In this document: positions 1 through 64,000 of the stretch, piece after piece
How the letters are laid out: each line of letters begins with the position of its first letter
How positions within the stretch are numbered: the stretch's first letter is position 1
Source: a virus
Lineage: Duplodnaviria > Caudoviricetes
IMG/VR virus record: IMGVR_UViG_3300037400_004093
Coordinates: 2,591 to 66,590 of that record
Strand: one strand, 5' to 3'
Length of the DNA: 64,000 nucleotides
The notes under the pieces: generated by a model
Told to the model about the DNA's origin: nothing
Databases searched by the model: none
Seen by the model: the letters and a program-made list of their open reading frames with translations, nothing else
Translations under genes and position numbers: made by a program

Positions 1-533
1 TCAACCATGATCTTACCATTCTTTGAACGACCCTCAGCAACAGCCAACTTCACACCATCTTTTAAACCACTCCCCTCAACTACCCAATAGTTGATATGAT
101 GTCCCTGCTCAACAGAGATAGTAATATCTTCTTCATCCATCAGCCATAAATACTGATTAACGAATTTCTGAATAGCAGTAACATAATCGTTGTTCATCCA
201 CTTAAATGTGACAGCCTTTACAATATCTTCCTCCTCGTTTAATCCCTTAGCCGCTGACATAATGTTAATAACGCGTCTAGCAGCTTTATCTGGCAAAACT
301 AAAACTAAATTAGCCGCATAATCAGGATTAGCTTCCTTTTTGTTCGCAATCTGCTCTAATGTGTGAGCAGCACAAAGCAGAGCGCAAACTTCTCCATTGC
401 CATTCATACCCTGCTTTTCCCCAACATATCCGCACTTCTTTACCTTCTCTTCAGAAGAAGGATCGAAAATGTAACGAGCGGAAGCAGCAGTAGCAGCAGC
501 AACAACAACGATAGTAGAATTCTGATTAAACAT
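1..533 (-). CDS. hypothetical protein, runs off the window edge (weak RNase H-like pattern)
   Basis: Not in the ORF track. Hand translation from ATG at 533: MFNQNSTIVVVAAATAASARYIFDP...NGEVCALLCAAHTLEQ...LVLVLPDKAARRV...EQGHHINYW; open to base 1; GGAG upstream. Confidence 0.6.
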   Translation of the reverse strand, partial: MFNQNSTIVVVAAATAASARYIFDPSSEEKVKKCGYVGEKQGMNGNGEVCALLCAAHTLEQIANKKEANPDYAANLVLVLPDKAARRVINIMSAAKGLNEEEDIVKAVTFKWMNNDYVTAIQKFVNQYLWLMDEEDITISVEQGHHINYWVVEGSGLKDGVKLAVAEGRSKNGKIMV

Positions 534-709
534 AATAATCACCGTAACTCCATCCACGCTCGACCACGGGCAGGAGCCTTAAATAAAATATTAATAAATT
601 TTAATTAGTGCTTAAATTTCTAAATAAGCACAAGAAAACCCACAATTAACGTAAGAATAAAATAAACGCTAATTGTGGGCTCAATCTACTTATTTACTTA
701 AAGAAAGGA

Positions 710-2137
710 TTAAATAGAATCAACGATACCAGTCTTGATTCTCTTCTTTTTCTTTGGAACTTCCTCCTCAGAAATAGAATCAACGACTCCCGTCTTACAA
801 CGGACACGCTTCTTCTTGCTATTTACTTCCTCAGAATCAGTTGCAGGCTTATCGCCTACAACTTCCTCTCCAGAATTAGAAGCAGAACCGATACCAGTCT
901 TACGACGGATACGCTTACCAGTACCGTCAACAGCAGGAACAGCATCAACATCAGCAGCAGTCTTCTCAATCTTAACCTTATGCAGATCGAGCTTAAGAAT
1001 ATCTTCTTCGGATACTGTTACGCAGTCGTCCATGACGACATATGCGCACATACCCTTTCTCTCTCTGCCATTCTTATCAACGTATTCTACAGATCCAATA
1101 TTAGCAGAAGTTACTCTGCCTTTCTTAAATCTGTAAGCGTTTTCGATAAGATCACCTTTCTTATTCCCCTGTGGACGCTGGAATTCACCCACAATGGTGT
1201 CGCCTACAACGACCAAGTCGTACATAGACTTGCCATCTTTACGGAGATAAGGGATCAATGTTACCTCCTTATTAACCAACATATTAATCATCTGGTTAAT
1301 ACCGTTAGAATTACCTTTGCGTAATCCTTCGATATATACCTTAAAGATTAACTGCTTTTTATTTACAGGAGGTAACTGAATCTGTTCTGAAATTTCTTTT
1401 ATTGCCCAAGCCCTACCATTTTCATCAACCTCAATGGTAAAAATACCATCAAGATTTTCCTTTGCAACAGCATGTTTGGAATCATCTTCGGAATCAGCAT
1501 AGCCACAAATGAACTCTGCAGTATCGCCATTCTCAAAAGAACACTGGATTAGCTTATCTTTTGTGACTTTCACATCACTAAAATAAGCCAAATCGTAATG
1601 CAGTAATTCCAATCCTGCTACTACGTGAGTAGAGGAATTGATATCTGCGCCGGTAGTCTTTCCCTTAAAGGCAATGGATAAGAGCATTGCAGCTCTTTCT
1701 TCTGCCGTAAAAGCAGGAGTAATCAGACGGCAAAAGTTGGTAATTGCCTGATATCCCTTACCGGCCTCTGCCTTCGCTACTTTAATAGACTCAGAACGAA
1801 CGAATTCATTCTTTATCTTAGAGCAACGACTCTTGTCCTCCTTTTCAATATTGTTAACGGTTCTGTAAATATTGTCTACGAACCACTTAACTGCTTTGTA
1901 TTCATTAGGATACTTAGCAGCAATGGTAGCTACCAAAGGAAGTTCATTACCAATAGTAGTCTGTTCTTTGGTTATCACCTCCTTTAATGCCTTTCTAGCC
2001 TCCTCAATACCGTAAATACGGGAAGCCTGAAAAGCATCCTTTTCCATTAACTTCCCTTTACGGGTGGTAAAGGACTTTGTATCATAACGATACTCAAGAC
2101 CTTCCTTGCGGATATAACCATTTTCCAATATTGCCAT
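710..2137 (-). CDS. hypothetical protein with basic C-terminal R-x-K-T-G repeats; possible RNAP partner
   Basis: 475-aa ORF with AAAGGAG RBS, directly downstream of the polymerase gene. Confidence 0.7.
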   Translation of the reverse strand: MAILENGYIRKEGLEYRYDTKSFTTRKGKLMEKDAFQASRIYGIEEARKALKEVITKEQTTIGNELPLVATIAAKYPNEYKAVKWFVDNIYRTVNNIEKEDKSRCSKIKNEFVRSESIKVAKAEAGKGYQAITNFCRLITPAFTAEERAAMLLSIAFKGKTTGADINSSTHVVAGLELLHYDLAYFSDVKVTKDKLIQCSFENGDTAEFICGYADSEDDSKHAVAKENLDGIFTIEVDENGRAWAIKEISEQIQLPPVNKKQLIFKVYIEGLRKGNSNGINQMINMLVNKEVTLIPYLRKDGKSMYDLVVVGDTIVGEFQRPQGNKKGDLIENAYRFKKGRVTSANIGSVEYVDKNGRERKGMCAYVVMDDCVTVSEEDILKLDLHKVKIEKTAADVDAVPAVDGTGKRIRRKTGIGSASNSGEEVVGDKPATDSEEVNSKKKRVRCKTGVVDSISEEEVPKKKKRIKTGIVDSI

Positions 2138-2231
2138 AACTAAAATCTCCTTTCTTATGGCTTTAAAATTAATACATAAAGAGGAACCAAATATATCATT
2201 AAATAAATGGTTCCTCTTTATCCTCGCAGAC

Positions 2232-2298
2232 CAGTTATTATCGACATTTCAACGGCTTCTTTATCCATTTATATACACGGGAAAGGCGATACAACCTA
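2232..2298 (-). ncRNA. unidentified conserved intergenic motif, copy 1
   Basis: Shares 24-nt, 20-nt (1 mismatch) and 9-nt blocks with 5996-6058; begins about 24 nt after the polymerase stop codon. Confidence 0.5.
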
Positions 2299-2322
2299 GG
2301 GACACAAAGAACAAACTAAAGA

Positions 2323-5300
2323 TTAATATTCCTCGTCATAGTCATCCATCTTAAAGGATGGAGCTTTAACTACATCTTTATCCTTGAGATGATCCCAAGA
2401 AACGATCATGCCAAAACTCTTATCATCCAATCTTCTGGATAACAAGCCGGAAGACTTAGACAAGTCCTCGGCATAAACAATGGTTACCTTATCTCCAGTC
2501 TTAGCTGCATCGATAGTCAACTCCTGGAAGCGACGTTCACATGCAACTAAATCAGTTAATACGGCAATCATGTTTTCACGAGTTAAATTAATCTCGTATG
2601 CTGCAGTTATTACTGCATTTGCATCATCTTCGCTAACGCTGATAACGTCAACAAGATTGCACTCCACATCCTTATGAGTCTCCAAAGGAGAAACATAATT
2701 CTGTAAAGTGCGCTTCTTTCCCTTAAAAGCGTTGTTAAAGATGTGCTTCGCGAACTTTTCGTCTCCTGCTTTTAACTGAATTAAGGCCTCAACAAACTGT
2801 CCGTTAAGAACAGTTACCTTACCTACATCCAGATTAGCATTTTCGATAAAGTTCGCTAATGCAGTTAAACCGACATTGAAGTCAAACTTATTGTTAACCT
2901 TCTTAACTGGCTCCTGACCTTCATTATCAATGTAAACAGCGGTCAATCTCTTGATGCCTTCATCTACAATTTCTAATAAAGTATGGTCAGCGAAAGCTAC
3001 TGCACCATCGCCGTCGAAATCCATACCTGCTAACAGGTTCTTTAAGATCTCAATAGCTGGTACAACCAATAAGCCCTTACTAAAATGCTTTGCAGCATCC
3101 TTAACTAATCTCTTTTCAAGATCAGTTAAATCTTCGCAGTTATCTACCCTTTCTGCATACTCATGATAAGTCACAAGACGAATCTTGATCATTTCGAAGA
3201 TATGCATCTTAGGATATTTAACTGCAAAGAATTTTGAAACTCCTGCTTTTTCGGCCATAGAACATAAGCATTCTACAAAACCGTCATTATTGATTCCAAG
3301 AATTTTAGTTCCGAAATCTGCTGCTGGATCAGTAGTCAGCTTATTGTACCATCCCTTCATAGGAATGTTGACCTTCTTGAGCATGGACAGAATTCCCTTT
3401 AAAACTGTATTAATTGCAGTCTTAAACATAGGACGATAGATATCTGCCACAAAAGTAGGATCAATATTCTGAAGAACCTGACCTACATTTATATTAACAG
3501 CGCCATCATCCTCTGCCTCCACATCATCAGTCTCTTCAACTGATTCAGTTTCGCCGAACATCTCGTCAAAGATTTCAGCTACTGTTTTCTTAGAAGAGAA
3601 ATCTAATGCAGAAGGAATCCTGCCCTCAGGGATTACCCAATTGCCTTCTTCATCCTTAGAAATGACTCTAGCAACTTTCTTCTCAATATTCTTACGAATA
3701 AGAGATTCAAGATATTCCTGAGTCTTCTTTGGATTAAAGATTAAGGCAGTCTGCAACATCTGTGTGCTGGCTTTTGAACCATGAGCCACATCGTGACATT
3801 CATGAGTCATATCCAGCATATTAACACCGCTCTTAGTTTTCAGGTCATAAGTAGCCTTTAAACCATTAAGGTCAGTAAAATACTGCAGAAAACCATTTGG
3901 CAAACGGGTAATATCATACTCTCTGCCAGGGACACAACCAAAACCATGACTTAAAGCCCAATCAGCAGAAGGTACAACAATAACTAATTTCTTAGCATAA
4001 GCACCCTTCTTACCCTTGGACTTCACAGAAACGTTAAACTCATTCTGCTGTTCCTCCGTAATAGAATCACGGAATAATACAACGAACTTGCCACCACGAT
4101 TCTTTAACATAGTTTCGATGTATCCCTTCTTACGGGTAAGTGCCATTACCTTAGACAACCATGGACGACACTGAATGCCGACACCATTAACTGCCCATGG
4201 AGCAATTAAGTACTTACCACCTAACTTTTCAGTAAAAGCTTCAGCGATAAATTCGTCACTGAAAATGGCACGACCATCGAAGGATTCATCTTCTCTAGTC
4301 TTACCATTTAAGAGTGTCTTACCTAACTTCTCCTTACCCATGAAATAGCACACACATTCTAACTCTTTCAGATAGACAGAAGGAGCCTTATATGCACTAA
4401 GTCTGGTAATTAACTGAGCAACATCCTTATCGGTATGATCGTCAGTATCATCCAGATTCATAGTTACGGCACCGAAAGTACACTCATTCCATCTTTCATG
4501 TACCTTCTTAATACCAGCTTCGCCGCCACGATAGCCTGGGAAGCTACCGTCATGTTTCTTAGTCTGGGAAGCAGAGCTGGTTACACCTCCGCAGACTGGA
4601 TCATTATAGATCCAAACATGATTATGAACTTTGTTTTCTGCATTGAATACGATATTTCTATCTACTTTTTCAGCAGTAAATAAGTCCATCAACTTGCCAT
4701 CCAATCCTTCATAGAAAAATGGTGACAAAACTTCTTTATCCTCGGCAAGTCTTACATTTCCTTCGATATGGTATAACTTAGTATAACCATACTCAGGATT
4801 TTCTTCAGTACCTCCTTTCTTATAGCGCAGATGATTAAGAGCTTCTGCATCCTCAATCGTAATATCTACAATTTCAGATGTATATCTCTCAAACAATCTG
4901 GCAGTACCACCGATAGAAGTTGGAACATATGCTGGTGCAATGTCTAACTTATCGGTTTCTATGTTGGATACCTGCATCATTACAGATCTCTCAACCTTAT
5001 CTTTAGTAAAGAGAAGATGAGTGATATAGTAAGATGCAGGCTTAGACATAAGACTAGAGCGTAATCTTTCAACCTGGTCAATCTTCTGAATCAGTTTCAA
5101 GTTCTTCTCAGAAGCAAGTTCGATCCACTTATCTACAATACTAACCTTATTAATAGGGGTAGCAGCACCAATGGAAGTCTTAATATCTACCTGTGTACCA
5201 ACGAATTCAGGAATATTATATACTCTGGTTCCATTAGCTACAGCATAGATCATATGACCGTCAGCGATAACCGCAAAAGCTTCCGCCCCGATGTTGCTAT

Positions 5301-5517
5301 TAACAACATGCTGAGCCTTAACTACATCGATAGCCTTAATAGCCATCTTGTAGTTCGCTAATGCAGCAACAGCAGCTTTACGAGCAGAAGCCTGCTTCTT
5401 TGCGCGCTTAATTAAAACACGCTTCTTAGCAATTTTTGCCTCCGCTTCCTTAGCAGTCTTGATCGCATACTTTACGGATACGATATCGTTAACCTTACCC
5501 CATACTAACTTATTCAT
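2323..5517 (-). CDS. single-subunit two-barrel RNA polymerase, YonO/cellular RdRP-like
   Basis: Catalytic LAGMDFDGD plus QCRP, KYPKMH and TIDAAKTG in the order of the RdRP-family motifs (QIR, RxP, DxDGD, VDxxKTG); GGAGGAGG RBS. Confidence 0.85.
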   Translation of the reverse strand: MNKLVWGKVNDIVSVKYAIKTAKEAEAKIAKKRVLIKRAKKQASARKAAVAALANYKMAIKAIDVVKAQHVVNSNIGAEAFAVIADGHMIYAVANGTRVYNIPEFVGTQVDIKTSIGAATPINKVSIVDKWIELASEKNLKLIQKIDQVERLRSSLMSKPASYYITHLLFTKDKVERSVMMQVSNIETDKLDIAPAYVPTSIGGTARLFERYTSEIVDITIEDAEALNHLRYKKGGTEENPEYGYTKLYHIEGNVRLAEDKEVLSPFFYEGLDGKLMDLFTAEKVDRNIVFNAENKVHNHVWIYNDPVCGGVTSSASQTKKHDGSFPGYRGGEAGIKKVHERWNECTFGAVTMNLDDTDDHTDKDVAQLITRLSAYKAPSVYLKELECVCYFMGKEKLGKTLLNGKTREDESFDGRAIFSDEFIAEAFTEKLGGKYLIAPWAVNGVGIQCRPWLSKVMALTRKKGYIETMLKNRGGKFVVLFRDSITEEQQNEFNVSVKSKGKKGAYAKKLVIVVPSADWALSHGFGCVPGREYDITRLPNGFLQYFTDLNGLKATYDLKTKSGVNMLDMTHECHDVAHGSKASTQMLQTALIFNPKKTQEYLESLIRKNIEKKVARVISKDEEGNWVIPEGRIPSALDFSSKKTVAEIFDEMFGETESVEETDDVEAEDDGAVNINVGQVLQNIDPTFVADIYRPMFKTAINTVLKGILSMLKKVNIPMKGWYNKLTTDPAADFGTKILGINNDGFVECLCSMAEKAGVSKFFAVKYPKMHIFEMIKIRLVTYHEYAERVDNCEDLTDLEKRLVKDAAKHFSKGLLVVPAIEILKNLLAGMDFDGDGAVAFADHTLLEIVDEGIKRLTAVYIDNEGQEPVKKVNNKFDFNVGLTALANFIENANLDVGKVTVLNGQFVEALIQLKAGDEKFAKHIFNNAFKGKKRTLQNYVSPLETHKDVECNLVDVISVSEDDANAVITAAYEINLTRENMIAVLTDLVACERRFQELTIDAAKTGDKVTIVYAEDLSKSSGLLSRRLDDKSFGMIVSWDHLKDKDVVKAPSFKMDDYDEEY

Positions 5518-5573
5518 GATTAATTCCTCCTCCTATTTGACGCATAGGTGCGAAATTTTTAATGATTACACCA

Positions 5574-5602
5574 TTGATTTTCCTTAAATAATATGGTATA
5601 AT
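5574..5602 (+). promoter_or_regulatory. sigmaA-type promoter with extended -10, antisense to 5690-5869
   Basis: TTGATT-17 bp-(TG)TATAAT. Confidence 0.65.
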
Positions 5603-5689
5603 CTTCTTAGCTGGTATTTTATTATAGCCTAAGGAATATGGGCAGATGAATAGCAAGAATTCATCCACCCATACCTTTGAAAGCTAAAC

Positions 5690-5869
5690 TTACTCTTTCG
5701 AGCCAAACTCCACGATGAGAGAGAAGACCTTAGCTATCCTTGCTTCGATCTTAAGTGTTCGCTTTGTTTTCTGCGTTGCTTCTGAAGCCATCTTGACTAC
5801 GATACAGATTACTCCGCATATCGTTACGAGAAACAACAGGACATAAAACGCTACAATTGTCTGGTCCAT
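5690..5869 (-). CDS. 59-aa single-TM membrane peptide, type I toxin-like
   Basis: GGAGG RBS before MDQTIVAFYVLLFLVTICGVICIVVK followed by a basic tail; the track start at 5956 has no RBS. Confidence 0.65.
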   Translation of the reverse strand: MDQTIVAFYVLLFLVTICGVICIVVKMASEATQKTKRTLKIEARIAKVFSLIVEFGSKE

Positions 5870-5938
5870 AAAGGAATACCTCCAGAACTTCGATAGAAAA
5901 TAAACGGCACTAAATTTAAGGTCGATAGCTAGACCGTG

Positions 5939-5983
5939 AAGAGAGAGATTAAACATTGCGCGCTTACTCTCTCTCTTTTTTTT
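5939..5983 (+). terminator. intrinsic terminator closing the antisense transcript
   Basis: AAGAGAGAGA...TCTCTCTCTT stem followed by a T-run. Confidence 0.55.
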
Positions 5984-5995
5984 GCACCAAAAAAG

Positions 5996-6058
5996 CAGTT
6001 ATTAACGGTATTTCAACGGCTTCTTTATCCATTAACAGGGGAAAGGTGATACAACCTA
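5996..6058 (-). ncRNA. unidentified conserved intergenic motif, copy 2
   Basis: Near-copy of 2232-2298, about 19 nt after the stop codon of 6078-6851. Confidence 0.5.
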
Positions 6059-6077
6059 TAGCAGAACAGAAACAGAT

Positions 6078-6851
6078 TTAAATGGAATCTGTTTCGACCG
6101 CATTATTTAATAATGCATCGAGATCGTCCATTTCATCTGCATCTACAGCATGAGTCTTTTCAAACTCAGCTGCTTTTGCTTCCTCAACAGTGTCATAGAC
6201 ACCGGTGCTCATACGAGCACGTTTTGGAGCCTTCTTAGCTGTCTCCTTCTTAGGAGACTTTTTTGCTTCCTCCTTTTTTGGTTCAGGAGCTGGGGTGGAA
6301 GCTTCCCCCTCTAATTTCTGGAGAATCATATTCATACGATCCTCCAGAGTATTAATCTTAATACCCTGTTCTTTTACCTCCTTTCTTAATTCATTATTTT
6401 CATTTTCTAACTTAGAGCATTTGCTCTGCCATGTTGCAGCAGTCCTCTTCTGAGTTTCCACCTCCTTCTTCAAAGCTTCCTCTCTCTTCTGGGCTTCTAC
6501 CCGGAAAGTCCCGTAATTCTGTTTTACGATAGCCAGCTTCTTCTCCATTTCAGGATCTGGCTTAATCACCTCCTTAATGACTTCCTTTTCTACAGGAACT
6601 TCCTTAATCACCTCCTTTTCGATAACTGTGTTACGAGGAGTAATAGTACGGGTGTACTCCTCTAAACCAGCCTCCTTTCTTCTCTTATTTGCCTCTTCGT
6701 GCAGGGTAACTGCCTTATCCATTAAGCAGTCACCTGCGTTATAGCAGACATTTGCGCTCTTCTCGCAGACTACGGAGACCTGCTCCTTGAGAGCACCTCC
6801 GATAATTACACCTACGTTAAAAGCAGACTTAAAAGAATCAAAATTAAACAT
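6078..6851 (-). CDS. coiled-coil protein with Lys/Pro-rich tail
   Basis: 257 aa, AAAGGAAG RBS, heptad-rich centre, RMSTGV motif and C-terminal DSI. Confidence 0.7.
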   Translation of the reverse strand: MFNFDSFKSAFNVGVIIGGALKEQVSVVCEKSANVCYNAGDCLMDKAVTLHEEANKRRKEAGLEEYTRTITPRNTVIEKEVIKEVPVEKEVIKEVIKPDPEMEKKLAIVKQNYGTFRVEAQKREEALKKEVETQKRTAATWQSKCSKLENENNELRKEVKEQGIKINTLEDRMNMILQKLEGEASTPAPEPKKEEAKKSPKKETAKKAPKRARMSTGVYDTVEEAKAAEFEKTHAVDADEMDDLDALLNNAVETDSI

Positions 6852-6976
6852 AGTAATACTTCCTTTCTGAGCACGACGGCTCTTAAAAAATTTAAAATAA
6901 ACTTATAAACTGCTGTCGATGTATTATAATACCCATCTCAGGTGTTTAACGTGAGTTAACAGACCCCACGAATGCT

Positions 6977-7084
6977 CTGGACTTGTGACCAGCTTTATCT
7001 TATATTTTTCCTTCCTATATAATAAGGAAGAAAGATAAAGGTGCATTAATATCTTTTTTTAATCTTTAAAGATACCACTCTGCA
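6977..7084 (-). ncRNA. twister ribozyme A (P5-type permutation)
   Basis: Minus strand reads UGCAGAGUG-P1 hairpin-U^AAUGCAC-P3 hairpin-CUGGUCACAAGUCCAG; pseudoknot GUG/CAC; predicted cut between 7048 and 7047. Confidence 0.85.
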
Positions 7085-7086
7085 TA

Positions 7087-7116
7087 TTGACAAGCATATA
7101 AAGGATATGTTAAAAT
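7087..7116 (+). promoter_or_regulatory. sigmaA-type promoter, antisense to 7180-7335
   Basis: TTGACA-18 bp-(TG)TAAAAT. Confidence 0.6.
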
Positions 7117-7179
7117 AAAACAAGGAAAAGTGGGGCAACACCCGACAAGTGTTACCCCTGGATACCAACGCCGAGACGT

Positions 7180-7335
7180 TTAGAGAGCTAGTATTTGTCT
7201 CAAAATCTCAACTATAGCTGTGGCTGCAGCCGTTTTCAGGATTTCCCAGACACCAGAGGATATAAGAGATACCAGCTCCCATATCTTGTCTCCAATGCTT
7301 TCTTTTCTTGCATGCCTTCCGGCTTTCCTCGACAT
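7180..7335 (-). CDS. 51-aa amphipathic/hydrophobic peptide, type I toxin-like
   Basis: GAAAGGAA RBS before MSRKAGRHARKESIGDKIWELVSLISSGVWEILKTAAATAIVEILRQILAL; GGGGTAACAC/GTGTTGCCCC hairpin downstream. Confidence 0.6.
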   Translation of the reverse strand: MSRKAGRHARKESIGDKIWELVSLISSGVWEILKTAAATAIVEILRQILAL

Positions 7336-7410
7336 AGAGGTTATTCCTTTCTTGTGGGAAGAATAAGCAAAATGCCAGTGGTCCACAACCAACTGGCACG
7401 TCTCCGGCAT

Positions 7411-7444
7411 AAATAACCCTTATCTAACAAGGGTTATTTTTTTT
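7411..7444 (+). terminator. intrinsic terminator
   Basis: AAATAACCCTT/AAGGGTTATTT perfect stem plus T-run. Confidence 0.6.
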
Positions 7445-7461
7445 GTTTTTTAAAAATATCA

Positions 7462-7490
7462 TTGATTATGGTTTAAAACAATGATATAAT
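7462..7490 (+). promoter_or_regulatory. sigmaA-type promoter inside an inverted repeat, antisense to 7562-7783
   Basis: TTGATT-17 bp-(TG)TATAAT; ATATCATTG...CAATGATAT inverted repeat. Confidence 0.65.
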
Positions 7491-7561
7491 AAAATACAGA
7501 ATCAGAGAAACGGAGCCGGGAACTCCGCTCTCCTATCTGTGTACTGGGATCAACTCGGCAA

Positions 7562-7783
7562 CTACCACTGCTCAAGATCCGTATGTTGAACAGCAGCGAG
7601 CTTCTCATCTGTCAGCAAGTTATAGGCTTCTAACCCTAATACGTTACGGTCAATGGAGATCTGTCTATCCCGACAAAACACGTACATAGCTTCTTTCAGA
7701 CTTCTCGCCTCAAGTACATCTGAGTCGTATTGGCCATTGACATAACCGCCGACCCAGTATACTTCATATGTCTTCTTCTCCAA
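7562..7783 (-). CDS. small hypothetical protein, paralog of 9205-9387
   Basis: 73 aa, GGAAG RBS, KKxYEVxW and A-x-S-x-x-E/D-A patterns shared with 9205-9387. Confidence 0.65.
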   Translation of the reverse strand: MEKKTYEVYWVGGYVNGQYDSDVLEARSLKEAMYVFCRDRQISIDRNVLGLEAYNLLTDEKLAAVQHTDLEQW

Positions 7784-8062
7784 TGAGCCACTTCCATTCT
7801 TGACGAAATCCAGTGCGCATCACCTCCTTTCATGGTCGTAAAACGCGGAGAAGAGACGGTTAACAATAAGTGCTTAACTAAGAGCCCCAATGCTCCCATA
7901 GGTAAGTACTTATTGTTTTTTATTCCCCGTCATGCCGATAGGACAGCACATAATTAATATTCTGCTTAAAATAAATTAAATAAGCATTATTAAGGGCACT
8001 ACCAAGATATTTCTAATCCTGATAGTGCCCTTCCTTAATAATTATTTAACTTTTTATTCAGT

Positions 8063-8362
8063 TTAGAAGTTCAATACCTCCTTTAAAGTAGGTGCGGTAT
8101 CCTTCATGATCTTCACTTTTATTTTCTGGCCCACCTTTAATGAGCCAATTTCTACATTATTATTTTCCAAGGTAAAATCCTTGGATAAATAATAATCATA
8201 GTTTTCAATCCCTCCTTCCTCTGCCGCTCTTACAATGAGTGTTTCCAGGCATTCCCCCGGATGAACCACCATCTCGGTGGTTGCTACACACTCATAATGT
8301 GTATAGCAATTAAAGATTACAACAACTAATGCAACTACAACAATAATAATATTCTTAAACAT
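8063..8362 (-). CDS. membrane-anchored LysM-like protein (YneA-like architecture)
   Basis: N-terminal hydrophobic helix, then VVHPGECLETLI...NNNVEIGSLKVGQKIKV; AGGAGG RBS. Confidence 0.55.
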   Translation of the reverse strand: MFKNIIIVVVALVVVIFNCYTHYECVATTEMVVHPGECLETLIVRAAEEGGIENYDYYLSKDFTLENNNVEIGSLKVGQKIKVKIMKDTAPTLKEVLNF

Positions 8363-8393
8363 GATAATTTCCTCCTAAAAATTGTATTAAATA

Positions 8394-8423
8394 TTGACAA
8401 ATGGAGGAATCTCATGTTATAAT
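8394..8423 (+). promoter_or_regulatory. sigmaA-type promoter for a short RNA ending at a terminator at 8480-8511
   Basis: TTGACA-18 bp-(TG)TATAAT; AAGAGAGAGAA/TTCTCTCTCTT plus T-run about 60 nt downstream. Confidence 0.6.
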
Positions 8424-8644
8424 AAACCCACGTTTTGATGGATTTATGTTTAACATGACTAATTCCTCCATTAAACGATAAGAGAGAGAACCAGAACTTC
8501 TCTCTCTTTTTATTATTTAAATTTTTCCGAAAGCCTATATCGGAGTCAACGCCTCTCAAAAATAAATATCATATAGCGATTTTAATATGATATGAAGGTT
8601 TACAGTCTATACGCCTACAACTTTGTCAGCTATTTATTATGCAA

Positions 8645-8839
8645 TTATTTTTCAATAACTACATAGTAGCGACCGTCATCAAGACGGCCCTGTGCTACAA
8701 TTTTGCCACCACCACCAGCCTGACGCATTGCATCAAGCTTTGCAGCTCTGTATCCCATAGCTGCATTATGATTCTGAGCAGAACCATATCCTGTATACTG
8801 AGCAGCTAATGCCATAACTAAAACAACTACCTTTTTCAT
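8645..8839 (-). CDS. small secreted or exported protein
   Basis: GGGAGG RBS before MKKVVVLVMALAAQ (signal-like), Gly-rich; 64 aa. Confidence 0.6.
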   Translation of the reverse strand: MKKVVVLVMALAAQYTGYGSAQNHNAAMGYRAAKLDAMRQAGGGGKIVAQGRLDDGRYYVVIEK

Positions 8840-9000
8840 GATAATACCTCCCAGCATTTAACCTCATACTAGCATTTTCTAGTCTTATTGGACCGACCTC
8901 ATGATAAAGTCGATTAACAGTACGTCAGCTTTGATTAATGAGACTGCTTACCTGTCTCTTAACAACGGGTTACTGTTTAGGGCCCCGCAATGTACCTTTT

Positions 9001-9077
9001 CCGAGACTTTGGACTCGGCACTTCTATATTTTTTTAGAAGCGGTGCATTAATATCTTATTTAAGATACCCATCTGCA
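9001..9077 (-). ncRNA. twister ribozyme C (P5-type permutation)
   Basis: UGCAGAUGG-P1-U^AAUGCAC-P3-CCGAGUCCAAAGUCUCGG; P4 stem covaries relative to copies A and B; predicted cut 9050/9049. Confidence 0.8.
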
Positions 9078-9087
9078 AAAAATATCA

Positions 9088-9116
9088 TTGAACATAAGTC
9101 TAAAACATGATATAAT
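9088..9116 (+). promoter_or_regulatory. sigmaA-type promoter, antisense to 9205-9387
   Basis: TTGAAC-17 bp-(TG)TATAAT. Confidence 0.65.
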
Positions 9117-9204
9117 AAAAAATAACAGATGCGCCAAGTGTGCTGTTGACACCCGGCGCTTTTGTCTCGGGCTATCTGTCATAGCCCAGAGTAACAGTCT
9201 GCTA

Positions 9205-9387
9205 TCAGTTGTCGCTGATTTCAGTTGCAGACATATTACGTATCAAGTCGCCGCGAAACAGCTTTATGTTTGACTTTATCTTTCGATAAGCGTCGTTCAC
9301 ACTGTTAGCGGTGACTATTTTGTTGTAACTCTTGACGGAATCGTATTTGTCGACTACGATCCATCTGACTTCGTACTTTTTAGCCAT
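9205..9387 (-). CDS. small hypothetical protein, paralog of 7562-7783
   Basis: 60 aa, GGGAGG RBS, MAKKYEVRW. Confidence 0.65.
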   Translation of the reverse strand: MAKKYEVRWIVVDKYDSVKSYNKIVTANSVNDAYRKIKSNIKLFRGDLIRNMSATEISDN

Positions 9388-9501
9388 AGCTCTTGCCTCC
9401 CTAATCCATAATAGTTGATGGAGAGTTAGCGTATATGCCTAATAAAATACTTAGTTAACATTACAACTATTTCTTAACGTGTTTCAACGAATGCTTTTTA
9501 T

Positions 9502-9573
9502 CTGGACTTTGGACCAGCTACTTTTTTATTAAGTAGGTGCATTAATACTCCTATATAGAAGTACCCATCTGCA
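9502..9573 (-). ncRNA. twister ribozyme B (P5-type permutation)
   Basis: UGCAGAUGG-P1-U^AAUGCAC-P3-CUGGUCCAAAGUCCAG; pseudoknot UGG/CCA; predicted cut 9544/9543. Confidence 0.8.
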
Positions 9574-9682
9574 AAGTAGATGAATATATAAAATAGAGAA
9601 TGCAGATAAATAATCCACATTCTCTATACTAGCCATACATGTATCTTCGGCTACATGTAGGTATCGTATCTATATTTATTTC

Positions 9683-9711
9683 TTGAAACATACTATATCC
9701 TATGATATAAT
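9683..9711 (+). promoter_or_regulatory. sigmaA-type promoter for 9756-10073
   Basis: TTGAAA-17 bp-(TG)TATAAT. Confidence 0.65.
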
Positions 9712-9755
9712 TAAATTATCAACATAATATGAAAACAAGAAAGGATGATATAGAT

Positions 9756-10073
9756 ATGACGAAAACTAATTCTACCAGGATTTCTCCGCCGCCACCTCCT
9801 CCTAATCTTACTCAAGAACAGTTAGAAGAAGCAATTGGCAGAACTAGCTTTATTCCAGTCAAAGAAACTGAAGAGTCAGACGAAGAATATGCTCGTCGTC
9901 TCTCAGGCTGGAGAAATAAAAGAAAAACCGTAAATTACCGTTTAAAAGTTCTTTCAAGGAAAATAGAATACATCTTTTGGTCTTTAGCCTACAAAGCATT
10001 AGACAACTATGATGGATACTATAATCGCAAAGAACCACCTAAACATTCTGGCAATCCACGGTTTATCTTTTAA
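9756..10073 (+). CDS. hypothetical basic protein with a poly-Pro stretch
   Basis: GAAAGGA RBS before the ATG at 9756; has its own promoter; convergent with 10070-10567. Confidence 0.65.
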   Translation: MTKTNSTRISPPPPPPNLTQEQLEEAIGRTSFIPVKETEESDEEYARRLSGWRNKRKTVNYRLKVLSRKIEYIFWSLAYKALDNYDGYYNRKEPPKHSGNPRFIF

Positions 10074-10567
10074 GGTACCTGATATATCTCAGCTATCTTT
10101 TTCATAGTAGGTATAAGGGTGCCATCCTTATACATGCTATCAAGATCTTCTTCGCTGAGCTCATCAAAGTATCTTTCTAAACCTTCACCAGTTGCGGCAT
10201 ACAATCTAGCATCCATCTCTATAAGAGAATATTTATAGAGATCTTTGCCTTCATTGTACTCTTCTATGTGCTTGTCTACCCAAGCATATATAGAAGGGTA
10301 CTTTTTGTATTGCCACTCATGACGTAGCTCATGTCTAATTGTTATATCAAGATCATGAGCTTTGCCATGCTGACGAAGGTCTACTTCCACCAGACCAGGT
10401 GTATGTTCTCCTGTTGTTCCTAGTGGAAGTTTTTTAAATACAAGTTTAGGCGGAATAACACCTAATTTGATTGCTTCCACTAGGAACTGCGCTTTGAACA
10501 TAGCCTCTAGGACTATAAGAGCTTTTTTGCTTCTCTTATAGACCATGACTGCGTTAACAGTAGCCAT
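10070..10567 (-). CDS. zincin-like metallopeptidase (HExxH)
   Basis: ITIRHELRHEWQ and a downstream E-x-D-A-R; AAGGAGG RBS. Confidence 0.6.
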   Translation of the reverse strand: MATVNAVMVYKRSKKALIVLEAMFKAQFLVEAIKLGVIPPKLVFKKLPLGTTGEHTPGLVEVDLRQHGKAHDLDITIRHELRHEWQYKKYPSIYAWVDKHIEEYNEGKDLYKYSLIEMDARLYAATGEGLERYFDELSEEDLDSMYKDGTLIPTMKKIAEIYQVP

Positions 10568-10744
10568 ACTAATACACCTCCTTTCATACTTTTATTTGCT
10601 CTGTATTAGCATTACAATCTATATCTTGTTTTTATAAAGAATCTTAATTCTATATCAAGGCTTTTTATAAAGATAAGATACATTTCTAGTCTCTTTTTTT
10701 ACATGGTGAACCTCTCGAATTTCCATGTACACCATGGAGAAGCA

Positions 10745-10969
10745 TTAGAAATACCTCTCCATGGTGCAAAATAAAACTCCATTAGGGAGCGTATACTTCC
10801 TGTAATGGTCCTCCTTGAAGGAGGATACTAAAAGAGAGCCATTTCTGACTCTCTCATCTAATTTTAATAACATTTCCTTTTCTACGGTCTTGCCGTTGAT
10901 CTTCTCAACGGTGATCTTCTTAGTGGTAATGTTCTTATAGTTCATCATAGTAATCAACCTCCCAGTCAA
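10745..10969 (-). CDS. small hypothetical protein
   Basis: 74-aa ORF, GGGAGG near the start, hairpins downstream; exact start uncertain. Confidence 0.5.
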   Translation of the reverse strand: MTGRLITMMNYKNITTKKITVEKINGKTVEKEMLLKLDERVRNGSLLVSSFKEDHYRKYTLPNGVLFCTMERYF

Positions 10970-11059
10970 TTAAGCCTCACTGATTTCTTCAGTCTATTGG
11001 CTCGCATACAAATACTCCTCTGGTATATCCAGATAAAAAAGTATTCTATGAAATGTATG

Positions 11060-11470
11060 CTTCACAGGATTCCCCTAAAAAAGAAGAACACGTTTTACAT
11101 CAGGTGTGATCTGCTGATGTTTTCCTAAACTTTCGCTACGCTCCCATTTTCGATGGAACGTTTTTAACGGAAAAGTTTTCGGAAAATTTTCGTCAGTTAT
11201 CCCGTTCGATAATGAGATTTTGAGACAACTGACCCCGGGGGTAGCTTTTTCCCCAAAGACTTCCCCATAAGAGTACCTGGTCCCCTTCCAAAATTTTTTC
11301 ATTTTTCATTTCCCCTATAGGATTTTTCCCATTCTTATAAAAAAATTGATTTTGTCAACTATCATTTTCTTAAAAAAGTCTTAAATCCCTAATTTTTATA
11401 TAATTTTTTATGATTTTCGATTTCTATATAAAAACTTGATTTTATCAACCATAAAAAAATAAGTCTTTAG
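11060..11470. other. non-coding strand-switch region with a TTCCCC motif array
   Basis: Gene orientation flips here; repeated TTCCC(C), CCCCGGGGG palindrome, A/T tracts. Confidence 0.5.
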
Positions 11471-11543
11471 CAGGCAGGATTTTCATCGTAAATGTAGAAT
11501 ATAGAAAAATATAAGGATAAAAAGAATGAAGTGAAAAAAGAAA

Positions 11544-11843
11544 ATGTATAACAATCGAAACGATATTTTCTTCGATGATAATATAATTGATATCGATAAT
11601 GACATATCTGATATCTTGAATAAGTATAGAGACAAGGATAATAATGACAGAAATAAAGAAACAAATAGATATAATAGCAACGAAGATAGCGAGATAAATA
11701 AATTAAGAAGAGAGAATGAGAGATTAAAGAAAGAAAACGAAGAATTAAGAAAAGAGATTGATATTATAAATAAGAATACAGAGGATTTGGAATCAGATAT
11801 TAAGAAGATAAGTAATGCAGTATATAATATAATTAATAAATAA
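11544..11843 (+). CDS. Asn/Asp-rich coiled-coil hypothetical protein
   Basis: 99-aa ORF with a heptad stretch LRRENERLKKENEELRKE. Confidence 0.55.
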   Translation: MYNNRNDIFFDDNIIDIDNDISDILNKYRDKDNNDRNKETNRYNSNEDSEINKLRRENERLKKENEELRKEIDIINKNTEDLESDIKKISNAVYNIINK

Positions 11844-11864
11844 AGGGGAAAAGGGGAATTTAAA

Positions 11865-12863
11865 ATGGCAGATGCAGAAGAATATTATGGTTGTTATGGA
11901 GAAGATTTATTTGACGCGATGTTAGATGAAGAAGATATGGCAGCATGGAAAGAAGCCAGAGAAGAAGAGGAATATGAAGAAGAACATGCGCCTCAAGAAT
12001 TCAATAAATTCAAGGAAGAATATAATAAATATTTTTGCGACAAAAATTTTAATAGTAAGATATGTGCTGACGATATAAGAACTTTAGTTAAAAATATAGA
12101 AAATATATCTGAGTTATTATTAAATATAGAATATAATATTATAGAGGAATGTGATGAGAAAGGAAATCAAATATCTTATCCTGATTTAAATAGCGATGAT
12201 AATATAGAGATAGATGAAAAGATTTATGATGTAAAAGTAAGAGACAACACAAAGAAAGCCGCTAAATTATTAATGAATATTATCGCGATGTATACGTTTA
12301 GTACAGATAAAGCTAGGCGTAGAATAGTGAGATATTTAAAAAGCGTATATTATAATAATAAAGCAAAAGAAGATTTAAAAGACGTTTATCATATGCGCCG
12401 TAAAATTTTCTACACAAATGAATGCAATAATCCGCAACAGTTTGTGTATGATTTTATTGTAAAGAATAAAATTAAAGGAAGCATATTGTATGTAGCTGAT
12501 GATGAAGAAATCATGCATTTTATTTATAAGGAGTTTAATAAACCAGCTTTAAAATACAAAATAAATTGTGAATATATGAGTAGATATAAAGTTGGCACTT
12601 CAAGTTTTGAAGATATAAAAAAAGATAATTTAATATTATGCAATCCTTCACAATTAACTTTAGATGATAAATATGATTATATATTTATGGATATTTCAAA
12701 TGAATATACAGAGCTTGAAAAAGTAAATCCTTATAGAGTATTTACGGCTTTGAATATGTTTAAAAAGAATATACATATAATTGATTTTACAGAAGAACAA
12801 GACATATTAGCAAATTTGTTTGAATCTTATAAGATTGAGGATATAGATAACAAATATAAATAA
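11865..12863 (+). CDS. hypothetical protein
   Basis: 332-aa ORF, AAGGGG RBS, acidic N-terminus. Confidence 0.7.
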   Translation: MADAEEYYGCYGEDLFDAMLDEEDMAAWKEAREEEEYEEEHAPQEFNKFKEEYNKYFCDKNFNSKICADDIRTLVKNIENISELLLNIEYNIIEECDEKGNQISYPDLNSDDNIEIDEKIYDVKVRDNTKKAAKLLMNIIAMYTFSTDKARRRIVRYLKSVYYNNKAKEDLKDVYHMRRKIFYTNECNNPQQFVYDFIVKNKIKGSILYVADDEEIMHFIYKEFNKPALKYKINCEYMSRYKVGTSSFEDIKKDNLILCNPSQLTLDDKYDYIFMDISNEYTELEKVNPYRVFTALNMFKKNIHIIDFTEEQDILANLFESYKIEDIDNKYK

Positions 12864-12937
12864 AATATTGAATTAACATACGATAAAAGAGAGTCCCTCT
12901 TAGGTAATATAATTATTATCGAGGAGGGATTTTTATT

Positions 12938-13204
12938 ATGTCCGTAATATTTATAAATAAGACTCAAGAAATAGAAGGTGCATTTACCTTTAATGTTCTT
13001 GTCGACGAAAGTATTAAGCCTAATACTATAAAAATTGAAGGCATATTGGAGACAAAAGAATATTTGGACGAGATAAAAGAGATAGAAAGCGTTGGGTATA
13101 AATTAACCGGAGTAAGAATAATCGGAGAATCTTATGGTTCAGAAGATGATAAAATACAATATGCTTTTAGAGCCAAAAATTATGAAGTCTTTAGAGATAA
13201 GTAA
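12938..13204 (+). CDS. hypothetical protein
   Basis: 88 aa, GAGGAGG RBS. Confidence 0.7.
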   Translation: MSVIFINKTQEIEGAFTFNVLVDESIKPNTIKIEGILETKEYLDEIKEIESVGYKLTGVRIIGESYGSEDDKIQYAFRAKNYEVFRDK

Positions 13205-13234
13205 TATATATAATTGAGAGGAGGCAGATAAGAT

Positions 13235-13930
13235 ATGGAAGAAGATGAGAATCTTGAAGAAGATTTATTAGAGGAAGAAGAAATAGAAAGAGACGATGAA
13301 TCTGATAACAATATGATTGTCGCGAAAAGAGAAGAATTTGAATTAGCGATGAAAAGTAATGGCGGCAATTGGGGGTATTCAAAGAGAGGAATAGAAGCTA
13401 AAAGAGCGGCTATGACTATGCTTTCTACTAAAACTGGTATGTATGCGAGAATACCTTTAATATGTAAAGGAAAAGCTTGTCCTTACGCTGAAAGCTGTGA
13501 ATTAATTCCATATGATTTAACCCCTGTCGGAGAACCTTGTCCTAAAGAAACTTCTAAGATAGAAATGAATACGGCAGGATATTGTCAGGATTTAGATTAT
13601 GAGCATGCTAGTTTTACGGATAAAATGATGTTAAATGATTTAGTTGGATATGACATTATGTTGGATAGATGTAGATCATTAATGGCTAAAGAAGGTACTC
13701 CAGTTATAGAGATAGTAGCAGGAGTCGCAGAAAACGGAGAAGAAATAAGGCAGCCGGCAATATCTAAAGCTTTAGAAGCTTATGAAAAAATAGTGAAGAA
13801 AAAGAATGAAACATATCAGCTTATGATGATGACGAGAAAAGATAAGAAGAAGAATGGAGATGACGAAGATGGTGGTCTTCAGGATATTCTTAATAACGTT
13901 ATTAACGCAGCTGATTTAGAAGAGGAATGA
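13235..13930 (+). CDS. putative terminase small subunit (Cys cluster)
   Basis: CKGKACPYAESC...EPCP Zn-like cluster, helical C-terminus, first conserved-looking gene of the late cluster; positional inference only. Confidence 0.4.
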   Translation: MEEDENLEEDLLEEEEIERDDESDNNMIVAKREEFELAMKSNGGNWGYSKRGIEAKRAAMTMLSTKTGMYARIPLICKGKACPYAESCELIPYDLTPVGEPCPKETSKIEMNTAGYCQDLDYEHASFTDKMMLNDLVGYDIMLDRCRSLMAKEGTPVIEIVAGVAENGEEIRQPAISKALEAYEKIVKKKNETYQLMMMTRKDKKKNGDDEDGGLQDILNNVINAADLEEE

Positions 13931-13940
13931 TTATCATATT

Positions 13941-14381
13941 ATGTTTAAAGGATTTAGGAAGTTTTTCAACGATGCTTCATCTGCCACAGAAAATATTCTT
14001 GCCTCTAACAAGGATGCAACAAACGTACAGGTAATATCGGATGCAATAGAGTCAGCCGTAAATAAAAGAATCTCCGAATCTCCAATGTTAAACGTAAGGA
14101 TGCATGGTTTATGTACAGAAGAAAACATGGCATTAAGAACTAAAGTCAATAATCCTGAGAAATATACTCTTACAAACGAAGAGGAAAAGTCTTGGAATGA
14201 TTTGGTTAATCAAGCGAATGGAAAAGAATTAGGTTCATTAGAAAAATCGGCTTCTTTACTATTTCATAGAAATGGAGATATTGCACCATTGAGAGTAGCT
14301 AGTGTAGCAGGATTAGGAGCATTAAGTGTAGGAGCAGTAGGAGTTGGAGCATATAAAGCAGTAGATGCATTAAGTGACTGA
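13941..14381 (+). CDS. protein with a Gly/Ala-rich hydrophobic C-terminal helix
   Basis: VASVAGLGALSVGAVGVGAYKAV. Confidence 0.7.
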   Translation: MFKGFRKFFNDASSATENILASNKDATNVQVISDAIESAVNKRISESPMLNVRMHGLCTEENMALRTKVNNPEKYTLTNEEEKSWNDLVNQANGKELGSLEKSASLLFHRNGDIAPLRVASVAGLGALSVGAVGVGAYKAVDALSD

Positions 14382-14404
14382 AAGTAGGTGAACTTCAGTA
14401 AATT

Positions 14405-14612
14405 ATGAATACTAATATCTTAAATAGTAATAAAGCTAAAAATGCTATAAATGGAATGTCCGAAGAAGCGACAAGAATTATAGAGAATTTTCAGAAGTCT
14501 CAAGAATGGAGTTACGCTAAAAAAAGCAGGAGTATTTGGAGTTGCGGCTTTAGGTGTAGCTGGAAGTATAGCTAGTATATATGGTGTAGCTAGACAAGAA
14601 AAATTAATTTAA
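14405..14612 (+). pseudogene. frameshifted small Gly/Ala-tailed membrane protein
   Basis: ATG frame stops at 14575; the +1 frame reads KKAGVFGVAALGVAGSIASIYGVARQEKLI* to 14612; A7 run at 14519-14525. Confidence 0.45.
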
Positions 14613-14653
14613 AGTTATTGTTAATTATATATAGAAGAAAGGAGGATGAATGT

Positions 14654-15052
14654 ATGGGATTGATATCTAATCAAGCTATTAAAGATGCATGGTCGGGTTC
14701 TTTAGAACATGCACGAAAGATGGCCAATACAGTACGACAAAGCGTTGATAGGAGAGCCAATGATTTTTCAAAAGAAGCAAAAGAGCAATTAGGATTCAAA
14801 AACACCAAAAATATTACATTATTTAACAAAGATCCAGGACTTGTAAAAACAAATGGAGAACAATATGGCGATTTAGACAGAATAAAATCGTTATATCATA
14901 ACAAAGATGGCTCATATAATAAAACAGCGATAGCTGGAACTATAGCTGGGTCTTATATCGGTGTAGCTTCTGCTGGTAGAATTGCTTCTGGTGGTGGTTT
15001 ATATAGAGATAGCGATGGTAATTTTGATTTAATGGGCGTACCATTTATTTAA
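14654..15052 (+). CDS. protein with a Gly/Ala-rich hydrophobic C-terminus
   Basis: AAGGAGG RBS; AIAGTIAGSYIGVASAG. Confidence 0.7.
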   Translation: MGLISNQAIKDAWSGSLEHARKMANTVRQSVDRRANDFSKEAKEQLGFKNTKNITLFNKDPGLVKTNGEQYGDLDRIKSLYHNKDGSYNKTAIAGTIAGSYIGVASAGRIASGGGLYRDSDGNFDLMGVPFI

Positions 15053-15088
15053 ATAAATATAATTAGTAAAAAAGGAGAATGATAAAAT

Positions 15089-15628
15089 ATGGGAACAGTC
15101 GCAATGAATCCTCTTAAGAAAGTATTGAATTCTATTGAAACCAATGTAGGGAATATTGGATTTTCTTCTATGAATCAAGGAGGAAATATTATTGCTGGAA
15201 TGTTTGACTCAGTTGGAGCTCAAGTTGCAAAAGGTTTTGAAAGTTTAGCGGGCGATGCGGCTAGAAATGCAAAGTCTGTTGTTTACAAAACGAATAATGC
15301 GATGAAAAGAGAAGCTAATTTAAATAAATACACAAGTAGATTATCAAACGAAAGAGCGATGAATTTAGCAAATAATGGTTTTAGCACAAGTCAAATTTTT
15401 GCAGACAAACAAATACATAATTTATCAATGCAAAAACATCTTTCTTTTAAAAATTATGAAAAGAATAAAGCTTTAAGAAATAATGCACAATCAACAATAG
15501 ATCTATATAATACAACAAGCGAATTTTTAACTGATAATCAAAGATTAGTTGGCGGTGTAGCTGTTGGTGCGGGAGCATTAGGAGCAACTGGCTTAGGTGT
15601 AGCAGCATATAATGCCTATAACGATTAA
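15089..15628 (+). CDS. protein with a Gly/Ala-rich hydrophobic C-terminus
   Basis: AAGGAG RBS; VGGVAVGAGALGATGLGVAAY. Confidence 0.7.
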   Translation: MGTVAMNPLKKVLNSIETNVGNIGFSSMNQGGNIIAGMFDSVGAQVAKGFESLAGDAARNAKSVVYKTNNAMKREANLNKYTSRLSNERAMNLANNGFSTSQIFADKQIHNLSMQKHLSFKNYEKNKALRNNAQSTIDLYNTTSEFLTDNQRLVGGVAVGAGALGATGLGVAAYNAYND

Positions 15629-15646
15629 TTCAAAATATAAACATCG

Positions 15647-16282
15647 ATGGGTATATTCGATAATAATAACCCATATCCTTATTTAAGACATGAATCAAGT
15701 TATATAGATACAGGATTTAAGAAAGCATTCGAATTAGGTGCTAAAGGTGCAGTAGCAGTAGGAAAAGCAGGATTTAAGGCAGGAGCATATATAGCGCCTT
15801 ATGCCGGCAAAGCTGCGATAGGTACAGTATCAGCTATCGGTTCCGCAGGATTAAAAGGAGCACAATGGATGGGAGAAAGCGCTATTGCTTCTTTAAAATC
15901 TAATAATCCAGTCTTAAATCCAGTTAGAACTATAGGAGAAGCCGGCATAGGACTAGCCCAGAAAATGGTAAAGTTTACGCCGGCTGAAACTATATATAAT
16001 ACAACTACTAAAGAATTAGAAAATAAATCTCCTTCATTAAAATTAACTAAATTTGGCGCCGGAGTTATTTTAGGAGGGGCGGCGATAAGTTCCGCGATTC
16101 ATGCCGTCGATAAATTTAAGGAAAGAGCTATGGGAAAGATCGATTCAAAAGTAACGACGTCTACTCCTGATTATTCACCGCAGGAATATAGTACGTCAAA
16201 TGATTTAATAGATCCAGCTGGAGCGACTGGAGATTTAGTATTTGCTTTATTTAAAAATAGACACGGAGGGAGTATGTTATAA
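15647..16282 (+). CDS. Gly/Ala-rich putative virion/membrane protein
   Basis: 211 aa; FGAGVILGGAAISSAI. Confidence 0.7.
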   Translation: MGIFDNNNPYPYLRHESSYIDTGFKKAFELGAKGAVAVGKAGFKAGAYIAPYAGKAAIGTVSAIGSAGLKGAQWMGESAIASLKSNNPVLNPVRTIGEAGIGLAQKMVKFTPAETIYNTTTKELENKSPSLKLTKFGAGVILGGAAISSAIHAVDKFKERAMGKIDSKVTTSTPDYSPQEYSTSNDLIDPAGATGDLVFALFKNRHGGSML

Positions 16283-16731
16283 TGGGAGCAAGTGCGTCAA
16301 TATTTAAAAAATTATGGGATAAGGGATGGAACAACAAAGGAACTGCTCTTAATTTAGGTATGGGTGGATATTTTGCTATGGATACCTATGATGAAGAAAG
16401 ACAGAATGGAGCTAGTAAAGCGGGAGCATTTTTTTCGGCGGCTGCAGATTTTACTTTACCTTTTATGATGCCTTTAAAAGGTTATATAGCATTAGAAGCT
16501 GGAAAAGGATTAATAGAATCTGCTCCTGAATTATATATGGACGCTCAGTCTTATAGACGGGAATTAGGCCGGCAAAAGAGAGGATATACTAAAGCTTTCT
16601 CTAATTCTGAATTTAATGATACAGAACAGTATTATACTATGAGACAAGCTGGCATGGCTATTGCACAAAGAAGTAGATATAATGTACAGCAAGCTATGTT
16701 AGGAAATGAAGCTAAGTATATGATGAAGTAA
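16282..16731 (+). CDS. putative virion protein
   Basis: 149 aa, overlaps the upstream stop codon; Gly/Ala-rich with a TMRQAGMAIAQRSRYN tail. Confidence 0.7.
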   Translation: MGASASIFKKLWDKGWNNKGTALNLGMGGYFAMDTYDEERQNGASKAGAFFSAAADFTLPFMMPLKGYIALEAGKGLIESAPELYMDAQSYRRELGRQKRGYTKAFSNSEFNDTEQYYTMRQAGMAIAQRSRYNVQQAMLGNEAKYMMK

Positions 16732-16753
16732 TATATAATACAAAGAGGAGGTA

Positions 16754-18064
16754 TTGTCTTTGGCTAAGATAGATAAACTTATAAAGTACACCGCAGGGCA
16801 AAAGAAAGAATTTATAAATTCTCTTGTAGATTTAGGTGCTTCAAAAAAAGAAGCTAATAAAATAGCCAATAACTATCGTGATCATGTTAGGCAAATGGTT
16901 AAAGACAAAATTGCTAAAGAAAATTTATCTTCTACGACTGATTTAGCAAATATAACCAAAGAAACATCTCGTGATGCATTTAATCAAGGAATAGATAGCA
17001 CTTTAAATGCTTTAAAAGAAGGCAATCTTGATAAATTATCCGAAATGGATTCAGTTGGCATTTTTAAAGGAACAAACTTTCATGGGCAATTCAAAGGGAA
17101 ATCAATTCCTCAGTCAACATTCCGTAGATCTCCTACAGATTATGAAGGAGCTATGGAAGAGGCAAATATCCCTAAAGTACATGACTATGCTCATACTGAT
17201 GGTAAATTAGATGCTAGTTCTGGTCCTGGTCCTACTCGAGAAATGGGACAAGGCGGTTTCGGAGATTCCACAAAAGATGCTCCTGGAAGTTCAAATATAC
17301 CAAATACTCCATCTTCATCAAACGCTCCTCCTCCGTTAAATAATCCATGGGGTAATGAAGTAGCTACATGGGACAAACCAAATCCAATAGATCCATGGAA
17401 TGAAAGAACTAAATGGGAAAGAGGACAACATCACAGAACTAAAGAGCAAACAGAGGATATAAAACAAAGATGGACTGCAAGCAGACAAAGAGTAAAAGAT
17501 ATAGAAGAACAATGGAATGAAAACATGGCTTCAGGTGATTACGACAGAAATAAAGGTTGGAAAGCCATGTTAAAAGGTCGAAATGTCGATGAAGTAAAAG
17601 CTCATAATGATGCAAGAGGCAAATATTTTCCAAAAAGACAGCAAATAAATACTGAACTTAGAGCTGCAGAAAATGGAGTTAGTGCAGGAACACAAGAATT
17701 ATTAGATAAGGCTGCTGGTAATGCTAAAAATGGTAAAGCACATGAAGCATGGGCAGAAAGATGGTCTAATAAATTAAAAGGTGGAGAAGCGTTAATAGCA
17801 GAAGCTGAAAAAACAGGTGATTGGAATAAAGTAACAGGTTTCTTTAATGAAGAAGTAAAGACAGGAGATCAAGCAAGAGCCATTTTGCATGATCAATTTA
17901 ATAAATCTTTAAAGTCCGGCCCTAGCCCTATGGATTATATAACCGGATATAAAGTTCCTTCAACAGCAGCTGGTTTAGCGATAGCTGGTTCTGTAGCTTC
18001 AGGAATAGCTGGTGGAGATAATGGCCAAAGAACTAATGCTCAACTTTACTCTTCTCCTTTCTAA
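16754..18064 (+). CDS. putative virion protein, Pro/Gly linker and hydrophobic C-terminus
   Basis: TTG start with GAGGAGG RBS; TAAGLAIAGSVASGIAGG. Confidence 0.7.
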   Translation: MSLAKIDKLIKYTAGQKKEFINSLVDLGASKKEANKIANNYRDHVRQMVKDKIAKENLSSTTDLANITKETSRDAFNQGIDSTLNALKEGNLDKLSEMDSVGIFKGTNFHGQFKGKSIPQSTFRRSPTDYEGAMEEANIPKVHDYAHTDGKLDASSGPGPTREMGQGGFGDSTKDAPGSSNIPNTPSSSNAPPPLNNPWGNEVATWDKPNPIDPWNERTKWERGQHHRTKEQTEDIKQRWTASRQRVKDIEEQWNENMASGDYDRNKGWKAMLKGRNVDEVKAHNDARGKYFPKRQQINTELRAAENGVSAGTQELLDKAAGNAKNGKAHEAWAERWSNKLKGGEALIAEAEKTGDWNKVTGFFNEEVKTGDQARAILHDQFNKSLKSGPSPMDYITGYKVPSTAAGLAIAGSVASGIAGGDNGQRTNAQLYSSPF

Positions 18065-18120
18065 GATAATGTGATATAATAATATTTATATTCTATAATC
18101 AAAAAGGAGAAATAAAAAAA

Positions 18121-18576
18121 ATGGGTATATTTTTTGAAGATGACAATGAAAATTATATCACCGTCGGAAGTAACGCTAGAGAAACAGTAGATAGGATCAC
18201 CGGCAAAAAACAGTCTTTAATTGATGATGATTATAACATGTTTAAGGACGACGAAGAATGGGAAAAATTGAGAAAAACAGGAAAGAAAGTAGAAATAGAT
18301 AATATCATAAATGATTTAATCACGAAAAGTGATTTTAGTGAAGAAACAGAAGAAGAAAATATTAATGAGTTTAAATTAGAAAGCAAAGAATCTATTTCAA
18401 ATTATTTAGACAGATTAAAAAAATTTTGTCGAAAAACTTATTTTCCATATAATTGTCCTAAATGTCCTATTAGAAATGATTTAGAAACTTGTTCTTCTCT
18501 TGATCCTTCTTCTTGTTGTGAACCTTTACCTAATGAAAAAGAAGATCCGTATTGGATAGAATCGAAAAAGAGTTGA
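18121..18576 (+). CDS. Cys-rich hypothetical protein (moron-like)
   Basis: AAAGGAG RBS; CPKCPIRNDLETC...CC; TGaTATAAT at 18072-18080. Confidence 0.6.
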   Translation: MGIFFEDDNENYITVGSNARETVDRITGKKQSLIDDDYNMFKDDEEWEKLRKTGKKVEIDNIINDLITKSDFSEETEEENINEFKLESKESISNYLDRLKKFCRKTYFPYNCPKCPIRNDLETCSSLDPSSCCEPLPNEKEDPYWIESKKS

Positions 18577-18587
18577 TATTATAAATT

Positions 18588-21500
18588 ATGGATACACAAT
18601 TATCACATAAGCTTTCGAGGAATGAATTTGATAAACTATTCTTCGAAAGCTTAGAAAATGTTGGATTACCTAAAGATTTTCTAGGAGAAACCTCTTATGG
18701 TTTTGAAAACAATCAAGAGAGTAATGGTCGTGCATGGTATGATCCAAAAAAGAAACGAGTTGTTTTTAACACAGCTCATCTAAGTTTAAATCGAGATGAT
18801 AGTTTTGAATTAGTACAGAAAATGCATCATGAATTAGGTCATGCATTTCAACATTATTATTATGAAAAAAAAGGACTGTATTTTCCTATATATACTAAGC
18901 ACTCTCAATTTAAAGAAAATAACGAGTACTTTTCAAGACTTAATGCTTTCGAAGAAAATTCGAGATTAGTAGAGTATTCTTTAGGAAAAAGAAATTCTTA
19001 TGGTTTATTAGAAAACATATATCAGCATTCACAAGCTCCAACTTTAACAGGAAATGGCAAAAAAGATTTAGCAAATTTTACTAAATTCTTTAACAAAACT
19101 AACCAAGAATTTAGCAATCTCTCTTTTCCCGAACAAAGTAAGATATTAAGACAATCCTTTATGGATTTGAAAACAGACAATCATGTAACACCGACTATCG
19201 ATAATGTCATTAAACATTTTACTAAAAATGTTATGCCTGCAAGAATAGAAGAAACAACTAAGTTGTTAGGCATAAAAAACAGTAATTTTAATTCTATTTT
19301 TAAATATGCTGAAGAAACATATAATAAAACAGGCGATACTACAAGGTTAAGTTTACTTAATGCATTTATTAAAGATATAAAGAACTTTAAAGAAGAATCT
19401 TATACTAAATATTATGAATCTGGACAACAAAGAGAACAAAAAAGATTTTTAACTCGTTATTTAAGATTTGAAAATCAATTATCCATAGAAGATAAAACTG
19501 CTATAAATGACATTATTGATAGAAGTTTTATCGTTATGAAAAAAGAAAATAGTTTGCAACCACGAAACCAGAATCAAAACAAATTAAATTTTTCAAATCT
19601 TGAACATACAATGAATTCTGCCGTGAATTTCTCTAGAGATCCAGATATTAAATATTTTGAAACAATTAAAAATAAATCTTTATTATTAAGTAACATTGTT
19701 GGAGTCGGGGAAACACAAAGATTAATTAATAGATTGGAAACAGATTTAAAAGCAAGCATTGACAGCAATAATTGGATAAGTAGAGATGGTTTTAACAATA
19801 TATTTGCCAATAATACATTATTATTAAACAGTACAGAAGTAGGAAATGCTATCCAAGACTTACCAGTAAATAAGTCAATGTTTAAAAATATATCTGAATA
19901 TAATAAATCGACATCAAATATTACTGAAAAATCTTCTTCAGACAATAAATTACATTCTGAATTCGAAATTACTAAAGACGATCAAGATTTAATCAATGAC
20001 ATTAATGCTCAAGACGTAAAAAATGAAATTTTACCGGAGCAACAAAGATATAACGATACTTTATCGAATTTTATAGATGAAGACGAATCGTTAGAGAGTA
20101 ATCAAGCTTCTACACCAGAAGAATATTATAAAGCACTTGATAAAGAAAGACCGGGGTCACGCTTTAATTCTTACACTAATAGCTTAAATGACACCATATA
20201 TGAAGATGAAAATTTAGAAAGTAATCTTGCTTCTTCTCCGCAAGAATATTATGAAGCATTGGAGAATGAACAGCCTATTGCAGCTTCCACATCCAAATCC
20301 ACTGAATATGTAAATAATCCTTATGTCGACAGTCTTGAAAAAGAATTAAAAAATCAAGAAAAAGAATTAAATGACACATTATCGGTTTCAAAAGGCAAAA
20401 CTTTAAGTAAAAAACAAAAGAAGTTACTTAATAAGAAGATACAGTCTATACAAAACAAGATAGAAGCTATAAAAGAAAAATTAGATGATATAAAGAATGG
20501 AAACTATACTAATATTGATTCGCAGAAAGATATTGAAGGTTCTAATACCCAAAAACATGAAACACCCAAAAACACGACTAAAAAAACTTTATACTTTGAT
20601 AGCAAGCATCAAGATAAGTACAAGATTAAAGATAACAACTTAAACACATTAAACTTTACAGAGTCATTAGATGTTGCGAGAAATAATATAAAATTAAGAG
20701 ATAGTTTCGTCATAAATCCGAACCATGCTGATAAAATTGATCAATTAAAATTTAATAACTTTTTAGCTGCTGTAGACAAAATTGAAAACAAAGCAATTCG
20801 TCAAAGTAAAAAAGATTCTACGCCTTTACCTTCTAAAGAAGAACTTTTACAAACTGTAAAAGAAGAACTTTTAACGCCCACAAAAAAGTATCATGATGGA
20901 ATGTATCCTTCTACTGTAGGATATTTGCAAAATGGATATGTCAGTGTAAATACAGATACAAATATAAAAAGTTTTGAAATCTTAACTAATCATAGGATAT
21001 TGGATTTAGATATACCTTTATCCGAACAAGATGAAGATATCAAGAATTATCTAGATGGATATTCCAGAAAAAATAGATCCATATTGCAATCTGTAAATAA
21101 AATGCAGAATTCGTTAGGACTTCTTAATGATGAAATAAGAGCTCCTTTAATCGATATGGGCTACGTCGGTTTTAAACAAGATAATAATTACAATTTCTTT
21201 AGGAATACAAATACAAGCGCAAGACAATTGACTTTGAAAGATAGCCCTGAAGTCAAAATGAGTGGTCCAGAATTTGTTAAAGATATTGATTATGATAAAT
21301 TCATTGATAAACCTAAAGAATATATTAATTCGCCTAAAAAAAACTATGACGTATATTATGCTGTAAATCCAGAAGATATAACAGAATCAGGGATTGCTCT
21401 TAGAGGAACAGATGTAAATTCAATAGAGCATAGTTTCCAAGGCAATACATTTTATGGAACAGAAGAAGATATAAAAGATTTTGGCAAACCAAGATTACTA

Positions 21501-22841
21501 ATAACAGCTTCGAGAGAAGAAAAACAAAAGATAGAAAATATACCGGCATTTAATGAATTACGACAAAGCTTAGAGATAGACTATAATAGTGGAAGGATAG
21601 ATTCATTTGATTCTTACGATGATTATCTTACCAACTTAAAAAAAGAACTTAAAAAATATTCGGAATTTAAAGATCCAGATCTCACAAAAGCTCTTAATGA
21701 AAATAAGATAACTATTTCTTCTGTAAAAAGGTTAAAAGGAACTTTATCTATTTCGGATGATGAATTGATTCACCTAGATAAACCATTATCTGAACAGTCT
21801 GAAAAAGTACGTGATTTCTTCGCCAAATATGATATCGACGATGATTTGTCGAAAACTATGGAAAATTGGCGAATTAAGACCAGAACAGTTGGAGCATCAG
21901 ATGCCGATAACGATTTATATAAGAAATTAGGTATTTTAGGTGCCAAAAATGGTAATTCTTTTACTTTATTTAGAGGACAAGCAACTTATGATGCTTTTAA
22001 ACCTAAAACTATTACTTCTATACATAAAGATGTTGAAGGTAGTTCTTTAATTTCTAATCAAGATTTAACAGATATAAATTTACTAAATAAATATAGTAGA
22101 TTAGATGATGACGAAATAGAGTCTTCGATATCTCGATTAAAGCAGCAAATAGAAGCAGGTGGCTCTGAACTCTATACTCATAAAAGATTTGACAGCCAAG
22201 GAAAAGAACTTGTTGTACCTAATGAAAAACTAAAAGAATTACTAGAATTAAGAGAAGCAAGAAAAAGACAAGGTAATTATTCTATATCGAAAGATAAAGA
22301 AATTCCTATCGATAAAGATATCTACGTAAATCCTAGTGGCAAAAAGAAAAAAGGGTTAGGAATAGATTTAGAGAGTGCATCTAAATGGCAAAAAGAACAA
22401 AGAGAAAGTTCTTTTGGCACAGATTTTATATCTAATGGTTTCAAACCAGATTATGATATAAATGGCAGCAGAATTTATTATGATTCAAAAGGCAATAAAA
22501 TACCCAAAGAAGAATTATTAATAAATATCAAACAAAATAGACCAGAAGTACAATCTCCTTTAACGGCAGAAGAAGAATTAGAATTTAGAAAGATGAAAGC
22601 AGAAGCTTTAAGAACCAATAAAAAAGTAAGTGATGTCGTTATAGAGCATAAATATAATGAAGAAAAAATTAATATGGATTCTGGCGTTAAAACTACCGGA
22701 GAAAAAGCTAAGAAAATCGCTGAAAAGGTTACTAAAGCTGGTCATGGTAAAGCGGTACATAATATTGTTACTGTTGGAGCTGGAGCATTGATAGGTGCTG
22801 GTTTAACTTATTTAGCTGTTACCGATGAAGACAGTAGATAA
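18588..22841 (+). CDS. large polyvalent-type protein: HExxH peptidase, two LPD23-like repeats, C-terminal TM helix
   Basis: MHHELGHAFQH; LDLDIPLSEQDE and IHLDKPLSEQSEKVR; GAGALIGAGLTYLAV. Confidence 0.55.
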   Translation: MDTQLSHKLSRNEFDKLFFESLENVGLPKDFLGETSYGFENNQESNGRAWYDPKKKRVVFNTAHLSLNRDDSFELVQKMHHELGHAFQHYYYEKKGLYFPIYTKHSQFKENNEYFSRLNAFEENSRLVEYSLGKRNSYGLLENIYQHSQAPTLTGNGKKDLANFTKFFNKTNQEFSNLSFPEQSKILRQSFMDLKTDNHVTPTIDNVIKHFTKNVMPARIEETTKLLGIKNSNFNSIFKYAEETYNKTGDTTRLSLLNAFIKDIKNFKEESYTKYYESGQQREQKRFLTRYLRFENQLSIEDKTAINDIIDRSFIVMKKENSLQPRNQNQNKLNFSNLEHTMNSAVNFSRDPDIKYFETIKNKSLLLSNIVGVGETQRLINRLETDLKASIDSNNWISRDGFNNIFANNTLLLNSTEVGNAIQDLPVNKSMFKNISEYNKSTSNITEKSSSDNKLHSEFEITKDDQDLINDINAQDVKNEILPEQQRYNDTLSNFIDEDESLESNQASTPEEYYKALDKERPGSRFNSYTNSLNDTIYEDENLESNLASSPQEYYEALENEQPIAASTSKSTEYVNNPYVDSLEKELKNQEKELNDTLSVSKGKTLSKKQKKLLNKKIQSIQNKIEAIKEKLDDIKNGNYTNIDSQKDIEGSNTQKHETPKNTTKKTLYFDSKHQDKYKIKDNNLNTLNFTESLDVARNNIKLRDSFVINPNHADKIDQLKFNNFLAAVDKIENKAIRQSKKDSTPLPSKEELLQTVKEELLTPTKKYHDGMYPSTVGYLQNGYVSVNTDTNIKSFEILTNHRILDLDIPLSEQDEDIKNYLDGYSRKNRSILQSVNKMQNSLGLLNDEIRAPLIDMGYVGFKQDNNYNFFRNTNTSARQLTLKDSPEVKMSGPEFVKDIDYDKFIDKPKEYINSPKKNYDVYYAVNPEDITESGIALRGTDVNSIEHSFQGNTFYGTEEDIKDFGKPRLLITASREEKQKIENIPAFNELRQSLEIDYNSGRIDSFDSYDDYLTNLKKELKKYSEFKDPDLTKALNENKITISSVKRLKGTLSISDDELIHLDKPLSEQSEKVRDFFAKYDIDDDLSKTMENWRIKTRTVGASDADNDLYKKLGILGAKNGNSFTLFRGQATYDAFKPKTITSIHKDVEGSSLISNQDLTDINLLNKYSRLDDDEIESSISRLKQQIEAGGSELYTHKRFDSQGKELVVPNEKLKELLELREARKRQGNYSISKDKEIPIDKDIYVNPSGKKKKGLGIDLESASKWQKEQRESSFGTDFISNGFKPDYDINGSRIYYDSKGNKIPKEELLINIKQNRPEVQSPLTAEEELEFRKMKAEALRTNKKVSDVVIEHKYNEEKINMDSGVKTTGEKAKKIAEKVTKAGHGKAVHNIVTVGAGALIGAGLTYLAVTDEDSR

Positions 22842-22853
22842 AAAATAGAAAGG

Positions 22854-25800
22854 ATGATTTTTACGGCATTTAAAAAATTATCGCCAATAGAAGAAGCGAA
22901 ACTAAAAAAAATAATGGATGATCCTGTTTTGTGGGCCAAAGCCTTTATTCAGGCAAGAAATCCTGCTACTATGAAAACTGGACCATGGATAGCGAGAAAA
23001 TATCAAGTAGAAATGATGCACGATGATTCTTTAAGAAAAGTATACCGCATGGGAAGACGTTTGGGTAATAATAAATTTGCCGTCTAATTATGATATGTAC
23101 TGGAATAATTAGATTATAATGGCGGAATTAAGCTGGGAGGGTTATAAATACCTAATCAGAGACCGAACTTTTTATTAAATAAAAAGAGGCGCAACGCATA
23201 GATAGTGAAAAGATATAATCTATCCAAGAGGCCGCCACACGTTGTACATACAAGGATACGTGAAAAGATATGCTAAACTATATTATAATGATATAGAAGT
23301 TAAGATAAAAAACTTAACGATAATAAAATTGAAAACGGATACTATGTGTGTAGAAGGTCTTCATAAAGCTGCCAATAATAAAGGTTTTAGAATCTTATAC
23401 GTAACACCTTATGAAAACCAAGTAGACTTAATATTTGCGAGAATGAAAGAAATCATCGCGGATTCTCCATTAATAAAAACATTAGTGACGAGAATTACTA
23501 ATAGTCCTTATAAAATAGAATTCTCTAATGGATCCCAGATTAGAGGATTTACGACAGGAGCTGCTTCAGGAAATGGAGCAGCGTCGGTAATTTCTTAAAA
23601 ATATTGCCCGAGTCTGGTAGAAAGCCAAGACTTTGAAGATAGGTTAATTGCTGGAACATCCTTTAGATAGGACAATCAGCAGCCATCGCGTTTTTTAAAA
23701 AATGCTTGGTTCAACGACTAGAGAGTGACGCCTCGTAGAATTTAACGTAAATTCGAAATGCCTATCATCTAATAAAACATTAGATTAAGATATAGTCTGT
23801 ACTTATACGTAAGTATAAGAAGGTCGACGAGAGTATATAACGGCGCCGATCGTAACAAATTAGGCGCGGACAGAAAGCTGACATTTTTTTCTTTAATCCA
23901 CTTCATTAAAAAACATTCACTCCCATGGTAATAAATTAATGTAAAGACAAAATATCAATTATTATCATGAGGTGATTTTTAATGAATAATATTAATCCTA
24001 AACACAAAGACAAAATAATATCTATGCTAAAAGATGGGAAAAGTATATCTGAAATAGGACGTACTGTATTACATTCTACTGGAACAGGATCCATTAACAA
24101 TATCATTATAAAATTGGGAATACATCCTGAAGATTATAATAATAAATATTTGTATATGAATAGAGAATGGCTAACCAAAGCAATAGAAAAATATGAAACT
24201 CCATCAAAAATTGCTAAAATATACGGAATGCCTAGGACTTCAGTTACCAGATATGCTGAACGTTTTGAATTATATAAGTCAAAATTTAACAGGACAAAGA
24301 AAAATAATATAAATGAAGATTATTTTAAAAATATAAATACATGCAATAAAAGTTATTGGTTAGGTTTTGTCATGGCAGATGGATGTTTATGTCATATAGG
24401 AACATCAAGAAAATCATTTAGCATAATGATAAAAACAGAAGATAAGTCACATGTAATGCAATTTGCTAAAGATATAGATTTTCCAGAAGATAAAGTAAAA
24501 ACTAGAAAAGCTTTAAGAAAAAATACCATATGTAATACAACAGGATTTACAACTAGCAATAAAATATTTTGTAATAATTTAGAACAACATGGAATAGTCC
24601 CAAGAAAAACAGGAAAAGAAAGTATTCCCAAATCAATTCCTCAAGACTTAAAAAATGATTTTATACGAGGTTTTTTTGATGGTGACGGTCATATAGGATT
24701 TGATAGAATTGAAGTATCTACTACATCATTAACCATGTTAGAACAATTAACAAGTTGGTTATGTAATCATAGAATATTTTACACTATTCAAATTGTAGAT
24801 AAAACAAAATCTGTAATTCTATATCGCATAGTCATATCAAAACAATCTTGGAAAGATTTTCTAGATATAGTTTATTATCCTGGATGTTTTGGATTAGAAA
24901 GAAAAATAAATAAAGTTAAAGAAATACAGTCCACCTTAACAGGTGAATGAAAATGAATTGCCGGAACGCCCTTAGAGTCTTATCTACCATCAGCCAAGTA
25001 TAACGACTTGTTTAGGTAACAACGATAAGAATTGGGTAATCATAGGCAGCCATCGCGTTTCTTGAGAACGCTCGGTTCAACGACTATCCCTCGGCTCGCT
25101 TTCTATAAAATAAATGAGCAATAGGAGTACGGCCCGAAATCGTGGGCGGGTGAAATTCCCTTAATTGGAAGTGTTTTCCCTCTATTTTAGATAGAAGAAG
25201 ATATAGTCTGATCTTATAGGAAACTATAAGAAGGGTAGCATAACGTGCTATTCGTAACATAATGTGGATATTCATGGACGAGATAGATTACATGGGAGAA
25301 GATGATTATTCTACAGTAGCTATGATAGCTAGAGAAAGACCGACTATCGGAATAACAGCTTCTTCAACTCCAACAGGTAAACGTGGGGTAGACAGAATGC
25401 CTCACTATAAAAAACTGACTAATTGCGGGAAACTCCTTAGAGCTATCAAATACTTTTTAAAGTAATAAGTTTGATAGATTGGACAATCTGCAGCCAAGCT
25501 TTATTATATAAAAAAATAAAGAAGGTTCAACGACTAGAATATTATATTTGTACACTTTAAAAAAGTGGAAACGTCAGTCTCTTTTAATTAATTTATATTA
25601 AAAGATGAAGATATAGTCTATAAACTATTGAAAAATAGTTTAATTTTTATATAAAGGTTCTTCTCAATGTGTACTGACGCAAGCTGGGGGTTTAGTGAAC
25701 ACTATCATCCTTCCAGTGATAATCCTTTAAGAACACAAGCAATGGATGATGAAGATAGAGCCCAATTAACGGCTTCTCAATATGACCATGAAATATTAGC

Positions 25801-27406
25801 GATATTTGGTACTGAAGAAGCTGGTGTATTCGATAAAGCCAAATTAGATTTGGCTATGAAACAAGAATATTATACCTATAGTCCTTTAACTGATACTCAA
25901 AGAAGAAATTTAGAAGGCAATGAACTTCCTAATATGTATATCTATGAAGAAGGAGAACGAGCTCCTTCTAATGTATTTAGATGTGTAGGGGTAGTATACA
26001 AGTTTGCTCCGCTATATAGTAATATATAGAAAAATAAAATCCGTTAATTGCTGGAAAATCTATATTTTAAAATAAAATATAGACAATCAGCAGCCAAACT
26101 TTATTATATAAAAAGTAAAGTAGGTTCAACGACTAGAGTTATTTACTCGTACTCTTTTTCATTTATGATAAAGAGGAAGTGCGGAACTCCTTTATTTAAA
26201 AAATCAAATAAAGGATGAAGATATAGTCTGAACTTTATTGAAAAATAAAGCTAACATAAATGAGATTGGGATAAAGTGCAAGCTAGTTCTTCTATAGTAG
26301 TATTAGATTTTGATCAAGCACGTAAAAAATTTAAAGTCTTTAAACGATTTGAAGTACCTCGAAGCGAATATTCATTAGATAATGCTGTAGAATGGATTAT
26401 AAAAATTAATGAAATATATAATCCTTCATGGATATTCTGTGATAGAGGTTATGGTAAAAGATAAAATTGCCGTTTAATGGTTTTTCTTCTATATATTTAT
26501 TGTATATAACATAACCATTAAATTATTAGCGGGCAAAATCGGTGAAAGTTTTTTTAATACAAAAATATTATAAAGCTAATACCGAGGTAATTTATATAGT
26601 GTAGATATATAGATACCGTAACGCATAGTTTTTGAAATAATAAAACCAAGAGTGTCCGCCACGAAGAAGAAATCGTGAAAATATATGCTAATCTGAGTTG
26701 GAAATAACCAACCAATGAAAATGAGTGTAATGCTCCAGAGATTAAGATAAAAAGCTTAATGATAAAAATAAAAATGGATTATCAAATCGAAAGACTTCAT
26801 ATTTATGGAGATAAACATCCTTCTTCTGGTTTAAAAAATAAAGTAGTCGGATGGCAGTTCAAGAACACCGTAGAAATAATAGATCCAGTTACTAAAGTAA
26901 AGACCAAGGAGCCAATGAAGCCCTTTATGGTTAACCAATTAGCCCTTACAATAGAGAGAAATCGCTTAATTTTAAGTCCGTTCGATGAAAAATTACATCA
27001 ACAACTCGTGGACTATGTAGTTGAAAAAGTAACCGATACAGGTGTTCCTAAATATACTAGTAAAAATGAACATTTTGTAGATGCTTTAGGATTGGCTCAT
27101 TTAGCATTTGTTCTTAAATTTCCTGATTTAACTCAAGCTATTAAGAAAATTGAATTTTCATCAAAAATGGCTCATAGTAATGTAAGATTAGGTTCAGAAA
27201 GAATTGAAAACGAACTTCGTGGAGGTACGAGCATGAATCCTTGGGGAAATTTAAAACAAATAGGCAAAGAACCAGGAGAACGACCTGGAGATTATCAGAA
27301 ATGGGTAAAAGTTCCAATGAGAGCAACACCTTCTAATTATTCTAGTCGATCTTCGTGGGGATCAAGAACAAGTGGCCGAGGTATGGGCGGCAGATCTATG
27401 TGGTAA
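22854..27406 (+). CDS. terL: terminase large subunit, 7 exons, 590 aa after splicing
   Basis: Join 22854-23066, 23332-23588, 23864-23882, 25265-25389, 25657-25992, 26263-26455, 26777-27406 (1773 nt, in frame). Restores GRRLG|KT (Walker A), RGQKAD|WIFMDE (Walker B), STPTGKRGV|FF, VGV|DWD and DRGYG|DY. Confidence 0.92.
23067..23331 (+). mobile_element. group I intron terL-I1 (265 nt, no ORF)
   Basis: Exon ends in U, intron ends in G; P7 CAACGCATAG/AAGATATGCT; interrupts Walker A. Confidence 0.85.
23589..23863 (+). mobile_element. group I intron terL-I2 (275 nt, no ORF)
   Basis: AATTGCTGGAA, AATCAGCAG, TTCAACGACTA and GATATAGTCT core motifs; GT|G boundary. Confidence 0.88.
23883..25264 (+). 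mobile_element. group I intron terL-I3 carrying a homing endonuclease
   Basis: Ribozyme core follows the ORF (AATTGCCGGAA...TTCAACGACTA...GAAGATATAGTCT); junction is 23883-25264 or 23886-25267. Confidence 0.85.
23982..24950 (+). CDS. LAGLIDADG homing endonuclease with an N-terminal HTH-like region
   Basis: YWLGFVMADG and FIRGFFDGDG motifs; own GAGGTG RBS inside the intron. Confidence 0.88.
   Translation: MNNINPKHKDKIISMLKDGKSISEIGRTVLHSTGTGSINNIIIKLGIHPEDYNNKYLYMNREWLTKAIEKYETPSKIAKIYGMPRTSVTRYAERFELYKSKFNRTKKNNINEDYFKNINTCNKSYWLGFVMADGCLCHIGTSRKSFSIMIKTEDKSHVMQFAKDIDFPEDKVKTRKALRKNTICNTTGFTTSNKIFCNNLEQHGIVPRKTGKESIPKSIPQDLKNDFIRGFFDGDGHIGFDRIEVSTTSLTMLEQLTSWLCNHRIFYTIQIVDKTKSVILYRIVISKQSWKDFLDIVYYPGCFGLERKINKVKEIQSTLTGE
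25390..25656 (+). mobile_element. group I intron terL-I4 (267 nt)
   Basis: Core motifs present; P3 ACTGAC/GTCAGT; inserted after GGGGT. Confidence 0.87.
25993..26262 (+). mobile_element. group I intron terL-I5 (270 nt)
   Basis: Core motifs, close in sequence to I4; inserted after GGGGT, just before the nuclease catalytic Asp. Confidence 0.87.
26456..26776 (+). mobile_element. group I intron terL-I6 (321 nt)
   Basis: P7 TAACGCATAG/ATATGCTA, same class as I1; GGT|...G boundary. Confidence 0.85.
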
Positions 27407-27516
27407 TACCGGAGTTCCTCCCCTCCGATATTTTTATATATAATATAAAAAACAGGTATCGATTCTTTCCTCCTCTCTCGGTATCTGTTTTTTTATTTTT
27501 AAACGGAGATTTAGAT

Positions 27517-29124
27517 ATGGCAAATATTTTAAATAATGATAAAACTAATATATTTTATAAGCCAGATTTGCATCCTGAAAGGAATTATTATTCTGAAGAT
27601 ACATTTATACGGGATATAAAAGATATTATAGTTCCCGATGTAAATCTAGAAACACCTATTAAAGAAGCAAATAAAATAATTAAAGATTTGAAACAGATTA
27701 AAACATTGGTAGGTATATTGCCTAAAGAAGTTCGATTCTTAGATAAAGTACTAGATAAATTAGTAAAAAGAATGGAAGTCGCAATTATAAATAAAGAAAT
27801 TATTCATATTCCTAACCCACCTATTGAAAAACCAGATGAAGTTCAAAAGAAACCGGGTGATAATGATATAAAATCAATATTAGATCATATCGGTGTTGTA
27901 CTATATCCTAAAAATACAATGACTCCAGATAAGATATCTTTATTTCCTGACTCTACTAATATATCTATTTCTATAACTCCACCAAGAAATAATGTACAAA
28001 TAGCTATTAATGAATATAGTAAAAATACATTAGAACTGCAAAAATATTATGTTACTTCAATGCAGATAGCTTTACAGACATATTTTAATCAAATGTTTCA
28101 GATAATGGCTAATGCAAATGTGTCAGATATAGAAACTTTAACTGATGAATTTGATCCTAGTGCTGTCAATGTCAATGATCAAAACTTACAGCATTTAAAA
28201 GATTATATTACTCGTTCTCAAATACAAAGGAATCAAAAGAGTAGATTATTTCAAAAAACACATAATGTAGATCAAGTTATGTTAAATATGAGGAATTGGC
28301 ATGCTGCTGAAAAACAGAAAGAAAAATATTATCAGGAACAGTATAAAGCTGATACATCAAAATACTTAGATAATGAATCAAACGATTTATTAAGAACAAG
28401 TAGACAAGGATATGATAAAGCTTATTCCAATGCTCTATACAATATGTTTAAGTATTTAGATTCTTCTGTTGAAATTACTAATGAAATATTGGATATGACT
28501 GTAAATGAATCAAAAGCTAAAGCGGCATTAGCTGAAGCCGGAGTTGATTTTACAGCGAAAACTCCTGTTAAAGAAGAAAAAGTTAATGAAGAAGATTATA
28601 AAGTTCAATCATGGAGTTCTAATGGTTCAGATACTCAGCCAGCGCAGGATAATAACGATCGTACAAATGGTTCGGCTTCCGATACATCAGAAAATAATTC
28701 ATCGGGCGGGACTGGTTCGGCTAATAGCGACATAATAGAAAAAGCTCTGCAATGGTGTATAGGTATAGCGAACGATAATTCTACTCAGCATCTTTATAGT
28801 CAGGCAGACAGAGATGGACCTAATTATGATTGCACTTCATTGGTTTGTCATGGCCTTATGAATGCTGGATTGAATTTACCTTACGCTTTTGGTGGTGATT
28901 CTTTCAATTCAGATTTATGTCAATATGGATTCGAAGAATTATCTTATCCAGGTGAAAGCGGATTACAGCGTGGAGATATTTTAAGTAATTCTCATCATGT
29001 TGCTTTTTATTTAGGTGGAGGTCAAATGGTACATGCTAGGAGCGCAAAATATCAAGCCGATGAACAGATAGCCGTAACTAATTTTTATGAAGATTGGGAC
29101 TCTATCTTGAGGTATAAAGGATAA
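27517..29124 (+). CDS. putative structural protein with a C-terminal NlpC/P60 peptidoglycan hydrolase
   Basis: GGAG RBS at 27505; Ser/Asn linker; YDCTSLV...LQRGDIL..HHVAFYLGGGQMVHA (Cys/His catalytic pattern). Confidence 0.75.
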   Translation: MANILNNDKTNIFYKPDLHPERNYYSEDTFIRDIKDIIVPDVNLETPIKEANKIIKDLKQIKTLVGILPKEVRFLDKVLDKLVKRMEVAIINKEIIHIPNPPIEKPDEVQKKPGDNDIKSILDHIGVVLYPKNTMTPDKISLFPDSTNISISITPPRNNVQIAINEYSKNTLELQKYYVTSMQIALQTYFNQMFQIMANANVSDIETLTDEFDPSAVNVNDQNLQHLKDYITRSQIQRNQKSRLFQKTHNVDQVMLNMRNWHAAEKQKEKYYQEQYKADTSKYLDNESNDLLRTSRQGYDKAYSNALYNMFKYLDSSVEITNEILDMTVNESKAKAALAEAGVDFTAKTPVKEEKVNEEDYKVQSWSSNGSDTQPAQDNNDRTNGSASDTSENNSSGGTGSANSDIIEKALQWCIGIANDNSTQHLYSQADRDGPNYDCTSLVCHGLMNAGLNLPYAFGGDSFNSDLCQYGFEELSYPGESGLQRGDILSNSHHVAFYLGGGQMVHARSAKYQADEQIAVTNFYEDWDSILRYKG

Positions 29125-29131
29125 AAGGAAG

Positions 29132-31255
29132 GTGCAAAATATAGTGAACTTAACTGATTTAATGTTTTGGCGTAAAAAAGATAAAGAGATAAAAGAAATA
29201 AGTGTCGATGAAGCTGGAGGAAAAAGTTCTGGCGGACAAATTACTTCTTCTAACATAAATAATTTCGTAGTTAAAGCAGTTGGATTTACTGGAGATGATA
29301 ACTCAGATGACTTTACATCTCCAGAAGTAGACTTGTCAGAGATAAAGAATGCCGTAAATGGTGATTCTTATATAAAAATGGCAATATCTAAACAGTCTCA
29401 GCTTATATTTAAAGCTGGATATTCTATTGTTAGTGAAAATGATGCTGCAGCAGAATATTTACGAGGAAGACTCCGAATGATGAGTTTTATGACGGGCACT
29501 CCTACGGATATGTTATTTCAACAAACTGCAGATGATTTAGTTACTTATTCTAATGCTTTTTGGATTAAGTCTAGACAACAGATGAGTAATATAGGAGGAT
29601 TACAAGCAAAAGGAGTATTCGATTCAAATCCTGTATGTGGATATTTTAGAGTAGATCCTGCTACTATAACAATAAAAAGAGATAAAAGTGGAACCATTAA
29701 ACAGTATCAACAGGAAGCGGGTAATAATAAAAAGACGTTTAAACCAACAGATGTGGTTCATTTCTATATAGATAAATCTGGAGGTGCTGCATTCGGTACA
29801 CCAAGAATCATTGCAGCAATAGAGGATGTTAAATTACTTCGTAAAATTGAAGGTAATGTCCTTAATTTAATTTACAGATATTCTTCCCCAACTTATCAGA
29901 TGAAGATAGGTATAGCTGAAGCTGGACTAATGGCTACTGATAAAGAAATTAAAGAAGCACAAAAAGAAGTAGAAAAAATGTCTAATGATGGAATTCTTGT
30001 TACAAATGAAAGAACAGAGTTTAAAGCAATAGGCGCTGATGGTGTAGCATTAGATATAACCGGATATCTTTCTTATTTTGAGAAAAGAGTTTTCTCCGCT
30101 TTAAATTCTTCTGAATCTATGATGGGAAGAGGTGGAGCAAAACAAGATGCTGACTCCATGGAAGAACAAATACATGACACCGTTAAATATTATCAATTCT
30201 GTTTTTCTACTATAATTAGAGAACTCGTATTTAATGAACTACTTCTTGAAGGTGGATATAATCCTATAGCAAATGAACAAGATATTTGTAGTTTTGCTTT
30301 CAATGAGATAAATAATGAAACAAGAGTTAAGATGGAAACTCATGCCTTAAATCAATTCCAAGGTAATTGTATTACCTTTGAAGAAATGAGGAAGCTTACA
30401 GGCAGAAGAGCTGATAATGTTGATGAATCTAGGCTTTATGCTAATCAAATTCAAACGCCTAATGCTATATCATTAATTCAAGCAAAAATGGGTGGCAATA
30501 CGGGCAATTCAGATAACCAAAATGCAAATACAGGCCCAGATAAAAAGATAAAAGATAATTCAGGGACAGTAAAAAACACTATTGAACCAGAAAATAAAAA
30601 TGGCAAAAGTTCTGTTCACATAAAAGAAAATTTAGATAAAGATATATTAGAATCGAATAAAGATAGTAATATAATTACGAAAGAAAATATAGACAATTAC
30701 AAAAAAAATTTTAAAAACATAGATAAAAGATATAATTCTTTGCGTAATGATATATGTGAACATGGCAATAGCTATGCAACATTAGCCATAGCAAGAGACG
30801 GTATCGTAAAAGAATTAAAAGAATATACCGCTATTAAAGTGCAAGAAGGTATAAATAAAGCAATTAAAGATAGTGGTGAAAAAGATTTTGCAATAAATAA
30901 ATTATCTATGTCTTTAATAGATGATAAAATAGACGAAATTAGTAAATCTATCTTTAAAGATATAAATAAAAAGATAAAAAAAGCAAATAATCGGCAAGAG
31001 AAAGAAGCCGTGTTTGATTCTATAGAATATCGTTTAAGATTTTTAACGGAACATATCGTAGATAAAAGTTATTGGTATGGATACATTAAAACATGCCAGC
31101 AATTAAAAATTAATAAAATTTATGTAAATTTTGGAAAGAGCAATGATAAAGACAAGTATGAGCGGGTAATAAATACTAGTAGCTTCATTTTAGAAGATAT
31201 TCCGCCATTTCATGCATATTGCACTTGTAAATTGTCGCTCAACGACAAAAATTAG
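29132..31255 (+). CDS. portal protein with a MuF-like C-terminal extension
   Basis: Position after terL; FGTPRIIAAIEDV portal-like segment; ends IPPFHAYCTC. Confidence 0.8.
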   Translation: MQNIVNLTDLMFWRKKDKEIKEISVDEAGGKSSGGQITSSNINNFVVKAVGFTGDDNSDDFTSPEVDLSEIKNAVNGDSYIKMAISKQSQLIFKAGYSIVSENDAAAEYLRGRLRMMSFMTGTPTDMLFQQTADDLVTYSNAFWIKSRQQMSNIGGLQAKGVFDSNPVCGYFRVDPATITIKRDKSGTIKQYQQEAGNNKKTFKPTDVVHFYIDKSGGAAFGTPRIIAAIEDVKLLRKIEGNVLNLIYRYSSPTYQMKIGIAEAGLMATDKEIKEAQKEVEKMSNDGILVTNERTEFKAIGADGVALDITGYLSYFEKRVFSALNSSESMMGRGGAKQDADSMEEQIHDTVKYYQFCFSTIIRELVFNELLLEGGYNPIANEQDICSFAFNEINNETRVKMETHALNQFQGNCITFEEMRKLTGRRADNVDESRLYANQIQTPNAISLIQAKMGGNTGNSDNQNANTGPDKKIKDNSGTVKNTIEPENKNGKSSVHIKENLDKDILESNKDSNIITKENIDNYKKNFKNIDKRYNSLRNDICEHGNSYATLAIARDGIVKELKEYTAIKVQEGINKAIKDSGEKDFAINKLSMSLIDDKIDEISKSIFKDINKKIKKANNRQEKEAVFDSIEYRLRFLTEHIVDKSYWYGYIKTCQQLKINKIYVNFGKSNDKDKYERVINTSSFILEDIPPFHAYCTCKLSLNDKN

Positions 31256-31259
31256 GTAG

Positions 31260-32651
31260 GTGATAAGTAGCAAAATGGCTTTAATGATTCAAGAATATAC
31301 TGATGGTTCTAAGTTTAATTATCAGTTCGTAGAAAATAATGCTGTAGAAAATTTTAAAAATGCAGGATTAAATATAGCTGAAGCTTCAAATGATGATCCA
31401 GTAGATCCTAATTCTTTGATGGTAGATATCGAAGGTATTCATGCTTATCCGCATGCTACCAGAAATTTTACTAGATATATGCCAGAATGCCTGAAGAAAA
31501 GCGTCAATTCATGGACTAAGCCTTACAGAAGGCCTCTAATAAAGCATCATAACGAAAAGAACAGTCCAATAATTGGTCGTGTAATTTCAGCAGCATACAA
31601 AGAAGATAATACTTTGTCAGGAACTCCTGCTTTATTATTTACAGCAAATGTTCCTGATGAAAAAGCAATGGAAGAAATCAAAAATGGTACTGAAAGCACT
31701 GTATCTATTGGAGTAATTGCCTATGATGTACGTTGCAGTATTTGTGGCGGACAAATAAATGAAGAAGGTAGATGTGCAGAAGACCATGAAAGAGGTAATA
31801 AATATGGTAGCGAAATATGTTACTGGGACATGTACAATATTGAAGCAAAAGAATTAAGTTATGTAATTGTGCCTAGCGATGTATACGCTAAAAATGTAAA
31901 GATTTATCCTGCAACTTCGACATCAAAAACGCCGGCTCAAGTTTCTGAGGGGCTAGATGTTAACATAAAAAATAAAATTAAAGAAGGAGACAATAAAATG
32001 GCAGATAATGGAAAGTCAGCAGAATTAGTTGCTGCAGAAGCACAGATTGCTGATTTACAGAAGCAAGTTAATGAAAATTCCTCAGAACTTGCAAGTATGA
32101 AAGTCGTAAAAGAAAATTTAGAAAAGCAGATCAAGAATCTTGAAGAATCCGTTAATGGATATAAGAAAGATATTGAGAACGCTAATTCCGTTAAAGAAAG
32201 TCTTGAGAATAAGATTGCTGATTTGAATAAGGAAATTGAAAATATGAAATCAGCAGAAGCAGAAGCTAAGACTATGCGTGAAGGTCTTGAAACTGCATTA
32301 GCAGATAGTAAGGTTGCTGCTAAGGAAAGTCTTATCGATACAGCTCAGGCTTGGAGAAAGATTCTTGGTAAGAAAGAATATGAAGCTGATGATATCAAGA
32401 ATCGTTCTGAAGAAGCAATTCGTTGTTCTATTAAGGATATGAAGGAAGAATTCTCTGAGAAAGGTCAGAAAGTAGAAGAAGGCGTTCAAGATACTTCTAT
32501 TCCACAGCAGATTTCTTCTCCAGCAATTGTAGATAATACTGGTTCTGGTATTAATACAAAAGAAAGTGCTGAAAATGATGAAGAGCCTATCGATTTAGAA
32601 GCAGGCATTCAGAATATCTTTAGTAATATTATGTCCCATTATGGACGTTAA
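31260..32651 (+). CDS. prohead protease/scaffold fusion
   Basis: KHHN..IGRV, TVSIG, CSICG, ELSYVIVPSD followed by a long coiled coil. Confidence 0.8.
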   Translation: MISSKMALMIQEYTDGSKFNYQFVENNAVENFKNAGLNIAEASNDDPVDPNSLMVDIEGIHAYPHATRNFTRYMPECLKKSVNSWTKPYRRPLIKHHNEKNSPIIGRVISAAYKEDNTLSGTPALLFTANVPDEKAMEEIKNGTESTVSIGVIAYDVRCSICGGQINEEGRCAEDHERGNKYGSEICYWDMYNIEAKELSYVIVPSDVYAKNVKIYPATSTSKTPAQVSEGLDVNIKNKIKEGDNKMADNGKSAELVAAEAQIADLQKQVNENSSELASMKVVKENLEKQIKNLEESVNGYKKDIENANSVKESLENKIADLNKEIENMKSAEAEAKTMREGLETALADSKVAAKESLIDTAQAWRKILGKKEYEADDIKNRSEEAIRCSIKDMKEEFSEKGQKVEEGVQDTSIPQQISSPAIVDNTGSGINTKESAENDEEPIDLEAGIQNIFSNIMSHYGR

Positions 32652-32677
32652 TCATTAATTTATAGGAGGAAGATATA

Positions 32678-34318
32678 ATGGCATTACAGCCTAGTAATTA
32701 TAGCACTCAGGAACGTCTTCAGCCAGGTGCTCGTGGTGAAATTTTCAATCCTAGCCTTCCTGGATATAGAGATGGTGCAGATAGATTAAATCGTACTCAG
32801 AATTTCATGAATGTGTCTGAGCATGATGTTCCTAATATTAAGTATGAGTTCGATAATCGTTTACCTGTTTTATTTAAGTATGGTTTTGGTTATGGTTTTA
32901 ACCAAATGGTAATTCCAAAGGGTAGAATCGTAGCTGCCGACCAGAATATGAATCTGGTGGATTTTGAATCTCAGAAAGAATATAATACTTTAACACTCGC
33001 AAATGGCGGTGCGCCTGTGCGTTTGCGTGTAGATACTGATAAGTATAAAAATTCTTCTGGTTCTGCTACTGCTTTGGTATCTACTGCATCTCAGGGCAGA
33101 GAAGTAATGAATCCTAAGAAAGATTGGATTCCTGTTCAGGGCATGGAAACTTCCTATACTGATCAGTTCTATCGTCCATTTGCTAAGCCAGTAAGTGATT
33201 CTGGTTCTGTAGCTGAATTTTATGGTGCAGCTGCCCAGTTAACCGATGCTGGTTATACTGTTGATGCAAAGACTGGTAAAGTAGCTAAAGATGGTAAGAC
33301 AGTTGATAATGTTCGTTCCGGTAACCTTCCATTGGGTGTATTACAGCGTAATGAATATACTCGTGATGAGGATGCATTTAATGGCATTATGCCTGGCCCA
33401 ATTCTTACTGATTCCATGATCGAGATTCCATGGTTCGCTTATAAAGATAAGGCTGAGATGAATCCTTGGGGTTCTGCATATGGTGCATTTACTCCAGGTG
33501 CAATGGTTAAGTCTGATGAAAATGGTCGATTCACTATTTCTCCTCTTTCTTCTGAAGCTGCTGTTGCATCTATGTCTTTAGCAGAATATGAGAAGGAACG
33601 TCAGCAGGTAGTTGGCACTATCTATTCCGTTAATAAGAATTTAATTCCTGAAGGTGCAGCTGTATGGGCAGAATGGGCACTCGAAGATAAGTTAAATTGG
33701 GAAGGTTTCAATCCTGCAATTTATGCTAAGAATAACCGTCGTGGTGAAGATGCAGTAAATAGCTCCCCATTTAATTCTGAGGGTAAGTATCCTGGTTATC
33801 CATTTGATAAGAATTATCTGAACCATGATTTACATATGTTAGCATCCGTAGGTCGTCGTGATAACTATGATCCACGTATGAATAATGAATTCCGTTATGG
33901 TGAGATGGGTATTCCTGGTCTTACCGATGGTAAGAATGTAGCTGTTAGAGATGTAGCACCTTACAAGGCTGGCATTATTCATTCTACTACCGCAGAGTAT
34001 ATTGATCAGTTCTTCCGTACCCTTGATGTAGATATTGATGCTAATTCCTTACAGATTGCCATCGGCGATGATGCATTTACTAACTGTATCGTTGGTGCAG
34101 AATTGCATGACGCATTCCGTGTTAAGTATGCTTCTGAATTACAGGGTATTATTACTATTGAAATTTTTGATAAGGCGAAGGCAGATGCATTCTTAGCTTC
34201 TTATCCAAACGGTGCAGAAGTTAAGTTCAAATACAAGATGCGTGGTCTTGTAGGAGTGCCTACATTCATGGACTGGGATGGCTGCTGCGGTAGCGTAAAA
34301 ATTTTATTACAGAAGTAA
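32678..34318 (+). CDS. head structural/decoration protein
   Basis: Between scaffold and MCP, AGGAGG RBS, codon bias typical of highly expressed genes. Confidence 0.55.
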   Translation: MALQPSNYSTQERLQPGARGEIFNPSLPGYRDGADRLNRTQNFMNVSEHDVPNIKYEFDNRLPVLFKYGFGYGFNQMVIPKGRIVAADQNMNLVDFESQKEYNTLTLANGGAPVRLRVDTDKYKNSSGSATALVSTASQGREVMNPKKDWIPVQGMETSYTDQFYRPFAKPVSDSGSVAEFYGAAAQLTDAGYTVDAKTGKVAKDGKTVDNVRSGNLPLGVLQRNEYTRDEDAFNGIMPGPILTDSMIEIPWFAYKDKAEMNPWGSAYGAFTPGAMVKSDENGRFTISPLSSEAAVASMSLAEYEKERQQVVGTIYSVNKNLIPEGAAVWAEWALEDKLNWEGFNPAIYAKNNRRGEDAVNSSPFNSEGKYPGYPFDKNYLNHDLHMLASVGRRDNYDPRMNNEFRYGEMGIPGLTDGKNVAVRDVAPYKAGIIHSTTAEYIDQFFRTLDVDIDANSLQIAIGDDAFTNCIVGAELHDAFRVKYASELQGIITIEIFDKAKADAFLASYPNGAEVKFKYKMRGLVGVPTFMDWDGCCGSVKILLQK

Positions 34319-34455
34319 TATTATATAGAAAAATAAATAGCGTAATATATTTAATGTAAATTTGATTTTACTCGGGGTGTAGAGAGGAAGTATACGAAAG
34401 CTTCCTCACACCCAACTATATAGATTTAATCCAAAATAATAAGGAGGAAAATTTC

Positions 34456-35712
34456 GTGGCATTAAACATGAAAGAAGCACTTGAAAACATCGATAAGCTT
34501 CGTAAAGCTGCAGTTGCTCAGCAGGAAGCTTATGATGCTGGCAAGAGTAAGAATAAGCCATCTATAAAGCCTGGTACTTTTGATACTATGGAAAAGATGG
34601 TACGTAATATGAATGGTGATTTTAGTAAGGGCCGTACTACTGTATCTGAATCCCTTATGTCTACCGATACAATTAAGTTAATCCCTAAGGTTATTGAAGG
34701 TCAGCTTCGTGAAGCAGCAGAACCAGAACTTTTATCTACTCGATTCATGAATACTATTCATGTAGAGGGTGGTGCTTCTACTGTATTCGTTATTCCTGTT
34801 GTCGGAGAACTTCGTGCAAGTGAAGTATCTGAGGGCGGCCGTTACAATGAAGACAGCGTAGACATCAATACCATCGAAAACGGAACTCTCGAAGTTCGTG
34901 TTAAGAAGATTGGTTTGAAGGTATCTATTACTGAAGAAGCTATTTCTGATTCCGGTTGGGACATTTACGGTATTAATGTTCGTAAGATGGGTACCGCTAT
35001 GGGTCGTTATAAGGATCAGTGGGGCTTCCAGTCTTTCTCTACTCATGGTCATGTAATTTTTGATAATGCTTTACGCGAACAGGTTCCAGAAGCTGGTACT
35101 ACTGGTCGTGATTCTCACGGTAACTTCAATGATACTTTATCTACTGAAGATTTCCTTGATTTGAGCCTTGCTATTATGGGTGAAGGAATGAATCCTACTG
35201 ATGTTATTATGCATCCACTGTGTTGGACTGTATTCGCTAGAAATTCTATGATCGGTAATGGTTTAAGCTATGGTGCTCTTGGTGGACAGAATGTTCATCC
35301 TTGGGGTGCAACTCAGGGTACTCCTGGTTTCGCAGGTTTGCAAGCTGATATTGGACCTCAGAAGATAATTATGCGTCCAGAAGATGTCCAGGGTCGTCTG
35401 CCAATGCCTATGACTATTAATTTCAGTCACAATGTACGTTTCGATAAGCAGAATAAGAATTTCGATATGTACATTATTGATAGAGCTAATGTAGGTGTTA
35501 TCGTAGAGAAGGAAGCATTAACTACTGATAACTGGACTGATCCAGAGAGAGATATCCGTCTTTTGAAGGTTAAGGAACGTTATGGTATTGGTATTGTAGA
35601 AAATGGTAAGGGTATTTCCGTAGCACGTAATATTGCACTCGCTCCTACTTATCCTGTTCCACCTACTGTTAATATTAATGCAACTCTTCCAGAAGGGACA
35701 ACTCTTCCCTGA
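34456..35712 (+). CDS. major capsid protein
   Basis: HK97-like pattern (ELRASEVSEG, KKIGLKVSITEEAISD, KERYGIG); strong RBS; terminator follows. Confidence 0.85.
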   Translation: MALNMKEALENIDKLRKAAVAQQEAYDAGKSKNKPSIKPGTFDTMEKMVRNMNGDFSKGRTTVSESLMSTDTIKLIPKVIEGQLREAAEPELLSTRFMNTIHVEGGASTVFVIPVVGELRASEVSEGGRYNEDSVDINTIENGTLEVRVKKIGLKVSITEEAISDSGWDIYGINVRKMGTAMGRYKDQWGFQSFSTHGHVIFDNALREQVPEAGTTGRDSHGNFNDTLSTEDFLDLSLAIMGEGMNPTDVIMHPLCWTVFARNSMIGNGLSYGALGGQNVHPWGATQGTPGFAGLQADIGPQKIIMRPEDVQGRLPMPMTINFSHNVRFDKQNKNFDMYIIDRANVGVIVEKEALTTDNWTDPERDIRLLKVKERYGIGIVENGKGISVARNIALAPTYPVPPTVNINATLPEGTTLP

Positions 35713-35751
35713 TCAGGAAATTAATATATAAAAATATTAAATAATGCCTTT

Positions 35752-35788
35752 TGGGGCGACTGCTTAAAAAGGTCGCCCCAATTTTTTT
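35752..35788 (+). terminator. intrinsic terminator after MCP
   Basis: TGGGGCGAC/GTCGCCCCA stem plus T7. Confidence 0.8.
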
Positions 35789-35818
35789 AAGAAAAATAAG
35801 GAAAGGAAGTCTATATAC

Positions 35819-36382
35819 GTGAAAGACTCAAGAAAAATTATTGCAGAAATTAGACTTGCTCCAGGGCAGGTCGGTTATTATGATGAATTAAGCAGAATTC
35901 ACCTTACTTTAGCAGAACCTCAGAGACCAGTATATGCAGGAACCAATTGTACAAGACTTAGAAGAAGTGTTAAAAATGGTTGTCTTCAGTTAGTATCAGG
36001 AACATTTGGCCCAGAACCTTCTCCTTTTAAGCTAGTTAAGAAAAATAATACTTTTTATGTAGTATCTAAGAGTAAAAAGGAATTCAATAAGGAAATAAAT
36101 AAAGTATCAGAAAAAGAAATGGCTAGCGTTATCCCTGAAGCTAAAGTAACAGAAGTAATCCCAGAAGCAAAAGCTATTGAAGAAATAACTCCAGAAAAAG
36201 TAACCATTAAAGAAGAAGTTAAAGAAGACAATACTCAGATTGAAGAAGCTACAGTAGATGTAGAAACGAAAGAAGAAGTAACTTCTGAGACTGTAGAAAC
36301 GACAGAAAACGAAGAAGATGCTACAAAAACTTCAAAGAAGCGTCGTGGTAAAAAGAGTAAGACTGCCGAGGCAGATAAGTAA
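35819..36382 (+). CDS. putative head-associated protein with an acidic/basic tail
   Basis: 187 aa directly after MCP. Confidence 0.55.
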   Translation: MKDSRKIIAEIRLAPGQVGYYDELSRIHLTLAEPQRPVYAGTNCTRLRRSVKNGCLQLVSGTFGPEPSPFKLVKKNNTFYVVSKSKKEFNKEINKVSEKEMASVIPEAKVTEVIPEAKAIEEITPEKVTIKEEVKEDNTQIEEATVDVETKEEVTSETVETTENEEDATKTSKKRRGKKSKTAEADK

Positions 36383-36384
36383 TT

Positions 36385-37575
36385 ATGGCTAATATAACTT
36401 TTAGCATAACTGACTTTTTTACAAGTTTAAAAAATAAAAGAATCATTCTGCGTTGTAACAGAGATATAGATTCTGACACAGTTACTTCTCAAAATATAAT
36501 AGTTTTAAATAAGACTGCTAATAGATATGAGATAGTAGAAATTGATGTAGATGGACCTCATATTTTAATCACTTTAAAAGATTGGCCACAACCTAAAGAT
36601 GAATATATGTTAATTATCCAAGGTAAGATTCAATCAATTATTGGTGAGGAATTACAAAGTGGTTTAATTAGAAACTTCATATTTGATTCGGAAGTTATTT
36701 CAGATATAAAGATAATACGGCCTTCTAATTTTGAGCGTATTAATTCTTTAAAAATTGAATGGAAAGAAACTGGAGATAAGTTAGAAAATAATTATTACTT
36801 AGAAATCTCTAAAGAAAATGCCTTTTATAACTTAGAATTTAAAACGGAAATTTCTGGTAAAAACGAAATAGAATTATTTGATACCTTAGAAAAAGGACAA
36901 TATTATATTAGAATCCGCGCCCAGAATGAAGAATACTATGGCCGTTGGAGTGATATTGTTACTTTCTTATGGGACAATTCTGTCAAATCAGATACTAATA
37001 CTGAAGATAATAAAGATTCCAATGAAGACAATAAATCTGAAGAAGACACAAAAAATCCTGATGACAGTGAGCCAGATGAAGATCTTTCTGATGATGAAAA
37101 TTCATCTCCGGATTTAGAAGAAACAGAAACTCCAGGAGATACACCTGGATCTTCCGAAGAAGATCCTAGTGACGATTCAGAAGAATCAACAAGTGAAGAA
37201 AATAAAAATAATTCGGATGAAAATGAAGAAACTTCAGATAAAGACGAAGATGTCTCTATAGGAGACGATAGCGATGAAGAACCAAAAGATAAAGATGAAA
37301 CACCTGGAATTTCAGGAGATGATAACGAAGATGAAGATAAAGAAGACTCAACTGGAATTATTGTCCCTGAGGATAAAACAGATGAAATTGAATCTGGAGA
37401 ACCGGATGTTGAAATAGATGATGATGCTTTTATCCATGAAAATATCAAGGAATTAATTATTGAAGATCTTCCAGCAAATGGAATAACGCCAAAAGAAGGA
37501 TTTACCTTTGTTTTTAATGACGACATAGATATTTCAGAATTAAAAATAACTGTATATAGGAGTGATTTCGATTGA
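36385..37575 (+). CDS. Ig/FN3-domain protein with a long Asp/Glu-rich insert
   Basis: IEWKE...YYLEIS...GQYYIRIRAQN..YGRWSD FN3 signature. Confidence 0.6.
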   Translation: MANITFSITDFFTSLKNKRIILRCNRDIDSDTVTSQNIIVLNKTANRYEIVEIDVDGPHILITLKDWPQPKDEYMLIIQGKIQSIIGEELQSGLIRNFIFDSEVISDIKIIRPSNFERINSLKIEWKETGDKLENNYYLEISKENAFYNLEFKTEISGKNEIELFDTLEKGQYYIRIRAQNEEYYGRWSDIVTFLWDNSVKSDTNTEDNKDSNEDNKSEEDTKNPDDSEPDEDLSDDENSSPDLEETETPGDTPGSSEEDPSDDSEESTSEENKNNSDENEETSDKDEDVSIGDDSDEEPKDKDETPGISGDDNEDEDKEDSTGIIVPEDKTDEIESGEPDVEIDDDAFIHENIKELIIEDLPANGITPKEGFTFVFNDDIDISELKITVYRSDFD

Positions 37576-37877
37576 TATTAGATAGAAATATTATTAAAAA
37601 TTTTGAGCAGAATAAAGAAATAGAAGCTAGTAAAGAAATCATTTCTGCTTCTATGGCTAAATCTTTAACAGAAAATTATTGGAAAGATAAAGGTTTAGAT
37701 TTTAAAGGTCAAATTCTAGATTCTATTTTTTACAACATAAATAATGCTATACAAGAAGGTATCCCATATTGCACTTTTAAAAACGATAAGTTAAATAAAA
37801 ATTATATAGATTATTTAGAAAAGTTAGGATACAAAGTTGATAAAACTGCTTCAGGTATATTAATTAATTGGAGTTGA
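37572..37877 (+). CDS. hypothetical protein
   Basis: 101 aa, overlapping TTG start. Confidence 0.55.
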   Translation: MILDRNIIKNFEQNKEIEASKEIISASMAKSLTENYWKDKGLDFKGQILDSIFYNINNAIQEGIPYCTFKNDKLNKNYIDYLEKLGYKVDKTASGILINWS

Positions 37878-37886
37878 TAACTTTAT

Positions 37887-38531
37887 ATGGAAAAAGTACC
37901 AGTTAAAATTGAAGTTGATGATAATATATTAAGTATTATTCCTAGAGATGAAGAAATAAAGGATAATTCTCAATATATTATTAAGATAAAAGGATTAAAA
38001 GGAATTAGTGGAATATACTATCCAGATTCGACTCATGTGATAACGACAGCTATCACTCCTATGTATTGTTCTTTAAAAAGTTTAATAGCTTTAACGGATA
38101 CTTTTAATATTCCAGAATCTAACTTATTATCTTATATAAAACATGCTTCTGAGGAAGCAGACTTTATATCTGGCGGAGAAGCAGACCCAGAAGATTTTGC
38201 CGTACAGCAATTTGTTAGATGTAGTGTAGCATTAAAATGTTTATTAAGAGCTTGCATGGATAAAACTATGAGTGGGGGCGGAACTTATACATTAGGCGAT
38301 GCCACATTAATCGATGCAACAAACAGTACTTCTTTTAAAAACTTAATTAATTTATTAAGAGATGCCTTGAAAAAATGGCAAGACGCTATCCGTGGATACT
38401 ATAACGAAGGCAGGGTTAAGCCTAAAGCTACACGTATCGGTCTTAAATCTTCTTCTAATTCTGAAGTCGGTTATATATCTGTTGATAGTATTCTTAATGA
38501 TGTTACTAGAACACCTCCTCAATGGAGTTAA
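37887..38531 (+). CDS. putative head-tail adaptor (neck) protein
   Basis: Position in the cluster; Ig-like start followed by a helical domain. Confidence 0.5.
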   Translation: MEKVPVKIEVDDNILSIIPRDEEIKDNSQYIIKIKGLKGISGIYYPDSTHVITTAITPMYCSLKSLIALTDTFNIPESNLLSYIKHASEEADFISGGEADPEDFAVQQFVRCSVALKCLLRACMDKTMSGGGTYTLGDATLIDATNSTSFKNLINLLRDALKKWQDAIRGYYNEGRVKPKATRIGLKSSSNSEVGYISVDSILNDVTRTPPQWS

Positions 38532-38549
38532 TGAATAGATAAGAAAGGG

Positions 38550-39023
38550 GTGCTCATTATTCAACCATTTGATGAACGAATCGTTAAAGATATAAATAAA
38601 TGGAGTTATCCTATATGGTTTATTATAAAAGATAATGATGTAGATTGCCCCTGTGTTAATTTTACGACTCATCAAGCAGATTCAAATTGTAAAAAATGTT
38701 TTGGTTTAGGGAAGAAAGTAAAATTAAGAAGAGTTATGGCCGCCCATCAAAATAATAGAGTAACTATTCGTGGTGATGGTATGGGGTCTGGCGAAATAGG
38801 AGTAATTTCTGTTTATTATACTTTAAAAGATGTAGAAGCTAGCGACGAAGATTTAATCTTAGACGGAGAACAATTAGACGTAATTCAACATGCATATGCT
38901 ATGAGATCTGATCATTCTGATCCTATATATTATAAATACGAAACTGCTCCTCAAAAAATGCGTGCTAAAAAAATAAAAGCTTCGATAAAAGAAACTTTAA
39001 AGGGAGCTGGATATGATGTCTAA
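38550..39023 (+). CDS. putative head-closure protein with a Zn-finger
   Basis: CPCV...CKKCFGLG; neck position. Confidence 0.5.
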   Translation: MLIIQPFDERIVKDINKWSYPIWFIIKDNDVDCPCVNFTTHQADSNCKKCFGLGKKVKLRRVMAAHQNNRVTIRGDGMGSGEIGVISVYYTLKDVEASDEDLILDGEQLDVIQHAYAMRSDHSDPIYYKYETAPQKMRAKKIKASIKETLKGAGYDV

Positions 39024-40053
39024 TATGTCTACATTATTAAATGTCGTCGTCGACAAACATGCTAACTTATTAATTGTAGGCAAGGGTGCTACAAATTACA
39101 AATTAAGACAAATAGGATATGAAACAAGTTATGACGATGTAATAAGACATTACGGATATTCAGATATATCTGAAGCATTTTTTGAAGCTCAAAAAATGGG
39201 TGCAAAATATATTTTTATACTTAATTTAATGAATCATTATGATTATTTAGAACTAGGCAATCTTATTGGAGAATTAGATTTTGCTTATATTGTTCCAGTT
39301 AGTATAAAAATATCCGATATAATTACTCTAACTAAAAAAGACACGCATATTAAAGTTTCAATTATTGCTTTTTTGTTATCCTATATATCATATAACAAAA
39401 CAGAGTCGGTAATAATAACAACAGATAAACATGCCAGCCTTTATGAAAATATTGATAGTTTCTTAAAAGATATGAAGCAAGCTGAAGATATATTTCTAAA
39501 AAGTTGCAATACAAAAATAAATAAAGAAAATGTGTTGTTTGTTACAAACAATTTAGTAAATACACAGTATGCAAATGCTTCATTAGCTGGTAGTTTATGC
39601 GCTGCCGATATTAATAGATACCCCGATAATAAATTTGGTCCTACAATATTTGATATTGATAGCTTTGATGATATCGGTAACTTTGCTTACTTTAAAGCAC
39701 ATAACGTAAAAAACACTACTGTTGAAAATTTAATTAATTACATAGAAGATAATTCTGCTATTAAAATTCATTTTATAAGTAGAATTATGAAATTGATAAA
39801 AAGAGAACTAGAAATTGAAAATATTATAGGCAAATACTTTAATGCTTATCATAAAACAATAGTAAAAAATCAATTAGAGAATTATTTAAATAAATTGATG
39901 AACTATGTAATATATAATTATCAAATAAATTCTATTAGCGCCTATAAAGATATAAACAAACCAGGCGTAATAATTATTAATGTAGATTTTGATATCTGGC
40001 CAATAAATTGTTTGGAAAAATGTCATTTATCTTTGGGAAGGTCGGTGCATTAA
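39013..40053 (+). CDS. short sheath-like protein (possible sheath initiator)
   Basis: LLIVGKG start and RIMKLIKREL...IGKYF...YQI C-terminus recall sheath domains. Confidence 0.4.
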   Translation: MMSNMSTLLNVVVDKHANLLIVGKGATNYKLRQIGYETSYDDVIRHYGYSDISEAFFEAQKMGAKYIFILNLMNHYDYLELGNLIGELDFAYIVPVSIKISDIITLTKKDTHIKVSIIAFLLSYISYNKTESVIITTDKHASLYENIDSFLKDMKQAEDIFLKSCNTKINKENVLFVTNNLVNTQYANASLAGSLCAADINRYPDNKFGPTIFDIDSFDDIGNFAYFKAHNVKNTTVENLINYIEDNSAIKIHFISRIMKLIKRELEIENIIGKYFNAYHKTIVKNQLENYLNKLMNYVIYNYQINSISAYKDINKPGVIIINVDFDIWPINCLEKCHLSLGRSVH

Positions 40054-40058
40054 ACTTT

Positions 40059-40751
40059 ATGAGAGTAAATATGTTTGAAGCTATGCTACAAAGGAAATCT
40101 GATATGTCAGCTGAATTCTTCAAAAAAATGCACCCAAAAGAAGAAGACATTACTTATCCTGATCATAAAACAAAAGCCAATAAAGGTGCTACTTTATACG
40201 ACTTAATTGAAATGATCAGTATGTTGGTAACCAAATCCATGAAAAAAGATAATGTAACATTCTATCCAGATGAAGGTGGTAGACCTATAAACGATATTTC
40301 TGTCGCTATAGAACATCCTATGATTTATTATAAAATAATTTCTCGAGAACCTAAAGATGAATTAAAACCTAGGTCAAGAGAAGATATTGTAGAAATAACT
40401 GATAAAGATAGTGGCGAAAAGCGTATAGGTCGTATTTGGGGCGCCAGACAAAAATGTGTCGTGCAATTTGACATATTAGCTTGTGATTATAAACAAGCTG
40501 ACAAAACCATGAATGATTTTGAAGATTTAATTTTTAACTATACTGGATATTTAAAAGAAAATGGTGTAGCCGAAATAATCTTTAAAAAGCATTTTACAGA
40601 TACCAATTATGATATATTCAGACAATCTATTTCAGTAAGAAGTCTGCAATATTATGTTGAAATAGAAAAACATATAGTAGAATTCTTTTCAACTATAAAT
40701 GGTGTACTCATTGAACAAGTTGATAATAATTCAATTAATTCAAAAAATTAA
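40059..40751 (+). CDS. putative tail terminator/completion protein
   Basis: Directly before the sheath gene; start codon uncertain. Confidence 0.45.
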   Translation: MRVNMFEAMLQRKSDMSAEFFKKMHPKEEDITYPDHKTKANKGATLYDLIEMISMLVTKSMKKDNVTFYPDEGGRPINDISVAIEHPMIYYKIISREPKDELKPRSREDIVEITDKDSGEKRIGRIWGARQKCVVQFDILACDYKQADKTMNDFEDLIFNYTGYLKENGVAEIIFKKHFTDTNYDIFRQSISVRSLQYYVEIEKHIVEFFSTINGVLIEQVDNNSINSKN

Positions 40752-40761
40752 GGAGGACAAA

Positions 40762-43704
40762 ATGAGTAACAGTATTTTTAACAATGATGACAATTTACCT
40801 GGCGTCTACATAGAAGTTCAAGACAATACCGGTTATAAATATGATACATCTTTGTTTGGCACTACTGATTCTATTGTAGTTATTGGTACAGCTTTTAATG
40901 GTCCTGTAAACCAGCCAGTAGCTATTTATAATCCAGAGCATGCAAAGTATGTATTCGGTGCTGTTTTTGATCCTATTAAGCGTCAGGAAGCATCTTTGAT
41001 GGCAGGTATTCAGGATGCATGGGATCGTGGATGTCGTACAATTTACGGTGTTCGTATTAGTGGTAAAGACATGCATAAAGATTTCCATTTCTGCACTGAT
41101 ACTATGAATCGTATCCGCTTAAGTTCTGCTTTCCCTTCCAATATTACTAAGGATTGTTATATCAGATATGATAATACTCCAGGTAATGAGACAATTTATC
41201 TTTATAAGCCTGCTTCTCGTGCAACTATTGCTGAACGCAAACGTGGTGACGTTAAGTCTGCAAATTCTATTCTCGTAAAGGAAATTAAACTTGCTCAATC
41301 TTACGGATACAATTCAAATACACCTCTTGTCGAAGTTATTCGTATGTTGAATCAGACTGATAGCAATAATGTTATTGTTTTAACTATTGTAGATAGAGAC
41401 GGTAAGAATATTACTAATTCCACTGAAGCTTATAATATTCCATTGGGTGCATTGCTCCCAGGTGTATACTTCATTGGTCGTGATCATTCCGAATGTCTGC
41501 CTATTACTTCTACTAAGTTATTAATGGCTAGTGAAAATAGTGATAAAGTTCCTTATGATAACTTCGAGGATATTTATTTCCGTTCTTTAGAGATTAACAC
41601 CGATGTTCGTCGTGATTATCCTATTTACTTCGATAGCGCTCGTCGTAAGGAATTTGCTTCTTACGTTCGTGACTGTGGTGTTATCATGAGTACTCCATGG
41701 GATTTCTTAGAAGTAACTGGTGCTGCTGATGTAGTATTCTCTAAGGATAAAGTAGATTATGAAGAGACTAAGCTTTCTACTTTCGATATCTATAAACGTC
41801 TGGGTAATGGCTATACTATTACTGCTGTAGCTGAGAAGCGTGGTGTCGGAGCAGATGGTAAAGATCTCCCACCTAGAATTAGAGAAGCAAACGTTAAAGA
41901 TATTGCTCGTATGAAGTATATCGATGAAGGTACTTATAGTGCTATTGAAAGTGCTGAGATTAAATATCGTGTTCTTACTCATGTAGGTGCCGATACTAAG
42001 ATTTCTGCAAAGCTCCCTAAGCCAGCAGATTTCTTAAAGACTAGTCAGGAAAGTCTTTCTGTATTGAATGATTATATGACTCTTACTACTAAGGTAGCAG
42101 AGGATGACTTTACTAAATCTAAGGCTTATAAGGTAACATTCAACAAGATTACTAGTCCTGCTTCTGATACTTCTGAAGACATTTATGCCGGCGAAGTATT
42201 TACTATTGCTGATACTGTTGATGATATTGCTAAGATTATTCCAGAAGAAGTTGAGAATGATACTTTCATTATGATCATCGATGGCACAAATGATAACAAG
42301 CTGGTAAAGGTATTAGATGACGTTGTTACTATCATTAATGATTTGAATTATGTCGGCAATCATTTTATCGTAGGCAATAAGTTATATGTCGGCGATGTTG
42401 ATAGTTCTAGCAATTTAATTTTCGTAGAAGAGAACTTTACATTTAATAGCGGTACTTCTAACTATGAATATACTGATCGTTTAGGTACTGGCTATGAGTA
42501 TGTTCTTGGTGAAGCTTTAGATACTGTATTCGTATTTCAGCCAGTTGCTGCTAATGAGATTACTCCTCTTGGCGACGTTAATACTATGTTTGGCAAGAGT
42601 GAGTCTGATGAAGCAGCTATGTTACTTACTTTCGCAGAATCTATGCCTTTCAAGGATTACAACACTGTAAATATTAATTCCGCATATTTCGATAGTATGA
42701 CTCTCGAAGAGTTGGTAACTGCTATTAATGACCATCCAGTTCTTAATCAGCTCTTTACCGCTTCTTTAACTCCTCTTGGAGCAGAAGTTAAAGATTATAT
42801 CGTAGATAGTTCTAATGTAGCCGATACTGAACTTGGCAAGACTTATGTTTTGACTACAGATCGTACTACTGGTTATGACTATACTATGCATATTCCTTAT
42901 CGTACTACTGATAACTTTGCTAGACAGCTTGCTCAGCATTGTACTTATACTGAGTTAAAGACTTGCCCAACTCATGGCCTTATCGGTTTCGATCGTCAGA
43001 CTGATTCTAGCTTAGTTGGTCTTTCTAAGAAAGTAGATCTTCTGTCTAGATATGACTATGATATGTTTGCTAAGAACGCTATCGGTCAGAACATGTTAAA
43101 CAAAAACAACGAACCTTATGATGTAGGTCGTAATGTATCTTGTGTATTTGGTCAGTATCTGATTACTGTAGGCGATGAAAACTATACTTATCTTTCTCAG
43201 GGCGCTCCTGGTTATGCTGGTATGGTATCTATTCTCCCTCTTGATCAGAGCTCTACTAACCAGAGTATCAATCTTTCTTCCTTAACCTTTAATCTTACTA
43301 CTTCTCAGCTTACTAAGTTGACTGCTGCTGGTATCGTAACCTTTAAAAATTCCGTAAAGAAGGGTATTGTCGTTACTGATGGTATTACTATGGCTCCTGC
43401 TACTTCTTCTTTCCGTCGTCTTGCTTGCAGTCGTATTATGCATGCCGTAGAAGATCTGATTCGTCAGGAAGCAGAAGTATTTATCGGTAAGCAGAACCAT
43501 GCTGCAAACAGAGATGCTTTACATACTGCGATTAAGTCTGCTTTAGATAAGTTAGTTAATACTTTGATTGAAAAGTATGAGTTCAGTTTATCTACCGATC
43601 CAAATGCTCTGAAGTTTACCTATATCGATATTAATTATACTATTGTACCTATTAATGAGATTAGGGAAATTAACAACTACATTTCAGTTCAGGATGAACT
43701 TTAA
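40762..43704 (+). CDS. tail sheath protein
   Basis: AGGAGG RBS; LPGVYIEV..., IGTAFNGPVNQPV N-terminus and RIMHAVEDLIRQEAEVFIGKQN sheath C-terminus. Confidence 0.88.
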   Translation: MSNSIFNNDDNLPGVYIEVQDNTGYKYDTSLFGTTDSIVVIGTAFNGPVNQPVAIYNPEHAKYVFGAVFDPIKRQEASLMAGIQDAWDRGCRTIYGVRISGKDMHKDFHFCTDTMNRIRLSSAFPSNITKDCYIRYDNTPGNETIYLYKPASRATIAERKRGDVKSANSILVKEIKLAQSYGYNSNTPLVEVIRMLNQTDSNNVIVLTIVDRDGKNITNSTEAYNIPLGALLPGVYFIGRDHSECLPITSTKLLMASENSDKVPYDNFEDIYFRSLEINTDVRRDYPIYFDSARRKEFASYVRDCGVIMSTPWDFLEVTGAADVVFSKDKVDYEETKLSTFDIYKRLGNGYTITAVAEKRGVGADGKDLPPRIREANVKDIARMKYIDEGTYSAIESAEIKYRVLTHVGADTKISAKLPKPADFLKTSQESLSVLNDYMTLTTKVAEDDFTKSKAYKVTFNKITSPASDTSEDIYAGEVFTIADTVDDIAKIIPEEVENDTFIMIIDGTNDNKLVKVLDDVVTIINDLNYVGNHFIVGNKLYVGDVDSSSNLIFVEENFTFNSGTSNYEYTDRLGTGYEYVLGEALDTVFVFQPVAANEITPLGDVNTMFGKSESDEAAMLLTFAESMPFKDYNTVNINSAYFDSMTLEELVTAINDHPVLNQLFTASLTPLGAEVKDYIVDSSNVADTELGKTYVLTTDRTTGYDYTMHIPYRTTDNFARQLAQHCTYTELKTCPTHGLIGFDRQTDSSLVGLSKKVDLLSRYDYDMFAKNAIGQNMLNKNNEPYDVGRNVSCVFGQYLITVGDENYTYLSQGAPGYAGMVSILPLDQSSTNQSINLSSLTFNLTTSQLTKLTAAGIVTFKNSVKKGIVVTDGITMAPATSSFRRLACSRIMHAVEDLIRQEAEVFIGKQNHAANRDALHTAIKSALDKLVNTLIEKYEFSLSTDPNALKFTYIDINYTIVPINEIREINNYISVQDEL

Positions 43705-43807
43705 TATATAAGAAAAAATTATTCAATATTTAGTATATAGATTAATGGAGAAATCTATTAAACGGATTTCTCCATATCTATAAATTTTAAGGAGTGAAAA
43801 TATAAAG

Positions 43808-45525
43808 ATGGCAACAGGTTATCAGACAGCATCTGCTTATACTCGTACTTATACCAGTTTTAGTGGGTGTGACATTGTCGCAACTTTCGCTGGTGTGGTG
43901 ATCGGCGAATTACAAGCTATTACATATAGCGTTCAAAGAGAAAAAGCACCGATTAACCTATAGTGTAGGTCGGACTAGTGTAAAATATGGATAGCACTAG
44001 AAGGAAATGCGGAAAAAATCTGGAAGGCTAAGTTTTATTTATATAATAAAATATGTTAATCAGAGGTGAAGGTTTATATATATTAACCAGCCGCAACGCA
44101 TAGTTCTTGAAATAATAGAACCAAGAGGCCGCATCAATCTCCATATAAATTGATTGAAAAGATATGCTAAACTTATATGAAAATATAAGATATAGAATGT
44201 AAAAATATTCTATGATAATAGTTATTCGCTATACAATGGGTTCTGCTGAACCACGTTCTTTCTCCAGAGGTTTATCTAACGCAAGCCTCGCGGCATAGTA
44301 ATATGTCGAATAATATATTCCGTGAATTGCTGGAAAACCGTAACATATAATTAGTACCAATATGTCGGCAATCAGCAGCCTAATCTTTTTTTTAAAAGAT
44401 AGGTTCAACGACTAATCCATTATGGCTCGAGAACTAAAATAAATGAGCATTAGATGTAGGTCCTATTCAAAACGAATTAAAATAGGAGAGTGAAATTCTC
44501 TTAAATCGAAGTGCGGAACATCTTAAAAAACAAAAAGATGAAGATATAGTCTAATCCTTTAAGACAATTAAAGGTATTAATGAAGCGCGGTATTGCAGGT
44601 ACTTTAGTATTTACCGTATTTGATCATGATGCATTAATTAATGCTTTGGAACAGCATGTGGATATGTCTTCCTTCCAGCGTATTGGTGGCAATGCTAATA
44701 TGCAGGCAATGGATATCACTGAATGGGATAAGGCATTAACCAATATGATTACTAATCAGACCGATTCTGCTCAGATTACTCAAGATATCGCTCGTAATTG
44801 GGATGGGAAGGAAGATAGTAATAATGTAAATATCTTAAATTCTAAAAATGGTGCTGTTAATTCTGGTAAAGCAGATACTAAGCATACTAAGATTTACTAT
44901 GCAGATGAAATTCCTCCATTAAAATATCTAGTGGCCTAACTAAGTGATTAGTTAGAGAAAAGTTACTTAATTGCTGGAAACTCTTTATATAATAAAGACA
45001 ATCAGCAGCCAATTCTTTAATTTCATAAAGAAAGGTTCAACGACTATGCAGGAATGCAGTACACTTAAGTAAGTGGAAAGAGTAACTGTCTTTTATAAGA
45101 TAATAATATAGTCTGATCTCATAAGTAATTATGAGTCCTTTATTAATATAGGATAATAAATTTAACGTATTTATTATAACGATAATGTTGATATTACTAT
45201 CAGTTTTGCTAACGAGTATGGACAGAATGCTCGTGTCGTAATTTATTCTGTAGAAATCTTGAATGAAGGTTCTGGTTTCAGTATTGATAATGTATCTTCT
45301 GAAAAGGCTTGTACTTTTGTAGCCCGTCGTGTTGACTACATGAAAGCTGTTGTAAAGGGTGGTACCACTACTGGTGGCAATACTGTCAATACCAATACTG
45401 GTGGCAGCAATAACCAGAAACAGACCACTGATAACTCTAACAAGCAAGCTATTAATGGTCCAGCTACCCCTCAGACTAACAATGCAATTTTTGAGGGCGG
45501 TAAAGACGGTATGATTAGAGTTTAA
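43808..45525 (+). CDS. tail tube protein, 4 exons, 287 aa after splicing
   Basis: Join 43808-43953, 44229-44271, 44583-44919, 45188-45525 (864 nt): SFSGCDIVA...REKAPI|YTMGSAEPRSFSRG|KRGIAGTLVF...DEIPPF|DITISFANEYG; aligns by eye with the intact paralog at 45639. Confidence 0.9.
43954..44228 (+). mobile_element. group I intron tube-I1 (275 nt)
   Basis: P1: exon CCGAU pairs with IGS GUCGG; P7 CAACGCATAG/AAGATATGCT. Confidence 0.87.
44272..44582 (+). mobile_element. group I intron tube-I2 (311 nt)
   Basis: P1: exon GAGGU pairs with IGS GCCUC; core TTCAACGACTA/GAAGATATAGTCT. Confidence 0.87.
44920..45187 (+). mobile_element. group I intron tube-I3 (268 nt)
   Basis: P1: exon CCAU pairs with IGS GUGG; core TTCAACGACTA/ATATAGTCT. 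Confidence 0.87.
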
Positions 45526-45638
45526 TATATTATATAGTATAAACAGAATATAATATAGTTATATATTTTTTATAGAGAAAGCTGATATTATATCAACTTT
45601 CTCTATTTATTTATAAAGGATAGAGAGGAGAAATAGAT

Positions 45639-47264
45639 ATGCCAGGACAGTTACCTCCTGCATTAATAGAAGCGGCAGGAAAAATAGGGCAAACAGTGAT
45701 GAGTGTTGTAGCACGAGGATTACCTTCTGCAGCTGAAAGAACATATGGTACAGGAGTAGGCAGAAATATAATTACCAATTGGAATAATCTTAGTGCTAAA
45801 GCAAAAGAATTAGTTACTAATGATGCAACCAAGATGGTGGCAAAAGAATTAGGAATAGAATTAGCTGTTGACGAAATAGCTAGTGTGGTAGAGAATTTTC
45901 TAGCGAAAAACGGAACAAAATTGCCTTCAGGCATAGCAGAAACTGGAGCAATAAAAGGCCCCTCTGAGTTAAGTTCTGTTAGTACGTTTATTCCTCCCGT
46001 TGGATTTGGAGGCAATGGAGAATCTGGAGTAAATGAATATATTAGAAAAAGATATTCTTATTCCGGACATGATATGGTATGTTCCATTATTATGCCAATG
46101 CCTGATGGAAGTGGAACAATTACTAAAGTTATAGGTGAATTACAGCATATTACCTATTCTATTCATGAAGAAAAGAGTTTAATAAGAAATTTAGGAAACA
46201 TGAATCCTCGAGGATATGTATTTGGTCCTAGAACTATTGCAGGAACTATGGTATTTAGCGTATTTTATCGTCATTTTGCTTTAGAATTAATGAAAGAGTA
46301 TACAGACAAAAAAGGAATGACGACACATTTTCTAATGGATGAACTCCCTGAATTTGATTTAGTGATTTCCTGTGCTAATGAATATGGAGATAAATCAGTA
46401 TTAGTAATATATGGAATTACCTTAGTAAATGAAGGCCAAGTGATGTCTATTAATGATGTTTATACAGAAAATACTTATGAATATTATGCTAAAGATATAG
46501 ATTATCTTACTGAAGTTACAGATAAGGCTACAAGTTCTAAAAAAGAAAATAAAACTGAAAAACCTATTATTGTGGATGAAAAAAATGATGATAACTCTGC
46601 AGAAGATTCTGGTTTTTTTGAATTCTTAAAAGATAGTTCTAAAGAATCGGATAAAGAAGATAATTCTGAAAAACCAATAGAAGAAGAATCAAATTCTATA
46701 ATGGATTATTTATCTAATACACTGAATTCTATATCAGAAGAACTTCCATCTTTAAATGATTTTGTTGCGCCGATAAAACAATTAACAGATAAAACAGATA
46801 ATTTAGTGAATAACATATTGCCAGAACAATTTTCTTTGATTGATAGAGCCAATAGTAATGTTCAAAATAAAATCAATGAAATGACTGATAAATATGAAAA
46901 CGAAAAAAAATTTATAGAAAATGAAATAGACACAAATATAATAGACCCAGATAAAGGTAATCAATTATTAGAAGAATTAAAGAAAAATTATGATGAAGGA
47001 AAAGAAGCTTTATTATATGATTATAACAATTATAAAGACAATATCATAGAAAATAATCGACAGAAACTAGATTCTTATTGCGAGCAAATAAATAAAGGCA
47101 TAAAAGAGGAATACGATAAACAAATCGATAAACTTTTAGAAGAAGGAGAAATACTTCAAGATAAAGCTGACAAGATTAGATATGATCTGTATAATTCTTA
47201 TAATCAGAAAAAAGAAGAATACCAAACTAAATTTAATGAGGCTCTAGATAGTCTGAAAATTTAA
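45639..47264 (+). CDS. tail tube paralog with N- and C-terminal extensions
   Basis: YSYSGHDMV...IGELQHITYSIHEEK...GPRTIAGTMVF...LPEFDLVISCANEYG. Confidence 0.75.
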   Translation: MPGQLPPALIEAAGKIGQTVMSVVARGLPSAAERTYGTGVGRNIITNWNNLSAKAKELVTNDATKMVAKELGIELAVDEIASVVENFLAKNGTKLPSGIAETGAIKGPSELSSVSTFIPPVGFGGNGESGVNEYIRKRYSYSGHDMVCSIIMPMPDGSGTITKVIGELQHITYSIHEEKSLIRNLGNMNPRGYVFGPRTIAGTMVFSVFYRHFALELMKEYTDKKGMTTHFLMDELPEFDLVISCANEYGDKSVLVIYGITLVNEGQVMSINDVYTENTYEYYAKDIDYLTEVTDKATSSKKENKTEKPIIVDEKNDDNSAEDSGFFEFLKDSSKESDKEDNSEKPIEEESNSIMDYLSNTLNSISEELPSLNDFVAPIKQLTDKTDNLVNNILPEQFSLIDRANSNVQNKINEMTDKYENEKKFIENEIDTNIIDPDKGNQLLEELKKNYDEGKEALLYDYNNYKDNIIENNRQKLDSYCEQINKGIKEEYDKQIDKLLEEGEILQDKADKIRYDLYNSYNQKKEEYQTKFNEALDSLKI

Positions 47265-47290
47265 TATACACGATGGAGAAATAAGATATT

Positions 47291-49048
47291 ATGTTAGATT
47301 TCCCGATATATTTTAAACGTCAATATGACGACAAATTAGAATTACATATTAATAGCTTTAAAGATGAACACAATACTTTATATTATTTTTTACAGGGAAG
47401 TGATGTAATCAATGAAATAGAACTCACTTCTTCAAAAATCATATTAGAAAAAATAGACAAAGCTGGAATATATAATTTTTATACTAAAGGAAGTTTAAGT
47501 AAATCTAAAACAATGAAATTATATTTCCATAAACTTAGACCCAATGAAATATTTGATATCATATTAAAAGAAAATAACATATTAGATGGTAAAGATGATG
47601 GTTGGAAAAATAAATACGTAAATACAATAAAAAGGCAATTCGTCGACAATCCAGAAAAACCATTGATAGAATATATTATAGATTTATTTAAAACAGTAGA
47701 AGATATAGAAGATGATGAAATATTATTCTTTTATTCATTAATCTACGGAACACAAACATATTTAAATAATTTAAGTTATGCTATGAATCTTTCTACTGGG
47801 TATACTAATACTCCATACTATAATGGAGAATTTAATATAAACTTTAAGAACCATGTAGAATCTGTATCTTTATTCGCCTATGATTGTGATATTAAACAGT
47901 ATAGATATGAATCTCATGTCATAACTAAAGAATCATATAGAATTAATAGCTGTAATGATGTCTTATATAAGATTCTATTAAAGTCACAAGACAATAGTAT
48001 TTGCGGGCAATTTTATTATTATCAGTTTAACGATAAATATTCTTCAGAATTGTGGCATAATCATAAAGATAGATTAGATGACTTAAAAAATAATGTAATA
48101 GGCAATATAAATTTATCCAGTTATTTAACTACGTTATCTGATGCAGAAAAGATATATTATTTAAAAGAAAAATATATTGAGCCGCAAAATAAAATATGTT
48201 CACATTTAGAAATAGTAAAGAATTGTGATTATGTTGAAGTATTTACTAAAGATTATGATTTTGTAAAAGAAGCAAATAAAAAGTATTATGTTACTACTAT
48301 CGAAGATGATGTTATGACAGAAGATATATATAGACATAATACTGAAATAACTAATAGTATAGTCAGAATAGACAAAACCGAAAATTATATGAGCGGAAAT
48401 ACTTTATTTTTTATAACGGACTCTGAAGGAGCAATAATTAGTCCCATTACTAGATTTAATGTATCAGATAGTGAAGATATGATCGAATATAATACTAATA
48501 AGTCAATGGTAGATTTCGAAATATATAAAAATCATTTAACGGATACATTAAAATCATTGATGCCGGAAGCTATACCATTTATTACTGATAGAATATTATA
48601 TTTATATAATAAAACTGATTTTAATATAGATGAATTATATGAGAACTTAATTTTGGAAGTCATAATATATTATGTCGACAGACAAAAGATGACAAATATA
48701 ATTTATGCTATATTATATGATTATATATCATATTTTGAACATGGTCCTTATATTATAAATGATAAAGTCAAATATGCTTATTCCAGAGATATATTTACTT
48801 TTCCTGTAAATAATGAAAATGAGTATGTAGTATGTGTGGGTATATTGGATAATGAAAATAATTATATTAAACAATACTATCATTCTAAGAATACAGGGTT
48901 ATCTATAGAAACTAGAGATAATATGTTTTCATGGATGTTCGCTATCGATTTAAAGGATTATAGTTTAAGTGGGTTTATTTTAATAGATTCTAGAAATCAC
49001 GTTAATCCTACAATTTTGACAGACAATATTCAGATTGAAAGGATGTGA
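47291..49048 (+). CDS. hypothetical protein (tail module)
   Basis: 585-aa AT-rich ORF, GGAG RBS. Confidence 0.6.
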   Translation: MLDFPIYFKRQYDDKLELHINSFKDEHNTLYYFLQGSDVINEIELTSSKIILEKIDKAGIYNFYTKGSLSKSKTMKLYFHKLRPNEIFDIILKENNILDGKDDGWKNKYVNTIKRQFVDNPEKPLIEYIIDLFKTVEDIEDDEILFFYSLIYGTQTYLNNLSYAMNLSTGYTNTPYYNGEFNINFKNHVESVSLFAYDCDIKQYRYESHVITKESYRINSCNDVLYKILLKSQDNSICGQFYYYQFNDKYSSELWHNHKDRLDDLKNNVIGNINLSSYLTTLSDAEKIYYLKEKYIEPQNKICSHLEIVKNCDYVEVFTKDYDFVKEANKKYYVTTIEDDVMTEDIYRHNTEITNSIVRIDKTENYMSGNTLFFITDSEGAIISPITRFNVSDSEDMIEYNTNKSMVDFEIYKNHLTDTLKSLMPEAIPFITDRILYLYNKTDFNIDELYENLILEVIIYYVDRQKMTNIIYAILYDYISYFEHGPYIINDKVKYAYSRDIFTFPVNNENEYVVCVGILDNENNYIKQYYHSKNTGLSIETRDNMFSWMFAIDLKDYSLSGFILIDSRNHVNPTILTDNIQIERM

Positions 49049-49057
49049 TAATTAGAG

Positions 49058-49918
49058 ATGTCATCAACACCTTTAGATAAAAGACCTACGTATACTCCAT
49101 TATTGAATACAAATAAAATAACTAGAACAGAAAATGGATATTCTGTTGGACAAACAACATTAAAAAGATATTATTCAGAAATTGACGCCGAAATCTATTT
49201 CGGCAACGAATATGTAGAAGATATAGATTACATAGAGTGGAGTATTAATGAAAGTACTATCCCATTATTTGGATATAATAGCTATACTTATGATGAAATA
49301 GCTAAAGGTTCGAGAATTATAAATGGTAGTTTTACGATAAATTTTACATCTCCTAACTATTTATTTCAGATAATTCAATCAGCACAAAATGTTGAAAATC
49401 TCATAACCAACATGAAGTCATATATGATAGAAGATAATTCTAGAGATAAAACATATATTAATACTTCATTGAATGGTATAGGTATTTCAGGAACTAATTC
49501 TGCTCCAATATATGATTATACTTTCGATATAGACATTATGTATGGACAAAATTCTGAATATGGTTCTCCTTGTCATGTAATTTTAAAAGGAGTTACTTTA
49601 TTAGGTTGTAACACAAAAGTTGGTGCATATGGAGGACCAGTTAAAGAAGCATATTCTTTTATCGCAAAAGATATTATTACAGATGGAGGTTCTTATGGTG
49701 AAGAAAATGCTGCTAAAGTAAACAATACTATAACTAATACAACTAACAGTGCAGAATATGATCCAGAGAATGAAGCTAACATAGTTTATAGAGGAGTTAA
49801 TAGTTCAGGATTAGTTGATCCAACAGAATCTCCAAAAAATTACTATACTACAGGAGATCCAATTATAGACGAACAATTAAAAGATTTTGATGAAATCGTA
49901 AATAGTTGGAAACGCTAA
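49058..49918 (+). CDS. tube-fold baseplate hub / tube initiator
   Basis: YYSEIDAEIYFG...IPLFGYNSY...KGSRIINGSFTINF, tube-like pattern. Confidence 0.6.
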   Translation: MSSTPLDKRPTYTPLLNTNKITRTENGYSVGQTTLKRYYSEIDAEIYFGNEYVEDIDYIEWSINESTIPLFGYNSYTYDEIAKGSRIINGSFTINFTSPNYLFQIIQSAQNVENLITNMKSYMIEDNSRDKTYINTSLNGIGISGTNSAPIYDYTFDIDIMYGQNSEYGSPCHVILKGVTLLGCNTKVGAYGGPVKEAYSFIAKDIITDGGSYGEENAAKVNNTITNTTNSAEYDPENEANIVYRGVNSSGLVDPTESPKNYYTTGDPIIDEQLKDFDEIVNSWKR

Positions 49919-49986
49919 ATATATGCGTAATATATTATAGTATTAAAAATTTATTTATATATTTTTATTTTTCGGGAGGAAACAAA

Positions 49987-50316
49987 ATGAAAAAAAATGA
50001 CAATTTATTAAATGAGGAACAGATTCATGAATGGAAAGAGAAATATAAGAGAATCTGGAAGACGACTGTTGGTGAAAATACCATTATTTGGCGCAAACTT
50101 AGCCGTGCTGACTATAAAGAGATTATGACAGACAAAGATATTCTGGACAAAGATACTAAGATCTTTGATAGACAGGATCAAATCGTTGAAAAAGTAGCAT
50201 TATATCCAGATAATATTGTAGAATTAATTGAAGAAAATGGTGGTTTAGCTAGTACTGTAGCAGATAGAATCTTAGATGAATCTGGATTTAACTTAGACCA
50301 GACAGAGGAACTTTAA
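49987..50316 (+). CDS. tail assembly chaperone 1
   Basis: GGGAGG RBS; WKEKYKRIW...IIWRKLSRADYKEI; upstream of the TMP. Confidence 0.65.
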   Translation: MKKNDNLLNEEQIHEWKEKYKRIWKTTVGENTIIWRKLSRADYKEIMTDKDILDKDTKIFDRQDQIVEKVALYPDNIVELIEENGGLASTVADRILDESGFNLDQTEEL

Positions 50317-50321
50317 AAATT

Positions 50322-50870
50322 ATGGAGACTAAAAAGTTCAAACAAGTTGTAGCTTTTACTGGCGCTGGCATTAGTAAAGCTTCTGGCATTCCGACTTTTA
50401 AAGATACTCCTGGCTTAAAAGAAAAATTATCTAGCTGGTATAGAGAAAATTATCCAAAAGATTTCAACAAGGCTTATGATGACATGAAAAACGTTATGAA
50501 AGATAAAGAGCCGAATGATGCTCATTATGCTTTAGCAGAATATGATATCCCAATAATTACGATGAATGTAGATGGATTACATCAAAAAGCTGGCTCTAAG
50601 ATAGTTTATGATATTCATGGAGATGTTGAAAAAGATAATGTAGTTTTATATGGTCAAAATGTACATCATTTTGAAGAATGCTTTGAACTACTAAATAATT
50701 ATAGTTTTGGAGGACCTACTGCATTTTTAGTTATAGGTACATCTTTAGAAACAGAAATGGCTAGAACTTTAATTGACTATGCTATTGGATCCAATATGTA
50801 TGTTGCATATATAATGAGCAATGCAGAAACGAGAGTGAGGGATTGGCTTGTTAAAAATTACGAACGATGA
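50322..50870 (+). CDS. minimal Sir2/sirtuin-family protein lacking the Zn-binding module
   Basis: TGAGISKASGIPTF, TMNVDGLHQKAG, HG and GTSL motifs; no Cys4 between HG and NVVLYG. Confidence 0.85.
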   Translation: METKKFKQVVAFTGAGISKASGIPTFKDTPGLKEKLSSWYRENYPKDFNKAYDDMKNVMKDKEPNDAHYALAEYDIPIITMNVDGLHQKAGSKIVYDIHGDVEKDNVVLYGQNVHHFEECFELLNNYSFGGPTAFLVIGTSLETEMARTLIDYAIGSNMYVAYIMSNAETRVRDWLVKNYER

Positions 50871-51693
50871 CTCTGCGAAAAAGAGAGTCGATATTTACGA
50901 ATTAATTGTAGGTTTCAAAAAGAAATACAGAAATGTGTTTATATATGAAGTTGACGGCGAAATTTTTATTTATAGATCATTAGGTCGTAAAGAATATAGA
51001 GATATATTATCTGATAATAGATTTAACGACTTTGAAAAAGAAGAATTAATCTGTGATACTTGTCTTCTTTATCCTGATCCTGATAGTTTTGACTGGGACA
51101 GTGTAGATGCCGGTATTCCTACAGAATTAATGAAAGCTATTAGAAAAAATTCGTATTTGGATGATAAAAAGAGCAGACGTTCTATATTAGATTTTTATCG
51201 CTCTGAAATGTATGATTTAGATAATCAGATTACTTGCATTATCAATGAGGCTTTCCCTCAATTTGACATTGAGGAGATAGATGAATGGGACGTCGAGCGT
51301 TCCATGAAATATCTTACTCGCGCAGAATGGAAATTAGCTAATTTAAGAGGATTACAGTTTAAGGAAGCAGATGGAGAATTCTATGGAGAAGAAGCAGAAG
51401 AAGAAATCCCAAGACAGCAAAACTACTCACAAGAACCAGTCACAGAAGAAATTTATGAAAACATTCCTCCAGAAATTCCACCTCAGCCCCCACAGCAAAC
51501 AAATACGAATATGAGAGGTGGCAACAAGGCTAATAAGCTTACACCTGATAAAATGAAAGAGCGTGAAGAGTTTTTACGTAAATTCCCAGAGTTTGCAGGC
51601 TTACAAGATTACGGAATGCTTGGAGAGGAAGGACTTGCACAAGAAGGAGTAGACTCAGATCCTGCTGCTTTAAGACTTGGTGGAAGTTGGTAA
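50848..51693 (+). CDS. tail assembly chaperone 2 (paralog of chaperone 1 plus extension)
   Basis: FKKKYRNVF...FIYRSLGRKEYRDI matches chaperone 1. Confidence 0.65.
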   Translation: MLKITNDDSAKKRVDIYELIVGFKKKYRNVFIYEVDGEIFIYRSLGRKEYRDILSDNRFNDFEKEELICDTCLLYPDPDSFDWDSVDAGIPTELMKAIRKNSYLDDKKSRRSILDFYRSEMYDLDNQITCIINEAFPQFDIEEIDEWDVERSMKYLTRAEWKLANLRGLQFKEADGEFYGEEAEEEIPRQQNYSQEPVTEEIYENIPPEIPPQPPQQTNTNMRGGNKANKLTPDKMKEREEFLRKFPEFAGLQDYGMLGEEGLAQEGVDSDPAALRLGGSW

Positions 51694-51699
51694 TTGAAC

Positions 51700-51810
51700 A
51701 TGAAGAAATGGAATCAATTAATAGATATTATTTTTAGTTTGAACAAAATGGATGTAACAATATTATCTTTTAGCTTAATGGGTATTATCCTATTGATTTT
51801 TAATAGCTAA
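51700..51810 (+). CDS. possible 36-aa membrane peptide
   Basis: MKKWNQLIDIIFSLNKMDVTILSFSLMGIILLIFNS; below the ORF-track cutoff, weak RBS. Confidence 0.3.
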   Translation: MKKWNQLIDIIFSLNKMDVTILSFSLMGIILLIFNS

Positions 51811-51890
51811 ATATTTATATAGAGAAAAAGCAGATATACTTATATGTGTATCTGCTTTATTTAATATGGAGATGAAGGAGTTATAAAATA

Positions 51891-54800
51891 ATGGCGAGAG
51901 AAGAAGATGAACGCGCAAAACGCAAAAAAGATAAAGGAAGAAAAGATAACGAGTCATTATCTAGACGCCATTTAAGCGATGATGATAACTCAAGAAATCA
52001 AATGCTAAAAAAAGGATTAGCAGGAGCAGCAGTTGGTGTTGGATCTGCAATTCTTTTACATAGAACTGGAGCTATTAAGAGTTTATCTGATAATTTAAAT
52101 GTCGCTCATAAATTCTTAAAAAATGACGTAGGCAGAACTCTTAAAAGACACGCAAATTATAATTTAACTATTGATGACGTAAGACAAGCATCAAGTGAAT
52201 TAAAACAGGCTTGGATAAAAAGAAGAAATGAAGCAAATGGTCCTTTGAAAATAAATCCATATAAAAGCGGTGGTTTTGCAGGAGTATTGTCTCAAACTAT
52301 AAATGCAGCTAATAATAACGATTATGCCTTTAAGTATTTTAAGAGTAAAGACGTTATTGCTCCAGCATTAAATGAGTATGTAACAAAATATCATAATAAT
52401 GGATCCAATAATAAGTTTAATAAATTTGAAAAGTTTATTAATTATGTCGCAGAAAATCACAAAGATCAACTTCATTTGACTAAAGCTAAAACTCGTTTAA
52501 AAATCCAGAATGATGATGAATTAAACGCGGCAAATGAATTAATAGATTTTATTCAGCAACGTATGGAAAATGATGCGTTAAAGAAAGAATCTATTAAAGA
52601 AATGAGAACTGCAGCTAAGAATTCTCAAGACATGTTAATGCATGATTTAGATTATGTAGCTAAAAGATATGGCGAAGAATCTAAAAATTTTGGAGAAAAA
52701 ACACAAGATTTCTTATATGGAGATAGAGCTGCGACAATAGGAGATATCTTAGATAACAAAGATAAAGTTGACTTAGGTGTTCTAACTTTAAATAAAAAGA
52801 ATCAGAATGGTCGTAAAACTACAGGTCAAAAAGATTTTATCGAATATCTGCAAGAAATGCAGAATGAATATGAGAAACAAGGACAAGAAGCTCTTGAAAG
52901 ATTTCGTAATATAAAATTTGACGATGGCACCACAAGAATAAGTATAGATGGAGAATTGTATAGTAGTCAATATGCAAAAGAAGCAAAACAAGATTTTATT
53001 AAATTTGCAGCTGGCACATTGCCAGGTAAAATCTTTAAAATGCGTTCTTTTGAAGATAATGCTCCTAAATTTAACTTTATAGCTCAAGGTTCTCATGATC
53101 CAACTTTTGCTGCTATATCTAATCCTAATAGTCTGTCTAATAAAAATAATGGTGAAATTCCTAAAGTTGTTGACAGTAGCTATGTTAGATTAGGAGATGA
53201 TTTCTTCGAAATAACTGACGTTACGAAAAGAAAAATAAAAGATAGTACAGGACAAGAGATAGAACAAGATTATGCATTAAAATATAGAGAAGATCTAGAA
53301 GACTTAGTAGCTGTATCTTCAAGATTTGGTTTCCAACCAAGAATGACTAAATATTTAGCTGGAGATGTAGGATATAGTGAAAGTTCTAATCCTATAAAAA
53401 GATGGCTCGATATTGGTCAGGATAATGAAAAACAACATAATAACAGTATATTAAGTGTATTTACCAAATATAATGATCCAACATATATTGAGAATGTATT
53501 AGACGAATTAACAGATCCTTCAAAAGGTAGACAAAATAAGTTAGCGACTGGATATCTATTAAAAGACGTCATAAAACAAGAAAAAGCTGATAGCGCTTCT
53601 TATTTAACGGATTATGATAGATATATTGGAAGGCAGTATGCTGTAGAATATCAAGAAGCAATAGACAGAGCCCAAAAATATATCAGAAAAAACACATATG
53701 AATTAGGCTATGAGACTTTAAATAACTTAGAAAATAATACAACTGGTACCGCTAAAGACATATTTAAAGCATTAAATCAATATGATAACGAAGAATTATT
53801 GCAGTATGTGATGCAAACTTCTACTAAGAAGACATTCGTAAACAAAGATTTAGAAGCAATGATTAGCCGTTTCAGAAATGATCCTAACAATGCTTATAAT
53901 ATGCTTTATTTAAAAACAGATAGTAGTCGTCTCAGTTTAGAAGGTGGAGCTTTATCTAATTTAGTAAGTCCTGAATATGTAAATGAAGGTGCCGATTTCT
54001 TTAGTTTACTAAGGACAGAATTAGGAAAAGAAGGTTTTTTACAGCATGTCGCTGATAATACTAAGTCTGGAGAAAATACTAATTGGCAATCATTATTAGA
54101 TTTATTAGACAATGTAAAGACAGAGACAAAGGAGGATAAAAACACAAAAGCTTTGTCTCTCTTTGCAATGTTCCAAACTAAGACCAAAATAAACGAGAAT
54201 ATTGGCGATGATCTAGAAGATGTATGGTCTCAAATACAGTCAATGGATAGCATTATGTCTCAAAGCACAAGCAAGGAAGATATTGCTTTTAGAGATATGT
54301 TTGCAGACATGAGAAATGAAGTGCATAATCCTCTTGAAACTAGAGGAGAAATGGATGAAGATTTTGCTTCTCCTATGCATTATAATACTTATACTTATCA
54401 AAGAAAAGTTGCTACTCCTTTAGATTTAATTACCAATATTAATGATAGCGTAAAATTAGGACGTAATTTTAATACAATGTTTGGTCAATTTACGGCAGGA
54501 AGAGATGATATGTCTAATGTGACTGCCGTAACGCAAAGTTTGTTATTTGCCGGACAAAGAATGTCCGATGCCTTAAATACATTTGACTTAGGTTTTTCTA
54601 TTGATTCTACTAAGAGTGTCTTTGACTTATACAGTTCTTTTATGACTAAAAGAGTTATGCCTGTAGCATTAGGTATAACTTATGCAGAATGGCTAGATGA
54701 TACAGTTGATGCGGCTACTGGACAATCTATTTCTGGAGCAATGGCAAATGGCTTAGCTAATGTAGATTTAGCCGGCAGAAAAGTATTAGATACATTCGGT

Positions 54801-57800
54801 CTTACTCAAACGTTAAAAGACCAAATGCTTATAAATCCAATTATGCAATACTGGGGCGATACTTTTGGCGGCGATTATGATAAGACAAATTTCGATAGCT
54901 ATGATGAACGTAAGAAATATTATGAAACTGGCTATACTGCTATGCGAAAAGATCCGTGGTGGACTTTTGGTGGTGTTCAAGAAGCTAGAGGCAGTCAGAT
55001 AGAATATTGGGCGCCAACTTTCAATCGAAGAATCAATAGTGATTACTATGATAAATCTATGTATGATGGGTACTTCGATAAATGGAGCCATAGCCTTGTA
55101 CCTACTCCTATTAATCCTATATCTCCATTAATAGGTTTGTTAGACCCATATTGGTTAGAAGAAAAACATTCTGAAGATAGACCTTATCCTATAAGTGGTT
55201 CTATGTTTCAAGAAAATACTCCTTGGGGCGCAATTTTAAATCCTACAATTGGAGAAATAATTAAACCGCAAAAAGAATTGCATGATTGGCGTTTACGTAA
55301 TGGCGTAGATATAAAAGCTGCATTGTATGCGTTAAATGAATCAATTAAAGATAAAGCTAAAGATTTAGGAGCTCAAAATATTATTGCTATAAAGGGCAAT
55401 GATGTACAAGCGATGAGATTCTCTGCTTTTAATGCGCCAACAGAAGATACTAAAGTTGCTACATATACTTATAATCCTGCAAATAATAATGGATTAAATG
55501 GACCCGAAGAATTAACTCAAACTTATGGAGTATATGAAGATACTTATAACCCTGTCGTTAATTCTGATATAACAGCAGAAGCTTTGTTATCCAGAAATAC
55601 GGATTCTTTTGTCGATAATAGTAGAACTTTAATAAAATCATATTTAGGATTAGGACCATCGTTAGAATCACCTGATGGCAGTGGCACTGTTAATGGCAAT
55701 TTAGGCTATTCAGATAATGGCAGATTATTATCAGGAGAGCATATCGGTAATGTAACAGATTCTTATGGTAGAGAAAAAGGTGTTGTCGCCGCAAGAAATT
55801 CCAAACCTTTAACTTTGGATCAAATAAAAGATGTATCTCAGTTAGATGTAGGCAATGAATTATTAGCCCAATCATATATTGCTATGTCTGGTGAGGCAAG
55901 TATTGATGATGAAGAAGATACATACAGAGACAGATTTTTAGGCAAACTAGCTAGAAAATACAATGTAAAGACTTTAAATATATTAAAACAACATAATGTC
56001 GATATCAAAAATAAAGCTAAATATGGAGCTAATGGAACTTTCGATGAAGATCAAGGAATATTATCAGCCGAAAAATTAAGTACTTTTAGACCTTCTCAAT
56101 CTATGGATTTACTAAATGATCCAGATATGGTTAGTGAATTAATAAATAAAGGCAAAGGTGCTGATTTCGTTAAAGAAGCTACTAGTTCTGCTAGATTATT
56201 AGGCGGTATTTATGGCTACATGGGGTCTGAGGCTATCGGCTTAGGAGTATATAGAGATAAAGAACTTGCAACTTCTCAAGATATGACTTCTTATAGTAGA
56301 ACTTTCTGGGATTCACGCATTGGCGGTTTTGGCGGCGATATCATGGAAATTGCCCGTCGTTTTATTCCTACTTATAATAGAAGTAATAAGTTAAATCCAT
56401 TAATGAATAATATGCCAGATTGGTTACCGGAAAGATTTAGATTTGGTGATCCATATACAGCCATTACAAATGGAGAAATGAGATTGCCGGGAAAAGGCTG
56501 GGAATCACTCAATGAGAAACACTCTGATGCTTACGGCGATTACGGTGCCTTCGATAGGTTTAAAATCTTAGCAGATATAGCCCCTGGTTCTGCTGAATAT
56601 AAATTATGGAGAGATATAGCTAAGAAAACAGTATATGATCCAGAATTAATAGACGAGATGGATGATATAAGAAAAAGAGTAAACCAGCAAGGCAAAAAAC
56701 ATGATTTTTATAACTATAATTTGGTCGGCAGAGGGTTAGTATATGACAATGTCGTAGTTTCTGAAGTATTAGGTTATGGTAAATTTAGATCGGGTTCTAC
56801 TATATATAAAGTAGCTGGAGCAACTGTTACTACAGACGGTGAACATTCTATGGCTGATACTTTAGGTCAATATATTCATCCTGGGCAAACTGTTACCGTA
56901 GCAGTAGATGAAGATCCATCTTACAGACAAAATAGAGATACTTCTCAATCTGTTAATGCTGCAGTATACGTAGATGGAGAAAATCTTGCTGAACAAATGA
57001 TAGAAATGGGCGATGCTAAAAGAAAAGCCAATGATAATTCTGCTCCCGCTTTATTAGGTCGTATTGGAACGGCACAACAAATGGTTGGTTGGGTGTCAGA
57101 AAAAATTGCTCATCTGGATTTACCTTGGATTAGCGATCAGTTCTTAAGAGTTCGTTCTCCTTTAGAAGCTTATAAGGCAGAAGAAGTATATGGTAATGAA
57201 TATCAATCTTGGTCTCATCCTATAGATACTATGCTCTTACCAGCTTTTGAAAGAGCTATACACGAAAATAATTTCATCAAACCTTTATTAAGAGAAGCTT
57301 TTGTTAATATAACTAATAGCCCAAAATCATATTCCGCTATGGAAAAACATCTTGCTACAGTAATGTTTGGATTAGGTGACAGAGGTGCATTTATAGGCGG
57401 AGCTTTAGGCGGTTTAGTTAAAATAGCTGGAGGCAATGGTAATATCGTAAGAAATATGATGATAGGAGGGAGCTTGCTAACCTCAACGGCACATTTCTTC
57501 ACTGGTGGTAATAGTTATGCTGATGAAATGATGTCTGGTGCAGCATTAGGATTAAGAGTAGCTGAATTCTTAGATAATAAACGAGGAACAAATGAACTCA
57601 TATCTAGTGCTATGAATGGTACAGACATTAAAGACATAGTCAAGAAAAACAAAAAGTTAGCTTTAGGAGCTGCAATTGGTGCTGGTATCGGTGCTATATA
57701 TAGAACATTATCTGGAAATGCAGGACATGATTGGAAACCAGAACGAACATTAAAACGCTGGGAAATGGAAGATTACTTTGATAGGCTCACATATTTAAAA

Positions 57801-58682
57801 TATATGGGTTTATATCATGCTGCTGCCGAAAAAGCAAAAGATGAAGAAGGCGTAGATGTTGAAGACTTGATGGATATGCAAGATAAAAGGAAAAATGCTA
57901 TCCAAAGAGCAATGGCTAGTCTTAATAAACTAAAGACGGCATTAAAACGTTCAAACCGTGGCGTCATGAATGATGAAAAAAATGAAATCATTTCGGATAT
58001 TAACAAACGTCTTAATATATTAGATGAAGATACTACTATAATAAAAGGCGGTAAATGGACACATTCTGCTATTATATATAAACAAGCTGCAGAATCAACG
58101 ATGTATGGCTTAGACCAAAATTCTAGCTGGTCACAGATAATGTCTGCATTACCTCGACAGGACAAAGAATTCTTTATGGAATTTGTAAAAGAAAGAAATC
58201 CAGATAAAAGAAGAGAAATATTAGAATTTGTATCTCCAGCTTTAAAGAAAGCTTTATCTATATCATGGCATATGGATAAACCAGATACAGAAAGTAACGA
58301 AGAATTCTTTAAGCAGCATAAGTTACCTTCCGCTAAATGGGAAGGTTGGCATCCTGATATTAATTTAGATGACGTAGAAATGAAAGTAATTCAAAATGAA
58401 GGTATGATGTTATCTGACTTTGGTTTTTATGAAAATCAAGCAAGAGAAGCTAAAGTTATTAATGCTCCTGATATAGATTATCATTCTACGGATAACACTT
58501 TGTCTATGAGAAACAATATGAGAAAGATATTAAGTGGACGAGGTTTAAAAGACGTCGAAATTAATGTAACGGAAGTAAATAATGTAAGTACTACTCAGAT
58601 CATAACAGATATAAAAAGATATACGGGATTTGAAGAGAGACAAAGAATGGTTAATGAATCATTAGAAGAACAAACTGCGTGA
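51891..58682 (+). CDS. tape-measure-like giant virion protein with an SNase-like segment
   Basis: 2263 aa after the chaperones; hydrophobic Gly/Ala helices; TVTVAVDED...AAVYVDGENLAEQMIEMGDA. Confidence 0.65.
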   Translation: MAREEDERAKRKKDKGRKDNESLSRRHLSDDDNSRNQMLKKGLAGAAVGVGSAILLHRTGAIKSLSDNLNVAHKFLKNDVGRTLKRHANYNLTIDDVRQASSELKQAWIKRRNEANGPLKINPYKSGGFAGVLSQTINAANNNDYAFKYFKSKDVIAPALNEYVTKYHNNGSNNKFNKFEKFINYVAENHKDQLHLTKAKTRLKIQNDDELNAANELIDFIQQRMENDALKKESIKEMRTAAKNSQDMLMHDLDYVAKRYGEESKNFGEKTQDFLYGDRAATIGDILDNKDKVDLGVLTLNKKNQNGRKTTGQKDFIEYLQEMQNEYEKQGQEALERFRNIKFDDGTTRISIDGELYSSQYAKEAKQDFIKFAAGTLPGKIFKMRSFEDNAPKFNFIAQGSHDPTFAAISNPNSLSNKNNGEIPKVVDSSYVRLGDDFFEITDVTKRKIKDSTGQEIEQDYALKYREDLEDLVAVSSRFGFQPRMTKYLAGDVGYSESSNPIKRWLDIGQDNEKQHNNSILSVFTKYNDPTYIENVLDELTDPSKGRQNKLATGYLLKDVIKQEKADSASYLTDYDRYIGRQYAVEYQEAIDRAQKYIRKNTYELGYETLNNLENNTTGTAKDIFKALNQYDNEELLQYVMQTSTKKTFVNKDLEAMISRFRNDPNNAYNMLYLKTDSSRLSLEGGALSNLVSPEYVNEGADFFSLLRTELGKEGFLQHVADNTKSGENTNWQSLLDLLDNVKTETKEDKNTKALSLFAMFQTKTKINENIGDDLEDVWSQIQSMDSIMSQSTSKEDIAFRDMFADMRNEVHNPLETRGEMDEDFASPMHYNTYTYQRKVATPLDLITNINDSVKLGRNFNTMFGQFTAGRDDMSNVTAVTQSLLFAGQRMSDALNTFDLGFSIDSTKSVFDLYSSFMTKRVMPVALGITYAEWLDDTVDAATGQSISGAMANGLANVDLAGRKVLDTFGLTQTLKDQMLINPIMQYWGDTFGGDYDKTNFDSYDERKKYYETGYTAMRKDPWWTFGGVQEARGSQIEYWAPTFNRRINSDYYDKSMYDGYFDKWSHSLVPTPINPISPLIGLLDPYWLEEKHSEDRPYPISGSMFQENTPWGAILNPTIGEIIKPQKELHDWRLRNGVDIKAALYALNESIKDKAKDLGAQNIIAIKGNDVQAMRFSAFNAPTEDTKVATYTYNPANNNGLNGPEELTQTYGVYEDTYNPVVNSDITAEALLSRNTDSFVDNSRTLIKSYLGLGPSLESPDGSGTVNGNLGYSDNGRLLSGEHIGNVTDSYGREKGVVAARNSKPLTLDQIKDVSQLDVGNELLAQSYIAMSGEASIDDEEDTYRDRFLGKLARKYNVKTLNILKQHNVDIKNKAKYGANGTFDEDQGILSAEKLSTFRPSQSMDLLNDPDMVSELINKGKGADFVKEATSSARLLGGIYGYMGSEAIGLGVYRDKELATSQDMTSYSRTFWDSRIGGFGGDIMEIARRFIPTYNRSNKLNPLMNNMPDWLPERFRFGDPYTAITNGEMRLPGKGWESLNEKHSDAYGDYGAFDRFKILADIAPGSAEYKLWRDIAKKTVYDPELIDEMDDIRKRVNQQGKKHDFYNYNLVGRGLVYDNVVVSEVLGYGKFRSGSTIYKVAGATVTTDGEHSMADTLGQYIHPGQTVTVAVDEDPSYRQNRDTSQSVNAAVYVDGENLAEQMIEMGDAKRKANDNSAPALLGRIGTAQQMVGWVSEKIAHLDLPWISDQFLRVRSPLEAYKAEEVYGNEYQSWSHPIDTMLLPAFERAIHENNFIKPLLREAFVNITNSPKSYSAMEKHLATVMFGLGDRGAFIGGALGGLVKIAGGNGNIVRNMMIGGSLLTSTAHFFTGGNSYADEMMSGAALGLRVAEFLDNKRGTNELISSAMNGTDIKDIVKKNKKLALGAAIGAGIGAIYRTLSGNAGHDWKPERTLKRWEMEDYFDRLTYLKYMGLYHAAAEKAKDEEGVDVEDLMDMQDKRKNAIQRAMASLNKLKTALKRSNRGVMNDEKNEIISDINKRLNILDEDTTIIKGGKWTHSAIIYKQAAESTMYGLDQNSSWSQIMSALPRQDKEFFMEFVKERNPDKRREILEFVSPALKKALSISWHMDKPDTESNEEFFKQHKLPSAKWEGWHPDINLDDVEMKVIQNEGMMLSDFGFYENQAREAKVINAPDIDYHSTDNTLSMRNNMRKILSGRGLKDVEINVTEVNNVSTTQIITDIKRYTGFEERQRMVNESLEEQTA

Positions 58683-58692
58683 ACATAAATAC

Positions 58693-58738
58693 TAAATAGT
58701 CGTTATTGCATTGAAAAACAATAATGACTATTTTTTTA
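58693..58738 (+). terminator. intrinsic terminator
   Basis: AAATAGTCGTTATTG/CAATAATGACTATTT stem plus T-run. Confidence 0.65.
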
Positions 58739-58804
58739 GGTAATTTATAGAATATATATTATAATTCGTTATAGATAAAATATTCGGGAGGATTAACATA
58801 TATA

Positions 58805-61800
58805 ATGGCCGATAAAAATACAATAATTTATACTTCAGAAGATTCAAGAGTAGTAGGGCAGAGAAGAGCCAATATGCGTTTTGACCTTTTACAACAAAGT
58901 TTAGAACAAATATATATTCCTCTTGGATATACCAAAGAGCAAATAAATAATTTAATTGGCACTGTAGCTACTAGAGCATTACAAGATACAGTTACAGAAA
59001 TGAAAACTTCTTTCTTAGTAAAGCATCCAAATTCATTTAAGAAAGAAACACAACAGAAGCATATAGATGTTATAAATAATAGTCTCGGTGCTTATAGTAT
59101 CATGACTAATAAAACTTTTGATGCTTTACTAGATCCTGATACTGAACAAACTGATTATACTAGACATATAGTACCAGATATGGCTGATACTTTTGATTTA
59201 GAATTCCAGCATGTCGATAATAAAACTATTTATCAGACTAGGGCTCAAATTCAAAGAGGTATTGATAATCTTAATCAAAAGGGTAGAGCCGTTGTCTGGG
59301 ATACCGAGACTCATAATGGTATTAATAAATATGGCCAGTCTGAAACTGGAGCTATCACTGAAATATCTTTTAGAGTTGTAGATAGAGATCAGAATGGTGA
59401 ATGGAACGTTTCTAAAGAAGTACAAGATGAAAACGTATTTAGTACTATTATTGGTAGCACGGAGAAAGAATATCAAGAAGAACTAGCATTAATTGAACGT
59501 TATCATGGAATAGGGCAAATAAGCAATTACGAAGAAGTAACTGCTATGCGTCTTGCATTAGAAGGCAGTTTAGAAACCGAATACGCTCAATCTGTCGATA
59601 AAAATGGCAAATTATTAGAAGGTGTATATAACTATACTAAATTCTCTGGCGATACTAATTATATGTCTAGAGAGGCAATGATTAGAGGCGCCGAAAGAAG
59701 AAGAGAAATAGGTAAAGCACAAGAAGCTTCTAAAGCTGTCGGATTTACTTCATCTTATGGTAAAAGTTACTCTGGGGTAAAAGGACATGAAGCACAAATC
59801 TTAAAAGGATTAGATAAAGTATTTGGCAGTGAAAAATTAACGATGATTGGTTATAACTCTGCCGCTTTTGATATTCCTAAATTAGCAGTTATGCTTCAAA
59901 AAGGAAATTGGAGTAGCGATTTCAGAGAAGCTGTACATGATTTAACTGGTGGAGTTATAACTCCTGAAAATCAAATAGATTTATTAGCTGTTCTAAGAAC
60001 TTCAGGAATTGACCAGTCCAAAATGTATACTCCTGAACAAAGAAAAGAATTAGATGAATCAGGTTTACATGCATTACAGCAGGAAGCTATCGCTAAATTG
60101 GCCGTTAATCCCGACGGCTCATTTAAAGATTTATATTTAAATGAAAAAGGCGAAAAGTTATTAGCGCATCTTGCTACTACTGACACTAAAGTATTAGCAG
60201 AAATTGTTTTGAATAAAATATTCAATGATCCTAATGACCCAGATGGAGCTAAAATTTCTGGCATAGAATTAGCGATGACAGGAAAAGGCTTCCAAAAAGA
60301 TGCAGGACAAAGTATAAAACTCAATGGAGACAATGATCAATTATTTGAAGTTGTATCTGGTGAACATCCTTCTAATTATGGTATTTGGGGTTTTGTAAAA
60401 GATCCATTTACTGAAGAATATAGAACTTTAGATGGATTTGCGATAAATTCAAACAATAAGATTACTAATGAAAACTTTAACCAATATCCACTGCAAAATG
60501 GTTCTACCATTACTATGTCTTCTGTAAGAAGAATAAAAGATGGTGGCGGAATTCATCAGTTATTAGGTATGATTTCTCCTGACATGGAAAAGTCAGGACT
60601 ATATGGTGTTACCATAAAAACAGATTTCGGAAATTATGAAGGTTCATTAAGATCTGGGGCGGAAGTATTTTTAACGGGAACCAAAGATGATCTCGAACAT
60701 TATTTAAATTCTGTATTATATCATGTTGCTGACAGAAAAAATGAAAATAGCCCTTGGATTGCGACAAATAATAAAACTACGAGATCCGAGTTAGATACGG
60801 TATCAATTGATCCTGTTACCGGTGAAAAGATTTATGGCAATTATAATAGAACTCCTTTAACTGGAGAAACTCAAGAGCAAATTGATTCTGAATGGATAGA
60901 CATGCTTCAGAAAAGAGCAGCTTATCGTTCCAGAAATGAATCTGCTTCTAGAGCTAGCAGAGAATTTAATTTTAGAAAAGATTCTGGAGTGTTATCGTAT
61001 CTCTATGATATGAATGATTATGTACAGGAGCAAAAACAGGCAAATCCTAATGCTTCAAAAGAAGAACTTGAAAAGCAGTTTAAAAATAAAGTTCATCAAA
61101 ATTCTTTAGAGCTAGAAAAGAAATTAAGAGATGGAGAAAAGATTGCCGATGCAGAAAAAGCATATACGTATTTCGGTTATTTTGGATATGAAGATTATAA
61201 AGATCATAGTCCAAATGTTTATTCAGAAACAGTATCTTCATCTTTAAGTAGATTAAATGAAGTGAAAACTAATAGCTATTTAATAGATCAAGCTATTAGA
61301 GCTTCATATGCAAGAGACGGTATTCAATTTAATCATACTTATACTCCAGGTACAAATAGATTTTTGCCTACAAATATCTCAGGTCCAGATTATTATAGTA
61401 CTAGAAATAGAATAGACACTTATTATAAAGGTTTTAGAAATGGGCTTAGAGATGCTGCTATTAATAAGTATTATGAAAATAATGATACTTCAATAGATTT
61501 TGCGGAGCATATAGCTGATAATTATAAGCAAGGCGAAATGTTTGCCCGCGACTTTAATAGATTTGAAGTTAATTTAAAAGGATTCAGAAATGTTGAAGAT
61601 GATAAGTTAGTTAGATTCAACATTAATTCGAATGCTGGTTTGAATATAGCCGATAGTATTCTTCGTGCTATGGGTAAAAACCCTGATTCAAAAAGCATAA
61701 ACAAAATTGGGGTATTAAAAGATTTTCAGGAATATTTAATCGATAATGGTATTTATAAAGGCAATGATTATAGAACTATTAGTTTAGATGATAGCAGACA

Positions 61801-64000
61801 GGATGCCGGTCTTAAAATTATCTCTATGTTAAAAGAAACAAGAGATAACGATCCTCAATCTGGAATGATTTCTAGTTCGTGGCAATATAATATAGACGAC
61901 CAGCTTATAGAATTTGGTGGATTAGATAAAACTGAAGTAAAAGCCAAGATAGATGAAATCAGTAAAACTTTACCAGAAGTATTTATCGGCAAAAAAGATA
62001 ACCTAGATTCCCATGCTGCAAAAATCGTTAACCAAATTATGTTTAAAGTAGATGGTTACGAGACTGATAGTTATGATGTAGAAAAAGCTAAAGAAGTATT
62101 AATCGATAACGCTAAAAAAGCTGGCTATGACGATCAGACAGCAAAAAAGATTAGTGAAATCTGGGATATACAAAGACGGGATTCTTTAGAATATGTAAAG
62201 AACTTATTACAAAGCTACAATGATTACGGCATAGATGTAGGCTATGATTTGAAGAATCAGAAAGTTTTTGTTCAAAAAGGAACAGAAGAAGCAAGACAGG
62301 TAAATCTGTTTAAAAATAAATTTAGAGACGGAATTTTATATAATCAAGTAGGCGGCTCTCAGGTTGTAACCCCTACTGGTATTTTCCTGTCTTATGATGA
62401 ACTTCATAGCGATAAATTTAATCCGACAAGAATAACAAGTGCTATCCATAAAGTTATGCCAGGAAAACGGTTCATGACAAGTAAATTAGAGTCTGCTATC
62501 GATAACGCAACTCTTCTTGATCAAGCTGCTTATGGTATTACTGGATACATGAATAATCAGCTGACTCAGTTTTCTTCTATCTCTAAAAAAGATATGCAGG
62601 ATTCTAGACAGCAATTTGGTTTTTATTTTGAAGATGTTTTACATAAGTTTAATGAAATTGGTTTTGACGAATTTAAAACTGGCGATGAAAAAGCTGATGA
62701 GATTTTAAATAAATTAGCTAAAACTAAAAATATAAATCCAGAATCACTGGATACAAAAACGATAATGGCTTTAGCTATAGGTCGAAAACAAATATTAAAT
62801 CAGCTTGTAGAAAAAACAGGATTAAAAGGGCAAATAGATCCTGGGGACATTAGCTTCATGTTTAAGAAAAGTGGAGGACACTTAATTGGAACATGGAATA
62901 GCGCTCTAAGTTATATGGAAAATGAAACCGATATATCTAGAGGTATTTATGCTCAGCATGGTAGAGTCGTTAAGATAAATAAAGATAAAGCTCTCGAAAA
63001 TTTACATAAAGCTTATGCAAATGAAACTGACATTAATGGAAACAATGCTTTTATAGATAGTATCAGTTTTGACGACATCGTAAATACAGAAGCTAAAATT
63101 ACATCAGATAAAACCAATAGTGATTTAATTGGTTATGAAACATCAAGAGCTGTTAGAGGGAACCAAGCATATATTTCGACTCAAGACTGGAAAGAACTTG
63201 TCGCTAATTATGATAAAGCATCTAAAGATCCAACCAGTGGATTAGAAGAGTTAACAGATTATTCAAGGAATATTCTTGAAATGTTAACAACAGATGAAGG
63301 TGCTGCTTTTGCCGATGCCCGTTTAATGGATTCTGTTTTCAATGAAAACAATTCTTTACAAAAAGTAAAATTTGATAATGTAAAACAGATCGATTATAAA
63401 GACATTAATAATATTGAGAGTTCTGATTTGTTAGATGCCAAATTTAAAATGGACGCTCAATATGATATAAAATATAATGATCAAACAGGACAATTAGAAT
63501 TTTCTTATGGCAAAGGCAGTTACGTAAAAAAAGACAAGGCCTTTTTACATATAAGAGGATATGGTGGAGAAATATCTCCTGTATCTGCTAAGTATAATGG
63601 TGTTGGAAAATTAGGTTTATTCGTTAACGATCAATTAGCTGATGAAGCAAGTGTTAATAAATTATTAGCTAATATAAAACTAACTAAAAATGTAACTCAA
63701 GATCAAATTGATGAAGCAATCAAGGAAGCTCATAAATTATTAAGCAGTAATTATGATTTAAAATATTATATTCAAAGAGAACAAGATGAATCTCATCAGA
63801 AAATTCTAACTCAAAGCACAGAAAAAAATATGATGTCTACTCTTACTCCTGTAATGGGCGCTCCAAACAGCGAAGTGGCACAGACATTAAAAGAAGCTAA
63901 ACTTGATTATTTCTTGGATAAATCTCTTAATATAGATGTTTTAAATTCATTAGAAGGAATTAAGCAAAACGGAAAAGACCAATTTGAAAAATCTTTATTC
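58805..64000 (+). CDS. giant protein (>1732 aa, truncated) with a DEDDh 3'-5' exonuclease domain
   Basis: Not in the track because it has no stop in the window. GGGAGG RBS; frame consistent at every point checked up to 64000; VVWDTET (ExoI), IGYNSAAFDIP (ExoII), AHLATTD (ExoIII). Confidence 0.75.
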   Translation, partial: MADKNTIIYTSEDSRVVGQRRANMRFDLLQQSLEQIYIPLGYTKEQINNLIGTVATRALQDTVTEMKTSFLVKHPNSFKKETQQKHIDVINNSLGAYSIMTNKTFDALLDPDTEQTDYTRHIVPDMADTFDLEFQHVDNKTIYQTRAQIQRGIDNLNQKGRAVVWDTETHNGINKYGQSETGAITEISFRVVDRDQNGEWNVSKEVQDENVFSTIIGSTEKEYQEELALIERYHGIGQISNYEEVTAMRLALEGSLETEYAQSVDKNGKLLEGVYNYTKFSGDTNYMSREAMIRGAERRREIGKAQEASKAVGFTSSYGKSYSGVKGHEAQILKGLDKVFGSEKLTMIGYNSAAFDIPKLAVMLQKGNWSSDFREAVHDLTGGVITPENQIDLLAVLRTSGIDQSKMYTPEQRKELDESGLHALQQEAIAKLAVNPDGSFKDLYLNEKGEKLLAHLATTDTKVLAEIVLNKIFNDPNDPDGAKISGIELAMTGKGFQKDAGQSIKLNGDNDQLFEVVSGEHPSNYGIWGFVKDPFTEEYRTLDGFAINSNNKITNENFNQYPLQNGSTITMSSVRRIKDGGGIHQLLGMISPDMEKSGLYGVTIKTDFGNYEGSLRSGAEVFLTGTKDDLEHYLNSVLYHVADRKNENSPWIATNNKTTRSELDTVSIDPVTGEKIYGNYNRTPLTGETQEQIDSEWIDMLQKRAAYRSRNESASRASREFNFRKDSGVLSYLYDMNDYVQEQKQANPNASKEELEKQFKNKVHQNSLELEKKLRDGEKIADAEKAYTYFGYFGYEDYKDHSPNVYSETVSSSLSRLNEVKTNSYLIDQAIRASYARDGIQFNHTYTPGTNRFLPTNISGPDYYSTRNRIDTYYKGFRNGLRDAAINKYYENNDTSIDFAEHIADNYKQGEMFARDFNRFEVNLKGFRNVEDDKLVRFNINSNAGLNIADSILRAMGKNPDSKSINKIGVLKDFQEYLIDNGIYKGNDYRTISLDDSRQDAGLKIISMLKETRDNDPQSGMISSSWQYNIDDQLIEFGGLDKTEVKAKIDEISKTLPEVFIGKKDNLDSHAAKIVNQIMFKVDGYETDSYDVEKAKEVLIDNAKKAGYDDQTAKKISEIWDIQRRDSLEYVKNLLQSYNDYGIDVGYDLKNQKVFVQKGTEEARQVNLFKNKFRDGILYNQVGGSQVVTPTGIFLSYDELHSDKFNPTRITSAIHKVMPGKRFMTSKLESAIDNATLLDQAAYGITGYMNNQLTQFSSISKKDMQDSRQQFGFYFEDVLHKFNEIGFDEFKTGDEKADEILNKLAKTKNINPESLDTKTIMALAIGRKQILNQLVEKTGLKGQIDPGDISFMFKKSGGHLIGTWNSALSYMENETDISRGIYAQHGRVVKINKDKALENLHKAYANETDINGNNAFIDSISFDDIVNTEAKITSDKTNSDLIGYETSRAVRGNQAYISTQDWKELVANYDKASKDPTSGLEELTDYSRNILEMLTTDEGAAFADARLMDSVFNENNSLQKVKFDNVKQIDYKDINNIESSDLLDAKFKMDAQYDIKYNDQTGQLEFSYGKGSYVKKDKAFLHIRGYGGEISPVSAKYNGVGKLGLFVNDQLADEASVNKLLANIKLTKNVTQDQIDEAIKEAHKLLSSNYDLKYYIQREQDESHQKILTQSTEKNMMSTLTPVMGAPNSEVAQTLKEAKLDYFLDKSLNIDVLNSLEGIKQNGKDQFEKSLF

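Follow-up and report, generated by a model that had tools for sequence, protein, structure and literature searches.

Known ribozyme classes are widespread, and the small self-cleaving ones resemble the element described here in their size, in lying between the genes of a phage operon on its coding strand, and in conserved unpaired bases around a hairpin. The T7 R-sites and those of the SP82 early mRNA (Bacillus subtilis) are places where RNase III processes phage early mRNAs between cistrons; they are themselves long hairpins, and they separate cistrons of different stability. The put antiterminator RNAs of HK022 occur as two copies of ∼65–70 nt per genome, are restricted to a lineage, act in cis ahead of terminators, and fold into two stable stem–loops. 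The promoter-stem-loop (PeSL) cassettes of T4-type phages are repeated intergenic stem–loop modules that form direct repeats around genes, accompany gene shuffling, and carry a recognizable host-type promoter.

We analyzed a 64,000-nt stretch of DNA (the window) from a pig-gut jumbo myophage. A motif that the preliminary description had reported as an unidentified two-copy RNA-like element is indeed present twice on the minus strand of the early arm, as direct repeats of ∼65 bases each around a single gene, which encodes an RNA polymerase. The features of the locus are as follows.

710–2137, minus strand: 475-aa gene after copy A
2176–2221, minus strand: strong hairpin after copy A, 14 perfect pairs (z = −4.4 for the whole spacer)
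2232–2298, minus strand: motif copy A, 24 nt past the TAA of the 1064-aa polymerase ORF
2232–2254, minus strand: GUUGAAAY box, the 3′ half of copy A; ∼17 of 23 positions in common with the flank of twister T1
2259–2285, minus strand: small hairpin in copy A, 4 + 2 pairs, variable 12-nt loop
2299–2322, minus strand: U-rich spacer from stop codon to copy A (two of 27 columns variable among strains)
2323–5517, minus strand: RdRP/YonO-family two-barrel RNA polymerase gene, 1064 aa, bracketed by copies B and A
5939–5977, minus strand: strong hairpin after copy B, with arms that covary among strains
5996–6058, minus strand: motif copy B, 19 nt past the TAA of a 257-aa ORF
5996–6018, minus strand: GUUGAAAY box, the 3′ half of copy B
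6023–6045, minus strand: the same small hairpin in copy B, 8- to 10-nt loop
6059–6077, minus strand: U-rich spacer from stop codon to copy B
9467–9489, minus strand: GUUGAAAY box directly after twister T1

Both stop-to-motif spacers are U-rich, and their lengths are close to the ∼20 nt first reported. The order of parts is constant: stop codon, spacer, motif, strong hairpin (10–20 nt beyond each copy), and ribosome-binding site. Copy B lies ∼480 nt upstream of the start of the polymerase gene. Allowing up to three mismatches, the window contains the 21-nt and 20-nt blocks that the copies share exactly two times each (0.00 and 0.01 matches expected by chance, from shuffles), and the whole 66.6-kb contig, 28% of the genome, holds two motif copies. 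Between the copies there are five substitutions and a 4-nt indel; the latter falls in the loop of the small hairpin, as does one of the substitutions, and the sequences flanking the copies are unrelated.

We compared the two copies among nine related strains, drawn from one 90% protein cluster of 1064-aa homologues. Only two of 67 columns vary in copy A and six of 188 in the whole copy-A spacer, and nine of 64 vary in copy B, where all changes fall within the loop, its closing pair, or the 5-nt spacer. In the same strains, the variable fraction of an adjacent gene is 0.24, 0.08, and 0.05 at codon positions 3, 1, and 2, respectively, and four-fold sites diverge by 8%–15%. The differences between A and B are fixed in every strain; the identity of the blocks therefore does not come from recent copying and, given how few columns vary, the shared blocks are under purifying selection. 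The motif is a conserved and well-supported element of one narrow phage lineage.

The substitutions show a strand bias. The loop-closing pair of the small hairpin is C-G, U·G, or U-A in different strains, and a second pair changes from C-G to U·G at column 14; all five stem substitutions, including the C-G to U·G to U-A series, preserve pairing in the minus-strand RNA only. A third, weaker element just outside the window, which shares only an 11-mer and the layout with copies A and B (nhmmer E ∼ 2), carries two G·U pairs in its hairpin in strain L051, which are included in these five. Since wobble pairs count only in RNA, these substitutions speak for a minus-strand RNA and against a DNA signal. 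The motif is strongly conserved and probably acts as an RNA.

The preliminary description had proposed covariation as a test of the structure. Predicted folding energies are no better than those of shuffled sequences (z = −0.16 and +0.30 for the two copies). In our hand-built model 96.9% of cells pair, 12 of the 16 proposed pairs are invariant, and only one pair changes on both sides; 252 of 500 shuffles perform equally well. The RNAalifold consensus reaches only −4.6 kcal/mol and is unlike the hand model. The helices of the motif are short and A-U rich, and two inner pairs of its closing helix are disrupted in natural variants. This weak self-folding, together with the near-invariant sequence, is more in keeping with an element that a partner recognizes than with one that folds autonomously.

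No known RNA family in Rfam fits the motif, as had been suspected: hammerhead, pistol, hatchet, twister-sister, and HDV-like ribozymes are absent among the covariance-model matches at E values up to 5–10. Twisters (Rfam clan CL00120) are marked by conserved core blocks with P2, P4, and two pseudoknots. A degenerate twister was considered and set aside, there being no twister match on the motif in cmscan (E up to 10) of the 191-nt (A) and 161-nt (B) stretches. Rfam matches to ncr1015, microRNA models, and psbA 3′ UTR models fall on terminator-like hairpins, far under threshold, and a match to CRISPR-DR35 scores 13 bits (E = 5). We found no arrays with box-ending repeats, as a mimic of CRISPR repeats would suggest, in 401 sampled Clostridia genomes; matches there were at control level. 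Coding functions are excluded: a mini-ORF from the ATG of the motif because not every strain keeps this start (L044, L181, and L182 have ATA in copy B), and plus-strand ORFs across the motif because the 4-nt indel shifts their frame.

The earlier description had proposed to collect homologs from phage metagenomes. Exact and gapped pattern scans of IMG/VR, JGI metagenomes, and GTDB genomes gave only chance matches inside coding sequence, and the first 12 kb had no megablast match among GenBank phages. One IMG/VR scan for the box, with a pattern that the known copies themselves would escape, gave a single hit, an unrelated terminator beside a tRNA gene. A search for homologous proteins with the 1064-aa protein returned one 90% cluster, and a search for related loci with it found none. 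In the distant relatives G001 and G002, the 11-mer core matches only in coding sequence, by chance. Copies A and B alone reach significance (E ∼ 1e−21) in our contig and in relatives' longer contigs. Within the databases searched (IMG/VR, JGI, and GTDB) the motif is thus confined to one species-level phage lineage, unlike the known ribozyme classes. Pig-gut metatranscriptome contigs include none on either motif, and contigs cannot show ends; this has no bearing on whether the motif is transcribed.

Our favored reading, which we hold tentatively, is that the motif may be a lineage-specific intercistronic RNA signal that works together with the hairpin beside it in the processing or stability of the mRNA. 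It lies in an untranslated spacer right behind an early-operon gene and would be transcribed within the minus-strand polycistronic mRNA. Its three parts (conserved 5′ block, small hairpin with a free loop, and GUUGAAAY box) would be read mainly through their sequence by a protein, possibly a host or phage RNase or an RNA-binding protein. Motif and strong hairpin together would then mark a site of intercistronic processing or of differential mRNA stability, and the outcome would be to set expression of the polymerase gene relative to its neighbors. The likeness to the phage RNase III sites lies in similar copies between early-operon genes, near stable hairpins; the conserved part here, however, is a weakly structured 65-nt segment before the hairpin rather than the hairpin itself, and cleavage at the motif is a candidate activity.

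The hairpins behind the motif are absent from the minus-strand list of a scan for intrinsic terminators, defined as a G+C-rich stem with a U-tract after it on the transcribed strand. The operon carries several gene-strand terminators. The copy-A hairpin, whose tail is U-rich in part only, is followed by an AU-rich tract, a ribosome-binding site, and the 475-aa gene. For the hairpins after copy B and the third element, the U-tract is on the strand opposite to the genes; with T8 on the plus strand, the copy-B hairpin is a terminator for an antisense RNA. The early operon as a whole brings together twister ribozymes, antisense RNAs, and a YonO-like polymerase that is split. This polymerase has a DFDGD metal motif, and its atlas clusters go with PF05183 (score 0.95); it has no meaningful match in a PDB sequence search, and the flanking proteins have none in Pfam or PHROGs.

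A rather unlikely alternative is that the motif works as DNA and is read by the RdRP/YonO-family polymerase that the phage encodes, whether to start, pause, or terminate transcription. It is this very polymerase gene that the copies bracket, and it is common in phages for a transcript to begin with a hairpin and continue with a ribosome-binding site. Phage polymerase promoters are typically long invariant blocks with little structure, which describes the motif. Related two-barrel polymerases of phages work with conserved DNA motifs (bioRxiv 10.1101/2022.12.01.518664), and the promoter of YonO is as yet undefined (PMC5467207). Against this, there are two copies and one weak element in ∼80 kb, with no copy before the late structural operons in our contig (28% of the genome) or in the relatives' longer contigs; the 4-nt indel alters the spacing of the blocks; and the substitutions favor wobble pairs, which have meaning only in RNA. 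Nor does a scan for host-type sites support the promoter that had been proposed earlier: no minus-strand sigma-A/sigma-70 site, defined as −35 and −10 hexamers 16–18 bp apart on the gene strand, lies within or beside either copy, and every strong sigma-A-type site in this region is a plus-strand one.

One reading that the preliminary description had put forward, a new class of self-cleaving ribozyme, would have the motif cut the polycistronic early mRNA, in the role that twisters fill at other junctions. We now regard this as improbable. The operon does hold twisters, although the three reported nearby are of unequal quality: one, at 9502–9573, scores 41.5 bits against Twister-P5, above the Rfam family threshold; the second, at 6977–7084, scores 33.2 bits and is under it; and the third, at ∼9008–9080, has the same blocks by eye and reaches no covariance-model threshold. 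Nor do they share the motif's place, as had been assumed, since a twister follows the terminator of the preceding gene and the motif comes directly after the stop codon, before the hairpin. The hairpin with its free loop amid many invariant bases that seem unpaired, the failure of known families to match, and the homology of the 3′ half to the box behind T1 would suit a ribozyme. The folding statistics, the divergent RNAalifold consensus, the short helices with one covarying pair and breaks in the closing helix, and the restriction to a single lineage do not, and the related third element has just a plain hairpin in front of its box.

The box itself also occurs beyond the lineage of the motif. 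In the distant sister phage G001, whose proteins are only 30%–38% identical to those studied here, 18 of the 23 box positions are kept after the orthologous twister, and the gene that follows the T1 box is homologous (38% identity, E = 3e−13). An A-rich tract and a hairpin follow the box in most cases. The 3′ flank of T1 and the motif thus have the box in common, and in the motif it stands without a preceding twister core. A variant of the ribozyme reading, to which we likewise give little credence, would make the motif a new catalytic or ribozyme-equivalent module coupled to an ancient GUUGAAAY box that jumbo phages of this group attach to twisters as well; cleavage modules of different kinds, each with this box downstream, would then divide up the early operon around an RdRP-family polymerase. 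In sum, what endures of the first interpretation is that the motif belongs to no known family, is under selection, fits an RNA of the gene strand, and has a box homologous to a twister flank; catalysis is not supported, nor do fold, distribution, and layout bear it out.

Equally doubtful is the view that the motif is a functionless duplicated or mobile intergenic cassette, a relic of recombination that rearranged the polymerase genes, comparable to the PeSL cassettes but with no gene-strand promoter of the host type. The two copies flank a single gene as direct repeats, and the boundaries of the polymerase genes vary between lineages: X+Y | Z in this phage and X | Y+Z in G001, where a homologue of the 475-aa protein and the C-terminal part of the polymerase form one fused ORF. 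Plain hairpins stand at the corresponding junctions of the sister phage, so the motif is dispensable for the basic design of the operon, and an RNA contig of a relative joins the copy-B hairpin to another gene, without the motif. A relic is at odds, however, with conservation above that of second codon positions despite the divergence at four-fold sites, with blocks that are still identical although the A-versus-B differences are old and fixed, and with the lack of target-site duplications.

Least probable of all is a cis-acting antiterminator RNA like put that lets the polymerase pass the downstream hairpin: length, copy number, lineage restriction, the constant place upstream of a strong hairpin, and the several gene-strand terminators of the operon agree with it, but the motif has no predicted put-like two-stem fold, most of the hairpins downstream are not gene-strand terminators (only that of copy A has a partly U-rich tail), and with opposite-strand U-tracts after copy B and the third element, sense transcription hardly needs rescue.

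If the motif is functional as an RNA, it would be a new and sharply defined regulatory element in an unusual early operon. We know of no established role for twisters and their conserved flanks in phages, and in the same case the motif would offer a handle on that role. Should the phage polymerase instead read the motif as its signal, the motif would be among the first candidate recognition sequences for this RdRP/YonO polymerase family.

The motif, a minus-strand intergenic repeat of about 65 nt, is real and is under selection. Both copies claimed in the preliminary description were recovered, each after a stop codon and a U-rich spacer as it had stated:

2232-2298, minus strand: copy A, 24 nt past the stop of the 1064-aa ORF
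5996-6058, minus strand: copy B, 19 nt past the stop of a 257-aa ORF

With up to three mismatches allowed, the two long blocks of the motif occur exactly twice each in the window and not at all in shuffled sequence, and A and B are the only copies on the whole 66.6-kb viral contig. They align over shared blocks of 19, 24, and 8 nt, with five substitutions and a 4-nt indel, while alignment shows their flanking sequences to be unrelated to each other. A strong hairpin lies 10-20 nt past each copy, followed by a ribosome-binding site and a start codon. Since the copies flank the 1064-aa polymerase gene, they form direct repeats bracketing it.

The window is a myophage fragment with portal, major head, and sheath genes (completeness 28%, CheckV) and six group I introns in its late genes; the motif is located in the minus-strand early arm (1-11300). 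The 1064-aa protein contains a DFDGD metal motif, and its nearest atlas clusters, from phages and Bacillota, are RdRP (PF05183; score 0.95). This RdRP/YonO-family polymerase is split into 1064-aa and 475-aa genes (710-5517). The 88-aa ORF after copy B (5690-5956, minus strand) is not conserved: It has 8 codons in relatives, and 5690-5844 is absent from one of them. This region more likely encodes an RNA or a shorter peptide.

Among 5.8 billion proteins, the polymerase forms a single 90% cluster, whose 14 members are all on pig-gut contigs; A and B are present in every one. Strain-to-strain divergence at four-fold sites is 8-15%.

Fraction of variable columns across nine strains
Third codon positions: 0.24
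First codon positions: 0.08
Second codon positions: 0.05
Motif A: 0.03 (2/67)
Whole A spacer: 0.03 (6/188)
Motif B: 0.14 (9/64)
Immediate flanks of B: 0.27-0.30

Every strain shows the same positions of difference between A and B; the copies are therefore old paralogs, and the identity of their blocks reflects selection rather than recent copying.

Five substitutions fall within proposed stems, and all five preserve pairing only in minus-strand RNA. Across strains, the pair that closes the loop of the small hairpin reads C-G, U.G, or U-A; at column 14, C-G gives way to U.G; and two more substitutions lie in the hairpin of a third element, described below. Most probably, the motif works as an RNA on the gene strand. 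A mini-ORF within the motif was rejected (ATG becomes ATA in three strains), and plus-strand ORFs across it are excluded by the indel. The near-invariant sequence, which folds only weakly, suggests that a partner recognizes the motif.

The preliminary description had offered a phage-RNAP promoter as one possibility, and a signal for the phage polymerase is unlikely in our estimate. The promoter scan found no sigma-A promoter on the gene strand. Two P23-45 polymerases of the same superfamily use conserved DNA motifs (bioRxiv 10.1101/2022.12.01.518664); the crAss-like virion polymerase has early starts without a common motif (bioRxiv 10.1101/2020.03.07.982082), and the YonO promoter is undefined (PMC5467207).

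The other suggestion in the preliminary description, a new self-cleaving or processing RNA, drew on three nearby twisters, two of which are found by Rfam, the third (~9008-9080, the middle one) being recognized by eye and unscored by models:

9502-9573: Twister-P5 (Rfam), here T1
6977-7084: Twister-P5 (Rfam, below the family threshold)
8984-9080, minus strand: middle twister, conserved blocks by eye; missed by Rfam Twister-P5, twister-P1 match of 15 bits only

Outside the window lies a probable weaker relative of the motif:

G000:C1:2230-2330 (source contig, 260-360 nt beyond the window's left end): third element, after the stop of the gene following the 475-aa gene

The motif ends in a 23-nt GUUGAAAY box that resembles the sequence right after T1 (9467-9489). 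At the orthologous site, the distant sister phage G001 carries a twister-P1, and the small gene after it is homologous (38% identity, E 3e-13); the box after this twister is identical at 18/23 positions and is followed by an A-rich tract and a hairpin. The orthologous twisters are circularly permuted with respect to one another, type P5 at 9502-9573 and type P1 at L157:7954-8008 in G001. The third element runs from a plain hairpin through the 11-mer box core and an A-rich tract to a second hairpin, a plus-strand terminator. The A+B profile matches it only marginally (E about 2), so it is probably a distant relative; two C-to-U changes in its hairpin in one strain both give G.U pairs. Downstream lies a gene for a 64-aa one-helix membrane peptide, whose 5′ leader is similar to that after copy B. 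CRISPR arrays ending in the box were at control level in 401 Clostridia genomes.

Homology of its 3′ half to a twister flank is what speaks for the motif as a new ribozyme, but neither copy folds better than shuffles, the distribution is confined to one lineage, and the box in the third element follows a plain hairpin. The RNAalifold consensus is weak (-4.6 kcal/mol) and differs from our hand-built three-helix model, in which 12/16 pairs are invariant, a single pair covaries, and natural variants break two pairs inside the closing helix; covariation, too, counts against a ribozyme. The preliminary description had fitted the motif to none of six ribozyme cores, and no Rfam family matched it (E up to 10, short stretches); weak matches nearby all rest on the downstream hairpins. 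We regard a ribozyme as improbable.

Strong sigma-A-like promoters lie on the opposite strand:

5574-5602, 7087-7116, 7462-7490, 8394-8423, 9088-9116, 9683-9711, plus strand: near-consensus sigma-A promoters of the extended -10 type, each antisense to small ORFs of the minus strand

A T8 follows the copy-B hairpin on the plus strand, so this hairpin terminates an antisense RNA. Pig-gut contigs at 5633-5910 and 7507-7859 start near two of the plus-strand promoters and end ahead of plus-strand terminators. These high-depth metatranscriptome contigs, which as contigs prove neither ends nor strand, fit plus-strand antisense RNAs.

Searches of IMG/VR, JGI metagenomes, and GTDB genomes gave no motif copies, only chance matches within coding sequence. 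The motif is also absent from the two sister phages, G001 and G002 (portal identity 69%, polymerase identity 30%), whose equivalent junctions run from the stop codon over a short spacer and a hairpin to the ribosome-binding site. In G001, one uninterrupted ORF spans A's junction, and the split in the polymerase lies at another place: G001:C1:77600-81470 holds a 796-815-aa ORF and a 707-aa ORF, the latter fusing the C-terminal part of the first gene with the second. An intergenic box of its own, AGCTATTAGAG and relatives, recurs in G001 after stop codons and within hairpins:

L157 9555-9575, 13445-13470, 15560-15575, 17370-17390, 18470-18485: G001 recurrent box

RNA contig X1, record 2 (window 5897-5983, 8673-8862), from a relative, connects a 70-aa gene homolog via 26 other bases directly to the copy-B hairpin, with no motif; this junction indicates that intergenic modules are shuffled between genes. 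Set beside the selection seen among strains, a functionless cassette is as improbable as a ribozyme, and a put-like antiterminator is more doubtful still.

Given its absence from the sister phages and their plain junctions, the motif seems to have been added in a single lineage. Tentatively, we read it as an intercistronic processing or stability signal that may work together with the adjacent hairpin.

Follow-up and report, generated by a model that had tools for sequence, protein, structure and literature searches.

Predicted antisense RNA units facing the small leftward genes of an uncultured gut phage

The window analysed here is a 64,000-nt stretch of the genome of an uncultured gut phage, a member of a phage group without a cultured relative, and it contains a series of small minus-strand (leftward) genes faced by plus-strand promoters and terminators (Table 1). 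The five plus-strand promoters listed in the original prediction were all located (P+5574, P+7087, P+7462, P+8394, and P+9088) and share the pattern TTGnnn, a spacer of 17–18 bp, and TGnTAnAAT. As a sequence pattern, all five correspond to sigma-A (sigma-70 type) extended −10 promoters, which are defined by a −35 element near TTGACA, a spacer of 17 ± 1 bp, a −10 element near TATAAT, and a TG one base upstream; the hexamers scored 10–12 of 12, and the TG was present at every site. When the whole 66.6-kb genome was searched for this class, nine sites were obtained, six of them within 5574–9711 and all six on the plus strand, the additional one being P+9683. First-order Markov simulations of the stretch 5500–9750 (3000 runs) gave a chance expectation of 0.086 sites for both strands together, against the six seen, and at most two sites in a run. 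P+7462 and P+9088 have a 43-nt repeat in common. The promoter consensus and the GGAGG ribosome-binding sites suggest the use of a sigma-A polymerase, whichever host provides it. A further unit of the same build, counted as the seventh, lies to the left of the window.

Table 1. Promoters, terminators, predicted RNAs, and small genes of the antisense-facing units. RNA ends are predicted (for C1, from promoter and terminator).
Feature	Position	Strand	Description
P+5574	5574..5602	+	TTGATT-17-TGgTATAAT; 57 nt upstream of the 1064-aa gene start, pointing away from that gene
P+7087	7087..7116	+	TTGACA-18-TGtTAAAAT; 3 nt from twister-P5 match 6977-7084 (minus strand)
P+7462	7462..7490	+	TTGATT-17-TGaTATAAT; A-rich upstream tract
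P+8394	8394..8423	+	TTGACA-18-TGtTATAAT; 12/12 hexamer matches
P+9088	9088..9116	+	TTGAAC-17-TGaTATAAT; 11 nt from twister-like element 8984-9077 (minus strand)
P+9683	9683..9711	+	Same class; ordinary sense promoter of the 114-aa gene 9729-10073 (+)
C1 terminator	5939..5985	+	One-way, then T8
C2 terminator	7411-7446	+	
C3 terminator	7862-7917	+	Hairpin, plus TTTTTTATT; T6 follows the hairpin; −23.5 kcal/mol
C4 terminator	8480-8516	+	
C5 terminator	9131-9159	+	Two-way hairpin after P+9088
C1 RNA	5609..5985	+	Predicted, ~377 nt; antisense to entire g1
C2 RNA	7123..7446	+	Predicted, ~324 nt; antisense to g2
C3 RNA	7498..7925	+	Predicted, ~428 nt; antisense to g3
C4 RNA	8430..8516	+	Predicted, ~87 nt; antisense to the leader of the 99-aa gene and a 14-codon mini-ORF
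C5 RNA	9123..9167	+	Predicted, short; may end after ~45 nt at 9131-9159
g1	5690..5869	-	59-aa peptide; one N-terminal membrane helix, charged tail; GGAGG ribosome-binding site 9 nt upstream
g2	7180..7335	-	51-aa protein; basic N-terminus, amphipathic C-terminus; own minus-strand terminator 7158-7132
g3	7562..7783	-	73-aa ORF, TTG start; minus-strand terminator 7540-7496
g6	9205-9387	-	

Each of the five promoters is followed, 45–430 nt downstream, by a plus-strand intrinsic terminator, mostly a one-way element, although all genes of this arm are on the minus strand. A stable, G+C-containing hairpin directly precedes a U-run at 5939, 7411, 7862, 8480, and 9131, with free energies of −13 to −23.5 kcal/mol and at least six T among the next eight bases at each position. 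This confirmed the three terminators described earlier as clear (5939, 7411, and 8480), while the hairpin at 7863–7921, which had been taken for a weaker one, proved to be the most stable of the set, and the hairpin following P+9088 was absent from the earlier list. The expectation that no credible plus-strand ORF lies downstream also held, as no plus-strand ORF of at least eight codons with a Shine–Dalgarno match of at least 5/6 was found in any unit. The promoters could conceivably drive unconventional plus-strand micro-ORFs or have a role at the DNA level, for instance in genome entry assisted by transcription or in the priming of replication by R-loops, and within the left 12 kb the strong host-type promoters do, with one exception, share one direction. 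However, the ORF search speaks against micro-ORFs, and the transcripts would stop after 45–430 nt; because the terminators close each transcript and gaps of up to 1.1 kb separate the units, a relay of transcription from unit to unit is impossible. We consider this explanation extremely improbable.

Four of the promoters lie 3′ of small minus-strand genes, as originally described, the stops of these genes being at 5690, 7180, 7562, and 9205. The exception is P+8394, which is located upstream of the 99-aa gene and fires across its leader. Read-through from the C5 unit would be antisense to g6. The products of these genes differ in character. Maximum Kyte–Doolittle values over 19 residues were 2.96 for g1 and 3.15 for g0, a gene left of the window encoding 64 aa with one strongly hydrophobic helix; both correspond to the small (about 60 aa or fewer) hydrophobic membrane peptides of type I toxin–antitoxin systems. 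With a value of 1.36, g2 is borderline as a membrane peptide, and g3 and g6, which show a weak likeness to each other (E 0.007), are soluble and not toxin-like. Searches of Pfam and PHROGs gave no significant match of any kind for the small proteins, including the known toxin families (Fst, TxpA, BsrG, YonT, Hok, Ldr, and others), and g1 had no homologues outside its own cluster and no match in the protein atlas or among GenBank phages. Against relatives, g2 showed a pN/pS of about 0.1–0.3. Five relatives have a deletion of the g1 body, the L016 lineage no longer has the g1 start codon, and the L001 copy of g2 carries a nonsense change (W19*), as expected for dispensable or toxic cargo. The coding status of g3 is uncertain, since 0–1 of 3–4 changes were synonymous in the five relatives compared.

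Two of the promoters had been described as abutting twister ribozymes. Their adjacency to the elements was verified, while the identity of these elements is softer: against an Rfam twister-P5 gathering score of 37.6 bits, passed at 9502–9573 (41.5 bits), the element beside P+7087 reached 33.2 bits and the twister-related element beside P+9088 only 15 bits. Placement of this kind could mean that the promoters act by transcription itself, with head-on host polymerases and open complexes blocking or partitioning leftward transcription, including entry into the 1064-aa gene and the twister-led messages. The promoters are situated exactly at unit junctions, right after minus-strand terminators and 3–11 nt before the twister-type leaders, and the polymerase gene has an antisense-facing promoter immediately before it in the window as well as in L029/L030. 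The same may hold for L007, where the site overlaps a repeated start region and could be a chance match. For a pure roadblock, however, the dedicated plus-strand terminators, which are kept across lineages, would be superfluous, and we regard this explanation as very unlikely.

Information on transcription was obtained from unstranded gut metatranscriptome contigs (four runs from three studies, likeness threshold 88%), which cover three of the units at 5625–5937, 7141–7419, and 7504–7879. The C1 contigs extend from 5625/5633 to 5889/5937 (four runs from three studies), those of C2 from 7141/7177 to about 7405–7419 (three runs), and those of C3 from 7504/7511 to 7851/7879, with depths of 124, 101, and 45. 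The form of C1 with g1 deleted also appears in an RNA library. No contig covered the C5 unit or the conserved neighbouring stretches 5400–5620, 7420–7503, 7900–8040, 8380–8640, and 9100–9800, at a threshold that hides the diverged neighbours (the 257-aa gene, g4, and g5). In two runs, C3 was 18–23 times deeper than the adjacent C2, a difference that uniform DNA carry-over would not produce. Contig ends may, in addition, mark places where the assembly broke off at a hairpin or a strain junction.

Since these contigs are unstranded, the abundant RNAs could instead be ordinary minus-strand mRNAs of the small genes, with the plus-strand promoter look-alikes little used in the real host. The small genes do have good ribosome-binding sites and their own terminators, and the A/T-rich runs of the minus-strand terminators overlap the −10 regions of the plus-strand promoters; because these terminators abut the plus-strand start sites, minus-strand mRNAs would have near-identical left ends. 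In the case of C2, the same contig boundaries would result from the terminator at 7158 and a weak minus-strand promoter (TTGTTT-17-TGaTATTTT). In contrast, C1 and C3 have a canonical promoter and terminator at both contig boundaries on the plus strand only, and no sigma-A-like minus-strand promoter was found at their right ends. The excess of near-consensus TG-extended sites over chance, the hexamer-specific conservation, and the matched plus-strand terminators also argue against such mRNAs, which are, in our view, a highly improbable source.

The architecture was found to recur in other phage lineages; promoter conservation next to homologous genes was a check that the original prediction had proposed. 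In a second lineage (L016–L025), whose polymerase gene is only 25% identical, nine strong TG-extended promoters lie on the plus strand in the same orientation and none on the minus strand. Four of these form antisense units: one over the g4 homologue, closed by a plus-strand terminator at 6085–6112; one that equals the C1 unit with its gene deleted; one starting at the P+9088 homologue (L016rc 6884); and one closed by a plus-strand terminator inside an 80-aa minus-strand gene. The counterpart of P+5574 in this lineage keeps the −10 and the TG and has TTGCAT as its −35, and the gene driven by the counterpart of P+9683 (L016rc 10182) is a 55-aa homologue. Single units are present in a third lineage (L029/L030), where two antisense-facing TGcTATAAT promoters, each with its own terminator, lie just upstream of the polymerase gene. 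The C1 terminator retains its hairpin and T-run in L002, L004, and L016, although its stem has changed, and in relatives the C4 terminator loop is inverted with the stem kept. Promoter and terminator are likewise kept in natural variants after loss of the enclosed gene. For example, L005 lacks g0 and retains TTGACA-17-TATAAT, with changes at 0/12 hexamer positions versus 4/17 spacer positions, along with the plus-strand terminator. These patterns support selection acting on the promoter hexamers and the units. The suggested modularity is also borne out, and the units are shuffled between phage variants.

The persistence of empty units indicates that cis-silencing is not the whole function. Other points against a scheme of one gene and one antisense RNA are that C4 covers a leader and not a gene and that C5 may be only about 45 nt long. 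The units might alternatively be viewed as stand-alone small-RNA genes acting in trans on host or phage targets, with the minus-strand genes as optional cargo and the antisense overlap secondary. In favour of this view, empty units are kept (C1 without the g1 body in the five relatives and the L016 lineage, and the g0 unit in L005). Moreover, the C4 RNA includes, in the mini-ORF start region (8454–8469), a copy that matches the 1064-aa gene start region at 15 of 16 positions; in L029, the analogous RNA has such a copy of the L029 polymerase start region, with 23 of 24 positions matching. However, in L005 the copy and the polymerase start region do not change in step, the predicted pairing of C4 with the 1064-aa start has no energetic advantage over its pairing with other ribosome-binding sites, the units have no common sequence or fold, and the empty units may be recent deletions yet to decay. 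We consider action in trans unlikely as the main explanation.

We slightly favour, at a little better than even confidence, the explanation that host RNA polymerase transcribes the units as short, non-coding antisense RNA genes, which overlap small leftward genes, two or three of which would encode membrane peptides in a layout resembling type I toxin–antitoxin pairs. The geometry, judged from sequence elements, supports convergent antisense RNA genes for a sigma-A type polymerase. Host sigma-A RNA polymerase would start a short plus-strand RNA at each promoter, the unit being closed by its own intrinsic terminator, and the RNAs would run head-on through g1, g2, g3, and the 99-aa gene leader, or enter the g6 terminator; because of this course, they would be perfect cis-antisense partners of the minus-strand messages. 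Most likely, pairing with the sense RNA would block translation and mark the duplex for RNase III, head-on transcriptional interference could add to the repression, and the affected phage genes would stay low whenever host polymerase dominates. That the abundant RNA is plus-stranded, that it pairs with the sense message and lowers its expression, and that the peptides are toxic are all inferred. A broader version, which we hold to be quite unlikely, is that only a few small genes and the antisense array are left to host polymerase, all other genes of both arms being without a host-type promoter and dependent on the phage's putative polymerase, with the array acting as an RNA-only lock that keeps the genome quiet in the cell, in a repressor-free carrier state. 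This would account for the occurrence of the units in gut RNA libraries and the absence of the conserved DNA next to them. As for the carrier or lysogenic state suggested originally, the proteins scanned, which included the smaller part of the plus arm, yielded no integrase or repressor domain, and in one profile-pattern scan of reference genomes no prophage copy could be confirmed.

Individual antisense RNAs of phages and type I toxin–antitoxin pairs are well established. Five to seven full-length antisense units in a conserved array would go beyond the known single units and would be unusual, and the pattern is seen again in phage lineages with polymerase genes of only 25–36% identity. In the small-gene arm, all strong promoters of the host type are directed against the genes, which, if the antisense reading is true, would represent a distinct division between host and phage transcription. 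The closest parallels are type I toxin–antitoxin systems of Bacillota prophages, namely bsrG/SR4 and yonT/SR6, both of Bacillus phage SPbeta, and the phiCD630-1 pairs of Clostridioides difficile (PMC3834814, PMC5848175, PMC6563280, PMC3531473). As in those systems, a small membrane peptide gene is predicted to be convergent with a short antisense RNA having its own strong promoter and terminator on a phage genome, and RNase III would, by analogy, remove the duplex formed. The g1 and g0 units, and perhaps that of g2, have this layout, with toxicity only putative; the sequence elements of the antisense gene are present and conserved, and RNA is present in contigs that are unstranded. Unlike those systems, in which about 100–120 nt of the 3′ end are overlapped, the predicted RNA here spans the whole gene and its ribosome-binding site, the same build also lies over soluble proteins and a leader, and several units occur in a row. 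The OOP RNA of phage lambda, which is antisense to cII and lowers its expression (PMC5869508), is likewise a short host-polymerase RNA that has a promoter and a terminator of its own and converges on a small early gene of the phage, as predicted here; however, lambda has a single unit over the cII 3′ end only, compared with five to seven units here and more in the second lineage. Phage-encoded antisense RNAs are also reported for the virulent Pseudomonas phages PAK_P3 and PAK_P4, as RNAs made early in infection against genes needed at another time (PMC5563952). These were reportedly detected by RNA-seq over structural genes and are not known to form compact promoter-to-terminator cassettes around single small genes. 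Finally, the units resemble phage morons (autonomous promoter–gene–terminator inserts) in being compact and gained, lost, and shuffled between related phages, but the promoter and terminator of a moron serve the enclosed gene, whereas here both are on the opposite strand.

The region is best explained as a row of short genes for cis-antisense RNAs that the host polymerase transcribes. A consensus scan and our own scan agreed on five promoters of the form TTGnnn, a 17/18 bp spacer and TGnTAnAAT, so the observation in the original prediction was confirmed; its interpretation, host-driven silencing of individual phage genes, for example in a carrier or lysogenic state, was supported in part. Only nine sites of this class occur genome-wide, and Markov simulations of 5500-9750 gave an expected count of 0.086 over the two strands, and none of the 3000 runs produced more than 2. 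A sixth plus-strand site, at 9683, is an ordinary promoter driving a 114-aa gene. Each of the five is followed by a plus-strand terminator, giving units C1 to C5, and none of the units holds a plus-strand ORF with a ribosome-binding site. The hairpin at 7862-7917, previously called weak, is the most stable of these terminators (-23.5 kcal/mol). Another such unit encloses g0, a 64-aa membrane peptide gene left of the window (negative positions). A pattern scan of IMG/VR for a palindromic promoter returned only unrelated, ordinary promoters. Across the whole genome, strong host-type promoters outside the antisense units serve only the 221-aa, 98-aa and 114-aa genes (-1753, -1700 and 9683); neither the 1064-aa gene nor the rightward structural arm, 55 kb long, has one ahead of it.

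Coordinates of the antisense units and neighbouring features (window positions unless a contig is named)
Feature	Position	Strand	Remark
C1	promoter 5574; terminator 5939-5985	+	over g1
C2	promoter 7087; terminator 7411-7446	+	over g2
C3	promoter 7462; terminator 7862-7925	+	over g3
C4	promoter 8394; terminator 8480-8516	+	over g4 leader
C5	promoter 9088; terminator 9131-9167	+	
Left-hand unit over g0	promoter -781; terminator -370 to -337	+	TTGACA-17-TATAAT; same build as C1-C5
Small genes in or adjoining units		minus	g1 59 aa; g2 51 aa; g3 73 aa (TTG start); g4 99 aa; g5 64 aa; g6 60 aa
Terminators of several small genes	7158; 7540-7496; 9182-9122; -646	minus	
GCCGTTGAAA within longer conserved block	5996-6058; 2232-2298; about -330; L016 (reverse complement) 4075-4100		
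1064-aa protein gene	2323-5517	minus	

The window takes in bases 2591-66590 of one phage contig, which is 66,590 bp long. To the left of about 9400 the genes are on the minus strand, among them that of the 1064-aa protein, a putative polymerase. The rightward genes from 9729 on include six Rfam group I intron matches. The 1064-aa protein had no matches in Pfam, PHROGs, PDB sequences or GenBank phages, nor as a single query against IMG/VR, and one profile-pattern scan of reference genomes returned none of its relatives. Close relatives (91-96% identity) were found on the metagenome contigs L001-L005, and the motif LAGMDFDGD is invariant in its homologues.

The promoters are conserved in close relatives: the intergenic blocks that carry them are nearly identical across L001-L005. 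The 257-aa and 99-aa genes diverge across the same contigs, with a synonymous divergence of 0.23-0.40. Each of the five relatives has 22 nt in place of the g1 body (5691-5843), which leaves an 8-codon ORF, and promoter 5574 and its terminator are kept despite this loss. Likewise, g0 is wholly absent from L005, where TTGACA-17-TATAAT shows four changes in the spacer and none in the hexamers, and the plus-strand terminator of the unit is also kept. Since such empty units persist, cis-silencing cannot be their sole role. A nonsense change was found in g2 of L001. Low synonymous divergence in g2, g3 and g6 was considered as a sign of constraint at the RNA level, a reading that was rejected because recent exchange of the block 6860-8040 fits instead. 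The loop of one plus-strand terminator hairpin (8490-8497) is inverted in L002, L004 and L005, with stem and T-run kept. In other variants (RNA contig X1 record 2; L016, reverse complement, 6123-6634), the C1 terminator (5983) is joined straight to g5 (8673), so the cassettes are reshuffled between phages.

The g5/g6 block is also present in a second lineage (L016-L025), although the polymerase gene there is split and has an identity of only 25%. Read in the same orientation, this lineage bears nine strong TG-extended promoters on the plus strand and none on the minus strand; five drive small plus-strand genes or the rightward arm, and four belong to antisense units with their own plus-strand terminators. 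One of these terminators sits within the reading frame of a minus-strand gene for 80 aa. The split polymerase is encoded by 717-aa and 605-aa genes (L016 10673-14183), where the window has the 1064-aa gene and then a 475-aa gene. A third lineage (L029/L030, 36% identity) has, directly upstream of its polymerase gene, two promoters that point in the antisense direction, both followed by a terminator of their own. The distant relative L006 (39% identity) carries no antisense array, and a single promoter site in L007 may be due to chance.

None of the genes g1 to g6 gave a family match. At the plus-strand promoters, the -10 and start regions coincide in part with the U-runs of the minus-strand terminators, so sense and antisense units are almost co-extensive. 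No sigma-A-like minus-strand promoter was found for the small genes. The minus strand of a 43-nt repeat (7452, 9078) reads TTGTTT or ATGTTT, 17 bp and TGaTATTTT, and could possibly serve g2 only; a two-way promoter at 9088 was rejected for the message of the twister-like element, because its minus-strand start would land within the first helix of that element. In a search for minus-strand promoter motifs only GCCGTTGAAA recurred; in two lineages it precedes four to six minus-strand genes, where it may act as an RNA element or as a promoter for a polymerase other than the host's. Within 7562-7820, the start codon of g3 has a weak ribosome-binding site, and a strong GGAGG with ATG at 7820 opens another frame that is broken at differing places among relatives. 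Substitutions in g3 are nearly all non-synonymous, so it may be something other than an ordinary protein gene. Two hairpins right of the first twister (9594-9662) are almost 100% identical in two lineages with polymerase genes of just 25% identity. The first, placed ahead of the gene that opens the leftward arm, is terminator-like on the minus strand; the second carries a C(UUCG)G loop on the plus strand and shows a compensatory exchange of AC/GT to GT/AC.

Contigs from four RNA-library runs of pig and bovine gut (three studies) covered 5625/5633-5889/5937, 7141/7177-7405/7419 (one contig beginning at 7004) and 7504/7511-7851/7879, with weak cover over 8673-9078. Conserved DNA between or beside the units was uncovered (5400-5620, 7420-7503, 7900-8040, 8380-8640 and 9100-9800), C3 was 18-23 times as deep as the adjacent C2 in two runs, and the deleted form of C1 was also present as an RNA-library contig; together these argue for discrete RNAs rather than DNA carry-over. 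We do not read the lack of contig cover over the 257-aa gene, g4, g5 and 9100-9800 as silence, since the 88% likeness limit may conceal diverged genes and short RNAs cannot form contigs. The contigs are strandless and their ends can be assembly breaks. Judged by sequence, plus-strand RNA is favoured for C1 and C3, because a canonical promoter and terminator match both contig boundaries on that strand only; the boundaries of C2 are compatible with either strand.

A near-copy (15/16) of the 1064-aa gene's start region lies in the C4 RNA (8454-8469 versus 5515-5530), and an analogous L029 RNA includes a near-copy (23/24) of the start region of the L029 polymerase gene (9868-9895 versus 9984-10010). 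Action of C4 on a trans target was rejected, as the duplex energies calculated for every start region were unspecific and the copy showed no co-variation with the polymerase start in L005. Both copies begin mini-ORFs, of 14 codons in the window and 11 in L029, inside the antisense units. The proposed carrier or lysogenic state was not borne out: no lysogeny gene occurred among the proteins scanned, a set that takes in only the smaller part of the plus-strand arm, and one profile-pattern scan of reference genomes confirmed no prophage copy.

The units of g0 and g1, and perhaps that of g2, are laid out like type I toxin-antitoxin pairs, with the peptides as putative toxins: a one-helix peptide faces a convergent gene for an RNA, and the peptide gene is often lost in nature. 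BLASTP gave no alignment between g0 and g1, so their paralogy is suggested by layout alone. These type I-like units are comparable to the SPbeta pairs bsrG/SR4 and yonT/SR6 (PMC3834814, PMC5848175), although their peptides show no homology to known toxins. The remaining antisense units resemble the lambda OOP RNA (PMC5869508).

Follow-up and report, generated by a model that had tools for sequence, protein, structure and literature searches.

The large-terminase gene (terL) at positions 22854-27406 of the window, the 64,000-nt stretch of viral DNA analysed here, is interrupted by six introns, confirming the observation that opened this work. We consider it very likely that the locus as a whole represents six group I introns in the gene for the large terminase of an uncultured jumbo phage from the cattle and pig gut. 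The case is real and extreme, but it follows a habit already known in phages, and its mechanism is not new. With 61% of its length in introns, one exon of 19 nt and catalytic motifs that would exist only after six splicing events, terL shows how far selfish ribozymes can colonise an essential phage gene that is still kept by selection.

Seven exons join into a full-length large terminase

The seven exons of terL (Table 1) joined in frame into a CDS of 1770 nt including the stop codon, which encodes 589 aa. The six insertions total 2780 of 4553 nt (61%), a recomputed sum identical to that given in the preliminary description. Alignment of the joined protein with TerL had been set beforehand as a check. 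The results showed 66–68% identity from end to end with uninterrupted 585–590-aa PF03237 large terminases, and all six junctions were free of gaps against 58 uninterrupted homologs when junction 4 was placed at 25389|25657. Another position of junction 4, 25384|25658 (KR|FF), was rejected because it left a 2-aa gap against all homologs, because P1 puts the U.G pair at 25389, and because one contig from run X6 joins 25389 to 25657. The proposed 19-nt exon 3 also stood: it encodes the RGQKAD segment, in which R, G, Q and D do not vary in any of the 58 homologs, and it aligns without gaps.

Table 1. Exons, introns and intron-encoded reading frame of the terL locus (window positions).
Feature	Position	Strand	Description
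terL exon 1	22854..23066	+	71 codons; ends ...GRRLG, first half of Walker A
Intron 1	23067..23331	+	265 nt; ORF-less; assigned to an AR9-gyrA-like group I class; follows GGU, ends in G
terL exon 2	23332..23588	+	KTDTM...GAASV; ends in phase 2
Intron 2	23589..23863	+	275 nt; ORF-less, IA-type group I; RF00028 86.9 bits at 23587-23819; P1 cggU|aau with auuGcc
terL micro-exon 3	23864..23882	+	19 nt; completes Val, then RGQKAD; gapless against homologs
Intron 3	23883..25264	+	1382 nt; group I; RF00028 54.8 bits at 24872-25230; ribozyme core ~24951-25264
Putative LAGLIDADG homing-endonuclease ORF	23983..24950	+	~322 aa; PF14528 E 3.2e-11, 43.8 bits against a cut-off of 22.5
terL exon 4	25265..25389	+	WIFMDEIDYMG...ASSTPTGKRGV; Walker B and SSTP motif
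Intron 4	25390..25656	+	267 nt; ORF-less group I; RF00028 82.7 bits; P1 guggggU with Gccucac
terL exon 5	25657..25992	+	From homolog alignment
Intron 5	25993..26262	+	270 nt; ORF-less group I; RF00028 87.6 bits; P1 ggggU with Gcucc
terL exon 6	26263..26455	+	Ends ...FCDRGYG
Intron 6	26456..26776	+	321 nt; ORF-less; assigned to the AR9-gyrA-like class; P1 auggU with Gccgu
terL exon 7	26777..27406	+	209 codons plus TAA; E 6.5e-90 to full-length terminases

Pfam searches with single exons returned no terminase match, the pieces being too short. The identity of the gene as a terminase was instead established through its closest uninterrupted homolog (P0003), which passed Pfam Terminase_6N (35 bits against a cut-off of 22). 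In a fold search, a model of this homolog matched T4 gp17 (E 6.6e-22), the D6E, HK97 and Sf6 terminases, and isolated terminase nuclease domains; searching the PDB with the P0003 sequence gave nothing useful.

The statement that each insertion lies within or beside a catalytic motif is fair for the six sites, of which sites 4 and 5 are just moderately conserved locally. Site 1 lies within Walker A (GRRLG|KT), sites 2 and 3 flank RGQKAD just ahead of the Walker B strand, site 4 is 8 residues past the SSTP motif, site 5 is at the nuclease GV|DWD, and site 6 follows DRGYG. The local conservation percentiles of sites 1–6 were 86, 97, 92, 62, 62 and 91, all above the median. About 49 related loci carry 0–4 insertions each, at the same recurring sites.

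Introns 2 to 5 match the Rfam group I model

Introns 2–5 all scored above the curated RF00028 cut-off of 50 bits (Table 1), in agreement with their earlier description as group I. Intron 2 carries a hairpin tail of ~44 nt beyond the Rfam-modelled core, and its 3' border is fixed by the RGQKAD micro-exon and the terminal G. The site of intron 5 is also filled by RF00028-positive introns in loci L020, L021 and L022. By inspection of the sequence, introns 1, 2, 4, 5 and 6 have a U.G wobble between their 5' splice site and the internal guide, and all six introns end in G. The introns fall into paralogous pairs: introns 4 and 5 share 73% identity over 167 nt and are both preceded by GGGGU, introns 2 and 3 are both of IA type and have a 3' tail in common, and introns 1 and 6 are of the same class and are both preceded by GGU.

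The splice junction of intron 3

A homing endonuclease gene is found in intron 3 only. The reading frame in its 5' loop is preceded by a GAGG ribosome site and contains N-terminal HTH-like regions and, as read in translation, two LAGLIDADG-type motifs. We assigned it as a putative LAGLIDADG homing endonuclease encoded inside the intron.

Intron 3 most likely has its 5' splice site after C23882 rather than after the usual U, so that the joined protein would read KADW and not KADI. The preliminary description had suggested such a non-canonical C, leaving the choice between KADWIF and KADIIF to intron-free homologs. The comparison favoured KADWIF, with W at this column in 39 of 58 homologs, an aromatic residue in 53 and I in 1. 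The homologous introns of relatives at this site also favoured the C, because those in loci L009, L010, L028, L029 and L035 are forced by an in-frame stop codon directly after the site to splice as GAU|...G|UGG, between GAT and TGG. The alternative junction would use the canonical U at 23885 and the G at 25267, yielding a 22-nt exon and KADIIF. It keeps both the U rule and the frame, the X8 variant without the endonuclease gene also has U at +3 (gacaCT), and GGUG, immediately upstream of P3, could be a pairing partner for CAUU or CACU. We nevertheless regard this junction as unlikely, given the homolog column and the forced splice sites of the five related introns. Moreover, these five introns have the guide CAGUC in common, whose pairing with the ligated GAU|UG is unbroken, whereas GGUG belongs to a conserved P2 hairpin (CACC...GGUG) as its 3' strand, and a contig from run X3 rejoins the window at exactly 25265.

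With the junction after C23882, the window exon ends in GAC and the six other intron-bearing alleles end in GAT, the only C at -1 among seven such alleles. The U.G wobble is absent from this splice site, where the partner G of the guide CAGUC is present, and P1 has ~3 bp on the exon side. The G.U wobble is required for the first splicing step, as work on the Tetrahymena ribozyme established; its replacement here by a G-C pair counts against our main reading and makes the site a natural test of the wobble rule. When the 5' region of intron 3 was folded to its minimum free energy (MFE), a GGGCUG/CAGUCC helix formed and the splice site fell in a loop. For this intron, we preferred the canonical guide pairing of CAGUC with GAU|UG over the MFE helix.

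Predicted splicing and selection on the spliced frame

In the reading that we favour, terL would have been colonised by six mobile group I introns, each of which is expected from its sequence to self-splice. The primary transcript would lose all six through guanosine-initiated self-splicing, and Walker A, the RGQKAD segment, Walker B and the first nuclease Asp would come to lie in one frame only after splicing. Introns other than intron 3 may have spread through trans-acting endonucleases, recombination with co-infecting phages, or reverse splicing into short sites that match their guides.

An improbable extension is that the micro-exon and the C of intron 3 together act as a kinetic checkpoint. 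Splicing of intron 3 would then be slow or assisted, with help from maturase activity of the LAGLIDADG protein or from a host or phage factor, and the homologous neighbour, intron 2, could skip the 19-nt exon to give a frameshifted product, comparable to the exon skipping seen in Twort orf142 and SIOphi terL. If so, competing ribozyme reactions would govern the amount or timing of active terminase.

Still less probable is that terL is a recently crippled copy, in which the U-to-C change at intron 3 or the intron load blocks maturation, so that a dead-end allele hitch-hikes in mixed infections. The unique C at -1 and the weak exon side of the intron 3 P1 would fit such a copy, but the same architecture occurs in independent cattle-gut and pig-gut studies, and exon differences among the variants are almost all synonymous (11 of the 12 listed, in the spliced frame). 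The synonymous differences include the micro-exon variant C23867T, present in runs X2, X6 and X8. Purifying selection is shown, at the level of sequence, on the predicted spliced frame. Also against a crippled copy, none of the window's exons contains a frameshift or stop, and no second terL was seen in the 66.6-kb record, whose CheckV completeness is 28%.

Introns 1 and 6: a class missed by the Rfam model

Intron 1 gave no hit to RF00028, and intron 6 scored 15.1 bits (E 0.16, 351-nt search), below the 50-bit cut-off. Three lines of evidence nevertheless support their earlier description as group I: covariation, homology to a group I intron that scores near the threshold and, in DNA, alleles that lack the intron. 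We aligned 11 sequences of this class (alignment A1) across helices P2, P3, P7, P7.1, P8, P9, P9.1 and P9.2. The results showed that 93.4% of cells were paired, compared with 28–43% in slid-partner controls, and that 30 of 42 pairs carried a compensatory change; the observed values were reached by 0 of 500 shuffles. The class has a P7 of GCAUA/UAUGC, a P7.1 hairpin and a long P9–P9.2 domain. P7 covaries in three forms (GACUA/UAGUC, GCAUA/UAUGC and GCGUA/UACGC), P3 crosses P7 in the manner of the group I P3/P7 pseudoknot, and RNAalifold independently returned P7 enclosing P7.1 and P8. P3 was just 80% paired in the A1 count because MAFFT offset the P3 strands of the two subgroups by two columns; inspection by eye gave 5–7 pairs in each member. 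P4–P6 were read by eye only.

The intron of L021 shares its 3' domain with this class and scored 46.9 bits against RF00028 (E 5e-11). The internal guide sequence (IGS) of intron 1 is GCCGU, and its site is filled in loci L020, L033 and L046 as well; at site 71, intron-bearing alleles have GGT and intron-less alleles GGA, GGC or GGT. Intron 6 shares 70% identity with the intron at its site in L013 and L014.

It is very unlikely that introns 1 and 6 are some other structured insertion, not self-splicing group I, which would need a different route of removal. The Rfam results point that way. Against it, the P3/P7 pseudoknot topology is present, counterparts of the canonical motifs occur at J6/7 and J8/7, the U.G pair and terminal G are in place, the 3' domain is that of the 46.9-bit intron, the related AR9 gyrA is annotated as spliced, and precise intron-less alleles exist. 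As a class that probably belongs to group I, these introns make A1 a clean, checkable set of 11 sequences that the Rfam group I model misses, and because of that gap intron screens and gene callers under-annotate such phages.

The same joints recur in other gut metagenomes

The same exon–intron joints were seen in contigs of four further runs, which come from four studies. The runs found to hold this DNA included none of RNA. Pieces in the pig-gut run X2 covered all six introns, and one 11.5-kb contig from X8 extended from exon 1 to beyond exon 7. Intron 1 was absent with exact borders from contigs of X6 and X8, which read 23065 + C + 23332 (T23066 to C). Intron 4 was absent from the X6 contig that joins 25389|25657, which could in principle be spliced RNA, since the run types were guessed ('DNA?'). 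X3 probably lacks intron 2 and bears an intron of the 1/6 class at the D|W site. In an X8 contig, 23884-24909 is replaced by 22 nt, leaving intron 3 without its LAGLIDADG gene, and a related X8 contig skips 357 nt at intron 6 with 36 nt between, a net difference of 321. Such near-identical gut variants, differing by single introns or by the endonuclease gene, offer a natural series for intron gain, loss and spread. An assembly artefact, with a chimera of intron repeats collapsed into one gene, is extremely unlikely: paralogous intron repeats can confuse assemblers, yet the joints were reproduced across these runs and studies, the single X8 contig spans them, and the joined frame is perfect.

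Comparison with known systems

The preliminary description cited single terL introns as documented, and the literature goes further: in Bastillevirinae, terL is split by 2–3 group I introns (PMC11878797). In that work on the terL and pol introns of these phages, two introns enclose a small exon, as in the window, and in vivo splicing was demonstrated; the authors describe phage IA2-like introns as heterogeneous and poorly covered by existing models (PMC11878797). In contrast, terL of the window has twice as many introns, and the phage lineage is unrelated. According to the account of Landthaler & Shub 1999 given in PMC11878797, orf142 of the Staphylococcus phage Twort has three group I introns in one late gene and shows exon skipping. 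As described there, it resembles terL of the window in that a single late gene for a structural or packaging function holds several ORF-less IA-type introns and its internal exons are short, whereas terL of the window has six introns, a 19-nt exon and two intron classes, all predicted from DNA. Jug phages and crAss-like Zeta/Delta gut phages carry introns and inteins at very high density, with terL in 2–3 fragments and an MCP gene in five, and splicing in Jug phages was confirmed from metatranscriptomes (PMC12880540, PMC7886860). Those phages, however, infect Bacteroidota, and the published per-gene maxima that we found there are below six.

Introns 1 and 6 have their counterpart in Bacillus phage AR9 gyrA, annotated in GenBank as a join of three pieces and described as disrupted by two introns (preprint, bioRxiv 10.1101/2020.12.14.422802). 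The AR9/PBS1 gyrA introns are of the same class, with the guide GCCGU, AACGCAUAG...AUAUGCUA, the P7.1 hairpin and the P9 to P9.2 domain, and similar elements occur in Yersinia phiR1-37, Bacillus BpSp, crAss cr6_1 and Clostridium vB_CpeS-1181 terL. The host genes and insertion sites differ: the window carries this class twice in terL and once more in the tail-tube gene. We rejected the idea that the phage itself is AR9-like in origin, since the likeness to AR9 is confined to the introns; the nearest cultured TerL proteins are those of Moorella phage MTATph1 (40%) and the Bacillus 0305phi8-36 group (~33%). Finally, one published intron-disrupted terL is comparable in that its fragmentation went beyond its authors' reconstruction of the mature protein, whereas the exon map of the window is complete and was checked on intact homologs and intron-less alleles.

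Structure of the terL locus

On the plus strand, six blocks containing in-frame stops divided seven open stretches between 22854 and 27406 (Table). Intron borders were set by three rules, namely a preceding U, a final G and restoration of the frame, which gave lengths of 265, 275, 1382, 267, 270 and 321 nt for introns 1 to 6; together they account for 2780 of the 4553 nt, which is the intron share reported in the preliminary description. The joined exons yielded a product of 589 aa. Exon 7 as sole query retrieved 259 proteins at E ≤ 0.001, many of them 585–590 aa long with PF03237. As the proposed split predicted, the joined protein aligned to 58 uninterrupted full-length homologs at 66–68% identity over ~580 columns with all six junctions gapless, junction 4 at 25389/25657 (...TGKRGV/FFSMC; slashes mark junctions) and the other five as first placed. 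Because a purine-rich AGAAAGG (22847–22856) directly adjoins ATG 22854 with zero spacer, the start codon and ribosome site are uncertain; homologs start within ~3 residues of this ATG.

Pfam, predicted-structure and full-length homolog matches agreed with the earlier identification of the gene as the large terminase. The nearest uninterrupted homolog (P0003) scored 35 bits with Terminase_6N (cut-off 22), and in a fold search its AlphaFold model (mean pLDDT 79) matched T4 gp17 (E 6.6e-22), as well as isolated nuclease domains of terminases and the full terminases of D6E, HK97 and Sf6. The closest TerL from a cultured phage was that of Moorella phage MTATph1 (40%), followed by the Bacillus 0305phi8-36 group (~33%). 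The IMG/VR record is a 66.6-kb fragment with a CheckV completeness of 28%, and its relatives lie on contigs of 100–370 kb; the source is therefore a jumbo phage.

Intron 1 interrupts Walker A (GRRLG/KT), introns 2 and 3 lie on either side of RGQKAD, directly ahead of the Walker B strand (WIFMDE), 8 residues separate SSTP from intron 4, intron 5 lies within GV/DWD at the first nuclease strand, and intron 6 follows DRGYG. Local conservation (±6 residues) ranked at percentiles 86, 97, 92, 62, 62 and 91 of the protein for sites 1 to 6.

Table. Coordinates of features in the window and in related loci
Feature	Location	Strand
terL exon 1	22854–23066	+
terL exon 2	23332–23588	+
terL exon 3 (19-nt micro-exon)	23864–23882	+
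LAGLIDADG gene in intron 3	23983–24950	
terL exon 4	25265–25389	+
terL exon 5	25657–25992	+
terL exon 6	26263–26455	+
terL exon 7	26777–27406	+
Tail-tube-like gene (GELQAITYS...)	43784–45525	
Tail-tube intron, class 1/6	~43943–44228	
Tail-tube intron, RF00028 match	44238–44573	
Tail-tube intron, RF00028 match	44910–45135	
Downstream tail-tube paralog	45624–47264	
Micro-exon, relative L035	L035:677–700	
terL, Clostridium phage vB_CpeS-1181	L002:1538–2707	
tRNA cluster, relative L020	L020:319–890	

Canonical introns and the intron 3 junction

Introns 2, 3, 4 and 5 scored 86.9, 54.8, 82.7 and 87.6 bits with the Rfam group I model RF00028 (cut-off 50). Introns 2 and 3 were 84–86% identical in two core blocks and extended 34–44 nt past the modelled P9 into a hairpin and a common CGUAACA-type tail, and introns 4 and 5 were 73% identical across 167 nt. 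P1 was read from the sequence as cggU/aau with auuGcc in intron 2, guggggU with Gccucac in intron 4 and ggggU with Gcucc in intron 5. The LAGLIDADG gene inside intron 3 matched PF14528 (E 3.2e-11); the other five introns are ORF-less.

Two in-frame junctions were available for intron 3: GAC/...G/TGG, leaving the 19-nt exon and reading KADWIF, and ...ATT/...G/ATA, leaving a 22-nt exon and reading KADIIF. The second was less well supported, as the alignment to intron-free homologs, suggested earlier for this choice, had W in the column in 39 of 58 and I in 1. Homologous same-site introns in five relatives (L009, L010, L028, L029 and L035) are predicted to splice GAU/...G/UGG, and must do so because an in-frame stop codon follows; they share with the window a guide, CAGUC, beside a conserved P2 (CACC...GGUG), and this guide pairs unbroken with ligated GAU/UG. 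A 5' splice site after C (GAC/), giving KADWIF, is thus the better supported prediction. GAC occurs in the window alone, the same-site relatives having GAU, so that a G.U wobble has turned into G-C. From Tetrahymena work, this wobble matters in the first splicing step.

The class of introns 1 and 6

Introns 1 and 6 were not recognised by Rfam. They resembled each other, the first tail-tube intron, same-site introns of relatives L013 and L020, elements in phiR1-37, BpSp, crAss cr6_1 and the split terL of vB_CpeS-1181, and both introns of AR9 gyrA, a CDS annotated as a three-piece join. Disruption of AR9 gyrA by two introns has been described (preprint, bioRxiv 10.1101/2020.12.14.422802). From an 11-sequence alignment, RNAalifold returned unprompted P2, P7 around P7.1 and P8, P9, P9.1 and P9.2, and P3 was added afterwards as a pseudoknot. 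With P3, 93.4% of cells were paired, compared with 28–43% when partners were slid; compensatory change was present in 30 of 42 pairs, and 0 of 500 shuffles attained the observed values. P7 covaried among three forms, GACUA with UAGUC (canonical introns), GCAUA with UAUGC (this class) and GCGUA with UACGC (Clostridium phage). Both introns had a preceding exon GGU, the guide GCCGU and a terminal G. An intron after residue 171 in relative L021 had the 3' domain and CCACGA motif of this class and scored 46.9 bits with RF00028 (E 5e-11), thereby bridging the class to the curated family.

In the cultured Clostridium phage vB_CpeS-1181, terL is annotated as two 'terminase large subunit' CDSs around a 'hypothetical protein', and the last (3') 210 nt of the gap are a class 1/6 intron. 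The gap looks like an unannotated ORF-carrying intron.

Mobile elements in relatives and alleles

Across 22 IMG/VR and 27 metagenome loci, terL carried 0–4 insertions each, so the window, with six, had the most introns. Sites recurred after residues ~71, 163, 171, 217, 317 and 381, with several insertions confirmed by Rfam; no insertion was seen in these loci at the intron 2 site. Micro-exons recur in the family, since L035 has one of 24 nt (WIFCDELD, Walker B strand) between its site-163 (D/W) and site-171 (post-DEID) introns. Other relatives (P0017, P0028, P0029, P0048, P0064, P0076, P0104, P0108 and P0110; 725–999 aa) carried intein (PF14890) and LAGLIDADG (PF14528) domains in place of introns; in other phages, elements that splice as protein have thus entered the same gene, and recurring sites and inteins together make this terL family a mobile-element hot spot.

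The paralogous introns 4 and 5 stand behind GGGGU (25382–25389 and 25985–25992), and GGU precedes introns 1 and 6 (23061–23066 and 26450–26455) and the AR9, L013 and L020 copies. Such shared exon words would fit spread by reverse splicing into guide-matching sites. The tail-tube-like gene has three introns, the first and second separated by an exon of ~43 nt. Together with the six in terL, this brings the group I introns of the window to nine, spread over two late genes. In L020, six tRNA genes are clustered ~5 kb upstream of terL.

Among the runs listed for this DNA, none was of RNA. Contigs from four other metagenome runs of four studies were compared, with run types guessed ('DNA?'). In X6 and X8, 23065, C and 23332 were joined, so that intron 1 was missing precisely at its predicted borders; the joint has a wobble U to C change (synonymous, Gly) and is therefore a DNA allele. 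One X6 contig joined 25389/25657 without intron 4 while an intron-bearing contig occurred in the same run; the joint without intron 4 may stem from a DNA allele or from spliced RNA. An 11.5-kb X8 contig covered the entire terL without intron 1, and its intron 3 lacked the endonuclease gene, with 22 nt in place of 23884–24909. A second, more distant X8 contig had 36 nt in place of 357 nt, which makes it shorter by 321 nt, exactly the length of intron 6. Pieces in the pig-gut run X2 crossed all six introns. X3 departed just after 23589 and returned at 25265 with intron 1-like letters between, from which we infer an allele probably without intron 2 and with a class 1/6 intron at the D/W site. Read in the spliced frame, 11 of the 12 listed exon differences leave the protein unchanged, among them a CGC to CGT change within the micro-exon.

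Comparison with known split phage genes

A search of the open-access literature found no phage gene reported to contain six group I introns. In Bastillevirinae, 2–3 introns interrupt terL, which includes a small exon and undergoes exon skipping (PMC11878797), Jug phage terL occurs in 2–3 fragments (PMC12880540), and the MCP gene of crAss Zeta phages lies in five fragments (PMC7886860); an intron-disrupted terL that was left unresolved has also been reported from Staphylococcus jumbo phages. The six-intron terL, its splicing predicted from sequence, is a real, carefully resolved and extreme case of this known kind.

Follow-up and report, generated by a model that had tools for sequence, protein, structure and literature searches.

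In an uncultivated phage of the bovine and pig gut that is related to the 0305phi8-36 group, three group I introns without an open reading frame (ORF) appear to cut the major tail-tube gene. We give this reading a probability of about 0.88, based on sequence comparison and on the modelled fold of a homologue. The gene lies in a window of 64,000 nucleotides, by which we mean the whole stretch of viral DNA that was analyzed. The viral record itself is 66.6 kb long and only about 28% complete, so the phage is probably a giant.

The tube gene can be read as one frame spread over four exons. Region 43808-45525 on the plus strand has no long ORF and holds only reading frames of 51 codons (43808-43963), 119 codons (44580-44939), and 88 codons (45259-45525). 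When the following exons are joined, they give 864 nt in one frame that encodes 287 amino acids, and the only stop is the terminal one.

43808-43953, plus strand: tube exon 1, 146 nt (48 codons plus 2 nt), matching PHROG 9206 positions 13-55
43954-44228, plus strand: putative intron 1, 275 nt, no ORF, diverged group I class
44229-44271, plus strand: tube exon 2, a 43-nt micro-exon, YTMGSAEPRSFSRG, no ORF
44272-44582, plus strand: putative intron 2, 311 nt, no ORF, RF00028 at 75.1 bits (E = 9.1e-19)
44583-44919, plus strand: tube exon 3, 337 nt, with tblastn matches and a variable helical insertion
44920-45187, plus strand: putative intron 3, 268 nt, no ORF of note, RF00028 at 90.8 bits (E = 1.8e-23) over 44910-45135
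45188-45525, plus strand: tube exon 4, 338 nt including the stop, matching PHROG 9206 positions 113-189

The original prediction held that half of this locus is intron and that its first two exons escape an ORF track. Both points were borne out: the introns sum to 854 of 1718 nt (49.7%), exon 1 lies in an ORF of 51 codons, under the usual cut of 60 amino acids, and exon 2 lies in none. The exon 1 ATG is preceded by AAGGAG, 13 nt upstream. A second apparent start, the ATG of the ORF at 44580-44939, is formed by the last three nucleotides of intron 2 (44580-44582); it is in frame with exon 3 and has AAAGG 5 nt upstream. Gene callers thus give a 119-amino acid “protein” that begins MKRGIAG, and several public clusters (P0001-P0005) are such fragments.

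Uninterrupted homologues match the four exons in order. Proteins of the Bacillus phages WH1, KLEB27-3, and 0305phi8-36 and of the Moorella phage MTATph1 were matched by all four exons in tblastn, with zero residues missing. WH1 gp101 was matched at residues 2-44, 45-58, 59-76, and 121-182; exon 1 is 72% identical to the first of these blocks and exon 2 is 79% identical to the second, which is contiguous with the matches of exons 1 and 3. Exon 4 is 57-62% identical to the KLEB27-3 tail tube protein. In PHROG 9206, exon 3 is matched from position 71, which leaves positions 56-70 for the 14-residue exon 2, and an uninterrupted relative (L005) reads through both junctions that flank exon 3. A public protein search returned 76 full-length homologues of 197-292 amino acids, many of them on contigs of 100-330 kb. 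The spliced product (best identity 67%) aligns without gaps at junctions 1, 2, and 3 to 75, 76, and 76 of these 76 homologues, respectively. The junctions sit within the most conserved motifs, REKAPI/YTMG, SFSRG/KRGIAG, and DEIPP(F)DIT. The joins encode exactly the junction peptides that had been proposed, APIYTMG, SRGKRG, and IPPFDIT, and these match the uninterrupted homologues at every residue.

The genes around the locus are those of a contractile tail module. The following neighbors frame the tube gene.

40699-43704, plus strand: tail sheath gene, 1001 amino acids, PHROG 16991 tail sheath (E = 1.4e-65)
45639-47264, plus strand: tube paralogue, 541 amino acids, uninterrupted, PHROG 9206 (E = 2.5e-37)

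The sheath gene stands where 0305phi8-36, KLEB27-3, WH1, and MTATph1 have theirs. Directly 3' of it lies the tube gene, followed by the paralogues, the phrog_29362 proteins at 49906 and 50848, and a 2263-aa ORF at 51891. The tube gene is thereby placed 5' of the chaperone-like genes and of the 2263-aa ORF, as expected of a tail tube gene, which should follow the sheath and precede the chaperones and the tape measure; 0305phi8-36 shows this order too. The 541-aa paralogue bears the motifs of the tube gene at residues ~130-306 and is the equivalent of 0305phi8-36 gp141, annotated “tail tube paralog”; a second intact paralogue with the same domain lies downstream (49058-49918).

A homologue of the spliced product is predicted to adopt a tail-tube fold. 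AlphaFold was run on P0016, a homologue that shares 67% identity with the spliced product, from a diverse alignment drawn from a family of 3191 clusters. The model reached a pLDDT of 85 and takes on the tail-tube/Hcp fold; it superseded a first model from a shallow alignment, unusable at pLDDT 53, after a wider homologue search. Structural matches in the PDB were the tail tubes of phage 812, HFTV1, PVC, and AFP, together with lambda gpV, Hcp, and diffocin (E from 8e-6 to 1e-3; target TM-score up to 0.68), and tail tube and major tail proteins were among the matches in the BFVD viral models. Neither the exons nor the paralogue nor the Bacillus homologues fall in a Pfam family; the family profile found no solved relative among PDB sequences, and megablast of the locus against 50,697 phage records gave no match. 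On the synteny of 0305phi8-36 gp139-gp141, the homology to annotated tail tubes, and the homologue fold, we identify the split gene as the tail-tube gene, as had been proposed. PHROG 9206 is labelled “major head protein”, as is the RefSeq entry for ORF140 of NC_009760. This label is contradicted by the separate capsid gene of the window (34456-35712; the portal gene is at 29132-31255), by the tail tube fold, by synteny, and by the GenBank note on the 0305phi8-36 protein, and it is probably a propagated annotation error.

Two hairpins flank the tube gene. By eye, the gap between sheath gene and tube gene contains a perfect 11-bp hairpin, ATGGAGAAATC...GATTTCTCCAT, at 43746-43776, and past the tube stop, at 45573-45603, a second hairpin leads into a stretch rich in T. 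A promoter and terminator scan gave nothing above shuffles; the simple terminator scan missed both hairpins because they have few G-C pairs.

Introns 2 and 3 are, by sequence, canonical phage-type group I introns. Both exceed the curated RF00028 threshold of 50 bits. Both have the phage-type core elements P, Q, R, and S, namely AAUUGC.GG (AAUUGCUGG), AAUCAGCAGCC, GUUCAACGACUA, and AAGAUAUAGUCU, as well as hairpins between P7 and P3'. Their main elements are as follows.

Intron 2: P1 44267-73/44283-89; P7 GACUA 44410-14 / UAGUC 44547-51; terminal G 44582
Intron 3: P7.1 and P7.2 hairpins 45047-75; a 3' extension of extra hairpins, 45136-77, before the terminal G

In intron 2, P1 has five exon pairs plus two around U44271-G44285. 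In intron 3, it has four plus two around U44919-G44931, and P10 forms 7 of 8 pairs with 45188-95 ahead of the terminal G45187. P10 of intron 2 is weak (only three pairs) and an alternative cut after G44573 would be in frame; we count both against our explanation. That cut corresponds to the Rfam end of intron 2 and was rejected as a splice site, since it adds the residues VLM, which are found in no homologue. Two other placements were also rejected: the Rfam P1 of intron 2, which falls wholly inside exon 2, and the Rfam end of intron 3 (45135), where a cut runs into a stop codon. With a local identity of 60-66%, the three tube introns did not arise as recent copies from one another, and none of them holds an endonuclease-sized ORF.

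Intron 1 is a diverged group I intron that the standard model misses. RF00028 gave it 19.1 bits (E = 0.009 on 321 nt), under the threshold, so its assignment rests on comparative analysis. Its predicted elements are as follows.

5' elements: P1 43949-53/43969-73; P10 43963-68/44229-34; P2 43975-80/43995-44000
Core: P3 44007-12/44129-34; P4 44019-23/44060-64; P6 44071-88; P7 44098-102/44163-67
3' elements: P7.1 44103-07/44117-21; P8 44134-39/44152-57; P9 44172-89; P9.1 44192-44213; terminal G 44228

P1 contains U43953-G43969 and five exon pairs, and P10 has six pairs. A 5' cut after 43954 would give the same protein and was rejected, as the intron would then end in C. Intron 1 is set apart by three features: its P7 reads GCAUA/UAUGC, it has only one P7.1 hairpin, and its CCAAGAG linker is conserved. 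It shares AACGCAUAG ... CCAAGAG ... AUAUGCUAA with two elements in the terminase gene of the window, and the pattern of this class is present in 30 other viral contigs from IMG/VR (L008-L037). When RF00028 was run on 12 loci of the class, none of the 12 elements was reported, even at E up to 1, although the model does find ordinary group I introns beside some of them.

Covariation supports a group I core in this class. RNAalifold on 20 distinct members returned P7, P7.1 (four pairs, all covarying and none broken), and a covarying P8; P7 was fixed by the search pattern, so that its own covariation is impossible to see. In the long-range P3 helix, each sequence forms a mean of 6.5 bp with its own partner strand, against 4.7 bp when partners are exchanged among sequences, and at least 6 bp are reached in 18 of 21 own pairings vs 21% of swaps. 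P3 crosses P7, as in group I introns generally. Between intron 1 of the window and that of a relative (L007), P3 changes from AUGCGG/CCGCAU to ACGCGG/CCGCGU, a compensatory change; P5 and P9.1 show pair-preserving changes, and the remaining differences are in loops or presumed unpaired parts, including the CCAAGAG linker. The elements of the group I core topology (P3 around P4-P6 and the 5' strand of P7; P7 around P3' and P8; then P9) were located in all three introns. Thus, intron 1 has, on comparative grounds, the architecture of a group I intron. The claim of three group I-type introns at these junctions, each with a P1 that contains a U-G pair and with a terminal G (44228, 44582, and 45187), is upheld by the exon map and the intron features.

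The terminase large-subunit gene of the window (22854-27406) is also heavily split, by these elements.

RF00028 introns: 23587-23819, 24872-25230, 25355-25640, 25983-26250
Elements of the intron 1 class: cores at 23193-23276 and 26620-26691

A 322-aa ORF (23982-24950) lies just upstream of the second of these Rfam matches (24872-25230) and overlaps its start. More broadly, the intron 1 class is widespread in IMG/VR contigs, apparently of large phages from the gut and other habitats.

We infer splicing of the three introns from sequence, by the usual group I path. Guanosine would attack after the U of the P1 U-G pair, and the released 5' exon would then attack after the terminal G, with P10 aligning the two. 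Late pre-mRNA would in this way lose all three introns and yield a tube protein of 287 amino acids. The introns themselves are probably selfish mobile elements lodged in the REKAPI/YTMG, SFSRG/KRGIAG, and DEIPP/FDIT motifs, which would spread between related phages through recombination or through homing with co-conversion of flanking exons.

The split locus recurs in independent data. The stretch was found in bovine and pig gut metagenomes of 14 studies. In a run from another study (X2), one contig of 17 kb spans the whole locus with 13 differences, and run X9 holds the whole locus plus one more insertion at 43940-43945. In the runs compared, no DNA allele without the three introns was found. 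The window is a metagenome-assembled viral fragment, and the interruption might for that reason be a chimera or other assembly artefact. This explanation is refuted by the independent contigs of X2 and X9, the second with one further intron. Homologues of the introns also occupy matching positions in L007, which comes from a separate run; we give an artefact practically no weight.

Read in the spliced frame, most exon differences between strains are silent (7 of 11 codons in X2, 9 of 12 in X9, and 7 of 8 in the metatranscriptome X16), which favors a functional gene under purifying selection. They bear on the possibility that the split gene is a decaying pseudogene with dead insertions, the tube being made from the paralogues at 45639-47264 and 49058-49918. 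Such decay would fit the presence of two intact paralogues with the same domain and the poor Rfam score of intron 1. Against it, the four exons keep one frame free of stops, their product shares 67% identity with intact orthologues and its motifs align free of gaps, and the ribozyme cores are intact and show compensatory changes. Furthermore, a tube gene alongside paralogues is found in 0305phi8-36 too, where the annotation of gp140 names it as a virion protein detected by mass spectrometry. We therefore regard decay as highly improbable and retain the reading of a functional, spliced tube gene.

RNA data give a weak hint of splicing. Metatranscriptome X16 holds two contigs from the locus, which differ from the window at a few positions. 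Both are exon-only: one starts exactly at 44583, the first base of exon 3, and the other starts 5 nt into exon 4. The hint is weak because no contig joins exons, and exon-exon joins were absent among the contigs of all runs. In a second RNA run (X17), contigs run through intron 1 and exon 2 into the first part of intron 2; these are unspliced RNA or DNA carry-over. Regions that lack RNA coverage in X16 and X17 are uninformative.

One or more of the introns may instead need a protein factor or splice poorly, and so act as a regulatory gate on the amount or timing of tube protein rather than as neutral parasites. The diverged core of intron 1 that RF00028 misses, the weak P10 of intron 2, and the X17 contigs that cover intron 1 with exon 2 are compatible with such a gate, and introns are discussed as possible switches in PMC11878797. 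The sequence, however, demands no cofactor, as all core helices are present. Moreover, the same introns occur in relatives with and without neighboring introns, as selfish elements, but not a tuned switch, would be expected to do. We consider a gate unlikely and favor selfish introns that splice in the usual way.

The introns of the tube gene have moved between related phages. L007 is 95.6% identical to the window over intron 1, 97.7% over exon 2, and 98.4% over intron 2, which occupies the same site in both; it is only 72% identical over exon 1, 72% over the rest of exon 3, and 69% over the sheath gene. Introns that are near-identical while exons are ~72% identical indicate that introns move. 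In sequence, this pattern is the signature that recent transfer with co-conversion of the flanking exon would leave.

Occupancy of the intron sites varies within the clade. Most relatives of the tube gene are uninterrupted. In L007, a fourth insertion interrupts the gene a few codons before intron 1. It is the sole insertion in two further relatives (L005 and L006), whose reading frame continues unbroken over junctions 2 and 3. The insertion is found as follows.

Upstream insertion, 395-440 nt: L005 2270-2664; L007 about 1416-1855; in X9 at window position 43940-43945

It has group I-like GACUA/UAGUC elements and reaches only 16 bits in RF00028; a terminal G requires a cut after A or G, not U, which is unusual for group I. 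The window is the empty allele for this insertion. At the third tube site, L007 carries a group II intron (2789-4974) just after IPPFD, in place of the group I intron, as indicated by RF02004 at 45 bits, an RVT_1 ORF of 512 amino acids, and a domain 5 whose start is seen where the locus ends.

Among public protein fragments, every combination is represented. Some start with MKRGIAG, just past intron 2, or with MGSAEP, just past intron 1. Others end in EIPPLKYLVA, which is read-through of intron 3, in EIPPSTYY..., which is a different intron at the same site, or in EIPPFDSVRL... or EIPPFDGMW..., which mark an insertion after FD. Within the clade, four or five sites in one gene are filled in some phages and empty in others. 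Their conserved motifs are shared as targets by two group I classes and, in one relative, by a group II intron.

We tentatively propose that the intron 1 class is a distinct group I subgroup, not yet catalogued, and that intron 1, the micro-exon, and intron 2 spread as a block between phages that are ~70% identical; we hold this possible but rather doubtful. If it is true, phage intron counts are underestimates, and introns that lack endonucleases are able to spread as composite units. The Rfam blind spot for the class bears on intron counts in viral metagenomes. For gene prediction, the locus shows how an essential and abundant structural gene can be invisible to standard callers, which give only the 119-aa fragment, and public protein sets hold many such fragments (MKRGIAG..., MGSAEP..., ...EIPPLKYLVA).

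The closest homologue among well-described phages is gp140 of 0305phi8-36. It is about 50% identical to the window gene in conserved blocks, and the order gp139 sheath, gp140 tail tube, gp141 paralogue is identical. The GenBank note describes gp140 as a virion protein identified by mass spectrometry. Unlike the window gene, gp140 is uninterrupted; the 0305phi8-36 intron cited in PMC3239194 lies in recA.

Introns 2 and 3 resemble the introns of T4 td/nrdB, Twort, and SPO1, which belong to subgroup IA2. The likeness lies in the core elements P, Q, R, and S and in the hairpins between P7 and P3'; P7.1/P7.2 hairpins are a mark of these phage-type introns (compare PMC11878797). Set against these introns, introns 2 and 3 carry no homing endonuclease ORF. 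Intron 1 departs from the type in its P7 of GCAUA/UAUGC, its single P7.1, its CCAAGAG linker, and its sub-threshold score in Rfam.

The arrangement of the tube gene has a precedent in Twort. The original prediction had pointed to a late Twort gene with three group I introns and called the pattern rare. The precedent holds and is closer than was realized: in its account of Twort, PMC11878797 (citing Landthaler & Shub 1999) gives orf142 three group I introns and reports that it later proved to be the tail tube gene. Rarity was overstated, as the arrangement is an established one. Both genes are late tail-tube genes of phages with contractile tails and Gram-positive-type hosts, and both have three small group I introns. 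They differ in that one intron here, intron 1, is of a class that goes undetected by RF00028. Exon skipping has been seen in Twort, whereas here skipping of exon 2 or exon 3 (43 and 337 nt) breaks the frame.

The likeness to Twort is, on sequence and modelled structure, one of arrangement and fold, not of lineage. In tblastn of exon 4 against 50,697 phage records, no Twort-like record was matched, and the six matches were all giant phages of Bacillus and Moorella. The top structural match, phage 812, agrees at the level of fold only, with 8-10% identity; we take phage 812 to be a staphylococcal relative of Twort. A known arrangement is thus repeated in an unrelated phage lineage, which adds an independent case of a tube gene that needs three splicing events. 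Beyond what had been predicted, the locus brings an intron 1 class to which Rfam is blind, a putative transfer of introns 1 and 2 together with exon 2 as one block, and the variable occupancy of intron sites across the clade.
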